Assembly: GCF_051487185.1 (NCBI RefSeq) | Contig: NZ_JAHVDK010000007.1 | Span: forward strand, 158,241 to 190,240 | Direction of reading: 5' to 3' | Length of the DNA stretch: 32,000 nucleotides | Source of the DNA: Inquilinus limosus | GTDB lineage: Bacteria; Pseudomonadota; Alphaproteobacteria; DSM-16000; Inquilinaceae | Shown: one piece after another, positions 1 through 32,000 of the stretch | How the letters are laid out: each line of letters opens with the position of its first letter | Position numbering within the stretch: the stretch's first letter is position 1 | Notes under the pieces: generated by a model | What the model was told of the DNA's origin: nothing | The model's input: the letters and a program-made list of their open reading frames with translations, nothing else | The model's database searches: none | Program-made: the position numbers and the translations under genes

Positions 1-1
1 T

Positions 2-154
<153 letters not shown>

Positions 155-231
155 CGGGATAGGCCGCTGGTCTCACCTCCCGGCTTCCGGCGCCCGCCCG
201 GCCGAATCTACTTCGAGAACTGGACAATCAG

Positions 232-1137
232 ATGAACAAGAAGCTGATCATAGACGTGCGTATGAACGAATACGCGATGCGGGGCGACAATCCCAATGTT
301 CCGTGGTCGCCTGCGGAAATCGCGGAAGATGCCGCCGAGTGCTACGAGGCCGGGGCTACCTGTGTGCATTTCCACGGTCGGGATGGACGGACCGGAGAGC
401 CGGCCAACAGCATCGAGACCTATGCCGAGACGATCACCCGCATTCGCGAAAGGGCCGGCGACGTGCTCGTCCACTCCACGCTCGGTTACGTCACCCTCAC
501 TCCAGCCGAAAGGCGCGTCGACAACGTCCTGCAACTCGCGCGCAACCCGCTGACGCGGCCCGACATCGCTCCGGTCGACATGGGAACCCTTAATGTCGAC
601 GTCTACTCCGCCGAGATCAAGAATTTCGTCACCGACGACCTGGTTTTCCACAACCCCACGCGCCTGCTCAAGTATTTCACCGAGCAAATCCAGGCTGCGG
701 GTGTGAAGACCATCCACACCTGCTGGAACATCGGCTGCACGCGGACCGTCCAAGCGTTCATGGAGATGAAGCTGATCAAGGGCCCAGCCTATCTCGCTCT
801 CTTGATGTCGGAGAGTGGCCTGCTCGCGGGCCATCCCGGCAACTACAAAGGGCTCGCGGCCCATCTCGACTTCCTCCCGCAGAACGGGCCCGTCGAATGG
901 ACGACCGTGGTCTACCCGGGGAGCATCCAACCCGTCGTCACCATGGCGATCGCCGAAGGCGGCCACCTCTCCTTCGGGCTCGGCGATCACCCGTATCTCG
1001 AACTGGGCGGCAAGCCTCGCAACGCAGATATCGTCCGTCACATCATCAAGCTCGCACGCAGCATGGGCCGCGAGATCGCCACGCCCGCCGAGGCACGCGT
1101 CATGTTGGGCATTCCGAGGCCGAACTCCGCGGCGTGA
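232..1137 (+). CDS. beta-keto acid cleavage enzyme family protein (BKACE/DUF849, 3-keto-5-aminohexanoate cleavage-like), paralog 1
   Basis: 301-aa ORF. The N-terminal block PWSPAEIAEDAAECYEAGATCVHFHGRDG carries the HxH motif and the tail GGHLSFGLGD...ATPAEARVMLGI is typical of DUF849. Confidence 0.85.
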   Translation: MNKKLIIDVRMNEYAMRGDNPNVPWSPAEIAEDAAECYEAGATCVHFHGRDGRTGEPANSIETYAETITRIRERAGDVLVHSTLGYVTLTPAERRVDNVLQLARNPLTRPDIAPVDMGTLNVDVYSAEIKNFVTDDLVFHNPTRLLKYFTEQIQAAGVKTIHTCWNIGCTRTVQAFMEMKLIKGPAYLALLMSESGLLAGHPGNYKGLAAHLDFLPQNGPVEWTTVVYPGSIQPVVTMAIAEGGHLSFGLGDHPYLELGGKPRNADIVRHIIKLARSMGREIATPAEARVMLGIPRPNSAA

Positions 1138-1201
1138 GGCGAAATCTCCAGGAGCATTCGGGAACGCGAGAGGCGCGCGAAGCCGCGCCAAAGGACCTGC
1201 G

Positions 1202-2980
1202 ATGAAGAAGCTCATCAACGACCCAAAGACCGTCGTAGCCGAGATGCTGGACGGCTTCGTCGCGCTCAATAGCGGGCTCACCCTGCTCGACGGCGAGAAC
1301 ATCGTCTTGCGCGCCGACACGGCCTATGTCGCCGAGCGCGGGGAGGTCGCGCTGATTGCGGGAGGCGGTGCCGGTCACGAGCCAGCGCATGCGGGCTATG
1401 TCGGCCCCGGCCTCTTGACCGCGGCCGTTTCCGGCGACGTCTTTTCATCCCCCAGCACAGACGCGGTGCTCGCCGCGATCCGCGCGGTCGCTGGCCCTGC
1501 GGGCGTTCTGTTGATCGTGAAAAACTATACCGGCGATCGGCTCAACTTCGGCCTCGCCGCCGAGGTGGCGCGCGCCGAGGGAATCCCCGTCGAGATGGTG
1601 CTTGTCGAGGACGATGTCGCGCTCGGGGCGGGTGCCGGCGCTGGCCGGCGGGGCGTCGCCGGCACGGTCCTGGTGCACAAGGTCGCGGGTGCTGCGGCGG
1701 CAGCCGGCCTGCCGCTCGTGGCTGTGCGGGCGGAGGCAGCCGCTGCCGCGGCTTCCGTCGGGACGATGGGAGTCGCTGTGTCTCCCTGCACGGTCCCGGG
1801 CACGGCCAGCACCAGTTTCGATCTGGCGGCGGACGAGGTCGAACTCGGCCTCGGCATCCATGGCGAAGCCGGCGCGCGACGCGCGCGGCTCAGCTCGGCC
1901 GATGACCTGACGGCGGAACTCCTCCAGCAAATTCTTCGCGACCGGGAGATCGTCGCGGGCGACGAGGTTGCCCTCCTCGTGAACAATCTCGGCGGCACGC
2001 CGACGATGGAGCTCGGCATCGTGGCGCGCCGGGCGCTCTCGCTCCTCGATGCCTTCGGCATCAAGGCGAGACGCGCCTGGTGCGGGACCTTTCTCACTGC
2101 CCTCGACATGCAGGGCTGTTCCTTGTCCCTGATGAAGCTCGGCGAAGGGCGGCTCGCGCGGCTCGACGCGCCGGCGACTGCTGCGGCCTGGCCGGCCACG
2201 CCGGCCGGCTGGCCCTCGGGATCCGCGACCCGGCTCAGCCCACGCCGGAAGGACGAGACAGCACCTCCCGATCCGGGCTGCGACCCGCTCGTGAGCGCCA
2301 TGCGCCGCGCGCTGCTGCACCGGGTAACCGAAGCCGTCAGGCGCGCACAGGATCGGCTGACGGCGCTCGACCAAGCCGTGGGCGACGGCGATCTCGGGCT
2401 CGCGCTCGCACGCGGCGCGACCGCCTTGGAACGCGACCTCGTGGACGAGCACTTCACAGAGCCCGCGACAGTCCTGCGGCTGATATCGGCGAGCCTCCGC
2501 CGGTCTGTTGGCGGCACGTCCGGGCCACTCTATGCCGTCGCCGCTCTGCGGGCGGCAGAAGCCATCCACGGGCCCCACGCACTGACTGTCACAGCATGGG
2601 CGGACGCGTTCGCTGCTGCATGCCGCGGCATTTCCGCGCTCGGCGGCGCGGACGTGGGCGACCGCACGATGCTCGACGCCCTCGTTCCCGCGGCAGCGGC
2701 TTTCCGGCAGGCGGCGGAGCGGGGTGGAGCCCTCTCGGAAGCTCTGGGCGAAGCGGTGGCGGCAGCTCGCGAGGGGGCCGCACGCACGGCGACGCTTCAG
2801 CCGCGCCGCGGCCGATCGAGCTATCTCGGAGCGCGCGCCGTCGGCCACCCGGACCCAGGAGCCGAAGCGGTCGTCGTCTGGCTGGAAGCCTTGCGGGGCG
2901 GGCTGGCGGCGGAAGCCGCGCCGCTTGGTCTCACCGACAAGGAACGCACTCACACCGCCCTCGAATCCGGGAGAGCGTGA
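1202..2980 (+). CDS. two-domain (DhaK-DhaL fused) dihydroxyacetone-kinase-family kinase
   Basis: Taken from track ORF 815..2980, whose first 129 codons overlap the previous gene. The ATG at 1202 follows AAGGA and gives MKKLINDPKTVV. Motifs: DhaK GGGAGHEPAHAGYVG, and DhaL VGDGDLG and GGTSGPLY. Confidence 0.88.
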   Translation: MKKLINDPKTVVAEMLDGFVALNSGLTLLDGENIVLRADTAYVAERGEVALIAGGGAGHEPAHAGYVGPGLLTAAVSGDVFSSPSTDAVLAAIRAVAGPAGVLLIVKNYTGDRLNFGLAAEVARAEGIPVEMVLVEDDVALGAGAGAGRRGVAGTVLVHKVAGAAAAAGLPLVAVRAEAAAAAASVGTMGVAVSPCTVPGTASTSFDLAADEVELGLGIHGEAGARRARLSSADDLTAELLQQILRDREIVAGDEVALLVNNLGGTPTMELGIVARRALSLLDAFGIKARRAWCGTFLTALDMQGCSLSLMKLGEGRLARLDAPATAAAWPATPAGWPSGSATRLSPRRKDETAPPDPGCDPLVSAMRRALLHRVTEAVRRAQDRLTALDQAVGDGDLGLALARGATALERDLVDEHFTEPATVLRLISASLRRSVGGTSGPLYAVAALRAAEAIHGPHALTVTAWADAFAAACRGISALGGADVGDRTMLDALVPAAAAFRQAAERGGALSEALGEAVAAAREGAARTATLQPRRGRSSYLGARAVGHPDPGAEAVVVWLEALRGGLAAEAAPLGLTDKERTHTALESGRA

Positions 2981-3879
2981 TGGCAACGCGCAAGGTCATC
3001 GTTACGGTGGCGCCGACCGGCGGCTTCGCCATGAAGGCGCACAATCCTCATCTGCCGACCCAGCCGGAGGAGATCGCCGAGGACGTGGTGCGCTGCTTCA
3101 ACGCGGGCGCCAGCGTCGCCGCCCTTCATGCGCGCAATGCCGACGACAGCGCGACCTGCAATCCGGAGATCTATCGCCGCATCAACCAACTCATTCGTGG
3201 ACGCTGCGACATCGTCCTCAACAACTCCGGCGGTGGGGGCCTGAACGGCGACATGGCTCGGCCTGTATCCGATGGCTTGTGGGAAGTCGCCTTGGAGGAG
3301 CGCATGAAGGCCGCCGATGGCGGTGCCGAGATGGTGACACTGAACGCTATGACCGTGCTCGCGACCCTTGGTGGACGCGATACCCTGCTCACGGCGTCGC
3401 CGACGCGCTCTCGGGAATTCGCGCAGCGCCTGCGTGATCGCGGGATCAAGCCGGAATGGGAAGCGTTCAGTCCTGCTCACCTCTTGCAGGACATGCGCAC
3501 GCTCATCGACGAGGGCCTCGACGAGCCGCCCTATTTCGTCAATCTCTGCCTCGGCCTCCATCATGTCTTCCAGGGTGCTGTCCCCTACTCTCCGAAGATG
3601 CTCCAGGTGATGGTGGAGTTCCTGCCATCCCAGTCGCTCTTCACGGTCAGCGCGGCGGGAGACGCGCAACTACCCGCGACCGTGCAGATGCTTCTGCTGG
3701 GCGGCCATGTACGGGTCGGCCTCGAGGACAACTTGCACTACCGCCCTGGCGAGCCTGCCACGAACGTTCAACTGGTCGAGCGCATCGTCCGTATCATCCG
3801 CGAGCTCGGTATGGAGCCGGCGACGCCCGCCGAAGCCCGCGAGATGCTAGGCCTGCCGCGCCGGCGGCCGGAGGCGTAA
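2980..3879 (+). CDS. beta-keto acid cleavage enzyme family protein (BKACE/DUF849), paralog 2
   Basis: The in-frame ATG at 2980 shares its A with the kinase TGA stop (2978-2980). Supporting sequence: MATRKVIVTVAPTGG..., PEEIAEDVVRCFNAGASVAALHARN, GGHVRVGLEDNLHY, ATPAEAREMLGL. Confidence 0.85.
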   Translation: MATRKVIVTVAPTGGFAMKAHNPHLPTQPEEIAEDVVRCFNAGASVAALHARNADDSATCNPEIYRRINQLIRGRCDIVLNNSGGGGLNGDMARPVSDGLWEVALEERMKAADGGAEMVTLNAMTVLATLGGRDTLLTASPTRSREFAQRLRDRGIKPEWEAFSPAHLLQDMRTLIDEGLDEPPYFVNLCLGLHHVFQGAVPYSPKMLQVMVEFLPSQSLFTVSAAGDAQLPATVQMLLLGGHVRVGLEDNLHYRPGEPATNVQLVERIVRIIRELGMEPATPAEAREMLGLPRRRPEA

Positions 3880-3881
3880 GC

Positions 3882-4592
3882 ATGCTCGAGCTCTTCCGAA
3901 TGGACGGCGAGGTCGCGATCGTCACCGGTGGGGCGAGCGGGATCGGTGCGGCAGTCGCCTCGGCCTTCATTGACGCCGGCGGCACGGTCGAGATCGCGGA
4001 CATGGCTGGCTCAAGCCCGCTCGACGTGACCGACGAGGCCGCCGTGGAAGGCTTCTTCGCCGATGTGCACCATCGATATGGACGGCTCGACATCCTCGTT
4101 AACAACGCCGGGATAGCCGTCCGCCGACCGACGATGGAGCTCGGTGTTGACGAGTGGAACCGAGTCGTCGCAGTCAACATGACCGCAATGTTCATCTGTG
4201 CCCGCGCGGCCGCCCGATGGATGATGCCGCAAGGCGGCGGACGCATCGTCAACACCGCCTCCATCATGGGTCTCTCCGGCGGCCTCTATCCGAACGTCTC
4301 CTACCAGACCACGAAGGGCGCCATCGTCAATCTCACCCGCGCCCTCTCCGTGGAATGGGCCAAGGTGGGAATACGGGTCAATGCCGTTGCGCCGACCTAT
4401 GTGCGTACGCCGCTTACCCAGGAGCTGCTCGACCAGATGGATATTCTCCAAGCGATCACGGCCGCGACGCCGATGGGGCGCCTCGCCGAAGCGCAGGAAG
4501 TGGCTGCTGCTTTCCTCTATCTCGCAAGCCGGGCCTCAGGGATGGTGACCGGCCATACGCTGCCGGTCGACGGCGGCTTCCTGGCGCGATAA
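3882..4592 (+). CDS. short-chain dehydrogenase/reductase (classical SDR)
   Basis: The ATG lies 2 nt after the BKACE2 stop. Motifs: TGGASGIGAAVA, NNAG, catalytic YQTTK (YxxxK), and a PVDGG tail. Confidence 0.9.
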   Translation: MLELFRMDGEVAIVTGGASGIGAAVASAFIDAGGTVEIADMAGSSPLDVTDEAAVEGFFADVHHRYGRLDILVNNAGIAVRRPTMELGVDEWNRVVAVNMTAMFICARAAARWMMPQGGGRIVNTASIMGLSGGLYPNVSYQTTKGAIVNLTRALSVEWAKVGIRVNAVAPTYVRTPLTQELLDQMDILQAITAATPMGRLAEAQEVAAAFLYLASRASGMVTGHTLPVDGGFLAR

Positions 4593-4630
4593 CGCGCGAT
4601 CCGAGGCGGCCCCAAACCGCCCAAGCAGAG

Positions 4631-5488
4631 ATGCTGAAGATGAAGCTTCTTCGCTACGGCCCTCTAGGGCAAGAAAAACCTGGCTTGCTCGATGAAGATG
4701 GAAGCATCCGTGACCTCTCGGGCGTTCTGGATGATATCAATGGAAACGCAATCACTCCCGAAGGCCTTGCCAGGTTGAAGGAATTGGAAGGGTCGCGTCT
4801 ACCAATCGTATCTGGCTCTCCGCGCTATGGCTGTCCCATCGCGAACGTGGGAAAATTCATCGCCGTCGGGCTCAATTATTCGGATCATGCGACGGAAGCA
4901 AAATTACCGATTCCAGCCGAACCTGTCTTATTTTCCAAAGCGACCTCCTGCATTCAGGGCCCAAACGACGACATAGTCATTCCACGCCGATCGAAGAAGA
5001 CGGATTGGGAGGTCGAGCTTGGCGTGGTGATCGGCACACGTGCAGCCTACGTCAGCAAAGAAAACGCCCTCTCCCATGTAGCGGGTTACGTCGTGGTCAA
5101 TGACGTGTCCGAGCGCGAATACCAGATCGAACGCGGTGGCACCTGGGACAAGGGCAAAGGGTGCGACACGTTCGGTCCGATCGGGCCATGGCTCGTGACT
5201 TCGGATGAGATTGGAGATGTTCAAAAGCTGGAGATGTGGCTGGACGTTAACGGCAACCGCATGCAAGCCGGCTCAACGGCGACTATGATCTTCGATGTAA
5301 AGACAATAATCAGTTATATCTCCGAATTCATGACCCTGATGCCGGGAGATATTGTCACGACTGGCACGCCGCCGGGAGTTGGCATGGGAATTCAGCCTGA
5401 GCCGATCTATCTCAAGGCGGGAGACGTGGTGACACTGGGCATTGAGAAGCTCGGCCAGCAGCGACAAAGATGCCGCGCGTATATGTAG
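4631..5488 (+). CDS. fumarylacetoacetate hydrolase (FAH) family protein (2-keto-4-pentenoate hydratase / diketo-acid hydrolase type)
   Basis: Translation M(LK)MKLLRYGPLGQEKPGLLDEDGSIRDLS..., DWEVELGVVIG, GTPPGVG. The start may instead be the ATG at 4640 (MKLLRY). The DNA is clearly less GC-rich than its neighbours. Confidence 0.85.
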   Translation: MLKMKLLRYGPLGQEKPGLLDEDGSIRDLSGVLDDINGNAITPEGLARLKELEGSRLPIVSGSPRYGCPIANVGKFIAVGLNYSDHATEAKLPIPAEPVLFSKATSCIQGPNDDIVIPRRSKKTDWEVELGVVIGTRAAYVSKENALSHVAGYVVVNDVSEREYQIERGGTWDKGKGCDTFGPIGPWLVTSDEIGDVQKLEMWLDVNGNRMQAGSTATMIFDVKTIISYISEFMTLMPGDIVTTGTPPGVGMGIQPEPIYLKAGDVVTLGIEKLGQQRQRCRAYM

Positions 5489-5649
5489 ATTTCCACGTGC
5501 GTACTTGTCTCTATTGAATGCACTGGGTTTAGCAACAACGCTCATGTGGAAGGAAGAACTCATCAGAACGTTTCATTGAACCCGCAATCCAGTACCTGGA
5601 GAGCCTGTTTCTGGGCTCGGGGCATGCGTCGCGCATCCAAGGCGGCACA

Positions 5650-6552
5650 ATGGATCAACCAGACTTCAAAGCGATCAAGTATGTGGTTGCCGTGGCGGAG
5701 CATTTGAGCTTCCGCCGTGCGGCAGACGCCTTGAGGATTCGTCAGTCGGCTGTCAGCCGGCAGGTCCGGAAGCTGGAAGAGGTGATCGGGGTCGCGCTCT
5801 TCGAGCGCTACTCCGGCGGTCTCCGGCTGACGCATGCAGGACGGACCTTCATTCGCGATGCCCGCTGCATCTTGATGCTACTCGATCAGGCTGTCGGCCG
5901 GGCAGACCGAAACGGGAGAGCAGAAGCTGGCTTGCTGACGCTAGGATTTTTCCCGTCGCTGGTTTCCGGTCCGCTCAAGGAGGCACTGCAGCGATTCCGT
6001 CGCCTTAGTCCCGGAATCTTGATAGAGACCATGGAGGGAAGCCCCGTCGATCAACTCCAATGGCTGCGGGCCCGGCGTATCGACGCTGGCGTGCTGGCCG
6101 GCGGCTACGAGGCATCCGACCTGAAGCAACTCCCGCTTTGGGAGGAGCAGATCTTCGCCGCATTGCCGCAGGACCATGAGCTGGCCGGCGAGGAAACCCT
6201 GAACTGGCAAGACCTCCGACGCGAGCACTGGCTTGTCCGGACCTTCGAGAGCGGTGCCGTCGTCTACAATTTCCTGATCGGCAGGATCGCGGCCGACGGG
6301 CACATCCCAGCCACATCGCTGCACCTCACCTCGCGGGAGAACGTTCTCGGCCTGGTCGGAGCGGGGTATGGCGTCACCATCGTCCCGGAAACCCTGGTTG
6401 GGCTGAACTTTCCCGGCGTTGTGTTCCGCCCGATCACAGGCGAAGGCGCGCTGCTGCCGATCTCGGCGGCCTGGCTCGGCAACAATGACAATCCCGCTCT
6501 GCGTCGCTTTCTCAGTCTGCTTCGCCAGGTCCGGACGCCACCTCCGAGGTAG
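5650..6552 (+). CDS. LysR-family transcriptional regulator
   Basis: 300 aa. It has the N-terminal wHTH YVVAVAEHLSFRRAADALRIRQSAVSRQVRKLEE and a LysR substrate-binding-like C-terminal half. Confidence 0.9.
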   Translation: MDQPDFKAIKYVVAVAEHLSFRRAADALRIRQSAVSRQVRKLEEVIGVALFERYSGGLRLTHAGRTFIRDARCILMLLDQAVGRADRNGRAEAGLLTLGFFPSLVSGPLKEALQRFRRLSPGILIETMEGSPVDQLQWLRARRIDAGVLAGGYEASDLKQLPLWEEQIFAALPQDHELAGEETLNWQDLRREHWLVRTFESGAVVYNFLIGRIAADGHIPATSLHLTSRENVLGLVGAGYGVTIVPETLVGLNFPGVVFRPITGEGALLPISAAWLGNNDNPALRRFLSLLRQVRTPPPR

Positions 6553-6790
6553 TCCGAGTTGGTTGGTCGGCAGCTCGCCGCGACCGCTTCGCCTTCGCGA
6601 ATCCCCGATCCGTCGCCATGAACCGCGCCAGCATCGGCGCAACCAGACGAACGGGCTCAATCGCCTGCCCAGTTTCGCGGCCGAGCAGTTCCCCGTAGGC
6701 GACGAGATCGCGATGCACCCCCGCCGGCAGCTCGACAGTGAGCTTGACCGGCCGGTCGTCGAGGATCGCACCGAGCTTGAGCTTCGTCAT
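6512..6790 (-). CDS. DUF2274 domain protein (conserved last gene of trb operons)
   Basis: The translation MTKLKLGAILDDRPVKLTVELPAGVHRDLVAYGELLGRETGQAIEPVRLVAPMLARFMATDRGF matches what I recall of DUF2274. It sits directly after trbI. Its 3' tail overlaps the LysR 3' end by 41 bp. Confidence 0.8.
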   Translation of the reverse strand: MTKLKLGAILDDRPVKLTVELPAGVHRDLVAYGELLGRETGQAIEPVRLVAPMLARFMATDRGFAKAKRSRRAADQPTRTTSEVASGPGEAD

Positions 6791-6797
6791 CGTATCC

Positions 6798-7943
6798 TCA
6801 CTCCCGGTAGGGCTCGAGCACGAGATCGCGGCTGACCATCACCCGGATCGGGAAGGCCTGCCTGATCCTGATGGTCGGCGGAATGTCGAGATTCCGCCGC
6901 ACGACCTCCTGACCGACGTCGTTGAGGGTGTCGCTGCCGGCGCGCCGCAGCGCCTGCAGAATTTCGCTCTCGTCATTGCCGGCGCCGAGCTCGGTGCCGA
7001 CGCCGAGGATCGAGGACAGCGCCGCCGCGGCGAAGAGCCGGCCCCAATGGTGCTCCACCTCGTCCTCGAGCCCGGCATAGCCTTCCGTGTCCGCGCTGGG
7101 CAGCCGCTCCAGCACGATCGACCTGCCGTTCGGCAGGATGAGCCGGGTCCAGACCTGGAGCACACTGTCCTGGCCGAACGCCACCCGGCTGTCGTAGGTG
7201 CCGACCAGCAGCGACCCCTGTGGGATCAGGAGGAAGCGTCCGGTCGGGCTGTCGTACACGTGCTCCGTCACCCGGGCGATCACCTCACCCGGCCGGTCGG
7301 AGCGCAGGCCGGTGACGAGCGCCGCCGCGATGATGGAGCCGGCCTGCAGCACATAGGGCGACGGCGGATCCTGCAGCCGGTCCGAGCTCAACGTCCGGCG
7401 GTCGGGCGGAGCGTCCAGGAAAGCCTGCTCCCGATCCTGGGCACCATCGAATGCGGAAGCGGTTGCAGATACATCCGATGGCGCCGAGCCCCCTGCTCTC
7501 GCCGACTCCCCGATGCCTCCCTCCCTCTGGCCGGTGCCGACGAACAGCTTGCTGGTCCGCGCCGCCTCCTGCTCCTGGGCGATCCGCTGCAGCAGCGGAT
7601 CGGGGCCAGGCTGCAGCGGCGGGGTCACGGCCTTGCCCTGCTCCTGCGCCCGCAGGATCGGCCGGCCGAGATCCCCGGGGAGCGGTGGCCCCAGCTGCGG
7701 CACGCCGGTGTAGTCCGTCGGCAGTGCCGCCAAGCCATCGGTGGTGGTCTTCGTGTCGGTGCTGTAGAGCTCCTGCTGCGGCTCGGCCCGGCGGCGGCTG
7801 TCAAGCGCCCAGACCAGCGCGCCGAGCACGGCGAGGCCGGCCAGGCCGGCGGCGCCGACCAGCACCTTGCGTGACAGCCGGGTGACCCGCGGCCGCTCGG
7901 GATGCAGGCGCAGCGCCGCCTTGAGCTCGGCCTCGCCGGTCAT
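6798..7943 (-). CDS. trbI: conjugal transfer protein TrbI (VirB10 family)
   Basis: 381 aa. It has an N-terminal TM segment, a Pro-rich linker, and a conserved C-terminal domain (QAGSIIAAALVTGLRSDRPGEVIARV...IRIRQAFPIRVMV). Confidence 0.93.
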   Translation of the reverse strand: MTGEAELKAALRLHPERPRVTRLSRKVLVGAAGLAGLAVLGALVWALDSRRRAEPQQELYSTDTKTTTDGLAALPTDYTGVPQLGPPLPGDLGRPILRAQEQGKAVTPPLQPGPDPLLQRIAQEQEAARTSKLFVGTGQREGGIGESARAGGSAPSDVSATASAFDGAQDREQAFLDAPPDRRTLSSDRLQDPPSPYVLQAGSIIAAALVTGLRSDRPGEVIARVTEHVYDSPTGRFLLIPQGSLLVGTYDSRVAFGQDSVLQVWTRLILPNGRSIVLERLPSADTEGYAGLEDEVEHHWGRLFAAAALSSILGVGTELGAGNDESEILQALRRAGSDTLNDVGQEVVRRNLDIPPTIRIRQAFPIRVMVSRDLVLEPYRE

Positions 7944-8899
7944 CGCGCATCGGTCCGGACGATCCGGACCACCTGCTGGTCCTTCGCGCCGAGCCGCAGC
8001 TCGGCCGCGGCGAAGAGCCGGTCGACGATGTAATAGTTCTGCCGGACACGATAGTTGACGAGCTGGCTGTCGCCCTCGGCGCCGATGACGAAGAGCGGCG
8101 GCATCTCGCCCTGGCCGATGCCGCGCGGGAACTCGATATAGACCTTGGCACCGTCGTCGAAGGCCTGGGCGGGTCGCCAGGGCGGATCGTCGCCCTCGAT
8201 CCGGTAGCGGAAGCGCAGGCGGGTGAGGTCGACGCCGGTCGCAACCGGCGCCGCGGCTTCGGCCTCGGCGTTGCGGCGGCGCAGCGCGATCAGCTCATCC
8301 TCCGGATACTGCCAGGACACTGCCGCCATGTAGGTCGACGGAGTCGAACGCAGCTCGAGCAGATAGGTCCGCCGGTCGGTGTTGATCACGAGGTTGGTGA
8401 CGAGGTCCGGCCGGGTCGGCTTGACGAGGATGTGGACCCGGCGCGTCGTCCCCGCCCCGCTCTCGGTGTCGCCGACGATCCAGCGCACCGTGTCACCGGC
8501 CGCCACCGGCCCCGAGCCGACCAGCTGCTCGCCCGGCTCGAGCGCGATGTCGGTGACCTGCCCGGGCGCCGTGTAGACCTGGTACAGCGCCCCGGCGGAA
8601 TAGGGATAGACCTGCACGGCATTGATGTAGCCGTCGCGGCTCGGCTGCATCCGCGCCGCGGCATTGGCCCGGCTCACCCGCTCCTTCGGATCGGCCGGCT
8701 CCGGCGGCGCCCGGCGGGCGCCGAACAGCGGCTTCAGCTGTCCCGGCAGCGGCAAGGGCTTCGGCAGCTCGACGACCTGGACCGGCTTCGGCGGCTCGGG
8801 CAGCCGCACCGCCTCGACCGGCTCGTCGTAGCGGGTCGAGGGCGGCTTGCTCGAACAGGCGGCGACTGGAAGAAGGGCGAGGACCAGGAGGAGGCGCAT
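7940..8899 (-). CDS. trbG: conjugal transfer protein TrbG (VirB9 family), lipoprotein-type signal
   Basis: This is the internal ATG at 8899 of track ORF 7940..9670. It gives MRLLLVLALLPVAACSS (lipobox), then YQVYTAPGQVTDIALEPGE and RRTYLLELRS. Its start overlaps the trbF stop as TGATG. Confidence 0.92.
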   Translation of the reverse strand: MRLLLVLALLPVAACSSKPPSTRYDEPVEAVRLPEPPKPVQVVELPKPLPLPGQLKPLFGARRAPPEPADPKERVSRANAAARMQPSRDGYINAVQVYPYSAGALYQVYTAPGQVTDIALEPGEQLVGSGPVAAGDTVRWIVGDTESGAGTTRRVHILVKPTRPDLVTNLVINTDRRTYLLELRSTPSTYMAAVSWQYPEDELIALRRRNAEAEAAAPVATGVDLTRLRFRYRIEGDDPPWRPAQAFDDGAKVYIEFPRGIGQGEMPPLFVIGAEGDSQLVNYRVRQNYYIVDRLFAAAELRLGAKDQQVVRIVRTDAR

Positions 8900-9585
8900 C
8901 AGCCGAGCTCCTTCGACCAGTTGATGGCGTTGACATAGATGCCAAGCGGGTTGCGGCGCAGCCGGTCGGCGTCGCGCGGCGGCTCGATCACGATGGTGAG
9001 GATGGCGGTCCAGCGCTCGGTCGCCGCCAGGCTGCCGTTCTCGTAGCGGCGCTCGACCCAGGCGATGCGGAAGCTGTCGTCCGAGGCGCGGATCACGCTC
9101 GACACCTCGACCGCGACCTGCTGGCGGCCGACCTTGCCGAAGGGATCGTTTGCCCTGGCGTAGTCGTTGAGCGCCACGGCGCCGCGGTCGGTCACGAAGT
9201 CGTAGGCGCGCAGCCAGGCCTGCCGCACCACCACGGGATCGGCCGGGAGCCCGCGCACGTCCTCGACGAAGCGGGCGAGATGCCAGGCGATCTGCGGATC
9301 GGTCGGACGGTAGCCGGCCGCGGCCGGCGCCACCGCCTGGGTCTGGCCGAGGCGGTCGACCTCGACCACCCAGGGCACCACGGTGCCGCGCGCCGCCTGC
9401 CACAGGAGCCCGGTGCCGAGGCCGCCAGCGAGCATCAGGCAGCCGAAGGCCATGAGCCGCCAGTTGCGGGCTTGGACCCGGGCCGAGCCAATGCGCTCGT
9501 CCCAGAGCTGCGCCGCCTTCTGGTACGGCGTCTCGGGCTCGGGCGTGCGGCCGTAGCGGACGGAGGAGCGGCGGAACGGGTTCAT
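8899..9585 (-). CDS. trbF: conjugal transfer protein TrbF (VirB8-like)
   Basis: 228 aa. Supporting sequence: MNPFRRSSVRYGRTPEPETPYQKAAQLWDERIG, one TM segment, and a C-terminal NPLGIYV motif. Confidence 0.92.
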   Translation of the reverse strand: MNPFRRSSVRYGRTPEPETPYQKAAQLWDERIGSARVQARNWRLMAFGCLMLAGGLGTGLLWQAARGTVVPWVVEVDRLGQTQAVAPAAAGYRPTDPQIAWHLARFVEDVRGLPADPVVVRQAWLRAYDFVTDRGAVALNDYARANDPFGKVGRQQVAVEVSSVIRASDDSFRIAWVERRYENGSLAATERWTAILTIVIEPPRDADRLRRNPLGIYVNAINWSKELG

Positions 9586-10802
9586 CGATCCTCCTCGGCG
9601 AGCGGCACCGAGGCCGAGCCGCCGCCATGGTCGCTGGAGCGGACGGTGTGGACCGCGGCGGAGACGCCATGCCGGACAGCCTCGCTGTGCTTCAGCCGCT
9701 GCGCCCAGCCCGGCGCCGTGCCGGCCGGTCCGGACGGCTGCGACGGACGGGTCGGCGGCACGGCCGGCGCGCCGCCGCCTGGCGATGCCCCTCCTCCGCC
9801 ACTGCCCAGCGTCCGGAACTTGCGAGCGAGCTCGGCCCTGCCGGCGATCTGCCGCTCGACCGCGAGCGTGCCGGTGAAGCGGCCGCTGGCGGCGCCGAGC
9901 CGGGCCGCAGCCGAGACGGCGCCGGTCGCCGCCATGCCGCCAGCCACGGCGAGGCCGCCCGCGGCGAGCGCGGTGCCGGCCGCGGCGCCGGCGCCGAGCT
10001 GCGGCGCGCCGGAGACGAGACCGGTGGCGATGCCCGGCCCGAACAGCCCGAGGCCGAGCAGCGACAGCGCGGCGAGCACGAGCGCCAGCGCATCCTCCAG
10101 CGTCGGCTGCGCCTCGCCGAAGCCGCGGGTGAACTCGCCGAAGAGGCCGGTGCCGATGCCGACGATGACGGCCAGCACCAAGACCTTCACGCCCGAGGCG
10201 ACGATATTGCCCAGCACCTTCTCGGCCAGGAAGGCGGTCTTGTTGAACAGGCCGAAGGGGATGAGGACGAAGCCGGCCAGCGTCGTGATCTTGAACTCGA
10301 TCAGGGTGACGAAGAGCTGCACCGCCAGCAGGAAGAAGGCGACCAGCACCACCAGCCAGGCGATCAGCAGCACGAAGATCTGGATGAAGTTGTCGAAGAA
10401 GGAGACGAAGCCCATGAGCTGGCCTGCGGCCTCGAGGATCGGCCGCCCCGCGTCGAGCCCGACCCGGGCGAGCCGGCCCGGTTGCAGGAACTCGGCCTGG
10501 CCGATCGACGAGCCCGCGGCCTTGAGGCCGAGGCCCGCGAAGCTCTCGAAGACGATGCGGGCGAGGCCGTTGAAGTTGCCGATCAGGAAGGCGAAGAGGC
10601 CGATGTAGAGCGTCTTGCGGATCAGCCGGGCGAGCACGTCCTCCTCGGCGGCGAGCGCCCAGAACAGGCCGGCGAGCGTGATGTCGATCGCGATTAAGGT
10701 CGAGGACAGGAAGGTGACCTCGCCGCGCAGCAGGCCGAACCCGGAGTCGATGTACCGGGTGAAGACCTCGAGAAAGCGGTCGATGACGCCAATCCCGCCC
10801 AT
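9582..10802 (-). CDS. trbL: conjugal transfer protein TrbL (VirB6 family)
   Basis: 406 aa and polytopic. It starts MGGIGVIDRFLEVFTRYIDSGFGLL and ends in a Gly/Ala-rich tail. It overlaps the trbF start by 4 nt. Confidence 0.92.
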   Translation of the reverse strand: MGGIGVIDRFLEVFTRYIDSGFGLLRGEVTFLSSTLIAIDITLAGLFWALAAEEDVLARLIRKTLYIGLFAFLIGNFNGLARIVFESFAGLGLKAAGSSIGQAEFLQPGRLARVGLDAGRPILEAAGQLMGFVSFFDNFIQIFVLLIAWLVVLVAFFLLAVQLFVTLIEFKITTLAGFVLIPFGLFNKTAFLAEKVLGNIVASGVKVLVLAVIVGIGTGLFGEFTRGFGEAQPTLEDALALVLAALSLLGLGLFGPGIATGLVSGAPQLGAGAAAGTALAAGGLAVAGGMAATGAVSAAARLGAASGRFTGTLAVERQIAGRAELARKFRTLGSGGGGASPGGGAPAVPPTRPSQPSGPAGTAPGWAQRLKHSEAVRHGVSAAVHTVRSSDHGGGSASVPLAEEDR

Positions 10803-10805
10803 GGC

Positions 10806-11078
10806 TCAGCGCTCCCCGCCGCCCGTGCCGAGGAAGCGCTCGCGGACCTTGGCCCAGGCGGCCCGGCAGCCGGGATCGTCGGCCGCGGCGAGGTCGAGCG
10901 ACCGACAGCGGGCGAGCTCGGCCGAGACATCGTCCGTCCGCTCAGGCACGACGCGCGAGACCGGCACCGGCGCCTCAGCCTCGCGATGGGCCGCGATCGC
11001 CGTCGCCAGAAGCGCGGCGCCGAGCAGGGCGAGGGCGGCCGCCCGGAAGATGGTCCGCGGCTCCATGGCGTCACTCAT
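10806..11078 (-). CDS. trbK: putative entry-exclusion protein TrbK-alt
   Basis: 90 aa, located between trbJ and trbL. It has a signal-like hydrophobic N-terminus and the C-terminal block CRSLDLAAADDPGCRAAWAKVRERFLG. The start could instead be the ATG at 11066. Confidence 0.7.
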   Translation of the reverse strand: MSDAMEPRTIFRAAALALLGAALLATAIAAHREAEAPVPVSRVVPERTDDVSAELARCRSLDLAAADDPGCRAAWAKVRERFLGTGGGER

Positions 11079-11802
11079 GGAACATGCTGACGGCCGAGGG
11101 CTGGTAGCCGATGCCCTCGGCCAGGAAGCGCCGGCGCTGCTCCTCGGCCTGCTGCTCGGCCGCGGCCTGGCGAGCCTGCTCCAGAGCCTGCGCCCGGCCC
11201 TGGGCCGCGAGCAGCGCCGTGAGGTCCGCCAGCTGTTTTGTCTGCACGGCCAGCAGCTGGTTGCCGGCCTGGGTCGCCTGCAGCACGCCGACCGCCCCCT
11301 GGCTGGCGTCGACCAGCGTACTCGTCTCCGCCTGGGTCGCCGGCAGCTCGTTGACCACCCCGGCGCCCACGGTGAGCGCGTGCTGGAAGGCCGAGACCGA
11401 ATTCTGCCAGCGCTGGCGGGCGCCCGCGATCAGCTGCTGGTCGCTGAGATCGGATCCGAGATCCCGGTACTGCCGGAAGGCGTCCTCGATCGCCTCGACG
11501 TCATAGGCGATGCGGTCGGCCTGGCGCAGCAGGCCGTGGATCTCGGAGAAGGAGCCCTGGATCTCGCCGAGCACCGAGGTCGGCAGCGAGGCAAGCTGCC
11601 GGGCCTGGTTGATCAGCATCTGCGCCTCGTTCTGCAGGCTCGTGACCTGGTTCTGGATCTGCTCCAGCGCCCGGGCGGCCGAGAGCAGGTTCTCGCTGTA
11701 GTTCCTCGGGTCGAACACGATCCAGGCCGCATCGGACCGGGAGGCCGGCAGCGACAGCAGAGCGCCGACGATCAGCGCGGCGCGAAGGCGATGATGGGTC
11801 AT
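11071..11802 (-). CDS. trbJ: conjugal transfer protein TrbJ (VirB5-like)
   Basis: This is the internal ATG at 11802 of track ORF 11071..12666. It gives MTHHRLRAALIVGALLSLPASRSDAAWIVFDPRNYSENLL (signal peptide plus the conserved N-terminus), followed by a coiled-coil body. Confidence 0.9.
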   Translation of the reverse strand: MTHHRLRAALIVGALLSLPASRSDAAWIVFDPRNYSENLLSAARALEQIQNQVTSLQNEAQMLINQARQLASLPTSVLGEIQGSFSEIHGLLRQADRIAYDVEAIEDAFRQYRDLGSDLSDQQLIAGARQRWQNSVSAFQHALTVGAGVVNELPATQAETSTLVDASQGAVGVLQATQAGNQLLAVQTKQLADLTALLAAQGRAQALEQARQAAAEQQAEEQRRRFLAEGIGYQPSAVSMFHE

Positions 11803-14234
11803 CAGGCAGGCTCCGGGGCAAAGCTGGGGAGAAGGTCGGCCGCCCAGGCGACGCCGCGGCGGCGAAGCCAGGCTTCGGCGAAGCCGGCGCGGCCGTGTGC
11901 GGCCAGGGTGTCGGCGATGGCGGCCTGGTCGGACTTCGATGAGGCGGCGCAGAAGGCGAGCGCGGCCTCGCCGAGACCGAGTTCGAACAGGCGGTTGCCG
12001 CGCCGCGACTGGCAGTAATAGTCGCGCTTCGGCGTCGCGCGGGCGACGATCTCGATCTGCCGGTCGTTGAGGCCGAAGCGTCGATAAATCGCGGCGATCT
12101 GCGGCTCGATCGCCCGCTCGTTCGGCAGAAAGAGGCGCGTCGGGCAGCTCTCGACGATCGCCGGGGCGATGGCGCTGGTCTCGATGTCGGCGAGCGACTG
12201 GGTCGCGAACACCACGGCCGCGTTCTTCTTGCGCAGGGTCTTCAGCCATTCGCGCAGCTGCGCCCCGAAGCTGGCGTCGTCCAGGGCGAGCCAGCCCTCG
12301 TCGATCAGGATCAGGGTCGGCTTTCCGTCGAGGCGCCGGTCGATGCGGTGGAACAGATAGGCCAGCACGGCGCGGGCGGCGCCGGTGCCGATCAGCCCCT
12401 CGGTCTCGAAGGCCTGGACGTCGGCATCGCCGAGGCGCTCGGCCTCGCCGTCGAGCAGCCGGCCATAGGGCCCGCCGAGGCAGTAGGGTTGGAGCGCCCG
12501 CTTCAGCACCGCGGACTGCAGCAGCACCGCAAGGCCGGTGAGGGTCCGCTCGGACACCGGCGCCGAGGCCAACGAGCTGAGAGCCGTCCAGATATGCTCC
12601 TTGTCCTCGGGGCCGACCGCCAGCCCCTCCCCTAGCAGGATTCCGGCCACCCACTCCGCCGCCCAACCGCGCTCTGCCCCGTCGTCGATGCCGGCGAGGG
12701 GCTGCAGCATTACGGCGTCCCCAGCCTCGTCAGAGAGACCACCGCCAAGGTCGTGCCAGTCGCCGCCCATGGCGAGGCAGGCGGCGCGGATCGAGCCGCC
12801 GAAGTCGAAGGGGAAGACCCGAGCCCCGGCGTAGCGCCGGAACTGCAGCGCCATCAGCGCGAGCAGAACGCTCTTGCCGGCGCCGGTCGGGCCGATCACC
12901 AGCGTGTGGCCGACATCTCCGACGTGGAGGGCGAAGCGGAACGGGGTCGAGCCCTCGGTCCGGCCGTAGAACAGCGGCGGGCCGTCGAGATGGGCGTCTC
13001 GCTCGGGCCCGGCCCAGACCGCCGACAGTGGGATCATGTGGGCGAGGTTGAGGGTCGAGACCGGCGGCTGCCGGACATTGGCGTAGACCTGGCCCGGCAG
13101 GCTGCCGAGCCAGGCCTCGACCGCGTTGACCGTCTCGGCGATGCAGGTGAAGTCGCGGCCCTGGATCACCTTCTCGGCCAACCGCAGCTTCTCCGCCGCA
13201 ACGCCCGGGTCCTCGTCCCAGACCGTGATGGTCGCGGTGACATAGGCCTGGCCGATCGCGTCGGTGCCGAGCTCCTGCAGCGCGGCGTCGGCGTCCATCG
13301 CCTTGTTGTGGGCGTCGGTGTCGACCAGCGCCGAGGCCTCGTTGGTCATCACCTCCTTCAGGATCGCCGCCACCGACTTGCGCTTGGCGAACCACTGCCG
13401 GCGGATCCGGGTCAGGAGCCGGACGGCATCGATCTTGTCGAGGCAGATCGCCCGGGTCGACCAGCGATAGGGGAAGGCGAGGCCGTTGAGGTCGTCGAGG
13501 ATTCCGGGGAAGGTCGCGCCCGGGAAGCCGATGACGGTTAGCGTCCTGAGATGCGCCGCGCCGAGCCGCGGCTCGAGCCCGCCGACGAGCGGCTCGTCGG
13601 CCAGGAGCGCGTCGAGATGCATCGGCGCCTCGGGCACGGCGACAAGCTGCCGCCGGGTCGAGACGCAGGCGTGGAGATAGGAGAGCGTCTCCGCATCGTC
13701 GAGCCAGGCCGCCTCGGGCACGAAGCCCTCGGTCAGCTGCAGGATGCGGCCGGTGCGGTCGACGAAGCCGCGCAACAGCTCCCAGGGATCGACGCCGCCA
13801 CGGGCGCGGCCCTCGTAGAGCCAGGACTCGATGCGCGACGTCTCCTCGGCCGGCGGCAGCCAGACGAAGGTCAGGACATACGCGCTCTCGAAGTGGCTGC
13901 CCGCCTCCTCGAACTGTGCCTTCCGCTCGGCGTCGACTAGGGCCGAGACCGGGTCGGGGAAGCGGCTCTCGGGGTAGCTCTCGGCCGGCTGCCGGCGAGC
14001 TTCGGCGAAGATCGCCCAGCCGGAGCCGAGGCGGCGCAGCGCGTTGTTGAGCCGCGCAGCGGCGCCGATTAGCTCGGCCGGGGTGGCGGAGTCGAGGTCG
14101 GGTCCGCGGAACCGGGCGCTGCGCTGGAAGCTGCCATCCTTGTTCAGCACCACGCCCGGCGCGACCAGCGCCGCCCAGGGCAGGACGTCGGCGAGATGGG
14201 CGGACCGCTTGCGGTATTCGGCGAGATTGAGCAT
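11802..14234 (-). CDS. trbE: conjugal transfer ATPase TrbE (VirB4 family)
   Basis: The ATG at 14234 gives MLNLAEYRKRSAHLADVLPW, a typical TrbE start. Walker A is GPTGAGKS and Walker B is TLILIDEGW. About 810 aa. Confidence 0.95.
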   Translation of the reverse strand: MLNLAEYRKRSAHLADVLPWAALVAPGVVLNKDGSFQRSARFRGPDLDSATPAELIGAAARLNNALRRLGSGWAIFAEARRQPAESYPESRFPDPVSALVDAERKAQFEEAGSHFESAYVLTFVWLPPAEETSRIESWLYEGRARGGVDPWELLRGFVDRTGRILQLTEGFVPEAAWLDDAETLSYLHACVSTRRQLVAVPEAPMHLDALLADEPLVGGLEPRLGAAHLRTLTVIGFPGATFPGILDDLNGLAFPYRWSTRAICLDKIDAVRLLTRIRRQWFAKRKSVAAILKEVMTNEASALVDTDAHNKAMDADAALQELGTDAIGQAYVTATITVWDEDPGVAAEKLRLAEKVIQGRDFTCIAETVNAVEAWLGSLPGQVYANVRQPPVSTLNLAHMIPLSAVWAGPERDAHLDGPPLFYGRTEGSTPFRFALHVGDVGHTLVIGPTGAGKSVLLALMALQFRRYAGARVFPFDFGGSIRAACLAMGGDWHDLGGGLSDEAGDAVMLQPLAGIDDGAERGWAAEWVAGILLGEGLAVGPEDKEHIWTALSSLASAPVSERTLTGLAVLLQSAVLKRALQPYCLGGPYGRLLDGEAERLGDADVQAFETEGLIGTGAARAVLAYLFHRIDRRLDGKPTLILIDEGWLALDDASFGAQLREWLKTLRKKNAAVVFATQSLADIETSAIAPAIVESCPTRLFLPNERAIEPQIAAIYRRFGLNDRQIEIVARATPKRDYYCQSRRGNRLFELGLGEAALAFCAASSKSDQAAIADTLAAHGRAGFAEAWLRRRGVAWAADLLPSFAPEPA

Positions 14235-14241
14235 CGCCGCC

Positions 14242-14505
14242 TCACACCGAGAGGTACGGCGGGTAGCGCAGATGCCGGCGCACCACCTCGACGAACCAGG
14301 GGTCGCGCTTGGCCGCCCAGACCGCGGCGGCGTGGCCGACGAGCCAGAGCACGACGCCGGCGATCCAGAGACGCAGGCCGAGGCCGATCGTGGCCGCCAG
14401 CGTGCCATTGGCGATGGCGACGGCGCGCGGGGCGCCGCCGAGCAGGATCGGCTCGGTCAGCGCCCGGTGCACCGGCACCTGGAAGCCGGGGACGGGCTCG
14501 GTCAT
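14242..14505 (-). CDS. trbD: conjugal transfer protein TrbD (VirB3 family)
   Basis: 87 aa. Supporting sequence: VPVHRALTEPILLGGAPR, two TM segments, and AKRDPWF. Confidence 0.9.
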   Translation of the reverse strand: MTEPVPGFQVPVHRALTEPILLGGAPRAVAIANGTLAATIGLGLRLWIAGVVLWLVGHAAAVWAAKRDPWFVEVVRRHLRYPPYLSV

Positions 14506-14831
14506 CAGACGAGCGCCCCGCCGCCAAAGGAGAAGAAGCTGAGGAAGAAGCTCGAGGCGGCGAAGGCGATCGACAGGCCGAAGATGATCTGGATCAGCCT
14601 CCTGAAGCCGCCCGAGGTGTCGCCGAAGGCGAGCGTCAGGCCGGTGACGATGATGATGATCACCGAGATGATCTTGGCGACCGGTCCCTCGACCGATTCC
14701 AGGATCTGCTGCAGCGGCTGCTCCCAGGGCATGCCCGACCCGGCGGCGTGCGCCGGCATGGCTGCGAGCGTGAACCCAGCAAATCCGAGGGCACTGAATA
14801 CTCCACGAAGACGAGTGAACGAGATGGTCAC
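14505..14831 (-). CDS. trbC: conjugal pilin precursor TrbC (VirB2 family)
   Basis: A GTG at 14831 overlaps the trbB stop. The product (M)TISFTRLRG...AHAAGSGMPWEQPLQQILESVEGPVAKIISVIIIIVTGLTLAFGDTSGG...FGGGALV is a typical TrbC pilin. Confidence 0.88.
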   Translation of the reverse strand: MTISFTRLRGVFSALGFAGFTLAAMPAHAAGSGMPWEQPLQQILESVEGPVAKIISVIIIIVTGLTLAFGDTSGGFRRLIQIIFGLSIAFAASSFFLSFFSFGGGALV

Positions 14832-15826
14832 GGCCGGACTCCTGGCGGGATGAGGTCGTCGGGATCGGGGGCGGCGGAGGCGAGGCGATAGTCGCCGGCC
14901 TCGGACAGGCCGCGGAGCTCGGCGAGGTCGACGAGCCGGCGCTGGGCGCCGCGGCCGGCGAGGACGGCGATCAGATCGATGGTCTCGGCGATCAGCGCCC
15001 GCGGCACGGTGACCACCGCCTCCTGGATCAGCTGCTCGAGGCGGCGCAGCGCGCCGAGCGCCGAGCCGGCGTGGATGGTGCCGATGCCGCCCGGATGGCC
15101 GGTGCCCCAGGCCTTCAGGAGGTCGAGCGCCTCGGATCCCCTTACCTCGCCGATCGGAATGCGGTCGGGACGCAGGCGGAGGGAGGAGCGGACGAGGTCT
15201 GAAAGCGAGGCGACGCCGTCCTTGGTGCGCAGCGCCACCAGGTTCGGGGCGGTGCATTGCAGCTCGCGGGTGTCCTCGATCAGCACCACGCGGTCGCCGG
15301 TCTTCGCCACTTCGGCGAGGAGCGCGTTGACTAGCGTGGTCTTGCCGGTCGAGGTGCCGCCGGCGACGAGGATGTTGCGGCGCTCGGCGACGGCCCGGCG
15401 CAGCGCCTCGGCCTGGCCCGGGCGCATGATCCCGGCGGCGACGTAGTCGTCGAGGGTGAAGACGGCGACGGCCGGCTTGCGGATGGCGAAGGCCGGCGCC
15501 GCCACGACCGGCGGTAGCAGCCCCTCGAAGCGCTCGCCGGTCTCCGGCAACTCGGCCGAGACCCGCGGCGCCCGGGCATGCACCTCGGCGCCGACATGAT
15601 GGGCGACGACCCGGACGATGCGCTCGCCGTCAGCCGGCGACAACCATTCACCGGTGTCGGCGAGGCCGTCTGTCAGACGGTCGACCCAGAGCCGGCCGTC
15701 CGGGTTGAGCAACACCTCGATGATCGCCGGATCGTCCAGCCACGCTGCAATCGCCGGCCCGAGCGCGGTCCGCAGCATGCGCGCGCCGCGGGAGGCCGCT
15801 TCCGCGCTGTCCGGGATTGCTGCCAC
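14828..15826 (-). CDS. trbB: conjugal transfer ATPase TrbB (VirB11 family)
   Basis: Walker A is GGTSTGKTT, plus [10 protein letters not shown] and [11 protein letters not shown]. The track ORF starts at GTG 15853. I prefer GTG 15826, which lies 6 nt after GGAGAGGGG; the start remains uncertain. Confidence 0.92.
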
Positions 15827-16127
15827 CGTGATCCCCTCTCCTGGCGGCCGCACTACGCGGCCGGCGAGCTGGGATGATTAGAAGATGCAGAATCCGCCGG
15901 AACGCAACAAGCGGGACGGAAGCGTAGGGCTATAGCGTGGAAAGACAAGAGATCGACTGAGGCTCTGAAATCAGATCGACAGCGATGAAGCGAGCTGCCA
16001 GCCCCGTCTTACGCCGCGGGGAAGCGTGGATCGTCAGCGCCGGGGTCCTGTGAGCTCGATTGTCGATATCGGGCCTCAGCGACGAACACGTTTCAGCAGG
16101 ACAGCGGAGAATGTCGGCACACAATCG

Positions 16128-17519
16128 TTACGGTGAAAGCTCTTCAAGGATCCGACCCTTGGTTTCGATCGCGAACACAGCGGTCACAATTGCGCCAATG
16201 GCAAGCACGAGAGCGAAGGCTGCAAACACGAACTGGATGCCGGCATATCCCATCAGAGTGCCGACGATGATGGGACCGGAGGACGACCCAAGCCGAAGCC
16301 AGGCACTCCCGAGCCCGGTGCCGAGGGCCCGGAGCCGCGTCGGATAGAGCTCGGCCGAGTAGAGATAAAGGGAGAACGTGATCGTCTGAACGATGGCATA
16401 GGCCAAGCCAGCAAGTATGAGGACCTCTTCGGGGGAGGTGGCGCCGAGAACGGCAAGCGCAAGAAGCGGGATGGGCGCCGCAATGAAGGCCGCGGTGTAC
16501 CAGCGCTTCCGGCCAATCTTGTCGATCAGGAGCGCACAGCTGACAGAGGCGACCACGCCGGCCACTGAGGTCAGGAGACCGTAGAGGAGGCTCGTTTCCA
16601 ACGGCAGGTTGAAGGTCTGGCGGTACAGCGTCGGCAGCCACGCAATCATCCCATTGGCGACCAGATAGGAGCAGAACCACATGGCCCAAATGGTCAGGGT
16701 GCGGCGTCGATAGATTCCGGTGAACAGCTCTCGCCAATGCGAGCGGCCCGCCGTCCCCATGACGATCGGCTTCGGCTCAGCCAGTGTGTGGCCCGCGGCC
16801 GCCGCGCTCTTTTCCAAATCGGTGACAATCCGGTCGGCCTCATCGTAGCGGCCCTTGGAAGCAAGCCAACGCGGTGATTCCTTCATGAAGAAGCGGAGGG
16901 GAATGAGGATTGCGGCCGGCACGAGGCCGACTAGGAACATGGCCTGCCAGCCATAGACCGGCACAAGGGCCCGGGCGATCAGGCCGGCCCCGACCAAGCC
17001 GAGAAGGAACATCACTTCATAGAGCAGGAAAAAGCGGCCGCGCCCCTTCGAGCCGATGTACTCGTTGATGTAGGCACTCGCCACCGGCACTTCGCCGCCC
17101 GTACCGATGCCCTGGATGAAGCGGAACACCATCATGGACGCTGCCCCCCAGGCGAACAGGCAGGCGATGTCCATGCTCACGAAAAGCAGGATGGTGAAGA
17201 GGAGCACACTCAAACGACCGATGCGCTCTGCCAGCCAACCGAACAGGATCGCACCGAAAAGCTGTCCGACATAACCCATAGACAGGATCATGCCGGTCTG
17301 CTCGGGCTTCAGGCCCCATTCCTGAACCAGGACGGGCATAGCATAGGCAATTGCTATTACGGTGTAGCCATCGAAGAAGGTGGCTGCTCCGATAATGTTG
17401 CGTGTCCAGAAGACTCGCTTGGTGATCGGAAGACGCTCCAGACGGGCGCTGATATCTGCCTGGCCGTCGAGCGCGGTGGCTACGCGATCGTTCGGCCGTG
17501 ACGGCGCCTCCATAAGCAT
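16128..17519 (-). CDS. MFS transporter, sugar-porter-like metabolite:H+ symporter
   Basis: The ATG at 17519 is preceded by GGAGGA. The protein has 12-TM character, and the motifs GWLAERIGR and MKESPRWLASKGR resemble the PESPRWL signature. Confidence 0.88.
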   Translation of the reverse strand: MLMEAPSRPNDRVATALDGQADISARLERLPITKRVFWTRNIIGAATFFDGYTVIAIAYAMPVLVQEWGLKPEQTGMILSMGYVGQLFGAILFGWLAERIGRLSVLLFTILLFVSMDIACLFAWGAASMMVFRFIQGIGTGGEVPVASAYINEYIGSKGRGRFFLLYEVMFLLGLVGAGLIARALVPVYGWQAMFLVGLVPAAILIPLRFFMKESPRWLASKGRYDEADRIVTDLEKSAAAAGHTLAEPKPIVMGTAGRSHWRELFTGIYRRRTLTIWAMWFCSYLVANGMIAWLPTLYRQTFNLPLETSLLYGLLTSVAGVVASVSCALLIDKIGRKRWYTAAFIAAPIPLLALAVLGATSPEEVLILAGLAYAIVQTITFSLYLYSAELYPTRLRALGTGLGSAWLRLGSSSGPIIVGTLMGYAGIQFVFAAFALVLAIGAIVTAVFAIETKGRILEELSP

Positions 17520-17762
17520 TGCGTTTCCTCCAAGTTGAGATTCGTTGATTCTACTGAAGGGCTGTGATCTTTCGGGCGCGCCGGTGTTTCCGAGAGACCC
17601 TTTGCTCAAGCGGCCTCTGCGTTTCGAAGCCGGCAACAAGTCTCACGCACCAAGCTGACAGGATCTCAGCAGCGGAATTGGGCGTGCCTCATTCCATTTC
17701 GCTAGCCGATCTGCCGGAAGCGGTCCGGACCTGCAGTTCGGGACGCTTCCGGCCGGACGGCA

Positions 17763-18698
17763 TCAGGCGGCTTTGGCTTCGATCAGGCCGGCAGCTGTGA
17801 GCGCGGTCCGGATTTCCTCCTCAGCGCCCGGTCCGAGCGGCATGAGCGGCGAGCGGATGTGAGCCTCTCTAATGAGGCCTCGGGCCTTCAGCCCCAGCTT
17901 GAGGGCCACGGTGCCCTCCATGTGCGAACCACGATGATAGACGGCCTTGGTGACTGGGAGGAGCCGATCATGGAAGGCGCGTGCTGCGTTGTAGTCGCGC
18001 GCCTTGGCGGCGGCGAGATATTGGACCAGCGGCTCGGGCGCGAGGCTGCCGTACCCCACCAGAAGGCCATCGACGTCGAACATGGTCGGCAGCAGCCACT
18101 CGTCATGGCAGGACAGGATCTGCAGCTCCGGGAAAGCCTTGCGCAACTCGGGAATCTCCGTGTCCCACCGCTTCATGTTGCGCACGCCGTTCTTGGTGGC
18201 AATCACGCCCGGCTGGGCCGCAATCTCGAGTTGGGTTTGCAGATCGTAGGACGCCTTCGTGGCGTCTGGATACTGGAACAGGATGCACTGAAGCCCGGAG
18301 GCTTCGTGGATTGCCCTGTAGCGATCCTGCGGCGCGCCCTTCTGGTAGCCGAACCGCAGCCAGCCATGATTGGGATAGACGAGGGCCCCAGTGGCGCCTG
18401 CATCGGCGGCGCGCTTGGCTTCGATTGCGGCCACCTTCGTGCCCTCGCCGGTGATGCCGGCGATGATCGGAACCTTGTGCCCGGCTGCCTCCACATAGGT
18501 CCGGATGAGGGCGACCTGCTCATCTGAGGTCAGGAACGTGCCTTCGCCGGCATGGCCGAGAATCACGAGGCTCTTGACGCCTTCGATGGACGTCAGCCAG
18601 CGGGCCAGTGCTGCATTGGCTGGATGATCTACTGAACCGTCGGCGGCAAAGACCGTGACGGGCGCTGGGTTAATGCCACGCAAATTCATGATGGCCAT
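17763..18698 (-). CDS. dihydrodipicolinate synthase / N-acetylneuraminate lyase (DapA) family aldolase
   Basis: 311 aa. Supporting sequence: NPAPVTVF...ILGHAGEGTFLTSDEQ, VPIIAGITG, and a putative Schiff-base lysine in VIATKNG. Confidence 0.82.
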   Translation of the reverse strand: MAIMNLRGINPAPVTVFAADGSVDHPANAALARWLTSIEGVKSLVILGHAGEGTFLTSDEQVALIRTYVEAAGHKVPIIAGITGEGTKVAAIEAKRAADAGATGALVYPNHGWLRFGYQKGAPQDRYRAIHEASGLQCILFQYPDATKASYDLQTQLEIAAQPGVIATKNGVRNMKRWDTEIPELRKAFPELQILSCHDEWLLPTMFDVDGLLVGYGSLAPEPLVQYLAAAKARDYNAARAFHDRLLPVTKAVYHRGSHMEGTVALKLGLKARGLIREAHIRSPLMPLGPGAEEEIRTALTAAGLIEAKAA

Positions 18699-18745
18699 TG
18701 GTTTCTCTCCCTCGATGACCTGCTTGAGCCCGCTGACGGTCGTCT

Positions 18746-18781
18746 GGGAACGATTGCGGGAACGTTTGCAGTAACGTTCCC
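18746..18781. promoter_or_regulatory. candidate LacI-family operator array (three 12-mers)
   Basis: The three 12-mers are GGGAACGATTGC, GGGAACGTTTGC and AGTAACGTTCCC. The last two form the perfect 9-bp inverted repeat GGGAACGTT-N6-AACGTTCCC. The array lies in the divergent spacer between the aldolase and lacI-like genes. Confidence 0.6.
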
Positions 18782-18850
18782 GAGGTTGAGCTTGAGGCTT
18801 TGCTCGGTCAAGCGCTAAATGCTTGTGAAGAGTCCGAGAGGGAGAGAGGC

Positions 18851-19891
18851 GTGTTTCAGGATGCCGACGCGCAGGAACGGCTGGTCCGCGTCACGCTTCA
18901 TGACGTTGCCGCAGCTGCAGGCGTGTCCAAGTCCACGGTGTCGCGAATTCTCGACGAGCGGCTGCCGCGTTCGGATAGCGAGACCGCGCGACGTGTCAGG
19001 GAAATCGCGGCCAGGCTCGGCTACGTCCGTGATGTATCAGCCGCCAGTCTCCGGCGAGGCAAGACGAACACGATAGGCGTCATTGTCCCTCGCCTGACCG
19101 ATACCGTGATGGCCATGCTCTATGAAGCTCTGGCCCACGCCTGCGCCCGATCGAAGCGGTTCGCAATCGTCGCGACGACCGATGATCAGCCGAAAGCCGA
19201 CCGAACCGCTGCCCGCACACTGCTTCAGCGCGGGGTAGACGGCCTAGTTCTCTCGACAGCGAGGGAAGATGATGACTTCCCAAGCGAATTAGCTGACCTC
19301 GGCGTTCCGTACGTTCTTGCGCTGCGCACCGACGGCAAAAGCCTCTCGTCCGTGGGTGACGACCAGCTGGGTGGCTATCTCGCGACGCGGCATCTGCTCG
19401 ATCTCGGTCACCGCCGCATCGCGATCATTGCGGGCCCCACCTACGCGTCGAGCAGCCGCGGTCGCCTGGAGGGTTATCGCCGGGCTCTTGCGGAAGCGGG
19501 CGCGATTTCCGATCCGGCATTGATCGTGGAGTCCACATTCGGCATCGATTCCGGGGCCGTCGCAATGGAGCGCTTGCTGGAGTTGAACCCCTTGCCGACC
19601 GCAGTCTTCGCGGTCAATGACAACACGGCGATTGGTGCGCTTTCCGCGATCGCCAGGATGGGGCTGCCCGTTCCAGAGGCCATATCAGTCGTCGGATACA
19701 ACGATATTCCGCTGGTGAGCCGCCTTCCTGTTCCCCTCACGACCGTGCGTGTTCCGTTCGACCAGATAGCCGTTGCCGCCCTTGAGCTTCTTTCCGATGG
19801 TCCGGCATCGGACAACTGCCGGATCAGGGTCGCCACACCAACTCTCATCCCCCGGAGGTCGACGGCAAGTCCTCGGGCGGACGCAGACTGA
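18851..19891 (+). CDS. LacI-family transcriptional regulator
   Basis: HTH is VTLHDVAAAAGVSKSTVSRILD, followed by a periplasmic-binding-fold body (IGVIVPRL..., AVFAVNDNTAIGAL). The track ORF starts at TTG 18800. GTG 18851, after GGGAGAGAGG, is my preferred start but is uncertain. Confidence 0.88.
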   Translation: MFQDADAQERLVRVTLHDVAAAAGVSKSTVSRILDERLPRSDSETARRVREIAARLGYVRDVSAASLRRGKTNTIGVIVPRLTDTVMAMLYEALAHACARSKRFAIVATTDDQPKADRTAARTLLQRGVDGLVLSTAREDDDFPSELADLGVPYVLALRTDGKSLSSVGDDQLGGYLATRHLLDLGHRRIAIIAGPTYASSSRGRLEGYRRALAEAGAISDPALIVESTFGIDSGAVAMERLLELNPLPTAVFAVNDNTAIGALSAIARMGLPVPEAISVVGYNDIPLVSRLPVPLTTVRVPFDQIAVAALELLSDGPASDNCRIRVATPTLIPRRSTASPRADAD

Positions 19892-20001
19892 CATGCACCG
19901 TGGTGGGTATGGCGCACCCGAGATTCTCATCTTAGATCCGAAGCCGAGGCAAAGGAGCTAGGTCGCTACAACTAACGGCTTCGAGGAGGAACTGATCGTC
20001 C

Positions 20002-20454
20002 TCATGCATTGTTTGAGGTGTTGCTGCTCCCAGTTTTCAGGGCGTTGTCCCCGTTGATCATTTCAGTCGAAATCTCCTGGAGCAGCCCCCTCCCCTTGGC
20101 GAGCCGCTGTCCGAGCGTCTCGACGAAATCCTGGTATCGCTCCCGTCCCTTTGCCTGCGCGGCCGCCTGCGCCTCGCTCGGCAGGGGCGGCGTGACGGTG
20201 AGCCAGAAGCGCACAAACAGCGCGAGCGCCTCAACCGAGATCCCGACGTCACGCTCCAGCCGCTCGATCTGTCGCGACAATCGGTCGAGGCGACGGGTGA
20301 AGGCAGCCTCCTGCTGTTCCGCCCCGTCCGGCGACAGAAAGGACGCGACCGCGGCCTCGATAATCGAGGAGCGCGACAGCCGCTTGCGGTCGGCGAGGTC
20401 CTCGATCCTGCGCAGGAGGTCGGGCGAGAAGTAGACGTTCAGTCTGGTCTTCAT
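20002..20454 (-). CDS. ribbon-helix-helix (CopG-like) protein conserved downstream of traG
   Basis: The N-terminus MKTRLNVYFSPDLLRRIEDLADRKRLSRSSIIEAAVASFL is an RHH fold. The last 20 or so codons (..MINGDNALKTGSSNTSNNA) are encoded by AT-richer DNA. Confidence 0.8.
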   Translation of the reverse strand: MKTRLNVYFSPDLLRRIEDLADRKRLSRSSIIEAAVASFLSPDGAEQQEAAFTRRLDRLSRQIERLERDVGISVEALALFVRFWLTVTPPLPSEAQAAAQAKGRERYQDFVETLGQRLAKGRGLLQEISTEMINGDNALKTGSSNTSNNA

Positions 20455-20461
20455 CGGCCGC

Positions 20462-22444
20462 TCACAGCCTGATGCCGTCGTCGGGGTCCATCGCCGCCTG
20501 TCGGGCGGCCACGCGCATGGCCCGCCGCACCGCCCTCGCCTTCACGGCCTCATCGTCCGGCTCGTCCTCGAGATCGGCGAATTCTCTCACTGACTCGGCC
20601 GCCTCTGGCGAGATGGCCTCGTGCTCGGGCAGCATCGGCTCGCGACGGATGCCGCCATTCGCCGGATCCTCTGTACTGTCCCCAGCGCGTTCGGTCGCAG
20701 CCGATCCGTTGCCTGGAGGCACACTCCAATCGCTGGCGCCGACCGCTGCTTCCTTCGGCGCCAGCGAAAGCTCTGGTGGTGGCGACAGAACCCGGCGGGC
20801 GAGGCGCGGATCCTCATAATAGCGAACCTTGCGGGCCTGGATCGGCGGCATGCCGGAGACGAGCACGAGCTCCTCCGTCGGTGGCAGTTGCATTACCTCC
20901 CCCGGCGTCAGCAGCGGCCGGGCTGTCTCTTGCCGGGAGACCATCAGGTGTCCGAGCCAGGGCGACAGCCGATGGCCGGCGTAGTTCTTCATCGCCCGGA
21001 GCTCGGTCGCGGTACCAAGAGCATCGGAGACGCGCCGGGCCGTTCTCTCGTCATTGGTCGCGAAGGCGACACGGACATGGCAGTTGTCGAGGATCGAGTT
21101 GTTCGGCCCGTAGGCTTTCTCGATCTGGTTCAGCGACTGGGCGATCAGGAAGCTCTTCAGGCCGTAGCCGGCCATGAATGCGAGCGCGCTCTCAAAGAAA
21201 TCCAGCCGCCCGAGTGCCGGGAATTCGTCCAGCATCAGGAGCAGGCGATGGCGCCGACCCGCCGGTTCCAGCTGCTCGGTCAAGCGGCGGCCGATCTGGT
21301 TCAGCACCAGTCGGATAAGGGGCTTGGTCCGGCTGATATCGGACGGTGGCACCACGAGATAGAGCGTGGCCGGCCGGTCGCCCTCGACCAGATCGCCGAT
21401 CCGCCAGTCACAGCGCGCCGTCACCGCCGCCACGACAGGATCTCGGTAGAGGCCGAGGAAGCTCATCGCCGTCGACAGCACGCCGGAGCGCTCATTGTCG
21501 CTCTTGTTGAGGAGCTCGCGCGCCGCCGAGGCCACGACCGGATGCGGCCGGCCGCCGAGATGCCGCGTCGTCATCATCGCGCGCAGGGTGCTCTCGATCG
21601 GCCGCCTCGGATCGGACAGGAAGCCCGCGACGCCGGCGAGGGTCTTGTCCGGCTCGGCGTAGAGGACGTGGAGGATGGCGCCGACCAGAAGGCTGTGGCT
21701 GGTCTTCTCCCAATGATTGCGGCGCTCGAGCGCCCCTTCCGGATCAACCAGGATGTCGGCGATGTTCTGGACGTCGCGGACCTCAGCGTCGCCGCGGCGG
21801 ACTTCGAGCAGCGGATTGTAGGCGGTCGAGCCCTGATTGGTCGGATCGAACAGCAGCACGCGGCCGAAGCGGGCGCGCCAGCCGGCGGTGAGCTGCCAGT
21901 TCTCCCCCTTGATGTCGTGTACGATGGCGGCGCCGGGCCAGGTCAGCAGCGTCGGCACGACGAGGCCGACGCCCTTGCCGCTGCGGGTCGGGGCGAAGCA
22001 GAGGACGTGCTCCGGCCCATCGTGGCGGAGGTACTCCCCCTCGAAGCGGCCGAGCACGACACCATCGGCCCCGAGCAGGCCGCCCTCGCGGATCTCCTCC
22101 CCTGTCGCCCAACGGGCCGAGCCGTAGGTCGAAGCCTCCTTCGCCTCGCGCGCCCGCCACACCGACATGCCGATCGCGATCCCGATCGCGGCGAAGCCGC
22201 CGACGGTCGCGATCAGCCCGGCCTCGATGAACAGGCCAGGCGCATAGGCGTCGTACCAGTACCACCACCAGAACAGTGCCGGCGGCGGATAAAGCGGCAC
22301 GCCGCCGAGCTCGGCCCAGGGACTGCCGAGCTCGGGTTGGTAGCCGAGCCGCCAGGCGGCCCACTGGGTCGCGCCCCAGACGGAGGCGAGCACCACCGCG
22401 AACACGACGACGATCTGGCCCCAGAGGATCTTGGTTCCCGACAT
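20462..22444 (-). CDS. traG: type IV coupling protein TraG (VirD4 family)
   Basis: The ATG at 22444 gives MSGTKILWGQIVVVFAVVL. Walker A is APTRSGKGVGLVVPT, plus LLMLDEFPALG. About 660 aa. Confidence 0.95.
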   Translation of the reverse strand: MSGTKILWGQIVVVFAVVLASVWGATQWAAWRLGYQPELGSPWAELGGVPLYPPPALFWWWYWYDAYAPGLFIEAGLIATVGGFAAIGIAIGMSVWRAREAKEASTYGSARWATGEEIREGGLLGADGVVLGRFEGEYLRHDGPEHVLCFAPTRSGKGVGLVVPTLLTWPGAAIVHDIKGENWQLTAGWRARFGRVLLFDPTNQGSTAYNPLLEVRRGDAEVRDVQNIADILVDPEGALERRNHWEKTSHSLLVGAILHVLYAEPDKTLAGVAGFLSDPRRPIESTLRAMMTTRHLGGRPHPVVASAARELLNKSDNERSGVLSTAMSFLGLYRDPVVAAVTARCDWRIGDLVEGDRPATLYLVVPPSDISRTKPLIRLVLNQIGRRLTEQLEPAGRRHRLLLMLDEFPALGRLDFFESALAFMAGYGLKSFLIAQSLNQIEKAYGPNNSILDNCHVRVAFATNDERTARRVSDALGTATELRAMKNYAGHRLSPWLGHLMVSRQETARPLLTPGEVMQLPPTEELVLVSGMPPIQARKVRYYEDPRLARRVLSPPPELSLAPKEAAVGASDWSVPPGNGSAATERAGDSTEDPANGGIRREPMLPEHEAISPEAAESVREFADLEDEPDDEAVKARAVRRAMRVAARQAAMDPDDGIRL

Positions 22445-22591
22445 GTCGCACCTTGCGAGAAGCACCGCACAGGCGATGTCGGGAAGCCCGGTCGCAAGGC
22501 AACCGCCGAAAGCCCGCCGTCGCACATACGGCGAACCCATCGCGCGAAGACAGGTTCTGTGCGGAGCACCCAGGGGAGGAACCTCGCCACC

Positions 22592-24322
22592 TCAGATCCC
22601 GAGCCCCCGTTTGCGCTCCAAGCTCCAGTCAACGCCGCCATCGGCCCGTACAACCCCGGAGACTTCCTGTCCGAGGCGCCGCTTCAGCGCCGGCGACCAG
22701 GGCACCAGGCTGAAGCCGAGGCCGTCGTCGATCATAGCGAAGCGGCCGGAGGCGAGGTCGAGCCGTCGGCGATAGATGCCGCCGACCGGATCGCCGGCGG
22801 CCGCCCCGGATCGCGGCAGGCCGGTCTCCGAGGCCAGCGCCGCCGCGGCAGCATCGAGTTCGCGTCGGCGCAGCGTGGCGAGGAGGTCGCGGGCGAAGAC
22901 CACCCGCTGTCCCCGCCGGCGCGCCAGCCCGTCCTCGGCGAGCCGCTCGATCCGCGCCTCCAGGGCTGTGCGGACTTCGGTGCCGAAGCCGCCCTCCGAC
23001 AACGTCGCCGGCTCGCGCGCGACGAGATGGCGGTCGAGCCAGGTCGCGCCACGGGCGCCGACCTGCGCCTGGATGTCGAGATCCGAGCGTGTGATCAGCT
23101 CCGCTCTCCCCGCCCGGATCTCGACCATTCCGCCGAGCGGCGGCGTGTGCTCGAGCGCGCTGAGGTCCGCGAGACGGAGATGGTGGACCCGGCCGTCGAT
23201 CCCGTCGATGACCGCATAGGCTGTGCCGGCGAGTTCGTCGTGCAGGCCCTGGTCGACGAGGCGCCCTATCACGGGAATCGTCATCCCCGCCCCGTGGATG
23301 ACGTAGTCGCCGAGCGCCCGCTCCGTCCCCTGCTCGGCCAGGCTGCAGTGCATCGTGCGGATGATATCGCCACGGTCGCCGAGCTCGCGCAGCGTCCGCT
23401 CGGCCTCGGCACCGACCACCCATTGGGCCGGGCCGGCAGGCACCGTGAGCCCCATCCGCTCCAGCCGTTGCAACCGGCCGATCATCAGCCGGCGGAGATC
23501 GGACGCGTCGTCGCCGGAGCCCGTGGGCCGCAGGTCGACGAAGCCTTCCTCGTCCACCATGCGGCGGATCTCCGTGTCGAGCCGGGTCCAGCGCTCGGCC
23601 TCGACCTCCCGCTCCAGTCCGAGCTGCACCGCATGCTCCGGCTTCGGGCCGAGCTCGAGCGTGACCAGCGCCTCGGCCCGCGCCCGCAGGCCGCGGCTGA
23701 TGTAGTCGCGGGCGATGACAAGGTCGCTGCCGTCCTCGGCGATACCGCGGACCAGGAGGTGGACGTGCGGATTGTCAGTGTTCCAGTGGTCGACCGCGAT
23801 CCAGTCGAGCCGAGTGCCGAGGTCGCGCTCCATCTGCGCCGCCAGGTCCCGGGTAAAGGCCCGGAGGTCGGTCATCTCCGCCGCATCTTCCGGCGAGACG
23901 ATGAACCGGAAATGATGCCGGTCGTCCCGGCAGCGGGCGGCGAAGGCGGCGTCGTCCGCCGCATCGCTGCGGGCGTCGAACATGTGGGCCTTCTCGCCGT
24001 CCCAGGTGACGCCCTCGCGCCTCAGATAGGCGAGGTGAGCGGTGATGGGCGCCGAGCGGAAGGCCGGCCCCTTGTGCCGGACCACCCGGGCCTTGACGAC
24101 CACGCGCCGCCCGGGCGCAAAGAGCCGCTCGCGGCTGAAGGCGAGCCGTCCGCGGCCGAAACCCGACCGGCTCGGCTGCGGCAGCCGGGGTGAGCGCGGC
24201 CCGACATGCCCGCTCTTCTGCGCCGCCTTCAGCACCTGGGCGATGAATGTCGGCCGGCGGCCACCGCCGCGGCTGCGGATCCGGCCCAGCCGGATACGGA
24301 GATCGTCGTCAGGCGTGCCCAT
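22592..24322 (-). CDS. relaxase/mobilisation nuclease (MOBP-like, with DUF3363-type C-terminal region)
   Basis: 576 aa. Supporting sequence: FRIR-type N-terminus MGTPDDDLRIRLGRIRS, ITAHLAYLRREGV, and the histidine motif DHWNTDNPHVHLLV. Confidence 0.9.
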   Translation of the reverse strand: MGTPDDDLRIRLGRIRSRGGGRRPTFIAQVLKAAQKSGHVGPRSPRLPQPSRSGFGRGRLAFSRERLFAPGRRVVVKARVVRHKGPAFRSAPITAHLAYLRREGVTWDGEKAHMFDARSDAADDAAFAARCRDDRHHFRFIVSPEDAAEMTDLRAFTRDLAAQMERDLGTRLDWIAVDHWNTDNPHVHLLVRGIAEDGSDLVIARDYISRGLRARAEALVTLELGPKPEHAVQLGLEREVEAERWTRLDTEIRRMVDEEGFVDLRPTGSGDDASDLRRLMIGRLQRLERMGLTVPAGPAQWVVGAEAERTLRELGDRGDIIRTMHCSLAEQGTERALGDYVIHGAGMTIPVIGRLVDQGLHDELAGTAYAVIDGIDGRVHHLRLADLSALEHTPPLGGMVEIRAGRAELITRSDLDIQAQVGARGATWLDRHLVAREPATLSEGGFGTEVRTALEARIERLAEDGLARRRGQRVVFARDLLATLRRRELDAAAAALASETGLPRSGAAAGDPVGGIYRRRLDLASGRFAMIDDGLGFSLVPWSPALKRRLGQEVSGVVRADGGVDWSLERKRGLGI

Positions 24323-24524
24323 TGCCGATCACCTCAGAAGCTGCTCCAAGCACAGTGCTGCGAAGGGCATTGATCCGATTGAGAAATCCCCCTGCGACAG
24401 CACTCCAAAAAACTGCATGGCCGCAAAAATATCAGCCGGATCAAAGGCTTACCCATCCACCAGCCACACCCTTTTATCTCGCCGTAGCTCAAAAGTTGTT
24501 TTCACTCTCTCGGATACGCAACTC

Positions 24525-24560
24525 GTAGTAGTAGGATATCGCAGCCCGTCGGGCTGCATC
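24525..24560 (-). other. candidate oriT (inverted repeat plus nick-core-like sequence)
   Basis: The - strand reads GCAGCCCG-A-CGGGCTGC followed directly by GATATCCTAC. It lies in the 334-bp lower-GC spacer upstream of the relaxase gene. Confidence 0.45.
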
Positions 24561-24656
24561 GCGGTGTTGGGCCAGTACCCGCCCGGCAGCGCTGCTGAGC
24601 GCTGAATGCAGAAGGCGGGAGCGGCACCCTGGGCACCGCCCCCGCCGTGGAGAGGC

Positions 24657-24941
24657 CTAGTCGATGAGAGCGAGCCGCTTCTGGGCGGTCAGGATCTCGA
24701 CGACGGTGGAGCTGTCGCGGGCCTCACCCTTCAGCTTGGCGGCGTGATCCCAGGGCCCGAGATTCTCGACCACATCGTCGAAGTTGTCCTCCTCATCGTA
24801 GTCCGGACCGGGCAGGTAGAGCGGCGCCCGCTTGCACGCCGCGATGGCGTTCTCGAGCCGGCGGATGAGGGCGAAGGCCTCCCGCCGATCATGCCAGTAG
24901 GCGTCGGTGCCCGGGATGAGACGGGATGATGCGATGGTCAT
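24657..24941 (-). CDS. hypothetical small protein (94 aa, acidic central patch)
   Basis: The ATG at 24941 lies 7 nt after AAGGAG and gives MTIASSRLIPGTDAYWHDRREAF...PDYDEEDNFDDVVENLGPWD. I recognise no family. Confidence 0.6.
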   Translation of the reverse strand: MTIASSRLIPGTDAYWHDRREAFALIRRLENAIAACKRAPLYLPGPDYDEEDNFDDVVENLGPWDHAAKLKGEARDSSTVVEILTAQKRLALID

Positions 24942-25238
24942 CGGAACGCTCCTTGGTTGACGTCCTCCGCGTCGAGGACGTGTCCCGGGCTCGGCCGGCG
25001 GAGCGGCCGTCAAGGACGCCGGAGGCGCCGCGGAGCGGGGCGTGGGGGAGCCGAAATGCGTCAGCATTTCGGGGGGACCACGCCTCCTTGACGGGCGTTT
25101 CGTCCCGGCTGACAGGATGAGACGACCGAGACGAGAGAGGGGTTGGAGCAGGCCTCTCCAGGTGCGTCGGTCAGTCGCCGGATGGCGGGCGCGACGCTCG
25201 ACGAACGCCGCGCCCGATGCGCTTGGAGCTGTCTGCGA

Positions 25239-25436
25239 TCAGCTTTCCGGATGCCGATAGGCTGCAGCACGGCGGCGCCGCGGTCGCGTGTCGAACAGCG
25301 CGTCGAAGGCGCGGTCGAGCTCCGCCTGGCGGGCGATCGCCTGCGCGAGCTCGGTCTCGGCCGCACTCCGCTCGCGGCGGGTCAGATGGCAGTGGAGCAA
25401 CTCGGCCTCGAGCTCGCGGATGTGGTCGTGGAGCAT
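25239..25436 (-). CDS. hypothetical small coiled-coil protein (65 aa)
   Basis: The ATG at 25436 follows GGAGAGG and gives MLHDHIRELEAELLHCHLTRRERSAAETELAQAIARQAELDRAF. The upstream part of track ORF 25239..25622 looks non-coding. Confidence 0.5.
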   Translation of the reverse strand: MLHDHIRELEAELLHCHLTRRERSAAETELAQAIARQAELDRAFDALFDTRPRRRRAAAYRHPES

Positions 25437-25709
25437 GGTCCTCTCCGTCCCAAGTCTGAAGACGGGAGGTGCGACGCATGCCGGGACGGGCCGGGTCGTG
25501 GATCGCCGCAGGCGACCGGCTGGCCGGCGAGCGGGGGAGCCGATTTTGTCGAGCGGGACGACAGACCGGCGCGCGCAGCGCGCACCTTGCGCTCGGCAAA
25601 ATTGGGGGGACCGCTCGTCCACGACGCGGCCCGTCCCGGCATGGGAGAGTGGGCGATCCGAAGAGACGGCCTTTCTCTCCGATGGGGCTCCGTCGGTGCC
25701 GCCGCGCCA

Positions 25710-26357
25710 TCAAGGTGTCGACTTCCGCGCCGTGCTCACCGGGACGAACAGGCCGCCGGCCGACGACGGCCGGAATGCCGCCCCTCGGCCGGTGCCATGC
25801 AGGTCGACGAACAGGCTGACGGTGGATGCGATCGCGGTCAGACGCTGCCGTGCCACGTCCGCATGGCCGAAGGCCGCGAGATAGGCCTGCGTCTCGGCCG
25901 GCAGAGCCCGGCCCTCCGACAGGTGCTCGTCCATATGCCGCGGGCCGGCATTGTAGGCAGCGAACAGGCCGGGATAGCCGTAGCGGTCGTGCATCTCGCG
26001 GAGATAGGCGGCGCCGGCCTGGATGTTGTCGCGCGGATCATAGGGATCGGCACCGAAGCCGTAGCGGCCGCGCAGTTCGGCCCAGGTCTCGGGCATGATC
26101 TGCATCAGCCCCATGGCGCCCTTCGACGAGACGGCATGCGAATCGCCGCCGCTCTCAACCCGCATTACAGCGCGGATCCATGACTCCGGCACGCCGAAGC
26201 GCCGCGATGCCTCGGCGATGTTGGCCGACCAAAGGTCTTGCGCCCTCGCTGCGATGCTGCTCGCGAGCTCGGCACGGACAGGGATCGCCCATGTGCAGAC
26301 ACAGAGCAGGATGGCTGCGGCCAACCGGCCCCGGCGATGGCTGCCGATCGGCGTCAT
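25710..26357 (-). CDS. lytic transglycosylase (SLT domain)
   Basis: It has a signal-like N-terminus and the SLT motifs VMRVESGG, GLMQIMP and AAYNAGP. Confidence 0.9.
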   Translation of the reverse strand: MTPIGSHRRGRLAAAILLCVCTWAIPVRAELASSIAARAQDLWSANIAEASRRFGVPESWIRAVMRVESGGDSHAVSSKGAMGLMQIMPETWAELRGRYGFGADPYDPRDNIQAGAAYLREMHDRYGYPGLFAAYNAGPRHMDEHLSEGRALPAETQAYLAAFGHADVARQRLTAIASTVSLFVDLHGTGRGAAFRPSSAGGLFVPVSTARKSTP

Positions 26358-26872
26358 CGCCGTCCCTCATATGTCCAGAGCGGCGCCGCGCGGCCGACGA
26401 TCGAGGCGACCGGCACAGGCCCGAAATACCGCCCGTCGAGCGAGTCCGGGACGCCCCGGTTCATGAGGAAGACCTCACGGTCGCCGAGCAGCCGGCAGCC
26501 CTGCCAGACGGGCAGCGTCCGGCCGAGCCGATCGCGCCCGAGCGCCCGTCCGACGGCGACGCCGTCGATCAGGATCCGGAGACCATCGCGGCAGATGGTG
26601 CTGCCCGGCAGCGCGGCGACGCGCTTCAGCAGCGGCACGCCGGCCGGCAGGTAGCCGCGATCGGCGAAGAGCGGGACGAGCGCGGCCGGCGCCCGCGCGA
26701 GCACGATGTCGCCGACGGCGAGACGGTCAACTGTGTGCACGCGGTAGAACCCGACCGGCAGGCTCGCCGAGGCGTTCCAGACGAGGCGCGGCACCGGCGG
26801 GCCGACCGCTGGGCCTGCGATCAGACTCACTCCGGCGAGCATCGCGGCCAGAACAGCGATACGCGCCCTCAT
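26354..26872 (-). CDS. traF: S26-family signal peptidase, conjugative TraF type
   Basis: 172 aa. Supporting sequence: VWNASASLPVGFYRV, LLKRVAALPG, and DSLDGRYFGPV. Confidence 0.88.
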   Translation of the reverse strand: MRARIAVLAAMLAGVSLIAGPAVGPPVPRLVWNASASLPVGFYRVHTVDRLAVGDIVLARAPAALVPLFADRGYLPAGVPLLKRVAALPGSTICRDGLRILIDGVAVGRALGRDRLGRTLPVWQGCRLLGDREVFLMNRGVPDSLDGRYFGPVPVASIVGRAAPLWTYEGRR

Positions 26873-27333
26873 GCTTCGATCCTCCGGCGCTTGAGCCAGG
26901 CGGCATGCCGCTCACGGCTGTAGGGCCGCGGCTCGAAGCCGGCGCTGAGGCGGTTGTGGACGTGCCGCCAGTGATCCGGCGCCGCGTCAGCCGGATCGAT
27001 CCGGAGCGCCAGGACCGCGTCGATCGCCTGCAGCACGTGCTCGATCTTCGGCCAGCCGGACTGGCGGAGCAGGATCTCGGCGCCGGGCCGCACATGCGGC
27101 ACCGTCGCGCAGCCCTCGCCCGGCGCCACCGCTCGCAGGATGTCGATGCGCGAAACCCCGGTGCCGAGATCGGTCGCAGCCCAGCGCAGGACGGCGAAGA
27201 CGCTGCCGGGCGCGAAGGACAGGACGCGCCGATGCTGATCGACGGCCGCCTCCGCGACCGGCCGGCCGAAGCGGAGCCAATGCTCGATCCGCCGGTGCAG
27301 CCGCAGCAGCTCGAGTCGGGTGAGATCGCTCAT
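26869..27333 (-). CDS. DUF2840 domain protein
   Basis: 154 aa. Its sequence (MSDLTRLELLRLHRRIEHWLRFGRP...) and its position between the RHH/ParA genes and traF match the conserved backbone gene as I recall it. Confidence 0.7.
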   Translation of the reverse strand: MSDLTRLELLRLHRRIEHWLRFGRPVAEAAVDQHRRVLSFAPGSVFAVLRWAATDLGTGVSRIDILRAVAPGEGCATVPHVRPGAEILLRQSGWPKIEHVLQAIDAVLALRIDPADAAPDHWRHVHNRLSAGFEPRPYSRERHAAWLKRRRIEA

Positions 27334-27554
27334 GATGCGTCTCCGGTCTCGTCGGATGCGGGGAAGTGCCGCGCGAGCAGGTCGCGCAGCAGATCGGCGA
27401 CGGTGACGCCCTGGCGGTAGGCCGCGATCTTGATGCGGCCGCGCAGCTCCGGGGTGACGTCGATGGTGAGCCGGGCGGTGAAGGGTCTGCGCGCCTCCGG
27501 TGCCCGGATCCAGGCTTCTGGGCTGCGCGGCCGCTTGGCGAACGGCCGGCTCAT
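27330..27554 (-). CDS. ribbon-helix-helix protein (ParG/CopG-like partner of ParA)
   Basis: 74 aa. RLTIDVTPELRGRIKIAAYRQGVTVADLLRDLLARHF is an RHH pattern. It overlaps the parA stop by 4 nt. Confidence 0.72.
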   Translation of the reverse strand: MSRPFAKRPRSPEAWIRAPEARRPFTARLTIDVTPELRGRIKIAAYRQGVTVADLLRDLLARHFPASDETGDAS

Positions 27555-28189
27555 GGCATCAGCCTCTCGATCTCGGCGGCGAGCATGCGGATCTCGCGGA
27601 CGGCGATCCGGCTGCGCGGGAACTCGCCGACGAGGCGGCCGCTGCGGGCGGCGTCGGCGAAGGCGACGCGCTGGCCGATGCGCACGGCGAGCGCCGGCGG
27701 GTCGGCCCTGGCGAGCGACATCGCGGTGTCGTGCGCGATCACAGTGCCGGCACCGCAGCGGTTCAGCAGGAACCGCGCCAGCAAGTCGGGCCGGAACTGC
27801 CGCGCCTCCTCGAGCAGCCGGAGCGTCTCGGCCGAGGCCCAGCCGTCGAAGGGCGAAGGCTGGACCGGGATCAGCACGAGGTCGGCAGCGAGCAGCGCCG
27901 AGCGCATCAGCGCGGCGACGCGCGGCGGCCCGTCGATGACGATGTGGTCGACGCCGCGGGCGATTTCCGGCGCCTCCCGGTGCAGCGTGTCGCGGGCGAG
28001 GCCGATGACGCCGAAATGTCGCGGCCGGCCGGCCCGCGCCCGCTGCTCGGACCAGTCGAGCGCCGAGCCCTGCGGGTCGGCGTCAATGACGGTGACGCGC
28101 CGGCCCTGGCGGGCCCACTCGCCGGCAAGGTGCAGGGCGAGCGTGGTCTTGCCGACGCCGCCCTTCTGGTTGAGCAGCGCCACGATCAT
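27551..28189 (-). CDS. parA: ParA-family partition ATPase
   Basis: It has the deviant Walker A MIVALLNQKGGVGKTT, plus VIDADPQGS and IVIDGPP. Confidence 0.93.
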   Translation of the reverse strand: MIVALLNQKGGVGKTTLALHLAGEWARQGRRVTVIDADPQGSALDWSEQRARAGRPRHFGVIGLARDTLHREAPEIARGVDHIVIDGPPRVAALMRSALLAADLVLIPVQPSPFDGWASAETLRLLEEARQFRPDLLARFLLNRCGAGTVIAHDTAMSLARADPPALAVRIGQRVAFADAARSGRLVGEFPRSRIAVREIRMLAAEIERLMP

Positions 28190-29229
28190 GGCGGGCCTCG
28201 ACGGGCAGCGACGGCTGCACTCCGGAGCGCACCATCATCAATGTTAGAGTTTTCTAAGTTAGACTCTAAGTTACGGGCGCCGATCTCGTTGGCAGACCAA
28301 AGACTTAGCTGGGTTCCGTGCGCCTGATGTACCGATAGCGCCGCGCCCGAAGTACCGATACCCGCTGCGCCCGATGTACCGAGTGCAGTCACAGGCTTAT
28401 CCACCGATTCTGTGGATAAGTCGGGGCCTCCGGTGGGTATAACCCATAGCAGGCCGCCCGCCTCGAAAACCAGCCGATAGCCGGGCAGCGGCTGGCGGGC
28501 GGCGATACGGCGGAGGTCGAGGGCGAAGTCGGACAGCCGGGCCAGGCTGCCGGACTTGGCGTGGAGATGGCGGACCTCGAAGGCCCAGCCCGAGGGCTGT
28601 CGGCCGGCATGCTTGCGGGCGACCCGGTAGAGCCAACGCTCGATCCCGCCCGTCAGCCGGAAGTACGCCGGGTCGATGGTCAGCACCAGCGAGCGGTCCA
28701 GCACGCCGCGGTAGAACCAGTCCGGCAGCACGAATTCCATGCCGCGGCAGCGGCCGAAGCCGTCGACCAGCTCCTGCCATTCGCCGATCCAGGAGAACTG
28801 GTGCCGGCGCCAGTTGGGACCCTGGCGGATCGTGGTCAGCACCACGGTCGACTGCAGCCGCTGCAGCGCCGCCTTGAGGAGCCGGTATTGGCGGAAGCCG
28901 GTGTCCCGGCCGGTCGCCCGCAGGATCTGGTACGGCGTGAAGCGCAGGAAGCGCGAGGTGCGGAGGCCATGATCAGCAGCCTCGACGATCTGGGTCGCGG
29001 CCCAGATCAGGATGTCGGCGTCCCAGATGGTCGCCATGCCGTGCTCCGGCACGGCGTAGATCTGCACTTCCGTCTCACCGGCCTGATAGAGGATCGGCCG
29101 GGTGCGCCGGCCCTTGGCCAGCGAGAAGAAGGGCCGCTCCATCAGGTCGCGCTGGTCGCGCGGGCTGACGCCGTCCCCGGGCAGCGCCACGAAAGGATCG
29201 AGTGTTGCCCGCTCGGGGAGACTGGTCAT
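28186..29229 (-). CDS. repA: replication initiator protein A (RPA family)
   Basis: 347 aa. Supporting sequence: RDLMERPFFSLAKGRRTRPILY, ATIWDADILIWAATQI, and ERWLYRVARKHAG. The stop shares ATGA with the parA start. The C-terminal tail is encoded by repeat-rich DNA. Confidence 0.88.
   Translation of the reverse strand: MTSLPERATLDPFVALPGDGVSPRDQRDLMERPFFSLAKGRRTRPILYQAGETEVQIYAVPEHGMATIWDADILIWAATQIVEAADHGLRTSRFLRFTPYQILRATGRDTGFRQYRLLKAALQRLQSTVVLTTIRQGPNWRRHQFSWIGEWQELVDGFGRCRGMEFVLPDWFYRGVLDRSLVLTIDPAYFRLTGGIERWLYRVARKHAGRQPSGWAFEVRHLHAKSGSLARLSDFALDLRRIAARQPLPGYRLVFEAGGLLWVIPTGGPDLSTESVDKPVTALGTSGAAGIGTSGAALSVHQAHGTQLSLWSANEIGARNLESNLENSNIDDGALRSAAVAARRGPP
28253..28273. repeat. tandem TCTAAGTTA repeats (12-bp period) in an AT-rich island
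   Basis: TCTAAGTTA occurs at 28253-28261 and 28265-28273, and TTAGA/TCTAA inverted arms lie at 28244-28257. This is the only AT-rich patch in the area and sits just upstream of the parA start. Confidence 0.6.
28326..28385. repeat. three iteron-like direct repeats (GA[T/A]GTACCGA, 23-24 bp period)
   Basis: GTACCGA occurs at 28329-28335, 28352-28358 and 28376-28382, each with the shared flank (C)CGA[T/A]. Confidence 0.6.
28396..28420. promoter_or_regulatory. inverted pair of DnaA-box-like sequences
   Basis: The sequence is CTTATCCAC-N7-GTGGATAAG. The + strand reads TTATCCACC (28397-28405, 8/9 to the consensus) and the - strand reads TTATCCACA (28411-28419, 9/9 to the TTATCCACA consensus). Confidence 0.55.
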
Positions 29230-29522
29230 CGTCCCCTCCCCGGCTCGGGGCGATCGGCGTATTGCGGTGCCACCGCGGCGTGGCGCTTGGCCGGCAGCAC
29301 GGTGTCGGTGCCGGGATCCGAGGTAGAGCGCTTGGCGCCGCGGTCGGCCCAGGCCTGAAGGTCCTCGATGGTGTAGACGACGCGGCCGCCGATCTTGCGG
29401 TATCGCGGGCCGGTGCCGTAGGTGCGGTGCTTCTCCAGAGTTCTGCCGGACAGGCCGAGGAAACGCGCGGCCTCGGGCGTCCGGAGAAAGCGCGGCGGCA
29501 TTCCGGCCAGAGGGTCAGGCAT
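29226..29522 (-). CDS. helix-turn-helix DNA-binding protein, excisionase/MerR-like (possible recombination directionality factor)
   Basis: The ATG at 29522 gives MPDPLAGMPPRFLRTPEAARFLGLSGRTLEKHRTYGTGPRYRKIGGRVVYTIEDLQAWA, an HTH_17-type pattern. It is the first gene of an ATGA-coupled chain. The ATG at 29501 is an alternative start. Confidence 0.72.
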   Translation of the reverse strand: MPDPLAGMPPRFLRTPEAARFLGLSGRTLEKHRTYGTGPRYRKIGGRVVYTIEDLQAWADRGAKRSTSDPGTDTVLPAKRHAAVAPQYADRPEPGRGR

Positions 29523-29619
29523 GGTCGGGCTCCGTGATCTTCGGGAAGGCCGCCGGACAGGGCGGCCGGTCGAAGGCCACGGTGGCGAAGCGCCGCCGCG
29601 CGGGCGGATGGCGAAGACC

Positions 29620-29642
29620 GGGGTGGCGACAATCGCCACCCC
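29620..29642 (-). terminator. GC-rich hairpin after the DUF2285 gene (terminator-like, no clear U-tract)
   Basis: GGGGTGGCGA-caa-TCGCCACCCC is a perfect 10-bp stem. It lies 9 nt downstream of the stop at 29651. Confidence 0.4.
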
Positions 29643-29650
29643 GGCTGCTT

Positions 29651-30193
29651 TCAGCGTCGGGGCCCGAGCAGCCGGCGATAGCCGCCGCGCATCAGGGCCA
29701 GGCCGGAGCGGACGAGACGGATGGTCCGGTCCCGGATCGACGAGGTCTTCCAGCTTTCCTCGCAGACGCGGTCGGCGCCGAACAGCACTTCGGCGATCTC
29801 GCGATAGCTCGCGCCCTCCGACCGTCCGTCGAGGGCGCGGAGCGACGCGACAAGGCGCGCCCGTCGCTGCGTCGGCAGGATCGGCGGAGCCTGTGGTCGT
29901 CCCTCGCGAAGCAGACGCCAGAAGCGAAGCGTCGCTTCGGCTCGAAACGGTGCTGTCACGTCCAGCGAGAGGGCCGCATCAACGGTGGTGCCGCGGGCCG
30001 GAGGCCCCGGCAGCCAGAGGCGATGCGTGCTGCGGCCATCGCGCAGCAGCAGATGCAGGCCATCCGCGCTCCGGCGTTCGGCAACGGCGCCGAACCAGGC
30101 GTCGGGATCGAAGACGATGGCGTCGGTCGGAGGATCAGGGAGGGAGGGGGTCAGAATCACCGTGCGGACGTGCAGCTCGGGCAGCCAGAACAC
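29651..30193 (-). CDS. DUF2285 domain regulator, C-terminal portion of a split gene (frame is open up to 30235)
   Basis: The C-terminal block is SLRALDGRSEGASYREIAEVLFG...GGYRRLL. The track start is a GTG with no obvious RBS. The upstream in-frame sequence reads PFLADPRRRASEQPVFWLPEL. Confidence 0.75.
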   Translation of the reverse strand: MFWLPELHVRTVILTPSLPDPPTDAIVFDPDAWFGAVAERRSADGLHLLLRDGRSTHRLWLPGPPARGTTVDAALSLDVTAPFRAEATLRFWRLLREGRPQAPPILPTQRRARLVASLRALDGRSEGASYREIAEVLFGADRVCEESWKTSSIRDRTIRLVRSGLALMRGGYRRLLGPRR

Positions 30194-30416
30194 AGGCTGC
30201 TCGGAGGCACGCCGGCGCGGATCCGCCAGAAAAGGTCAGCCCCCAGCGCCGGGCGAGGTACGCAACCTCGGCCTCGGGGCCGAGAGCCTCCTTCCCCTGC
30301 GCGCGCTCGTAGTCGCTCCGATACTCCGGATACCGCCGCAACGCCTCCCAGGCGAAGTCCGGGGCATCCAGATTGGAGTCGTAGGCGGCCCGTGACCGCC
30401 AGTCGCCATGTGGCAT
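30135..30416 (-). CDS. DUF6499-like N-terminal portion of the split DUF2285 regulator
   Basis: The ATG at 30416 follows GAGGGAG and gives MPHGDWRSRAAYDSNLDAPDFAWEALRRYPEYRSDY...ARRWGLTF. After that the frame yields an Ala/Arg-rich tail that looks non-native. Confidence 0.7.
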   Translation of the reverse strand: MPHGDWRSRAAYDSNLDAPDFAWEALRRYPEYRSDYERAQGKEALGPEAEVAYLARRWGLTFSGGSAPACLRAACVLAARAARPHGDSDPLPP

Positions 30417-30498
30417 GACGTCTCCCTCGGTCCGGCATCATCAACGATGCACCGGCCGCATCTTGGGAGAAGTTTCCTGGCTGAGAAGTCCTCGCAAC

Positions 30499-30514
30499 GG
30501 CATCACGTGATGCC
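30499..30514. promoter_or_regulatory. perfect 16-bp palindrome GGCATCACGTGATGCC upstream of the split regulator gene
   Basis: Read directly from the sequence. It lies 83-98 bp upstream of the ATG at 30416. A looser copy, GGCATCA-N5-GATGCACC, sits at 30434-30453. Confidence 0.5.
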
Positions 30515-30608
30515 GATTGCGTGCACAGCCGACTCCGCGCCTCGCCTCAAAGCTGCAAGTGCGACGATGTGACTCTCCGGAAATCCGGTTCTCCGGATCG
30601 GCGGCGGG

Positions 30609-30863
30609 TCAGCCTTTGCGCAGGAGCTCGCGATAACCTTGGGCGCTGAGCCAGCGGGCCCGGGCGAGATGGCTCTCATGGCATTTGCGGACGCGCTCCG
30701 GATCCCGCTCGGGATCGAGGCCGAGCACAATCCTGGCGACCTCGCGCCAGTCTGCCGCCTCTTCCGCCGCGTCGAGCAGCCGGAGATAATCCACCAGATG
30801 CTCCCGGTCGTAATCGGTCAGCTCGTCGCCGGTCGGCGCCGTATCGGCAAACGAAGGAGCCAC
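30609..30863 (-). CDS. stand-alone DUF2285 domain protein (QseM-like candidate antiactivator)
   Basis: 84 aa with a GTG start after GAGGGGG. LVDYLRLLDAAEEAADWREVARIVLGLDP...AQGYRELL parallels the C-terminal domain of the neighbouring DUF2285 regulator. Confidence 0.7.
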   Translation of the reverse strand: MAPSFADTAPTGDELTDYDREHLVDYLRLLDAAEEAADWREVARIVLGLDPERDPERVRKCHESHLARARWLSAQGYRELLRKG

Positions 30864-30990
30864 TCGTCCCTACCCCCTCATCGGGTCCGCAGTGTCAGCC
30901 GCCGGACAATATGCCCTACAATTAGCGGGGCTGTCACGGCCGTAGCAGATCTGGCTTGCCGGTCGTCGATCAGCGAAGCCGGCTAATGTA

Positions 30991-31015
30991 GACTATAGTC
31001 CGTGGTTCGATAGTC
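30991..31015. promoter_or_regulatory. candidate operator: palindrome GACTATAGTC plus an extra ATAGTC half-site
   Basis: A perfect 10-bp palindrome lies at 30991-31000 and GATAGTC at 31009-31015. Both are 23-47 bp upstream of the XRE gene start. Confidence 0.4.
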
Positions 31016-31037
31016 AACAGACGGCTTGTCTGCATGC

Positions 31038-31262
31038 ATGGACATGCGCAAGCTGGTGGCCCGCAACCTCAAGAAATTCCGCATCGACGCGGACCTGTCT
31101 CAGGAGGAGCTGGCAGAGCAGTCCGGAGTCGATCGCACGTACATCAGTGGGATCGAGCGCGGTGTCCGCAATCCAACAATCGTCATGCTTTGGCAAATCG
31201 CGTCCGTATTGAAGATCGAGCCTTGGCAACTGATCCATCCGGACTCGACGGCAGACGAGTGA
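31038..31262 (+). CDS. XRE-family helix-turn-helix repressor (QseC-like candidate)
   Basis: The sequence (MD)MRKLVARNLKKFRIDADLSQEELAEQSGVDRTYISGIERGVRNPTIVMLWQIASVLKIEP is an HTH_3 pattern. The track ORF starts at TTG 31026; ATGs lie at 31038 and 31044. Confidence 0.85.
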   Translation: MDMRKLVARNLKKFRIDADLSQEELAEQSGVDRTYISGIERGVRNPTIVMLWQIASVLKIEPWQLIHPDSTADE

Positions 31263-31273
31263 AATGAGAAGAC

Positions 31274-31301
31274 CCGCCGATCCGCGAATGCGGATCGGCG
31301 G
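31274..31301. terminator. strong hairpin between the convergent XRE and DUF932 genes
   Basis: CCGCCGATCCGC-gaat-GCGGATCGGCGG is a perfect 12-bp stem. The flanks are AAAA on the + side and a T-containing stretch on the - side. Confidence 0.5.
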
Positions 31302-31336
31302 AAAATAGCAGATCCTGGAAGGCGTAGAGACGCAAG

Positions 31337-31366
31337 GCCGTGCAGCCGGCAATCCAGCTGCACGGC
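31337..31366 (-). terminator. hairpin directly after the DUF932 stop
   Basis: GCCGTGCAGC-N10-GCTGCACGGC is a perfect 10-bp stem. It lies 10 nt downstream of the stop at 31377. There is no clear U-tract. Confidence 0.35.
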
Positions 31367-31376
31367 TCCGTGATGA

Positions 31377-32000
31377 TCAGGCGGCGCGCTCCAGCAGCGC
31401 CCGGGCCTTGCCCTCGAGCTCGAGCCGGCCGTCCTGGTGCGGCTTGGTCCGCGCCAGCGCCGTGATCCCCTGCACGAAATCGAACAGGCTCTCGGGTGGA
31501 TGCCCCTCCTCGTTCAGCACGGTCGCGATGATCCGTGCCGTCTCCGGCTTGGAGAAGCCCCGCTTGCGCAGGAAGGCCTGTCGGTCCTCCTCGGTCCGGG
31601 CGACGATCCGCTCCCGTGCCGCTTTGATCCCGGCGACGAAGGGGGCCGGGCTGGAGTTGGCGAAGCTGGCCAGGGCCGGCGCCGCCTCATGGGCGAAGCG
31701 CTGCGCCGCGAACTTCGAATGTCGGATGGTGATCTCCTCAAAGCCTTCCACGCCCCAAAGGTTGCGATTCTGGCAGACGGCGCGGAGATAGAACGAGGCG
31801 ATGCCGAGGGTCTTCGACCCGACTTCCGAGTTCCAGGCGTAGAAACCACGGAAGTAGAGGTCCGGCTCGCCGTTCGGCAGCCTGCCCACCTCGATCGGGT
31901 GTGTGTCGTCGACCAGGAACAGGAACACGTCGCGGTCGCTGGCGTAGAGGGTGGTCGTCTCCGCCGTCACGTCGACGAACGGGTTGTGGGTCATGGTCGC
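31377..32000 (-). CDS. DUF932 domain protein, C-terminal part (gene continues past the window edge)
   Basis: Supporting sequence: LYASDRDVFLFLVDD, FYAWNSEVGSKTLGIASFYLRAVCQNRNLWG, and ITIRHSKFA. Six more in-frame bases, with no stop, follow the track ATG at 31994 to the window edge. DUF932 proteins are longer than this. Confidence 0.8.
   Translation of the reverse strand, partial: ATMTHNPFVDVTAETTTLYASDRDVFLFLVDDTHPIEVGRLPNGEPDLYFRGFYAWNSEVGSKTLGIASFYLRAVCQNRNLWGVEGFEEITIRHSKFAAQRFAHEAAPALASFANSSPAPFVAGIKAARERIVARTEEDRQAFLRKRGFSKPETARIIATVLNEEGHPPESLFDFVQGITALARTKPHQDGRLELEGKARALLERAA

Follow-up and report, generated by a model that had tools for sequence, protein, structure and literature searches.

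A putative iteron-type replication origin within the translated 3' end of repA in a Tn4371/ICEMlSymR7A-like element of Inquilinus limosus

The 3' end of repA in this stretch of Inquilinus limosus DNA (the window, 32,000 nt in all) raises the question of whether a gene for a replication initiator also carries, within its last codons, the origin on which that initiator acts. repA occupies 28186-29229 on the minus strand as a 347-codon open reading frame (ORF) that encodes an RPA-family replication initiator, with the candidate origin module in its 3' end. The protein matches PF10134 over residues 24-253 (Pfam, E=8e-82), and this RPA domain (28471-29160, minus strand) corresponds to a folded winged-helix initiator core, with AlphaFold2 pLDDT values mostly of 64-89 and dips to 46-48 near residues 131-140 and 181-190. 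A RepA profile searched against the sequences of solved structures returned chance matches to ribosomal proteins only. A fold search with Foldseek was informative where the profile search was not: the predicted RepA fold matched the iteron-binding initiators RctB (domains 2-3, E=4e-8) and RepE54 (E=4e-3), as well as a Rep WH1 domain (E=9e-4). By Pfam match and predicted fold, RepA is a winged-helix iteron-type initiator. Its homologues form more than 7,000 clusters, the closest being from Inquilinus at 88-91% identity. Entropies of 0.32/0.23/1.0 at the three codon positions of the RPA domain indicate that the body of RepA is under normal, strong purifying selection as a protein.

repA sits in a tightly packed gene series. 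Directly upstream is an HTH_17 gene of RdfS/excisionase-like type (29226-29639, minus strand), whose stop codon overlaps the repA ATG as ATGA. At the other end, the sequence and ORF list agree with the first-pass annotation that the repA stop is fused to the parA start, again by ATGA (28186-28189, minus strand). parA (27551-28189, minus strand) encodes a partition ATPase that is small (212 aa) and type-Ib-like, with Pfam matches to AAA_31, CbiA and VirC1. Its stop is overlapped by 4 nt by a gene for a ribbon-helix-helix (RHH) protein of 74 aa (27330-27554, minus strand). The RHH protein is a candidate centromere-binding partner of ParA, with a match to Pfam RHH_10 (E=7e-6) at 26.6 bits, slightly below the family cutoff of 27 bits. 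Overlaps of 4 nt join seven genes within the window. According to Pfam, the backbone runs rdfS-like HTH, repA, parA, small ORF, DUF2840, S26 TraF, SLT, DUF3363 relaxase, TraG and Trb type IV secretion genes, and it is syntenic with pTTS12, pPNAP01, pYP1 and pGD02. The same arrangement has been described for related ICEs, in which the replication initiator is located between rdfS and traF (PMC8627217). By gene order and synteny, the element has the backbone of a Tn4371/ICEMlSymR7A-like ICE. ICEs of this superfamily are very common, and carry catabolic, resistance and other cargo genes.

The first-pass annotation had described four origin-type elements close to the end of repA. All were recovered, on the minus strand and within the 347-codon ORF, at the coordinates given here. 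A DnaA-box-like cluster (28389-28420, no strand assigned) consists of a dyad, TTATCCACAG-N3-CGGTGGATAA, and a third half-site, CTGTGA, at 28389-28394, 12 nt downstream of the dyad on the coding strand. The dyad, also written as the inverted repeat CTTATCCAC-N7-GTGGATAAG (28396-28420), holds, as had been claimed, a perfect DnaA box, TTATCCACA (28411-28419, minus strand), and an 8/9 box (28397-28405, plus strand). At one mismatch or fewer, three DnaA boxes occur in the whole window (1.0 expected), two of them in the dyad. The three direct repeats, hereafter iterons (28319-28382, minus strand), have 17-nt cores TCGGTAC[A/T]TC[A/G]GGCGC[A/G] at 28366-28382, 28342-28358 and 28319-28335, with start-to-start spacings of 24 and 23 nt. 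Tandem Repeats Finder reports them as 2.7 copies of period 24 with a score of 91. At up to three mismatches, the 17-mer occurs in the 32-kb window at these three sites only (0.40 expected by chance), with no extra copy elsewhere in the window, such as an operator upstream of repA. The first two iterons are read as the peptide GTSGAA; the third lies in a different reading frame and is read as SVHQAH. The AT-rich block (28238-28273, minus strand) contains the repeat of 12-bp period, TCTAAGTTA at 28253-28261 and 28265-28273, which on the coding strand reads AACTTAGAGTCTAAC (28258-28272) and then a second TCTAAC. Within it, the nearly invariant AACTTAGAnTCTAAC forms a palindrome, TTAGA-n-TCTAA, with a GANTC site inside. 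The block is a candidate DNA-unwinding element, and GC content drops from about 0.73 to 0.55-0.57 over 28200-28450. Chance counts from one window are only moderately persuasive; it is the conservation of each element in 76 homologous loci that marks the module elements as real.

These 76 alphaproteobacterial loci, of which 32 representatives share less than 90% amino-acid identity, formed the conservation set, and they bear on the earlier claim that the repeats produce an odd C-terminal tail. The translated tail of RepA comprises residues 270-347 (78 residues; 28189-28422, minus strand) and is disordered by prediction, with AlphaFold2 pLDDT of 25-34. This predicted disorder, a lack of codon periodicity and the absence of the tail from short forms of RepA speak against the tail as a functional part of the initiator. 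The three codon positions of residues 273-331 have entropies of 0.62/0.74/0.75 and show no periodicity. GC3 is 0.84 in the RepA body versus 0.50 in the tail, and is lower in the tail in 76/76 loci; the corresponding values for repA of the window are 0.90 in the rest of the gene and 0.53 in the tail. TTA codons number three in 62 tail codons of the window, as against one in 3,676 codons of the other ICE genes. Most columns of the AT-rich block are invariant in the 32 representatives, also at third codon positions and even though TTA and TCT are rare codons. Beyond this block, the distal tail (residues 332-347; 28189-28236, minus strand) varies in sequence and length between elements, with entropies of 1.4-1.6 at all three codon positions, and the frame is kept.

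Comparison of RepA homologues also showed that the repeats are conserved in the 76 loci and that iteron copies co-vary within an element. Iteron spacing of 24/23 nt is identical in all 76 alphaproteobacterial loci and in beta/gamma loci. Iteron positions 6, 9, 13, 14 and 17 vary between elements, yet the three copies of one element match each other there in 30-31 of the 32 representatives, and identity is 0.90 between copies within an element versus 0.78 for the same copy between elements. By this comparison, iteron evolution is concerted and spans two reading frames. Iteron distance between elements correlates with RepA distance (Spearman rho 0.59-0.61, a value confounded by physical linkage), and less strongly with the distances of RHH (0.49), ParA (0.43) and DUF2840 (0.35). 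The box cores CCACA/TGTGG/TGTGG are conserved in 45/76 loci, and one clade (12/76 loci) has changed all three in concert to CAACA/TGTTG/TGTTA. On these patterns, selection on the tail acts on DNA, not on peptide, and the amino-acid sequence of the tail is a by-product of DNA motifs.

Relatives with a short RepA carry the module outside the gene. The tail is absent from RepA of beta/gamma Tn4371-type, Sphingopyxis and Rhodopseudomonas loci, and in these a box, three iterons at 24/23 nt and TCTAAC repeats lie downstream of the repA stop, with the TCTAAC/TAAC repeats of the short-RepA clades at the equivalent place. The box that adjoins the first iteron in beta/gamma Tn4371-type spacers is CTGTGGAT in two of five, CTGTGAAT in two and GTGTGGAC in one; CTGTGGAT or CTGTGAAT is conserved beside the iterons in three clades whose iterons differ. 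In place of the dyad arms, the beta/gamma relatives have an unrelated GC-rich palindrome.

Plasmids provide a further view of the module. pGD02, a circular replicon of 16,610 bp, has a long-form repA with the embedded module, followed by parA and the RHH gene. Annotation and Pfam scans of pGD02 revealed no integrase and no other recognisable initiator. pGD02 thus appears, from its gene content, to live on the module alone, with relaxase-driven maintenance as another possibility. parA and the RHH gene are gone from pMLb and from a Paracoccus saliphilus plasmid, but both have kept box, iterons and TCTAAC repeats, the pMLb box being the variant TGTTGA. A Bradyrhizobium plasmid has three iterons, the box or a variant of it, and TCTAAC repeats beside repA; the incomplete PLSDB gene table lists no parA for it. 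The inspected plasmid records that match the tail DNA or have short-form relatives are all large replicons with an integrated ICE. Ketogulonicigenium pYP1 was considered as a module-dependent plasmid and set aside, as it has another initiator together with ParAB and RepAB and is uninformative on function.

Collectively, these data favor, at a probability of roughly 75%, the reading that 28238-28420 is the iteron-type oriV of an RPA/pVS1-type replicon on a Tn4371/ICEMlSymR7A-like ICE, and that this origin is kept translated. The oriV-like module proposed by the first-pass annotation was therefore supported on several sides: DNA-level selection, concerted iterons and the same module in short-RepA spacers, along with an architecture shared with pVS1-type replicons, a RepA of initiator type, and the place of the module as the only recognisable replicon of the 16.6-kb pGD02. 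Along the repA strand, the order is DnaA-box-like cluster, three iterons of 17-18 nt, a spacer of about 45 nt and the AT-rich TCTAAC block. Features of an oriV present here are an adjacent winged-helix Rep gene, three direct repeats, DnaA-type boxes and an AT-rich flank on one side. The iterons are element-specific, and it is most likely the element's own winged-helix RepA that binds them. The weakest part of the interpretation is the assignment of the dyad arms to DnaA, because all three TGTGG boxes are altered in concert in one clade and the beta/gamma dyad is unrelated. At least for the dyad, an element-encoded dimer or a hairpin would account for these two observations better than host DnaA does.

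If the module is an oriV, switching on the rdfS-like-repA-parA operon would bring about excision and RepA synthesis together. RepA would then load onto the excised circle at its iterons and open the AT-rich block together with host DnaA; ParA, with the RHH protein as presumed partner, would partition the copies. In the alphaproteobacterial clade, the repA ORF crosses the whole of this putative origin and stops at the start codon of the following gene. Such an oriV would also help explain the conversion of ICEs to plasmids, as pMLb and pGD02 appear to show. Our literature search found no origin described in Tn4371-type or related ICEs, with an earlier mention of the repeats possible, for example in Toussaint et al. 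2003 on Tn4371. The papers covered on the repA-parA "stabilisation" module do not define its origin, and a literature search for the invariant motif TTAGAGTCTAAC gave no match.

The closest architectural parallel comes from pVS1, the replicon on which the pME60xx and pPZP/pCAMBIA vectors are based. Its oriV is said to lie directly downstream of repA, a placement attributed to Heeb et al. in 2000 and to vector annotations. We found that a pVS1-type plasmid, with a RepA 99.6% identical to pVS1 RepA, has CCTGTGGATA, four 15-nt iterons at 21-bp spacing and three AT-rich repeats directly after repA. Like the window, the pVS1 replicon thus combines a PF10134 initiator with a box, iterons about two helical turns apart and AT-rich repeats, all in the same order and orientation, and it has a small ParA and a small downstream ORF in the same replicon. 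The iterons themselves are unrelated, pVS1-type plasmids having four copies of CGTACATTGGGAACC at 21 bp and the window three copies of TCGGTACATCGGGCGCA at 24/23 nt. Furthermore, pVS1 has a non-coding origin and its parA is found upstream of repA, whereas the origin of the window is translated and sits between the two genes. Pseudomonas, Agrobacterium and Rhizobium all support the minimal replicon of pVS1 (PMC5799272), and in Sphingobium a mini-replicon is driven by an RPA-domain RepA and an iteron oriV (PMC3516476).

Tn4371-family ICEs of Beta- and Gammaproteobacteria share with the window the backbone of HTH, repA, parA, small ORF, DUF2840 and S26 peptidase. Their RepA is about 60% identical to that of the window, and their module, between repA and parA, has the same 24/23-nt iteron spacing. 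In contrast to the window, Tn4371-family RepA stops 250-289 nt before parA, the iteron is TCGTGCTATCAGGAGTA, and the dyad palindrome is GC-rich and unrelated. The module is annotated as intergenic in this family, yet a same-frame ORF of 79-92 codons bridges it. repA and parA of the Tn4371 family have been described, with the origin absent from the description (Ryan et al. 2009, PMC2789088).

SGI1 is an integrated mobilisable island that replicates after excision from an oriV 50 bp downstream of repA; the AT-rich part of this oriV has an inverted repeat, and the element is stabilised by replication that is tied to its excision (PMC7826253). SGI1 resembles the window in being integrated, in its theta-type RepA, and in an oriV located 3' of repA with direct repeats, DnaA boxes and an AT-rich part. 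It differs in that its RepA belongs to another, IncN2/N3-related family, its oriV is non-coding, and its function is proven by experiment, while the window is known from sequence. Origins within initiator genes have precedents, with lambda ori lying within gene O and RepA_N plasmids having their origin within the initiator gene. The repABC oriV similarly lies within repC (bioRxiv 10.64898/2026.09.14.751567, citing Pinto et al. 2012). In lambda O, repC and RepA_N, as in the window, origin DNA is part of the initiator ORF. The origin-encoded peptide of these systems is integral to a working initiator, however, whereas that of the window is a disordered C-terminal appendix, and close relatives of the window do without the appendix and have a separate small ORF over the same DNA.

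Several other explanations of the module have to be weighed against an active oriV. The module could be a relic or domesticated RepA-binding site that does not fire in ICEs and serves control only, through RepA titration or autoregulation, incompatibility or exclusion, or timing of the operon. RepA-driven replication of any ICE in the family is absent from the literature searched, Mesorhizobium symbiosis ICEs have lost repA and yet function (PMC8627217), and a RepA that shares the chromosome with its cognate oriV can do harm, SGI1 being an example (PMC7826253). We nevertheless consider such a relic improbable, as all three origin parts are under strong DNA-level constraint across hundreds of elements, including an AT-rich block for which a pure binding site has no use, strong purifying selection acts on RepA itself, and pGD02 appears to live on the module. 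Type Ib partition loci typically have a repeat-type centromere upstream of parA. The repeats could thus be a type Ib centromere and operator, in which the RHH protein would bind the three repeats and/or the TTAGAnTCTAA palindrome for ParA segregation and parA autoregulation. The small size of ParA (212 aa), the 74-aa RHH protein that follows it and the position of the module upstream of parA are all as expected of such a locus, RHH distance also correlates with iteron distance (rho 0.49), and the nearly invariant palindrome resembles the site of a dimeric protein. On the other hand, the module persists beside repA in pMLb and the Paracoccus saliphilus plasmid, both of which are without parA and the RHH gene, and in the Bradyrhizobium plasmid, where parA is unannotated in the incomplete PLSDB gene table. 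The pVS1-type module also follows repA with parA upstream of that gene, and the iterons track RepA better than RHH or ParA. A partition site in place of an origin is thus quite improbable, and one sub-element, such as the palindrome, may have a dual role.

Explanations that place function in the peptide or in the RNA fare less well. If the tail were a functional peptide, its GTSGA repeats and NLESN motif would serve in protein interaction, for example with ParA, DnaB or the relaxosome, and the DNA repeats would be a mere reflection of them. The ORF is indeed open in every alphaproteobacterial locus, and GTSGA, QLSLW and NLESNxESN are recognisable as amino-acid motifs. This explanation is very improbable, however, given that third codon positions of the tail are conserved equally with or above the first and second and rare AT-ending codons are fixed. 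The third DNA repeat, read in another frame as an unrelated peptide, co-varies with the other two all the same, the tail is predicted to be disordered, and short-form RepA lacks it entirely. The conserved sequence might instead be a structure in the mRNA by which parA translation is controlled, or a promoter and operator for parA within the operon. The module is positioned 50-240 nt upstream of parA, the dyad is able to fold into a 9-bp hairpin whose inner 7 pairs are Watson-Crick in 26-29 of the 32 representatives, and one clade has altered both dyad arms together. Direct repeats two helical turns apart and an AT-rich block are nonetheless features of DNA rather than RNA, and the same architecture follows repA in a plasmid with parA elsewhere. 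A search of 27900-29700 found no sigma-70-like promoter or terminator. An RNA element was rejected, as folding energy is unremarkable (z = -1.42) and the region has no Rfam match. RNA or promoter control is the account to which we assign the smallest chance.

With an oriV as the preferred reading of the module, the reading frame across it calls for an explanation of its own. In 74/74 alphaproteobacterial loci, the repA ORF ends where the next gene starts, through ATGA in 70, CTGA in two and GTGA in two. The AT-rich motif lies at 16 distinct distances from the start codon of that gene, all of them 2 mod 3. The first-pass annotation had proposed that initiator translation, initiator binding and parA expression are interlocked; this was supported, at the level of sequence, by an ORF that reaches the next start codon across 16 spacer lengths. 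Short-RepA clades have a separate ORF of 71-92 codons that spans the same stretch in the same frame and takes as its start codon the GTG within the conserved CTGTGGAT or CTGTGAAT box. No stop interrupts the bridging frame in the seven short-RepA loci, against 2-7 in the other frames, and each spacer length is 1 mod 3. These frame statistics were compiled without Acidovorax p1-T1 and a Variovorax locus, which are truncated or divergent. Whether fused to repA or as a bridging ORF, a frame open across an origin would be an unusual case in which a cis-acting DNA machine and a translated sequence overlap.

The open frame most likely serves to maintain a continuous chain of genes with overlapping starts and stops across the origin. 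A more speculative proposal, to which we give a minor though appreciable chance, is that translation across the origin is itself selected and mechanistic, beyond translational coupling to parA. The folded RepA domain would be out of the ribosome while the iterons and unwinding element were still being read, and the tail, or the bridging ORF in short-RepA clades, would tether nascent RepA over its own origin. Tethering of this kind would result in co-transcriptional and co-translational delivery of RepA in cis. Alternatively, traffic of ribosomes and RNA polymerase might gate origin firing, such that replication would be licensed only during expression of the excision operon. For annotation, the tail analysis cautions that thousands of annotated RepA proteins have a "C-terminal domain" that is no protein domain, and that short-RepA relatives have an "intergenic" spacer that is probably translated.

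The repA gene (28186-29229, minus strand; 347 aa) encodes a protein matching PF10134, 'replication initiator protein A', over residues 24-253 (E=8e-82), with nearest homologues in Inquilinus (88-91% identity). It is preceded by a minus-strand HTH_17 (RdfS/excisionase-like) gene (29226-29639) and followed on the same strand by parA (27551-28189), a gene for a 74-aa ribbon-helix-helix (RHH) protein, and genes for DUF2840, an S26 TraF peptidase and a lytic transglycosylase (SLT), with a DUF3363 relaxase, TraG, TrbE, TrbL and TrbI beyond. Integrative conjugative elements (ICEs) of the Tn4371/ICEMlSymR7A type have this gene set as their backbone, and their initiator and DUF2840 genes sit between rdfS and traF (PMC8627217). 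Four-nucleotide start/stop overlaps join all seven consecutive genes from HTH_17 to SLT (25710-29639, minus strand), suggesting translational coupling along the whole operon; among them is the ATGA fusing the repA stop to the parA start, as the first-pass annotation had recognized. The stretch between the relaxase and SLT genes (24323-25709) contains one convincing ORF only (24657-25067), without a Pfam match, and is a candidate oriT region.

Within the 3' end of repA lies a module (28238-28420) of DnaA-box-like sites, three iterons and an AT-rich TCTAAC block, and GC content drops across this region from about 0.73 to 0.55. Elements described by the first-pass annotation were all recovered: the dyad CTTATCCAC-N7-GTGGATAAG, containing one perfect and one 8/9 DnaA box; three direct repeats, with 17-nt cores at 28319-28335, 28342-28358 and 28366-28382 (periods of 23 and 24 nt); and the AT-rich repeat TCTAAGTTA, found at 28253 and again at 28265. 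With 3 mismatches allowed, the iteron 17-mer had no further copies elsewhere in the window. We gathered 80 homologous loci, almost all of them alphaproteobacterial, and codon-aligned 76 repA genes. The consensus on the repA strand reads TTATCCACAG-N3-CCTGTGGATAA, another CTGTGGA 12 nt further, three iterons ATCGGGACTTCGGGCGCA at 24- and 23-nt spacing, a spacer of ~45 nt, and TAACTTAGAnTCTAAC, which is nearly invariant and precedes a second TCTAAC. A nearly invariant palindrome, TTAGAnTCTAA (28259-28269), whose N is the sole freely varying base of the motif, holds GANTC at 28262-28266, the CcrM methylation site of Alphaproteobacteria. GANTC is also present in the second AT-rich repeat of most homologues and absent from beta- and gammaproteobacterial versions, which keep TCTAAC.

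The module and the distal stretch after it encode the last 78 residues of RepA (270-347), earlier noted as an odd C-terminal tail. Among 32 representatives with mutual amino-acid identity <90%, entropy at codon positions 1/2/3 was about 0.32/0.23/1.0 in the RPA domain (residues 24-253), indicating ordinary purifying selection on protein. Residues 273-331 gave 0.62/0.74/0.75, without periodicity and with position 3 better conserved than in the body, and in the distal tail (residues 332-347) entropy was 1.4-1.6 at all positions, as for unconstrained sequence. GC3 was 0.90 in the body of the window repA versus 0.53 in the tail; means over all loci were 0.84 and 0.50, with the tail lower in 76/76. 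TTA codons numbered 3 in 62 tail codons versus 1 in 3,676 codons of the other ICE genes of the window. The third repeat falls in another reading frame (copies 1 and 2 encode GTSGAA and GTSGAA, copy 3 SVHQAH), and at five repeat positions that vary between elements the three copies agree in 30-31 of 32 elements. Finally, AlphaFold2 (33-sequence alignment) assigned a pLDDT mostly of 64-89 to residues 66-269 and of 25-34 to residues 270-347. Collectively, these data indicate that the tail is conserved as DNA, with the odd peptide arising incidentally from the DNA motifs. Both the codon-position data and the RepA proteins that stop before the module contradict a reading of the tail as a functional peptide.

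The module is best read as an iteron-type origin of vegetative replication (oriV), an identification drawn from three sequence comparisons: Tn4371-type spacers, a pVS1-type plasmid, and a box common to clades with divergent iterons. Beta- and gammaproteobacterial Tn4371-type elements encode a RepA of about 60% identity that terminates early, and their repA-parA spacer (250-289 nt, annotated as non-coding) bears the same module as the window repA end: a box of the CTGTGGAT type, the iteron TCGTGCTATCAGGAGTA in three copies with the 24/23 spacing unchanged, (C)TCTAAC/TAAC three times and another GGTGGACAA. A short RepA with the module downstream is likewise seen in a Sphingopyxis/Rhodopseudomonas clade. 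Plasmid NZ_MF564290.1 is of the pVS1 type, its RepA sharing 99.6% identity with that of pVS1; the pVS1 oriV was reportedly located by Heeb et al. in 2000 immediately downstream of repA. In NZ_MF564290.1 the repA stop is immediately followed by CCTGTGGATA; next come four copies of the iteron CGTACATTGGGAACC, 21 bp apart, and then the AT-rich repeat TAAAACTCTT in three copies, in the order and orientation of the window. A minimal pVS1 replicon functions in Pseudomonas, Agrobacterium and Rhizobium (PMC5799272). The pVS1-type plasmid (locus L086) also has an inverted iteron copy, CCGGTTCCTAATGTACGG, overlapping the repA stop codon (3033-3050) and an 11-bp perfect palindrome between this copy and the DnaA box. 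The iteron-adjacent box is common to clades whose iterons differ completely, the pattern expected of a host-factor site beside element-specific initiator sites. Furthermore, the predicted RepA fold matches iteron-binding initiators, namely RctB domains 2-3 (E=4e-8), a Rep WH1 domain and RepE54, and a Sphingobium mini-replicon is driven by an RPA-domain RepA and an iteron oriV (PMC3516476).

The main alternative holds that the repeats serve ParA and the RHH protein as a type Ib centromere/operator. However, iterons and TCTAAC repeats still adjoin repA in plasmid pMLb and in a Paracoccus saliphilus plasmid, both of which have lost parA along with the RHH gene; a Bradyrhizobium plasmid for which no parA is annotated likewise retains iterons and TCTAAC repeats beside repA, and pVS1-type plasmids have the module after repA with parA upstream of repA. 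Iteron distance also correlated more strongly with RepA (rho 0.59-0.61) than with RHH (0.49), ParA (0.43) or DUF2840 (0.35), values that linkage confounds. An RNA element is unlikely given a fold z of -1.42 and the absence of an Rfam match; no sigma-70-type promoter or terminator was predicted across 27900-29700. The module may instead be a relic or a purely regulatory RepA-binding site.

Within the proposed oriV, a DnaA role for the boxes is assigned by motif resemblance only. In one clade of 12/76 loci (L039 and 11 others, e.g. L040, L045, L048, L073 and L078) all three TGTGG boxes changed together to CAACA/TGTTG/TGTTA, a poor fit to a host DnaA site, and in beta/gamma relatives the dyad at the repA end is an unrelated GC-rich palindrome, CCCGTGCCG-CAGA-CGGCACGGG. 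Thus, the dyad may form a hairpin or bind a protein that the element encodes; the iteron-adjacent box alone is common across clades. The pMLb (L096) box is TGTTGA.

Two natural plasmids, pGD02 and pMLb, bear on whether the module could support replication. pGD02 (pGDIPal5II) is a circular plasmid of 16,610 bp from Gluconacetobacter diazotrophicus PAl5 (PMC2765452). Its long-form repA (351 aa), with embedded box, iterons and TCTAAC repeats, is followed by parA and an RHH gene; the plasmid lacks an integrase, and no second initiator was found in the annotation or in Pfam scans of unannotated ORFs. MOB-suite (PLSDB typing) labels plasmids with module-type repA 'IncP' or 'rep_cluster_2238' (e.g. 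NC_010123.1, NC_002682.1, NC_008757.1). As pGD02 is typed 'IncP' and its sole initiator is RPA-type, 'IncP' appears to denote that rep gene. Some Tn4371/ICEMlSymR7A-type ICEs, pMLb being named, have apparently turned plasmid (PMC8627217). Ketogulonicigenium pYP1 is uninformative on module function because it has its own second replicon. Neither parA nor an RHH gene separates repA from DUF2840 in pMLb or in the plasmids of Paracoccus saliphilus (L102) and Bradyrhizobium (L101); in the first two the long repA ORF overlaps DUF2840, rather than parA, as ATGA, and in the last a short repA precedes a 455-nt spacer.

In Alphaproteobacteria the repA ORF stays open through the module and a distal stretch freely variable in sequence and length, and terminates on the next gene's start in 74/74 loci (ATGA 70, GTGA 2, CTGA 2). 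Distances from the AT-rich motif to that start take 16 distinct values, every one 2 mod 3, and stops occur in the other two frames of the distal stretch in 27/74 and 36/74 loci. The seven short-RepA loci, which are partly related, have spacers of 289, 265, 253, 250, 253, 208 and 208 nt, all 1 mod 3, with no stops in one frame versus 2-7 in each other frame. This open frame is the alphaproteobacterial tail frame relative to box and iterons, terminates at the parA ATGA, and has its first start at or after the repA end at a GTG within the conserved CTGTGGAT or CTGTGAAT box. In the Sphingopyxis/Rhodopseudomonas clade this GTG and the repA stop share a GTGA; in beta/gamma elements it lies 15 nt past the repA TAA. 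Thus, translation appears to extend across the origin in each of the three clades, through repA fusion or a 71-92-codon bridging ORF. The simplest explanation would be that a translated origin preserves the chain of 4-nt overlaps linking the operon; that translation supplies nascent RepA in cis, or controls whether the origin fires, is speculation. In beta/gamma Tn4371-type loci (L081-L085, e.g. L081 3300-3330), repA closes with an invariant ACGGCACGGGGATAA, immediately preceded by a 9-bp GC hairpin, and the -1 frame stays open from this point as far as parA. A long RepA could arise in these elements by -1 frameshifting at CGG GGA TAA, the alternative being a GTG-initiated small ORF bridging the spacer.

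Iteron origins, origins inside initiator genes, and replication of excised RepA-bearing integrated elements, such as SGI1 (PMC7826253), are already known. The literature searched, with Toussaint et al. 2003 outside its scope, held no description of a complete oriV between repA and parA in the Tn4371/ICEMlSymR7A-type superfamily, a very large ICE group, or of conserved translation across a repA-parA origin.

Upstream of the operon, two minus-strand ORFs in different frames, Trans_reg_dom/DUF6499-like (30135-30416) and RovC_DNA-bd/DUF2285 (29651-30193), overlap by ~59 nt within 29651-30416 and resemble FseA, the split ICEMlSymR7A activator that programmed ribosomal frameshifting produces. Beyond them, a single-domain DUF2285 protein (84 aa; 30609-30863, minus strand) is encoded divergently from an XRE-type HTH protein (78 aa; 31026-31262, plus strand), an arrangement resembling the QseM antiactivator/QseC switch of ICEMlSymR7A.

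Follow-up and report, generated by a model that had tools for sequence, protein, structure and literature searches.

A probable split FseA-family activator gene with a predicted UUU_U +1 frameshift site in an Inquilinus limosus conjugative element

Results

Overlapping DUF6499 and DUF2285 reading frames

The window, a stretch of 32,000 nucleotides from Inquilinus limosus, carries on its minus strand two overlapping open reading frames (ORFs), which can be joined by a change of frame at a run of four T residues (T4). The ORFs, the two parts of the proposed gene and the elements of the putative frameshift site are as follows.

30416..30135, minus strand: ORF1, 93 aa, DUF6499 domain
30193..29651, minus strand: ORF2, 180 aa, DUF2285 domain
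30231..30416, minus strand: fseA part 1 (msi172-like), 0-frame codons 1-62 (M1 to F62), DUF6499 with the motif AWEALRRY
29651..30229, minus strand: fseA part 2 (msi171-like), +1 frame, L63 to R254 plus stop, comprising a conserved ADP...FWxP stretch, a middle domain and a DUF2285 HTH domain
30230..30233, minus strand: putative slippery sequence UUU_U, Phe62 codon at 30233..30231, skipped base 30230
30240..30245, minus strand: UGGGGG (Trp58-Gly59), a G-rich Shine-Dalgarno-like sequence 6 nt upstream of the shift codon

The minus strand at the switch point reads CGC TGG GGG CTG ACC TTT TCT GGC, with 6 nt between the GGGGG tract at 30240-30244 and the T4 run (plus-strand positions 30230-30233). 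Conceptual translation with base 30230 skipped gives a fusion of 254 aa (62 plus 192 aa), and the unshifted 0 frame runs into a stop at 30135, 31 codons past the shift, giving the 93-aa product. In the +1 frame, which is open from 30235 onward, a TGA occupies 30238-30236, and the first ATG, GTG or TTG of the open part is the GTG at 30193. The coordinates of the ORFs, the T4 run, the G tract, its 6-nt spacing and the length of the fusion had all been given in a first-pass annotation of this DNA, and all match the sequence. A Pfam search matched residues 5-62 of ORF1 to PF20109 (DUF6499; E 4e-16), a match that stops right at the shift codon, and ORF2 to PF10074 (DUF2285; E 2e-33). Among the predicted tryptic peptides, WGLTFLADPR spans the fusion junction and WGLTFSGGSAPACLR derives from the 0 frame.

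The two reading frames as probable parts of one protein

A database search with the fusion returned 877 homologues. The five nearest (78-95% identity) are all annotated as DUF2285-only proteins of 169-180 aa, indicating that their genes are split as at the present locus, and many remoter homologues (40-51% identity) are single ORFs of approximately 250-265 aa that contain both domains and align with 93-100% query coverage. Homologues from alphaproteobacterial plasmids (H1, H2, H5, H8 and H9) are listed as separate DUF6499 and DUF2285 proteins. Over its full length the fusion aligned with 35 single-ORF homologues (40-50% identity), without a gap at the junction, where the single-ORF proteins read, for example, RRWGLAFLADPQ or RRWGLRFLADPN and the window encodes RRWGLTF/LADPRRR. 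In this alignment W58, G59 and P66 are invariant, as are E24, L26, R27 and R28 of the DUF6499 motif, and conservation at R57, F62 and D65 is 90% or higher. Since no start codon precedes D65 and P66 in the open part of the +1 frame, these two residues are reachable from ORF1 only.

An AlphaFold2 (AF2) model of the fusion had a pLDDT of 90.4 and a pTM of 0.88, with a pLDDT of 95 for residues 51-80, and its sole significant match in the PDB was the single-chain RovC (6XZ5; E 8e-9, 247 columns). The sequence match of the fusion to RovC likewise spans the junction, and the fusion is thus modelled as a single RovC-like fold. RovC, the type VI secretion activator of Yersinia, shares the overall fold and domain order, but it is encoded by a single ORF without a frameshift, has a type VI secretion system and not an integrative and conjugative element (ICE) under its control, and is only 19% identical. 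The earlier proposal that the two ORFs are halves of one protein is borne out by the colinear, gap-free alignment with single-ORF DUF2285 regulators and by the one-fold model matching RovC.

The alternative that no recoding takes place, and that a 93-aa DUF6499 protein and a 180-aa DUF2285 protein starting at GTG 30193 act in trans, is improbable, although it agrees with the gene calls of annotation pipelines and a non-covalent interaction of this kind exists, in that QseM binds DUF6499 in trans (PMC10359603). The conserved residues from the ADP motif through FW precede GTG 30193 in the +1 frame, where no start codon gives access to them, and no Shine-Dalgarno-like sequence was seen just before this GTG. 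Counted from the Trp, the 0-frame tail of relatives is anywhere from 7 to 135 codons long, and thus no conserved peptide. Moreover, msi172-msi171, the two-ORF counterpart in Mesorhizobium, activates PrdfS at 0.8% of the level of the fused gene, consistent with a required shift (PMC4755241). The two ORFs are almost certainly one gene, encoding an FseA-family activator of mobile-element transfer that requires a +1 ribosomal frameshift.

The putative frameshift site in the window

In Mesorhizobium, translation of msi172-msi171 is described as yielding FseA through a +1 shift in which tRNA-Phe moves from UUU to UUC, with 4-13% efficiency at UUUC and a conserved G-rich region upstream; ribosomal frameshifting was attributed from protein products in E. 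coli and from lacZ fusions, and FseA homologues were found to be widespread in both single-ORF and two-ORF forms (PMC4755241). Among 4709 curated FseA homologues, approximately 61% have two ORFs with a conserved +1 site, and the conserved WGL next to the shift is encoded by the ribosome-binding-site-like UGGGGG (PMC10359603).

In the window, UUU_U permits full +1 re-pairing of tRNA-Phe, and the 0-frame A-site codon is the sense codon UCU (Ser). Codon usage counted in 13 genes of the window (4797 codons) showed that UUU makes up 4.4% of Phe codons, UCU 3.6% and UCC 20% of Ser codons, and GGG 16% of Gly codons. Re-pairing from UUU to UUU would bring no gain in anticodon pairing, unlike the move from UUU to UUC for the anticodon GAA, so the efficiency of the shift could differ from that at the tested UUUC site or be very low. 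The UGGGGG sequence, which also codes for the conserved Trp-Gly, may stimulate the shift, perhaps by pairing with 16S rRNA and pausing the ribosome; its spacing of 6 nt, and not the 3 nt that stimulates +1 shifts in prfB, counts against such a role. No 3′ stimulatory RNA structure was found when 30130-30260 of the minus strand was folded (z = -0.8 relative to shuffles), and no relevant match was found in Rfam. Among the four closest sequences, which differ by too few changes to tell the frames apart, synonymous and non-synonymous counts in the overlap were 6 and 11 in the 0 frame, and 9 and 8 in the +1 frame.

The description of this site as prfB-like holds in part. As in prfB, a P-site tRNA would shift +1 on a re-pairable codon of the N-UU_U type, with a GGGGG Shine-Dalgarno-like tract upstream, and UUU_U itself is used in a minority of RF2 genes (PMC5009743). 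In prfB, however, only 3 nt separate the stimulating Shine-Dalgarno element from the shift codon, and the A site is occupied by a UGA stop (PMC5009743), which senses the level of RF2; in the window the spacing is 6 nt and the A-site codon is UCU. The prfB shift also serves autoregulation and is efficient, whereas that of FseA reportedly acts as a throttle of low efficiency (4-13%).

Conservation of the site among relatives

Related loci (L001-L083) comprised 80 genome loci plus three from the closest relatives, and each was sorted by the frame that encodes the conserved x-x-[D/N]-P after the Phe, four being left unclassified. Among the resulting 80 classified loci (79 plus the window), 67 require a +1 shift at this very Phe codon, none requires a -1 shift, and the other 13 are single ORFs; the same split at the same codon in 67/80 loci is far more than chance would produce. 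The Phe codon is TTT in all 55 unique frameshift-type sites and in 4/13 single-ORF sites (p 1.5e-8, relatedness ignored), and the Gly codon is GGG in 47/55 and 4/13, respectively (p 2e-4, relatedness ignored). The skipped base is C in 50 of the 55 unique sites and U (T) in the other five, namely the site shared by the window and L081, the site shared by L082 and L083, and those of L014, L022 and L063. By its sequence, the predicted site in the window is thus the minority UUU_U variant of the conserved site. Where single-ORF relatives read TTC CTG GCT GAT CCC, the window reads TTT T CTG GCG GAT CCG.

The T4 run is kept in the three close relatives L081-L083 (78-95% protein identity), which were obtained independently of one another, from the Inquilinus sp. 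Marseille-Q2685 genome, a JGI metagenome and an SRA assembly. It is kept even though the next codon varies between TCT and TCC and a 6-nt indel lies upstream.

The proposal of an FseA-like +1 shift of tRNA-Phe on T4 is accordingly supported by the conservation of both the split and the site, and by the published family, but the suggestion that the locus is an independent example did not hold: UGGGGG (encoding WG), the 6-nt spacer and UUU match the published site UGGGGG-N6-UUU, with U in place of C at the skipped base only, and it is the same site with no independent invention. The expectation that the A-site codon be rare was right for UCU in the window but fails as a general feature of the site, as the codon is UCC in the closest relatives L082 and L083 and CGC, the commonest Arg codon, in 20 of the 55 unique sites.

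A homopolymer error in sequencing or assembly, or a recent inactivating 1-nt insertion, would make the true gene a single ORF with T3 or a pseudogene. Deleting one T does restore a perfect single ORF, T4 is a homopolymer, and single ORFs are genuine in 13 of the 80 classified loci. However, the T4 run recurs in three independent assemblies despite the nearby differences, which leaves very little likelihood of an error or a recent pseudogene; nor would a frameshift mutation arising at random fall on the conserved site of the family, where 67 loci need a +1 and none a -1 shift at the same codon, and where the rare TTT is found in 55/55 frameshift sites. Productive slippage of RNA polymerase usually needs runs of around seven or more. 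The least probable explanation, that the polymerase drops one U on the T4/A4 run to leave an in-frame mRNA, would give an identical product from a homopolymer site, but the run is just 4 nt, 50 of the 55 unique family sites are TTTC with three identical bases only, and the published case was ascribed to ribosomal frameshifting (PMC4755241).

Genetic neighbourhood and a candidate FseA box

The genes around the split gene resemble the partners of FseA in ICEMlSymR7A, and are listed here with the transfer genes and a candidate binding site.

20462..29229, minus strand: transfer genes repA, parA, RHH, DUF2840, traF (S26 peptidase), SLT transglycosylase, DUF3363 relaxase and traG coupling protein
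29226..29522, minus strand: RdfS-like winged-HTH excisionase (HTH_17; PF12728; RdfS PDB 8DGL, E 1.3e-10)
29610..29637, minus strand: candidate FseA box GGCGAT-N16-TTCGCC, in the intergenic region between fseA and the rdfS-like gene
30609..30863, minus strand: QseM-like antiactivator, 84 aa, a lone DUF2285 domain (PF10074, E 2.5e-8; QseM PDB 7UQT, E 2.8e-20)
31026..31262, plus strand: QseC-like Xre-type HTH regulator (HTH_3, E 1.9e-16; also by synteny), divergent from the qseM-like gene

The RdfS-like gene is the first of a co-directional transfer operon and lies downstream of fseA in 76/79 loci, and the QseM-like gene lies directly upstream of fseA on the same strand. The gene order qseC, qseM, fseA, rdfS, repA recurs in most related loci. 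The transfer genes at 20462..29229 likely form the fseA regulon, and further conjugation genes of the trbB/E/L/F/I type are present in the window. A QseM-like gene was found 300-900 nt upstream on the same strand at 59/62 frameshift-type fseA genes compared with 3/13 single-ORF ones (Fisher p 9e-8, phylogeny ignored); the ten single-ORF loci without QseM are nine Caulobacter-like or unassigned Pseudomonadota MAGs and one Thiobacillus. The intergenic regions that flank the qseM-like gene span 30417-30608 on the fseA side and 30864-31025 on the qseC side. The only sigma-70-like promoter match lies upstream of the qseM-like gene (30937-30908, minus strand), so transcription of fseA may continue from qseM or start at a promoter that the scan did not recognise.

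In published work the FseA box is given as GGCGAA-N16-TTCGCC, with a spacer of N15/16 (PMC10359603 supplement). Searching with the published hexamers identified the candidate box, where earlier conservation and inverted-repeat scans anchored on TTCGNCAYC had given a muddled result. It is the sole match of at least 11/12 on either strand of the 32-kb window and lies 88-115 nt upstream of the chosen rdfS ATG, and scores of at least 11/12 were obtained for 17/61 related upstream regions compared with 3/1220 shuffles. Just past the fseA stop, a perfect 12-nt palindrome at 29618-29644 (arms CCGGGGTGGCGA and TCGCCACCCCGG, with 3 nt between them) overlaps the left hexamer of the candidate box, and could belong to an operator or, although it has no T tract, form a terminator-like hairpin. 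More copies of TCGCCA are present at 29609-29614 and 29583-29588.

Two other parts of the window differ in content from the conjugation genes. Between the trbB-like and traG genes, the stretch at 16000-20000 has a GC content of 60-63% compared with approximately 71% in its flanks and encodes an MFS transporter, a DHDPS-family enzyme and a LacI-type regulator; it is probably cargo inserted in the conjugation backbone. Beyond trbI, positions 1-6800 encode a BKACE enzyme, a short-chain dehydrogenase, an FAA hydrolase and a LysR regulator, with a GC content of 57-60% at 4000-6000, and are either ICE cargo or flanking chromosome. A plasmid origin was considered and rejected: no plasmid record covers at least 80% of a 2.1-kb query (29200-31300), and the matches are only family members with 68-76% identity.

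Discussion

The locus is very probably the fseA gene of an ICE of the ICEMlSymR7A type, whose full-length product would be made by a +1 shift at UUU_U, as judged from its sequence and by analogy with the Mesorhizobium system. With FseA of ICEMlSymR7A (Mesorhizobium japonicum/loti R7A; Ramsay et al. 2015) it shares the DUF6499 and DUF2285 domains, the +1 direction and position of the shift after WGL-x-F, the UGGGGG-N6-UUU architecture, the QseM-, QseC- and RdfS-like partners and an FseA-box-like inverted repeat with a 16-bp spacer, and the two elements share a conjugation backbone of traF, SLT, DUF3363 relaxase, traG and trb genes.

Several features set them apart. The skipped base is C in R7A (UUU_C) and U here (UUU_U). 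In R7A, fseA follows traI2 under TraR control and is convergent with qseM, with rdfS elsewhere, whereas in the window fseA sits immediately between qseM, which precedes it on the same strand, and rdfS, which follows it; unlike in ICEMlSymR7A, neither traR nor traI was found among the genes examined in the window, nor a tra-box near fseA. The DUF6499 motif AWEFLRRN of FseA is AWEALRRY here, with Ala in place of Phe34, and an F34A mutant of FseA has reduced QseM binding (PMC10359603). This AWEALRRY is encoded at 30339-30362 (minus strand; FseA residues 22-29), and the Ala is also present in L081 and L082, with Ser in L083.

From these features and from published work on the Mesorhizobium element, we infer the following mechanism. 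Ribosomes would start at 30416 and translate the DUF6499 domain first, and most would stay in the 0 frame to 30135, releasing a 93-aa product without the DNA-binding domain. In a minority, the peptidyl-tRNA-Phe on UUU (30233..30231) would re-pair one base on with UUU (30232..30230), probably aided by the UGGGGG 6 nt upstream and, in the present copy, by the rare UCU in the 0-frame A site. Decoding would then continue with CUG GCG GAU CCG to give the 254-aa activator, with ...RRWGLTF-LADPRRR... at the junction. With only this minority yielding activator, the frameshift would throttle translation and so hold the activator at low levels. This 254-aa protein, which is probably dimeric, would bind the candidate box at 29610-29637 and switch on the rdfS-like gene and the repA-parA-traF-relaxase-traG operon, leading to excision and transfer, and the QseM-like protein would block the activator by binding its DUF6499 domain.

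The bias of qseM-like genes towards frameshift-type loci fits a pause at UGGGGG-N6-UUU that would let QseM capture the nascent DUF6499 domain, an idea raised, without comparative support, in PMC10359603. It is a speculative suggestion, and on balance a doubtful one, that frameshift and antiactivator form a coupled pair or, with a smaller chance, that the UUU_U/UCU shift is sensitive to the supply of the UCU-reading tRNA-Ser.

The fseA gene described here is an un-annotated, routine member of a well-characterised recoded family, and with this locus a known recoding site gains a further natural variant of the UUU_U form, while no new question is opened. FseA genes are systematically mis-annotated (PMC10359603), and the present 'DUF6499 protein' and 'DUF2285 protein' are to be merged as one recoded gene, join(30416..30231, 30229..29651) on the minus strand. 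Annotation in this form would mark the region as the switch controlling a conjugative element that is related to the Mesorhizobium symbiosis island.

Follow-up and report, generated by a model that had tools for sequence, protein, structure and literature searches.

The window, a stretch of 32,000 nucleotides from Inquilinus limosus, holds a complete transfer backbone of the ICEMlSym/Tn4371 type. At the locus described here a gene for a DUF932 protein and a gene for a small XRE protein lie on one side, followed by a long row of genes on the minus strand which encode homologues of QseM, FseA and RdfS, RepA, ParA, an RHH protein, a DUF2840 protein and TraF (S26 peptidase), and beyond TraF a lytic transglycosylase, a relaxase (DUF3363), TraG and CopG. 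The rdfS homologue is the first gene of the string rdfS-repA-parA-...-traF. A cargo insert with LacI, DapA-family and MFS genes sits between the TraG/CopG part and the trb genes (trbB, trbE, trbL, a CagX/TrbG-type gene and trbI), and a tyrosine integrase gene is found on the same contig about 25 kb to the left of the window. The features of the locus are as follows, with coordinates of the window.

29226-29639, minus strand: rdfS homologue for an excisionase-type wHTH protein, likely start ATG 29522 (HTH_17; PDB 8dgl, RdfS, E 2.6e-10)
29610-29637, minus strand: inverted hexamers GGCGAT-N16-TTCGCC resembling an FseA box, located between fseA and rdfS, read from the sequence
29651-30416, minus strand: fseA homologue in two frames (DUF6499, 30135-30416; DUF2285, 29651-30193)
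30446-30515, no strand: two dyads upstream of fseA (GATGCGGCCGGTGCATC, 30446-30462; CGGCATCACGTGATGCCG, 30498-30515)
30609-30863, minus strand: qseM homologue, predicted stand-alone DUF2285 antiactivator of 84 amino acids (PF10074, similarity to 7uqt)
30908-30937, minus strand: promoter-like site GTGACA-N18-CATATT adjoining qseM, outside the swappable cassette (consensus scan)
30940-31273, no strand: exchangeable cassette of XRE gene and operator (DNA homology breakpoints)
30986-31020, no strand: predicted double C-box operator of 35 bp (match to the C.Esp1396I operator)
about 30986-31002: distal box OL, core GACTATAGTC at 30991-31000
about 31003-31020: proximal box OR, core TTCGATAGTC at 31006-31015
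31013-31018, minus strand: TTGACT, −35-like hexamer in OR, candidate operator-embedded qseM promoter, read from the sequence
31038-31262, plus strand: XRE/controller (C-protein) gene, 74 amino acids, putative functional analogue of qseC (HTH_3, PDB matches)
31273-31302, no strand: GC-rich, terminator-like hairpin with a 13-bp stem between the convergent XRE and DUF932 genes, at the cassette edge

The open reading frame of the 84-amino-acid protein starts with GTG and is preceded by a ribosome-binding site of the AGGGA type. As an earlier note on this DNA had claimed, the protein is purely DUF2285: PF10074 (DUF2285, renamed RovC_DNA-bd) is the sole Pfam family matched, with 34.9 bits at a cut-off of 26.4, and no DUF6499 motif of the AWEFLRRN type was found 5′ of the open reading frame in any frame searched. 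NCBIfam gave no named family for this protein, nor for fseA. The resemblance to QseM proposed in the same note was borne out. Comparison with all PDB sequences gave only one real match, 7uqt (E 2.8e-20, residues 6-81), which is the NMR structure of QseM of ICEMlSymR7A; 38 of 76 residues are identical (50%) and the residue numbering is in register. An AlphaFold (AF2) model of the protein (pLDDT 83.6) likewise has QseM as its only PDB match with E below 0.001 in Foldseek (TM 0.65), and the model helices (17-34, 39-46, 55-75 and 77-83) coincide with helices H1 (17-34), H2 (39-46) and H3 (55-71) of the NMR structure and with the predicted H4. Alanine substitution weakens QseM at the core residues Y18, D19, Y26, L29, L30, H65 and L66 as well as at R28, D31, R68 and W71, the FseA-binding residues needed for antiactivation (Jowsey et al. 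2023, PMC10359603); H4 is preceded by a GY motif (PMC10359603). The 84-amino-acid protein retains Y18, D19, Y26, R28, L29, L30, D31, H65, L66, R68, W71, G76 and Y77, all with the same numbering, and in an alignment of 30 homologues the functionally tested residues and the GY motif show complete or at least 90% conservation. Judged by sequence, fold, single-domain composition, charge (see below) and these residues, the protein is a homologue of QseM. By analogy, it is predicted to act as an antiactivator which binds FseA and blocks activation of the rdfS promoter.

Directly downstream lies the split activator that had been noticed before, and it proved to be an fseA homologue. Its two domains, PF20109 (DUF6499, E 4e-16) and PF10074 (E 2.3e-33), are connected through a +1 frameshift at UUU_Y that follows a G-rich tract, with the site GGGGG-CUGACC-UUU_U at 30230-30244. 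The FseA frameshift described in the literature uses a UUUC slippery site with a G-rich tract upstream (PMC4755241). The junction reads RWGLTF, compared to QWGLLF in R7A, the AWEALRRY motif is present, and identity to R7A FseA is 29-44%. The two DUF2285 copies within the window can be recognised as paralogues (38% over 50 residues), and the genome contains this DUF2285 pair only. The repeat between fseA and rdfS has the same architecture as the published FseA box, which consists of a pair of inverted hexamers separated by 15-16 bp (PMC10359603), and GGCGAA/T-N16-TTCGCC recurs at related loci.

The XRE open reading frame encodes 78 amino acids from TTG 31026 or 74 amino acids from ATG 31038. 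The second is the likely start, as every divergent relative retains ATG-GAY-AT at the beginning of the gene. The match to HTH_3 (E 1.9e-16) and the spacer of 174 bp to qseM (30864-31037) agree with the divergent XRE helix-turn-helix gene of 74-78 amino acids that had been proposed for this position. The best PDB matches are 3vk0, C.AhdI, C.BclI, QseC (9xz9) and C.Esp1396I, with E values from 5e-11 to 3e-9; the QseC structure thus appears amid controller proteins of restriction-modification (RM) systems, at E 1.5e-9. Sequence identity to R7A-type QseC is 34%, the reference being the QseC encoded in a Mesorhizobium genome in which QseM agrees with 7uqt at 100% of the 76 aligned residues. The recognition stretch DRTYISGIER..RN is identical to that of C.Esp1396I. 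We mapped the contact residues by aligning the XRE protein and C.Esp1396I onto the description by McGeehan et al. 2008 (PMC2504287), and 11 of the 12 named DNA, dimer and tetramer contacts are kept (R17, Q24, E25, R35, T36, Y37, S39, R43, R46, N47 and T49), S52 being the only one that is not conserved. The positions of R35 and T36 differ in QseC. With 34% identity, differing recognition residues and an operator of another motif type (see below), the XRE protein does not qualify as an orthologue of QseC, which belongs to the C.PvuII-like motif 4 group (Sorokin 2009). On sequence grounds it is a member of the controller (C-protein) family, as is QseC, and it is closer to RM controllers than to QseC, belonging to a different controller subfamily. 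The former comparison of the XRE protein with QseC holds for the family and fails for the subfamily.

The palindrome and the additional half-site that had been put forward as operator candidates are indeed present (30991-31000 and ATAGTC at 31010-31015), but not as a palindrome with a stray half-site: the former is the core of OL and the latter the good half of the weaker OR box in a single 35-bp double C-box. The native C.Esp1396I operator, ATGTGACTTATAGTCCGTGTGATTATAGTCAACAT, was rebuilt from two oligonucleotides printed in McGeehan et al. 2008 (PMC2504287). Positions 30986-31020 of the window, ATGTAGACTATAGTCCGTGGTTCGATAGTCAACAG, are identical to it at 25 of 35 positions without gaps, and the T2G3, central GT and C33A34 landmarks are retained. 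Elsewhere in the window (64,000 positions) no match exceeds 18/35, and the chance expectation for a 25/35 match is 7e-4 to 3e-2 per window by a binomial estimate. The overall dyad of the site is TGTAGACTAT/ATAGTCAACA. OL is a perfect palindrome and is unique in the 7.39-Mb genome; OR is an imperfect box. Taken alone the 10-bp palindrome is within chance, as it is matched in 17 of 100 window shuffles with at most one mismatch allowed, whereas the whole 35-bp site exceeds chance. By its sequence the operator is of the C.Esp1396I/C.AhdI type (motif 2). It is 35/35 identical in Inquilinus L003, where the neighbouring 52 bp have diverged. The operator ends 18 bp 5′ of the XRE ATG with no Shine-Dalgarno (SD) sequence in between, and every divergent relative has its own double box 18-19 bp from an ATG that also lacks an SD. 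Leaderless mRNA has been reported for QseC and several C proteins, and the 18-bp distance without an SD suggests that the XRE mRNA is leaderless too.

Relatives of the 84-amino-acid protein were found at 41 loci across the Alphaproteobacteria, the closest in three Inquilinus genomes (89-92% identity). The gene order is conserved in these relatives, as had been anticipated: 38 of the 41 loci have qseM, fseA, rdfS and repA in succession on the same strand. With the window included, 39 of 42 loci have a small XRE gene immediately upstream of qseM, 13 of them in divergent and 26 in co-directional orientation. The XRE proteins form four clusters at 55% identity, each with its own palindromic site just 5′ of the XRE start, and this fits the published account of at least six C-protein families beside qseM. 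The XRE type of the window is rare, with two close clusters (96% and 78% identity) and then a drop to 57%. Homology to Inquilinus L004 and L002, about 90% at the DNA level, ends at 30939-30941, and that to L004 resumes at 31274, at the hairpin 3′ of the XRE gene. Inquilinus L003 carries the same cassette as the window (XRE 95% identical), L004 a different C protein, also divergent and 44% identical, whose operator is TACACACTATAAGTTTATCAACTATAGTATGTA, and L002 a co-directional XRE gene (41% identical), likewise with a different operator. Tentatively, and with the odds somewhat against it, we consider that controller and operator form a plug-in cassette which was exchanged at sharp breakpoints (30940 and 31273) across near-identical Inquilinus ICE backbones, with three cassettes, two divergent and one co-directional, and with qseM keeping its own promoter. 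If this is true, the transfer decision would be re-wired by exchanging RM-type controller cassettes, which would act on qseM via an outward promoter carried by the cassette or via interference and not through one fixed overlapping-promoter layout.

Two sites may serve transcription of qseM. GTGACA-N18-CATATT is the sole sigma-70-like match in 30380-31400, and GTGACA-N18-CAWWTT is kept in 4 of 4 Inquilinus elements, whatever their XRE cassette. The site lies 48 bp past the operator; in the comparison with L004 the operator-promoter distance is 52 bp for the window and 16 bp for L004. Because the site lies outside both cassette and operator, part of qseM transcription may escape the XRE protein. 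The other site is TTGACT in OR, which aligns with GGAACT of the R7A-type operator when the two are aligned by eye from the XRE start codons; in R7A the −35 element of PqseM lies in OR (PMC8789080). No canonical −10 hexamer was found at 17 bp from TTGACT, candidates being TAGTCT at N16 and TACATT at N21. The hexamer without canonical −10, together with the GTGACA site, suggests that qseM may have two promoters, just one of them under the operator. A CTTG 5′ of the XRE start was considered as a positionally conserved element and dropped because the counted positions disagree. A terminator was not found between qseM and fseA, and co-transcription of these genes is therefore possible, a wiring unlike that of R7A. 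Since the cassette is swappable and leaves out a conserved promoter-like site, we infer rather than observe direct repression of qseM by the XRE protein; from the sequence such repression appears likely.

Our main reading, to which we assign a probability of about 0.78, is that the locus is the top-level transfer switch, of the QseC/QseM type, of an ICE with an ICEMlSymR7A/Tn4371 backbone. Switches of this type are known to hold a conjugative element silent in the majority of cells. It builds on the observed homology of four proteins, the tested QseM residues, the operator match, the DNA-contact residues and the gene order. According to this model, for which we draw on the literature (PMC8789080, PMC5812530, PMC10359603, PMC4755241), dimers of the XRE protein would bind the 35-bp double C-box 18 bp 5′ of their own, probably leaderless, start codon. 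Occupation of the strong distal OL would stimulate the XRE promoter, and at a higher XRE level the weak proximal OR would be filled cooperatively, by which the XRE promoter would be shut. Filling of OR would also shut the divergent, operator-embedded promoter reading into qseM, and the switch could thereby be bistable. The acidic DUF2285 protein would be the QseM-type antiactivator, and FseA would be produced only after a rare +1 frameshift. Free FseA would then bind GGCGAT-N16-TTCGCC and activate rdfS together with the genes that follow, so that the element is excised and transferred.

Instead of coupling to qseM in a bistable switch, the XRE protein might merely autoregulate a portable cassette, with qseM expressed mainly constitutively from GTGACA-N18-CATATT. 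The cassette limits leave that promoter outside, the promoter-like block stays with qseM across three XRE cassettes, of which one is co-directional, and the spacing between operator and promoter is variable, as the comparison with L004 indicates. In addition, the four more distant XRE relatives whose context was inspected lie in other mobile elements, where their divergent neighbours are small unrelated genes. On the other hand, an XRE gene adjoins the qseM homologue in nearly all loci (39/42) despite repeated replacement, and this persistence argues for selection on the linkage. The position of TTGACT, on the qseM strand and inside OR where the −35 of R7A PqseM was reported, also disagrees with simple autoregulation, and deletion of qseC derepresses qseM in R7A (PMC8789080). 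We regard the autoregulation of a portable cassette as unlikely.

The remaining alternatives concern the nature of the two small proteins. PF10074 is named as a DNA-binding domain and the DUF2285 fold is a variant of the HTH (PMC10359603), which would agree with the 84-amino-acid protein being a DNA-binding regulator itself and not a protein-binding antiactivator. However, the protein is acidic (net charge −5, pI 5.1, a bulk charge count and not a surface map), whereas the DUF2285 part of the neighbouring DNA-binding FseA homologue is basic (net charge +9, pI 11.4), and the same contrast between QseM and FseA is found in the published description. QseM, to which the protein is 50% identical, is without the basic surface of the FseA DUF2285 domain and was reported as unlikely to bind DNA. 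Given also the conserved FseA-binding residues, direct DNA binding is very improbable. As for the XRE protein, its nearest solved relatives and its operator are of the RM controller type, and it could be the controller of an RM system unrelated to transfer control. Yet no RM gene was found among the genes adjacent to the XRE gene: neither a methyltransferase nor an endonuclease gene is next door, the flanks being qseM and the convergent DUF932 gene, and C-protein genes beside qseM are documented for ICEs (PMC8789080). An RM role was rejected because adjacent RM genes are absent, and we give it hardly any credence.

A transfer switch of the QseC/QseM type, the reading that we prefer, has its closest counterpart in the QseC-QseM-FseA-RdfS system of ICEMlSymR7A from Mesorhizobium japonicum R7A (Ramsay 2013, 2015, 2022; Jowsey 2023). 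Both have a small C-protein-type XRE gene divergent from a DUF2285-only (predicted) antiactivator gene, a dual operator (predicted in the window) whose distal box is strong and whose proximal box is weak, 18-21 bp from an XRE start without SD, a DUF6499-DUF2285 activator formed by +1 frameshifting, and an RdfS homologue behind an inverted-hexamer box. The geometry of the operators is the same, as GGAACTATCGTTC-TAG-GAACGATCGTTCC of R7A-type qseC starts 19-21 bp from the ATG and has its perfect palindrome distal, whereas the boxes themselves are of the GACTATAGTC type (predicted) for the XRE protein of the window and GAACGATCGTTC for R7A QseC. The gene order given for R7A in the earlier note applies with respect to adjacency, but the orientation of qseM and fseA is not shared: in the R7A-type locus the row traI2-msi172-msi171, and with it fseA, converges on qseM, whereas in the window the two genes run in the same direction, qseM first. 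The R7A-type locus also has a second controller gene, qseC2, behind qseC, and the window has none. Also unlike R7A, the window is without traR/traI, rdfS directly follows fseA, and there is an extra conserved promoter-like site beside qseM.

The regulatory site and its putative ligand resemble C.Esp1396I in the recognition helix, which is the same, in the TG...GT...CA landmarks and in a distal box that is the better palindrome. The concentration-dependent activation-then-repression design of C.Esp1396I is known, and the window locus is likened to it here from sequence. Differences are the lack of RM genes in the window, where the divergent partner is a predicted antiactivator of conjugative transfer, and the centre of OL, which is one base shorter (GACT-AT-AGTC in the window and GACT-TAT-AGTC in C.Esp1396I). 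Moreover, the Esp1396I transcript has a 27-nt leader, whereas the start codon in the window is 18 bp from the operator and has no SD. In Agrobacterium/Rhizobium plasmids a C-protein-type gene adjoins the gene for the conjugation antiactivator TraM (PMC8789080), as it does for the antiactivator homologue in the window, but TraM has no relationship to DUF2285 and acts on TraR, which is absent from the window locus. The module is an ordinary one: published work describes qseC/qseM/fseA/rdfS as widespread among ICEs of proteobacteria, served by several C-protein families and in many cases lacking quorum sensing, and the locus adds little that is new in kind. It does yield a concrete operator prediction for the element, which can be tested with the XRE protein or even with C.Esp1396I. 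The Inquilinus elements are a natural series with one backbone and three controller cassettes, suited to the study of controller identity versus transfer frequency.

The lack of traR/traI in the window, pointed out before, was confirmed, but it is no special feature of this element: many ICEs carry QseM and FseA but no recognisable quorum-sensing genes (PMC4755241), so this is a documented state of the module. No quorum-sensing genes were found in the 11.6 kb to the right of the window, a region which includes SNF2-helicase, HATPase and radical-SAM-like genes. A genome search for LuxI-type genes (PF00765) gave no match, and the control genomes gave none either. The genome harbors a single LuxR-type gene, on another contig. 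The two dyads upstream of fseA are a candidate site for an input regulator replacing TraR. The one at 30446-30462 is GATGC-N7-GCATC, and CGGCATCACGTGATGCCG is an 18-bp palindrome with swapped arms. An arm pair GATG..CATC or CATC..GATG is present in 18 of 30 distinct related qseM-fseA spacers, whereas shuffled spacers gave 1.2 on average and never more than 4. Of those 18, about 13 have the exact GATGC-N7-GCATC, in most loci 104-117 nt upstream of the start of fseA. Conservation of the arms concerns their sequence and not just their complementarity, and the dyad accompanies every XRE cluster. Interpretation of the dyad as an FseA box for autoregulation was rejected, as the box upstream of rdfS, GGCGAT-N16-TTCGCC, has another sequence and spacing. 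If controller cassettes are indeed exchanged as proposed above, the input to fseA without quorum sensing would be a factor that binds the conserved GATGC-N7-GCATC dyad. For elements where TraR is absent, this dyad offers a lead to the transfer trigger.

The spacer between the antiactivator gene qseM and the activator gene fseA contains a recurrent dyad. Among the distinct qseM-fseA spacers of the related loci L002-L042, 18 of 30 carry an arm pair GATG..CATC or CATC..GATG (mean of 1.2 on shuffling), and about 13 of these 18 have the exact dyad GATGC-N7-GCATC. In the window the arm pair occurs twice in this spacer:

30446-30462, arm-pair site
30498-30515, arm-pair site

The GATGC-N7-GCATC dyad is found alongside all XRE types and is dissimilar to the FseA box. 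It is a candidate operator for an input that would control fseA in ICEs without quorum sensing. Upstream of the rdfS homologue lies:

29575-29637, - strand, FseA-box-like GGCGAT-N16-TTCGCC followed by the motif CTTCGCCACCGTGG

This motif was found again 5' of the rdfS homologues in most related loci. Directly 3' of the fseA stop, a hairpin with 12-bp arms (CCGGGGTGGCGA/TCGCCACCCCGG) overlaps the distal hexamer of the FseA-box-like repeat.

Comparison of the window with three other Inquilinus elements (L002, L003, L004) showed that an exchangeable cassette with sharp breakpoints (30940-31273) holds the XRE gene together with its operator. Three different XRE cassettes, including one that is co-directional with qseM, occur on near-identical ICE backbones (QseM identities of 90-92%; DUF932 identity of 98% in L003 and L004). 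Compared with the R7A-type locus L053, the antiactivator (30609-30863) is 50% identical, and FseA (29651-30416), its presumed target, is less conserved, at 29% in the DUF6499 part and 44% over the last 72 residues.

The commonest arrangement in relatives, unlike the divergent qseC/qseM design, has XRE upstream of and co-directional with qseM (24 loci: L007-L019, L021, L025-L026, L028-L030, L032-L033, L035, L037 and L042). These XRE genes belong to one cluster (protein start MITARQSRAAR), possess a normal SD and have only one palindrome, CGACTATTATAGTCG, which lies about 35-55 bp upstream of the start. Identical hit coordinates and identities for QseM, FseA and XRE in L011-L019 and L042, which are assemblies of Paracoccus, Gemmobacter, Bosea, Erythrobacter and Maricaulis, suggest recent spread of one element.

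Beyond the right-hand edge of the window, in locus L043 (contig positions 190241-210240), the ICE carries a run of minus-strand genes (local coordinates 3320-11606), which may be a defence-type cargo cluster. Its products include:

HATPase_c_3 protein
weak radical-SAM-like protein
SNF2 helicase
ParB_N-like protein
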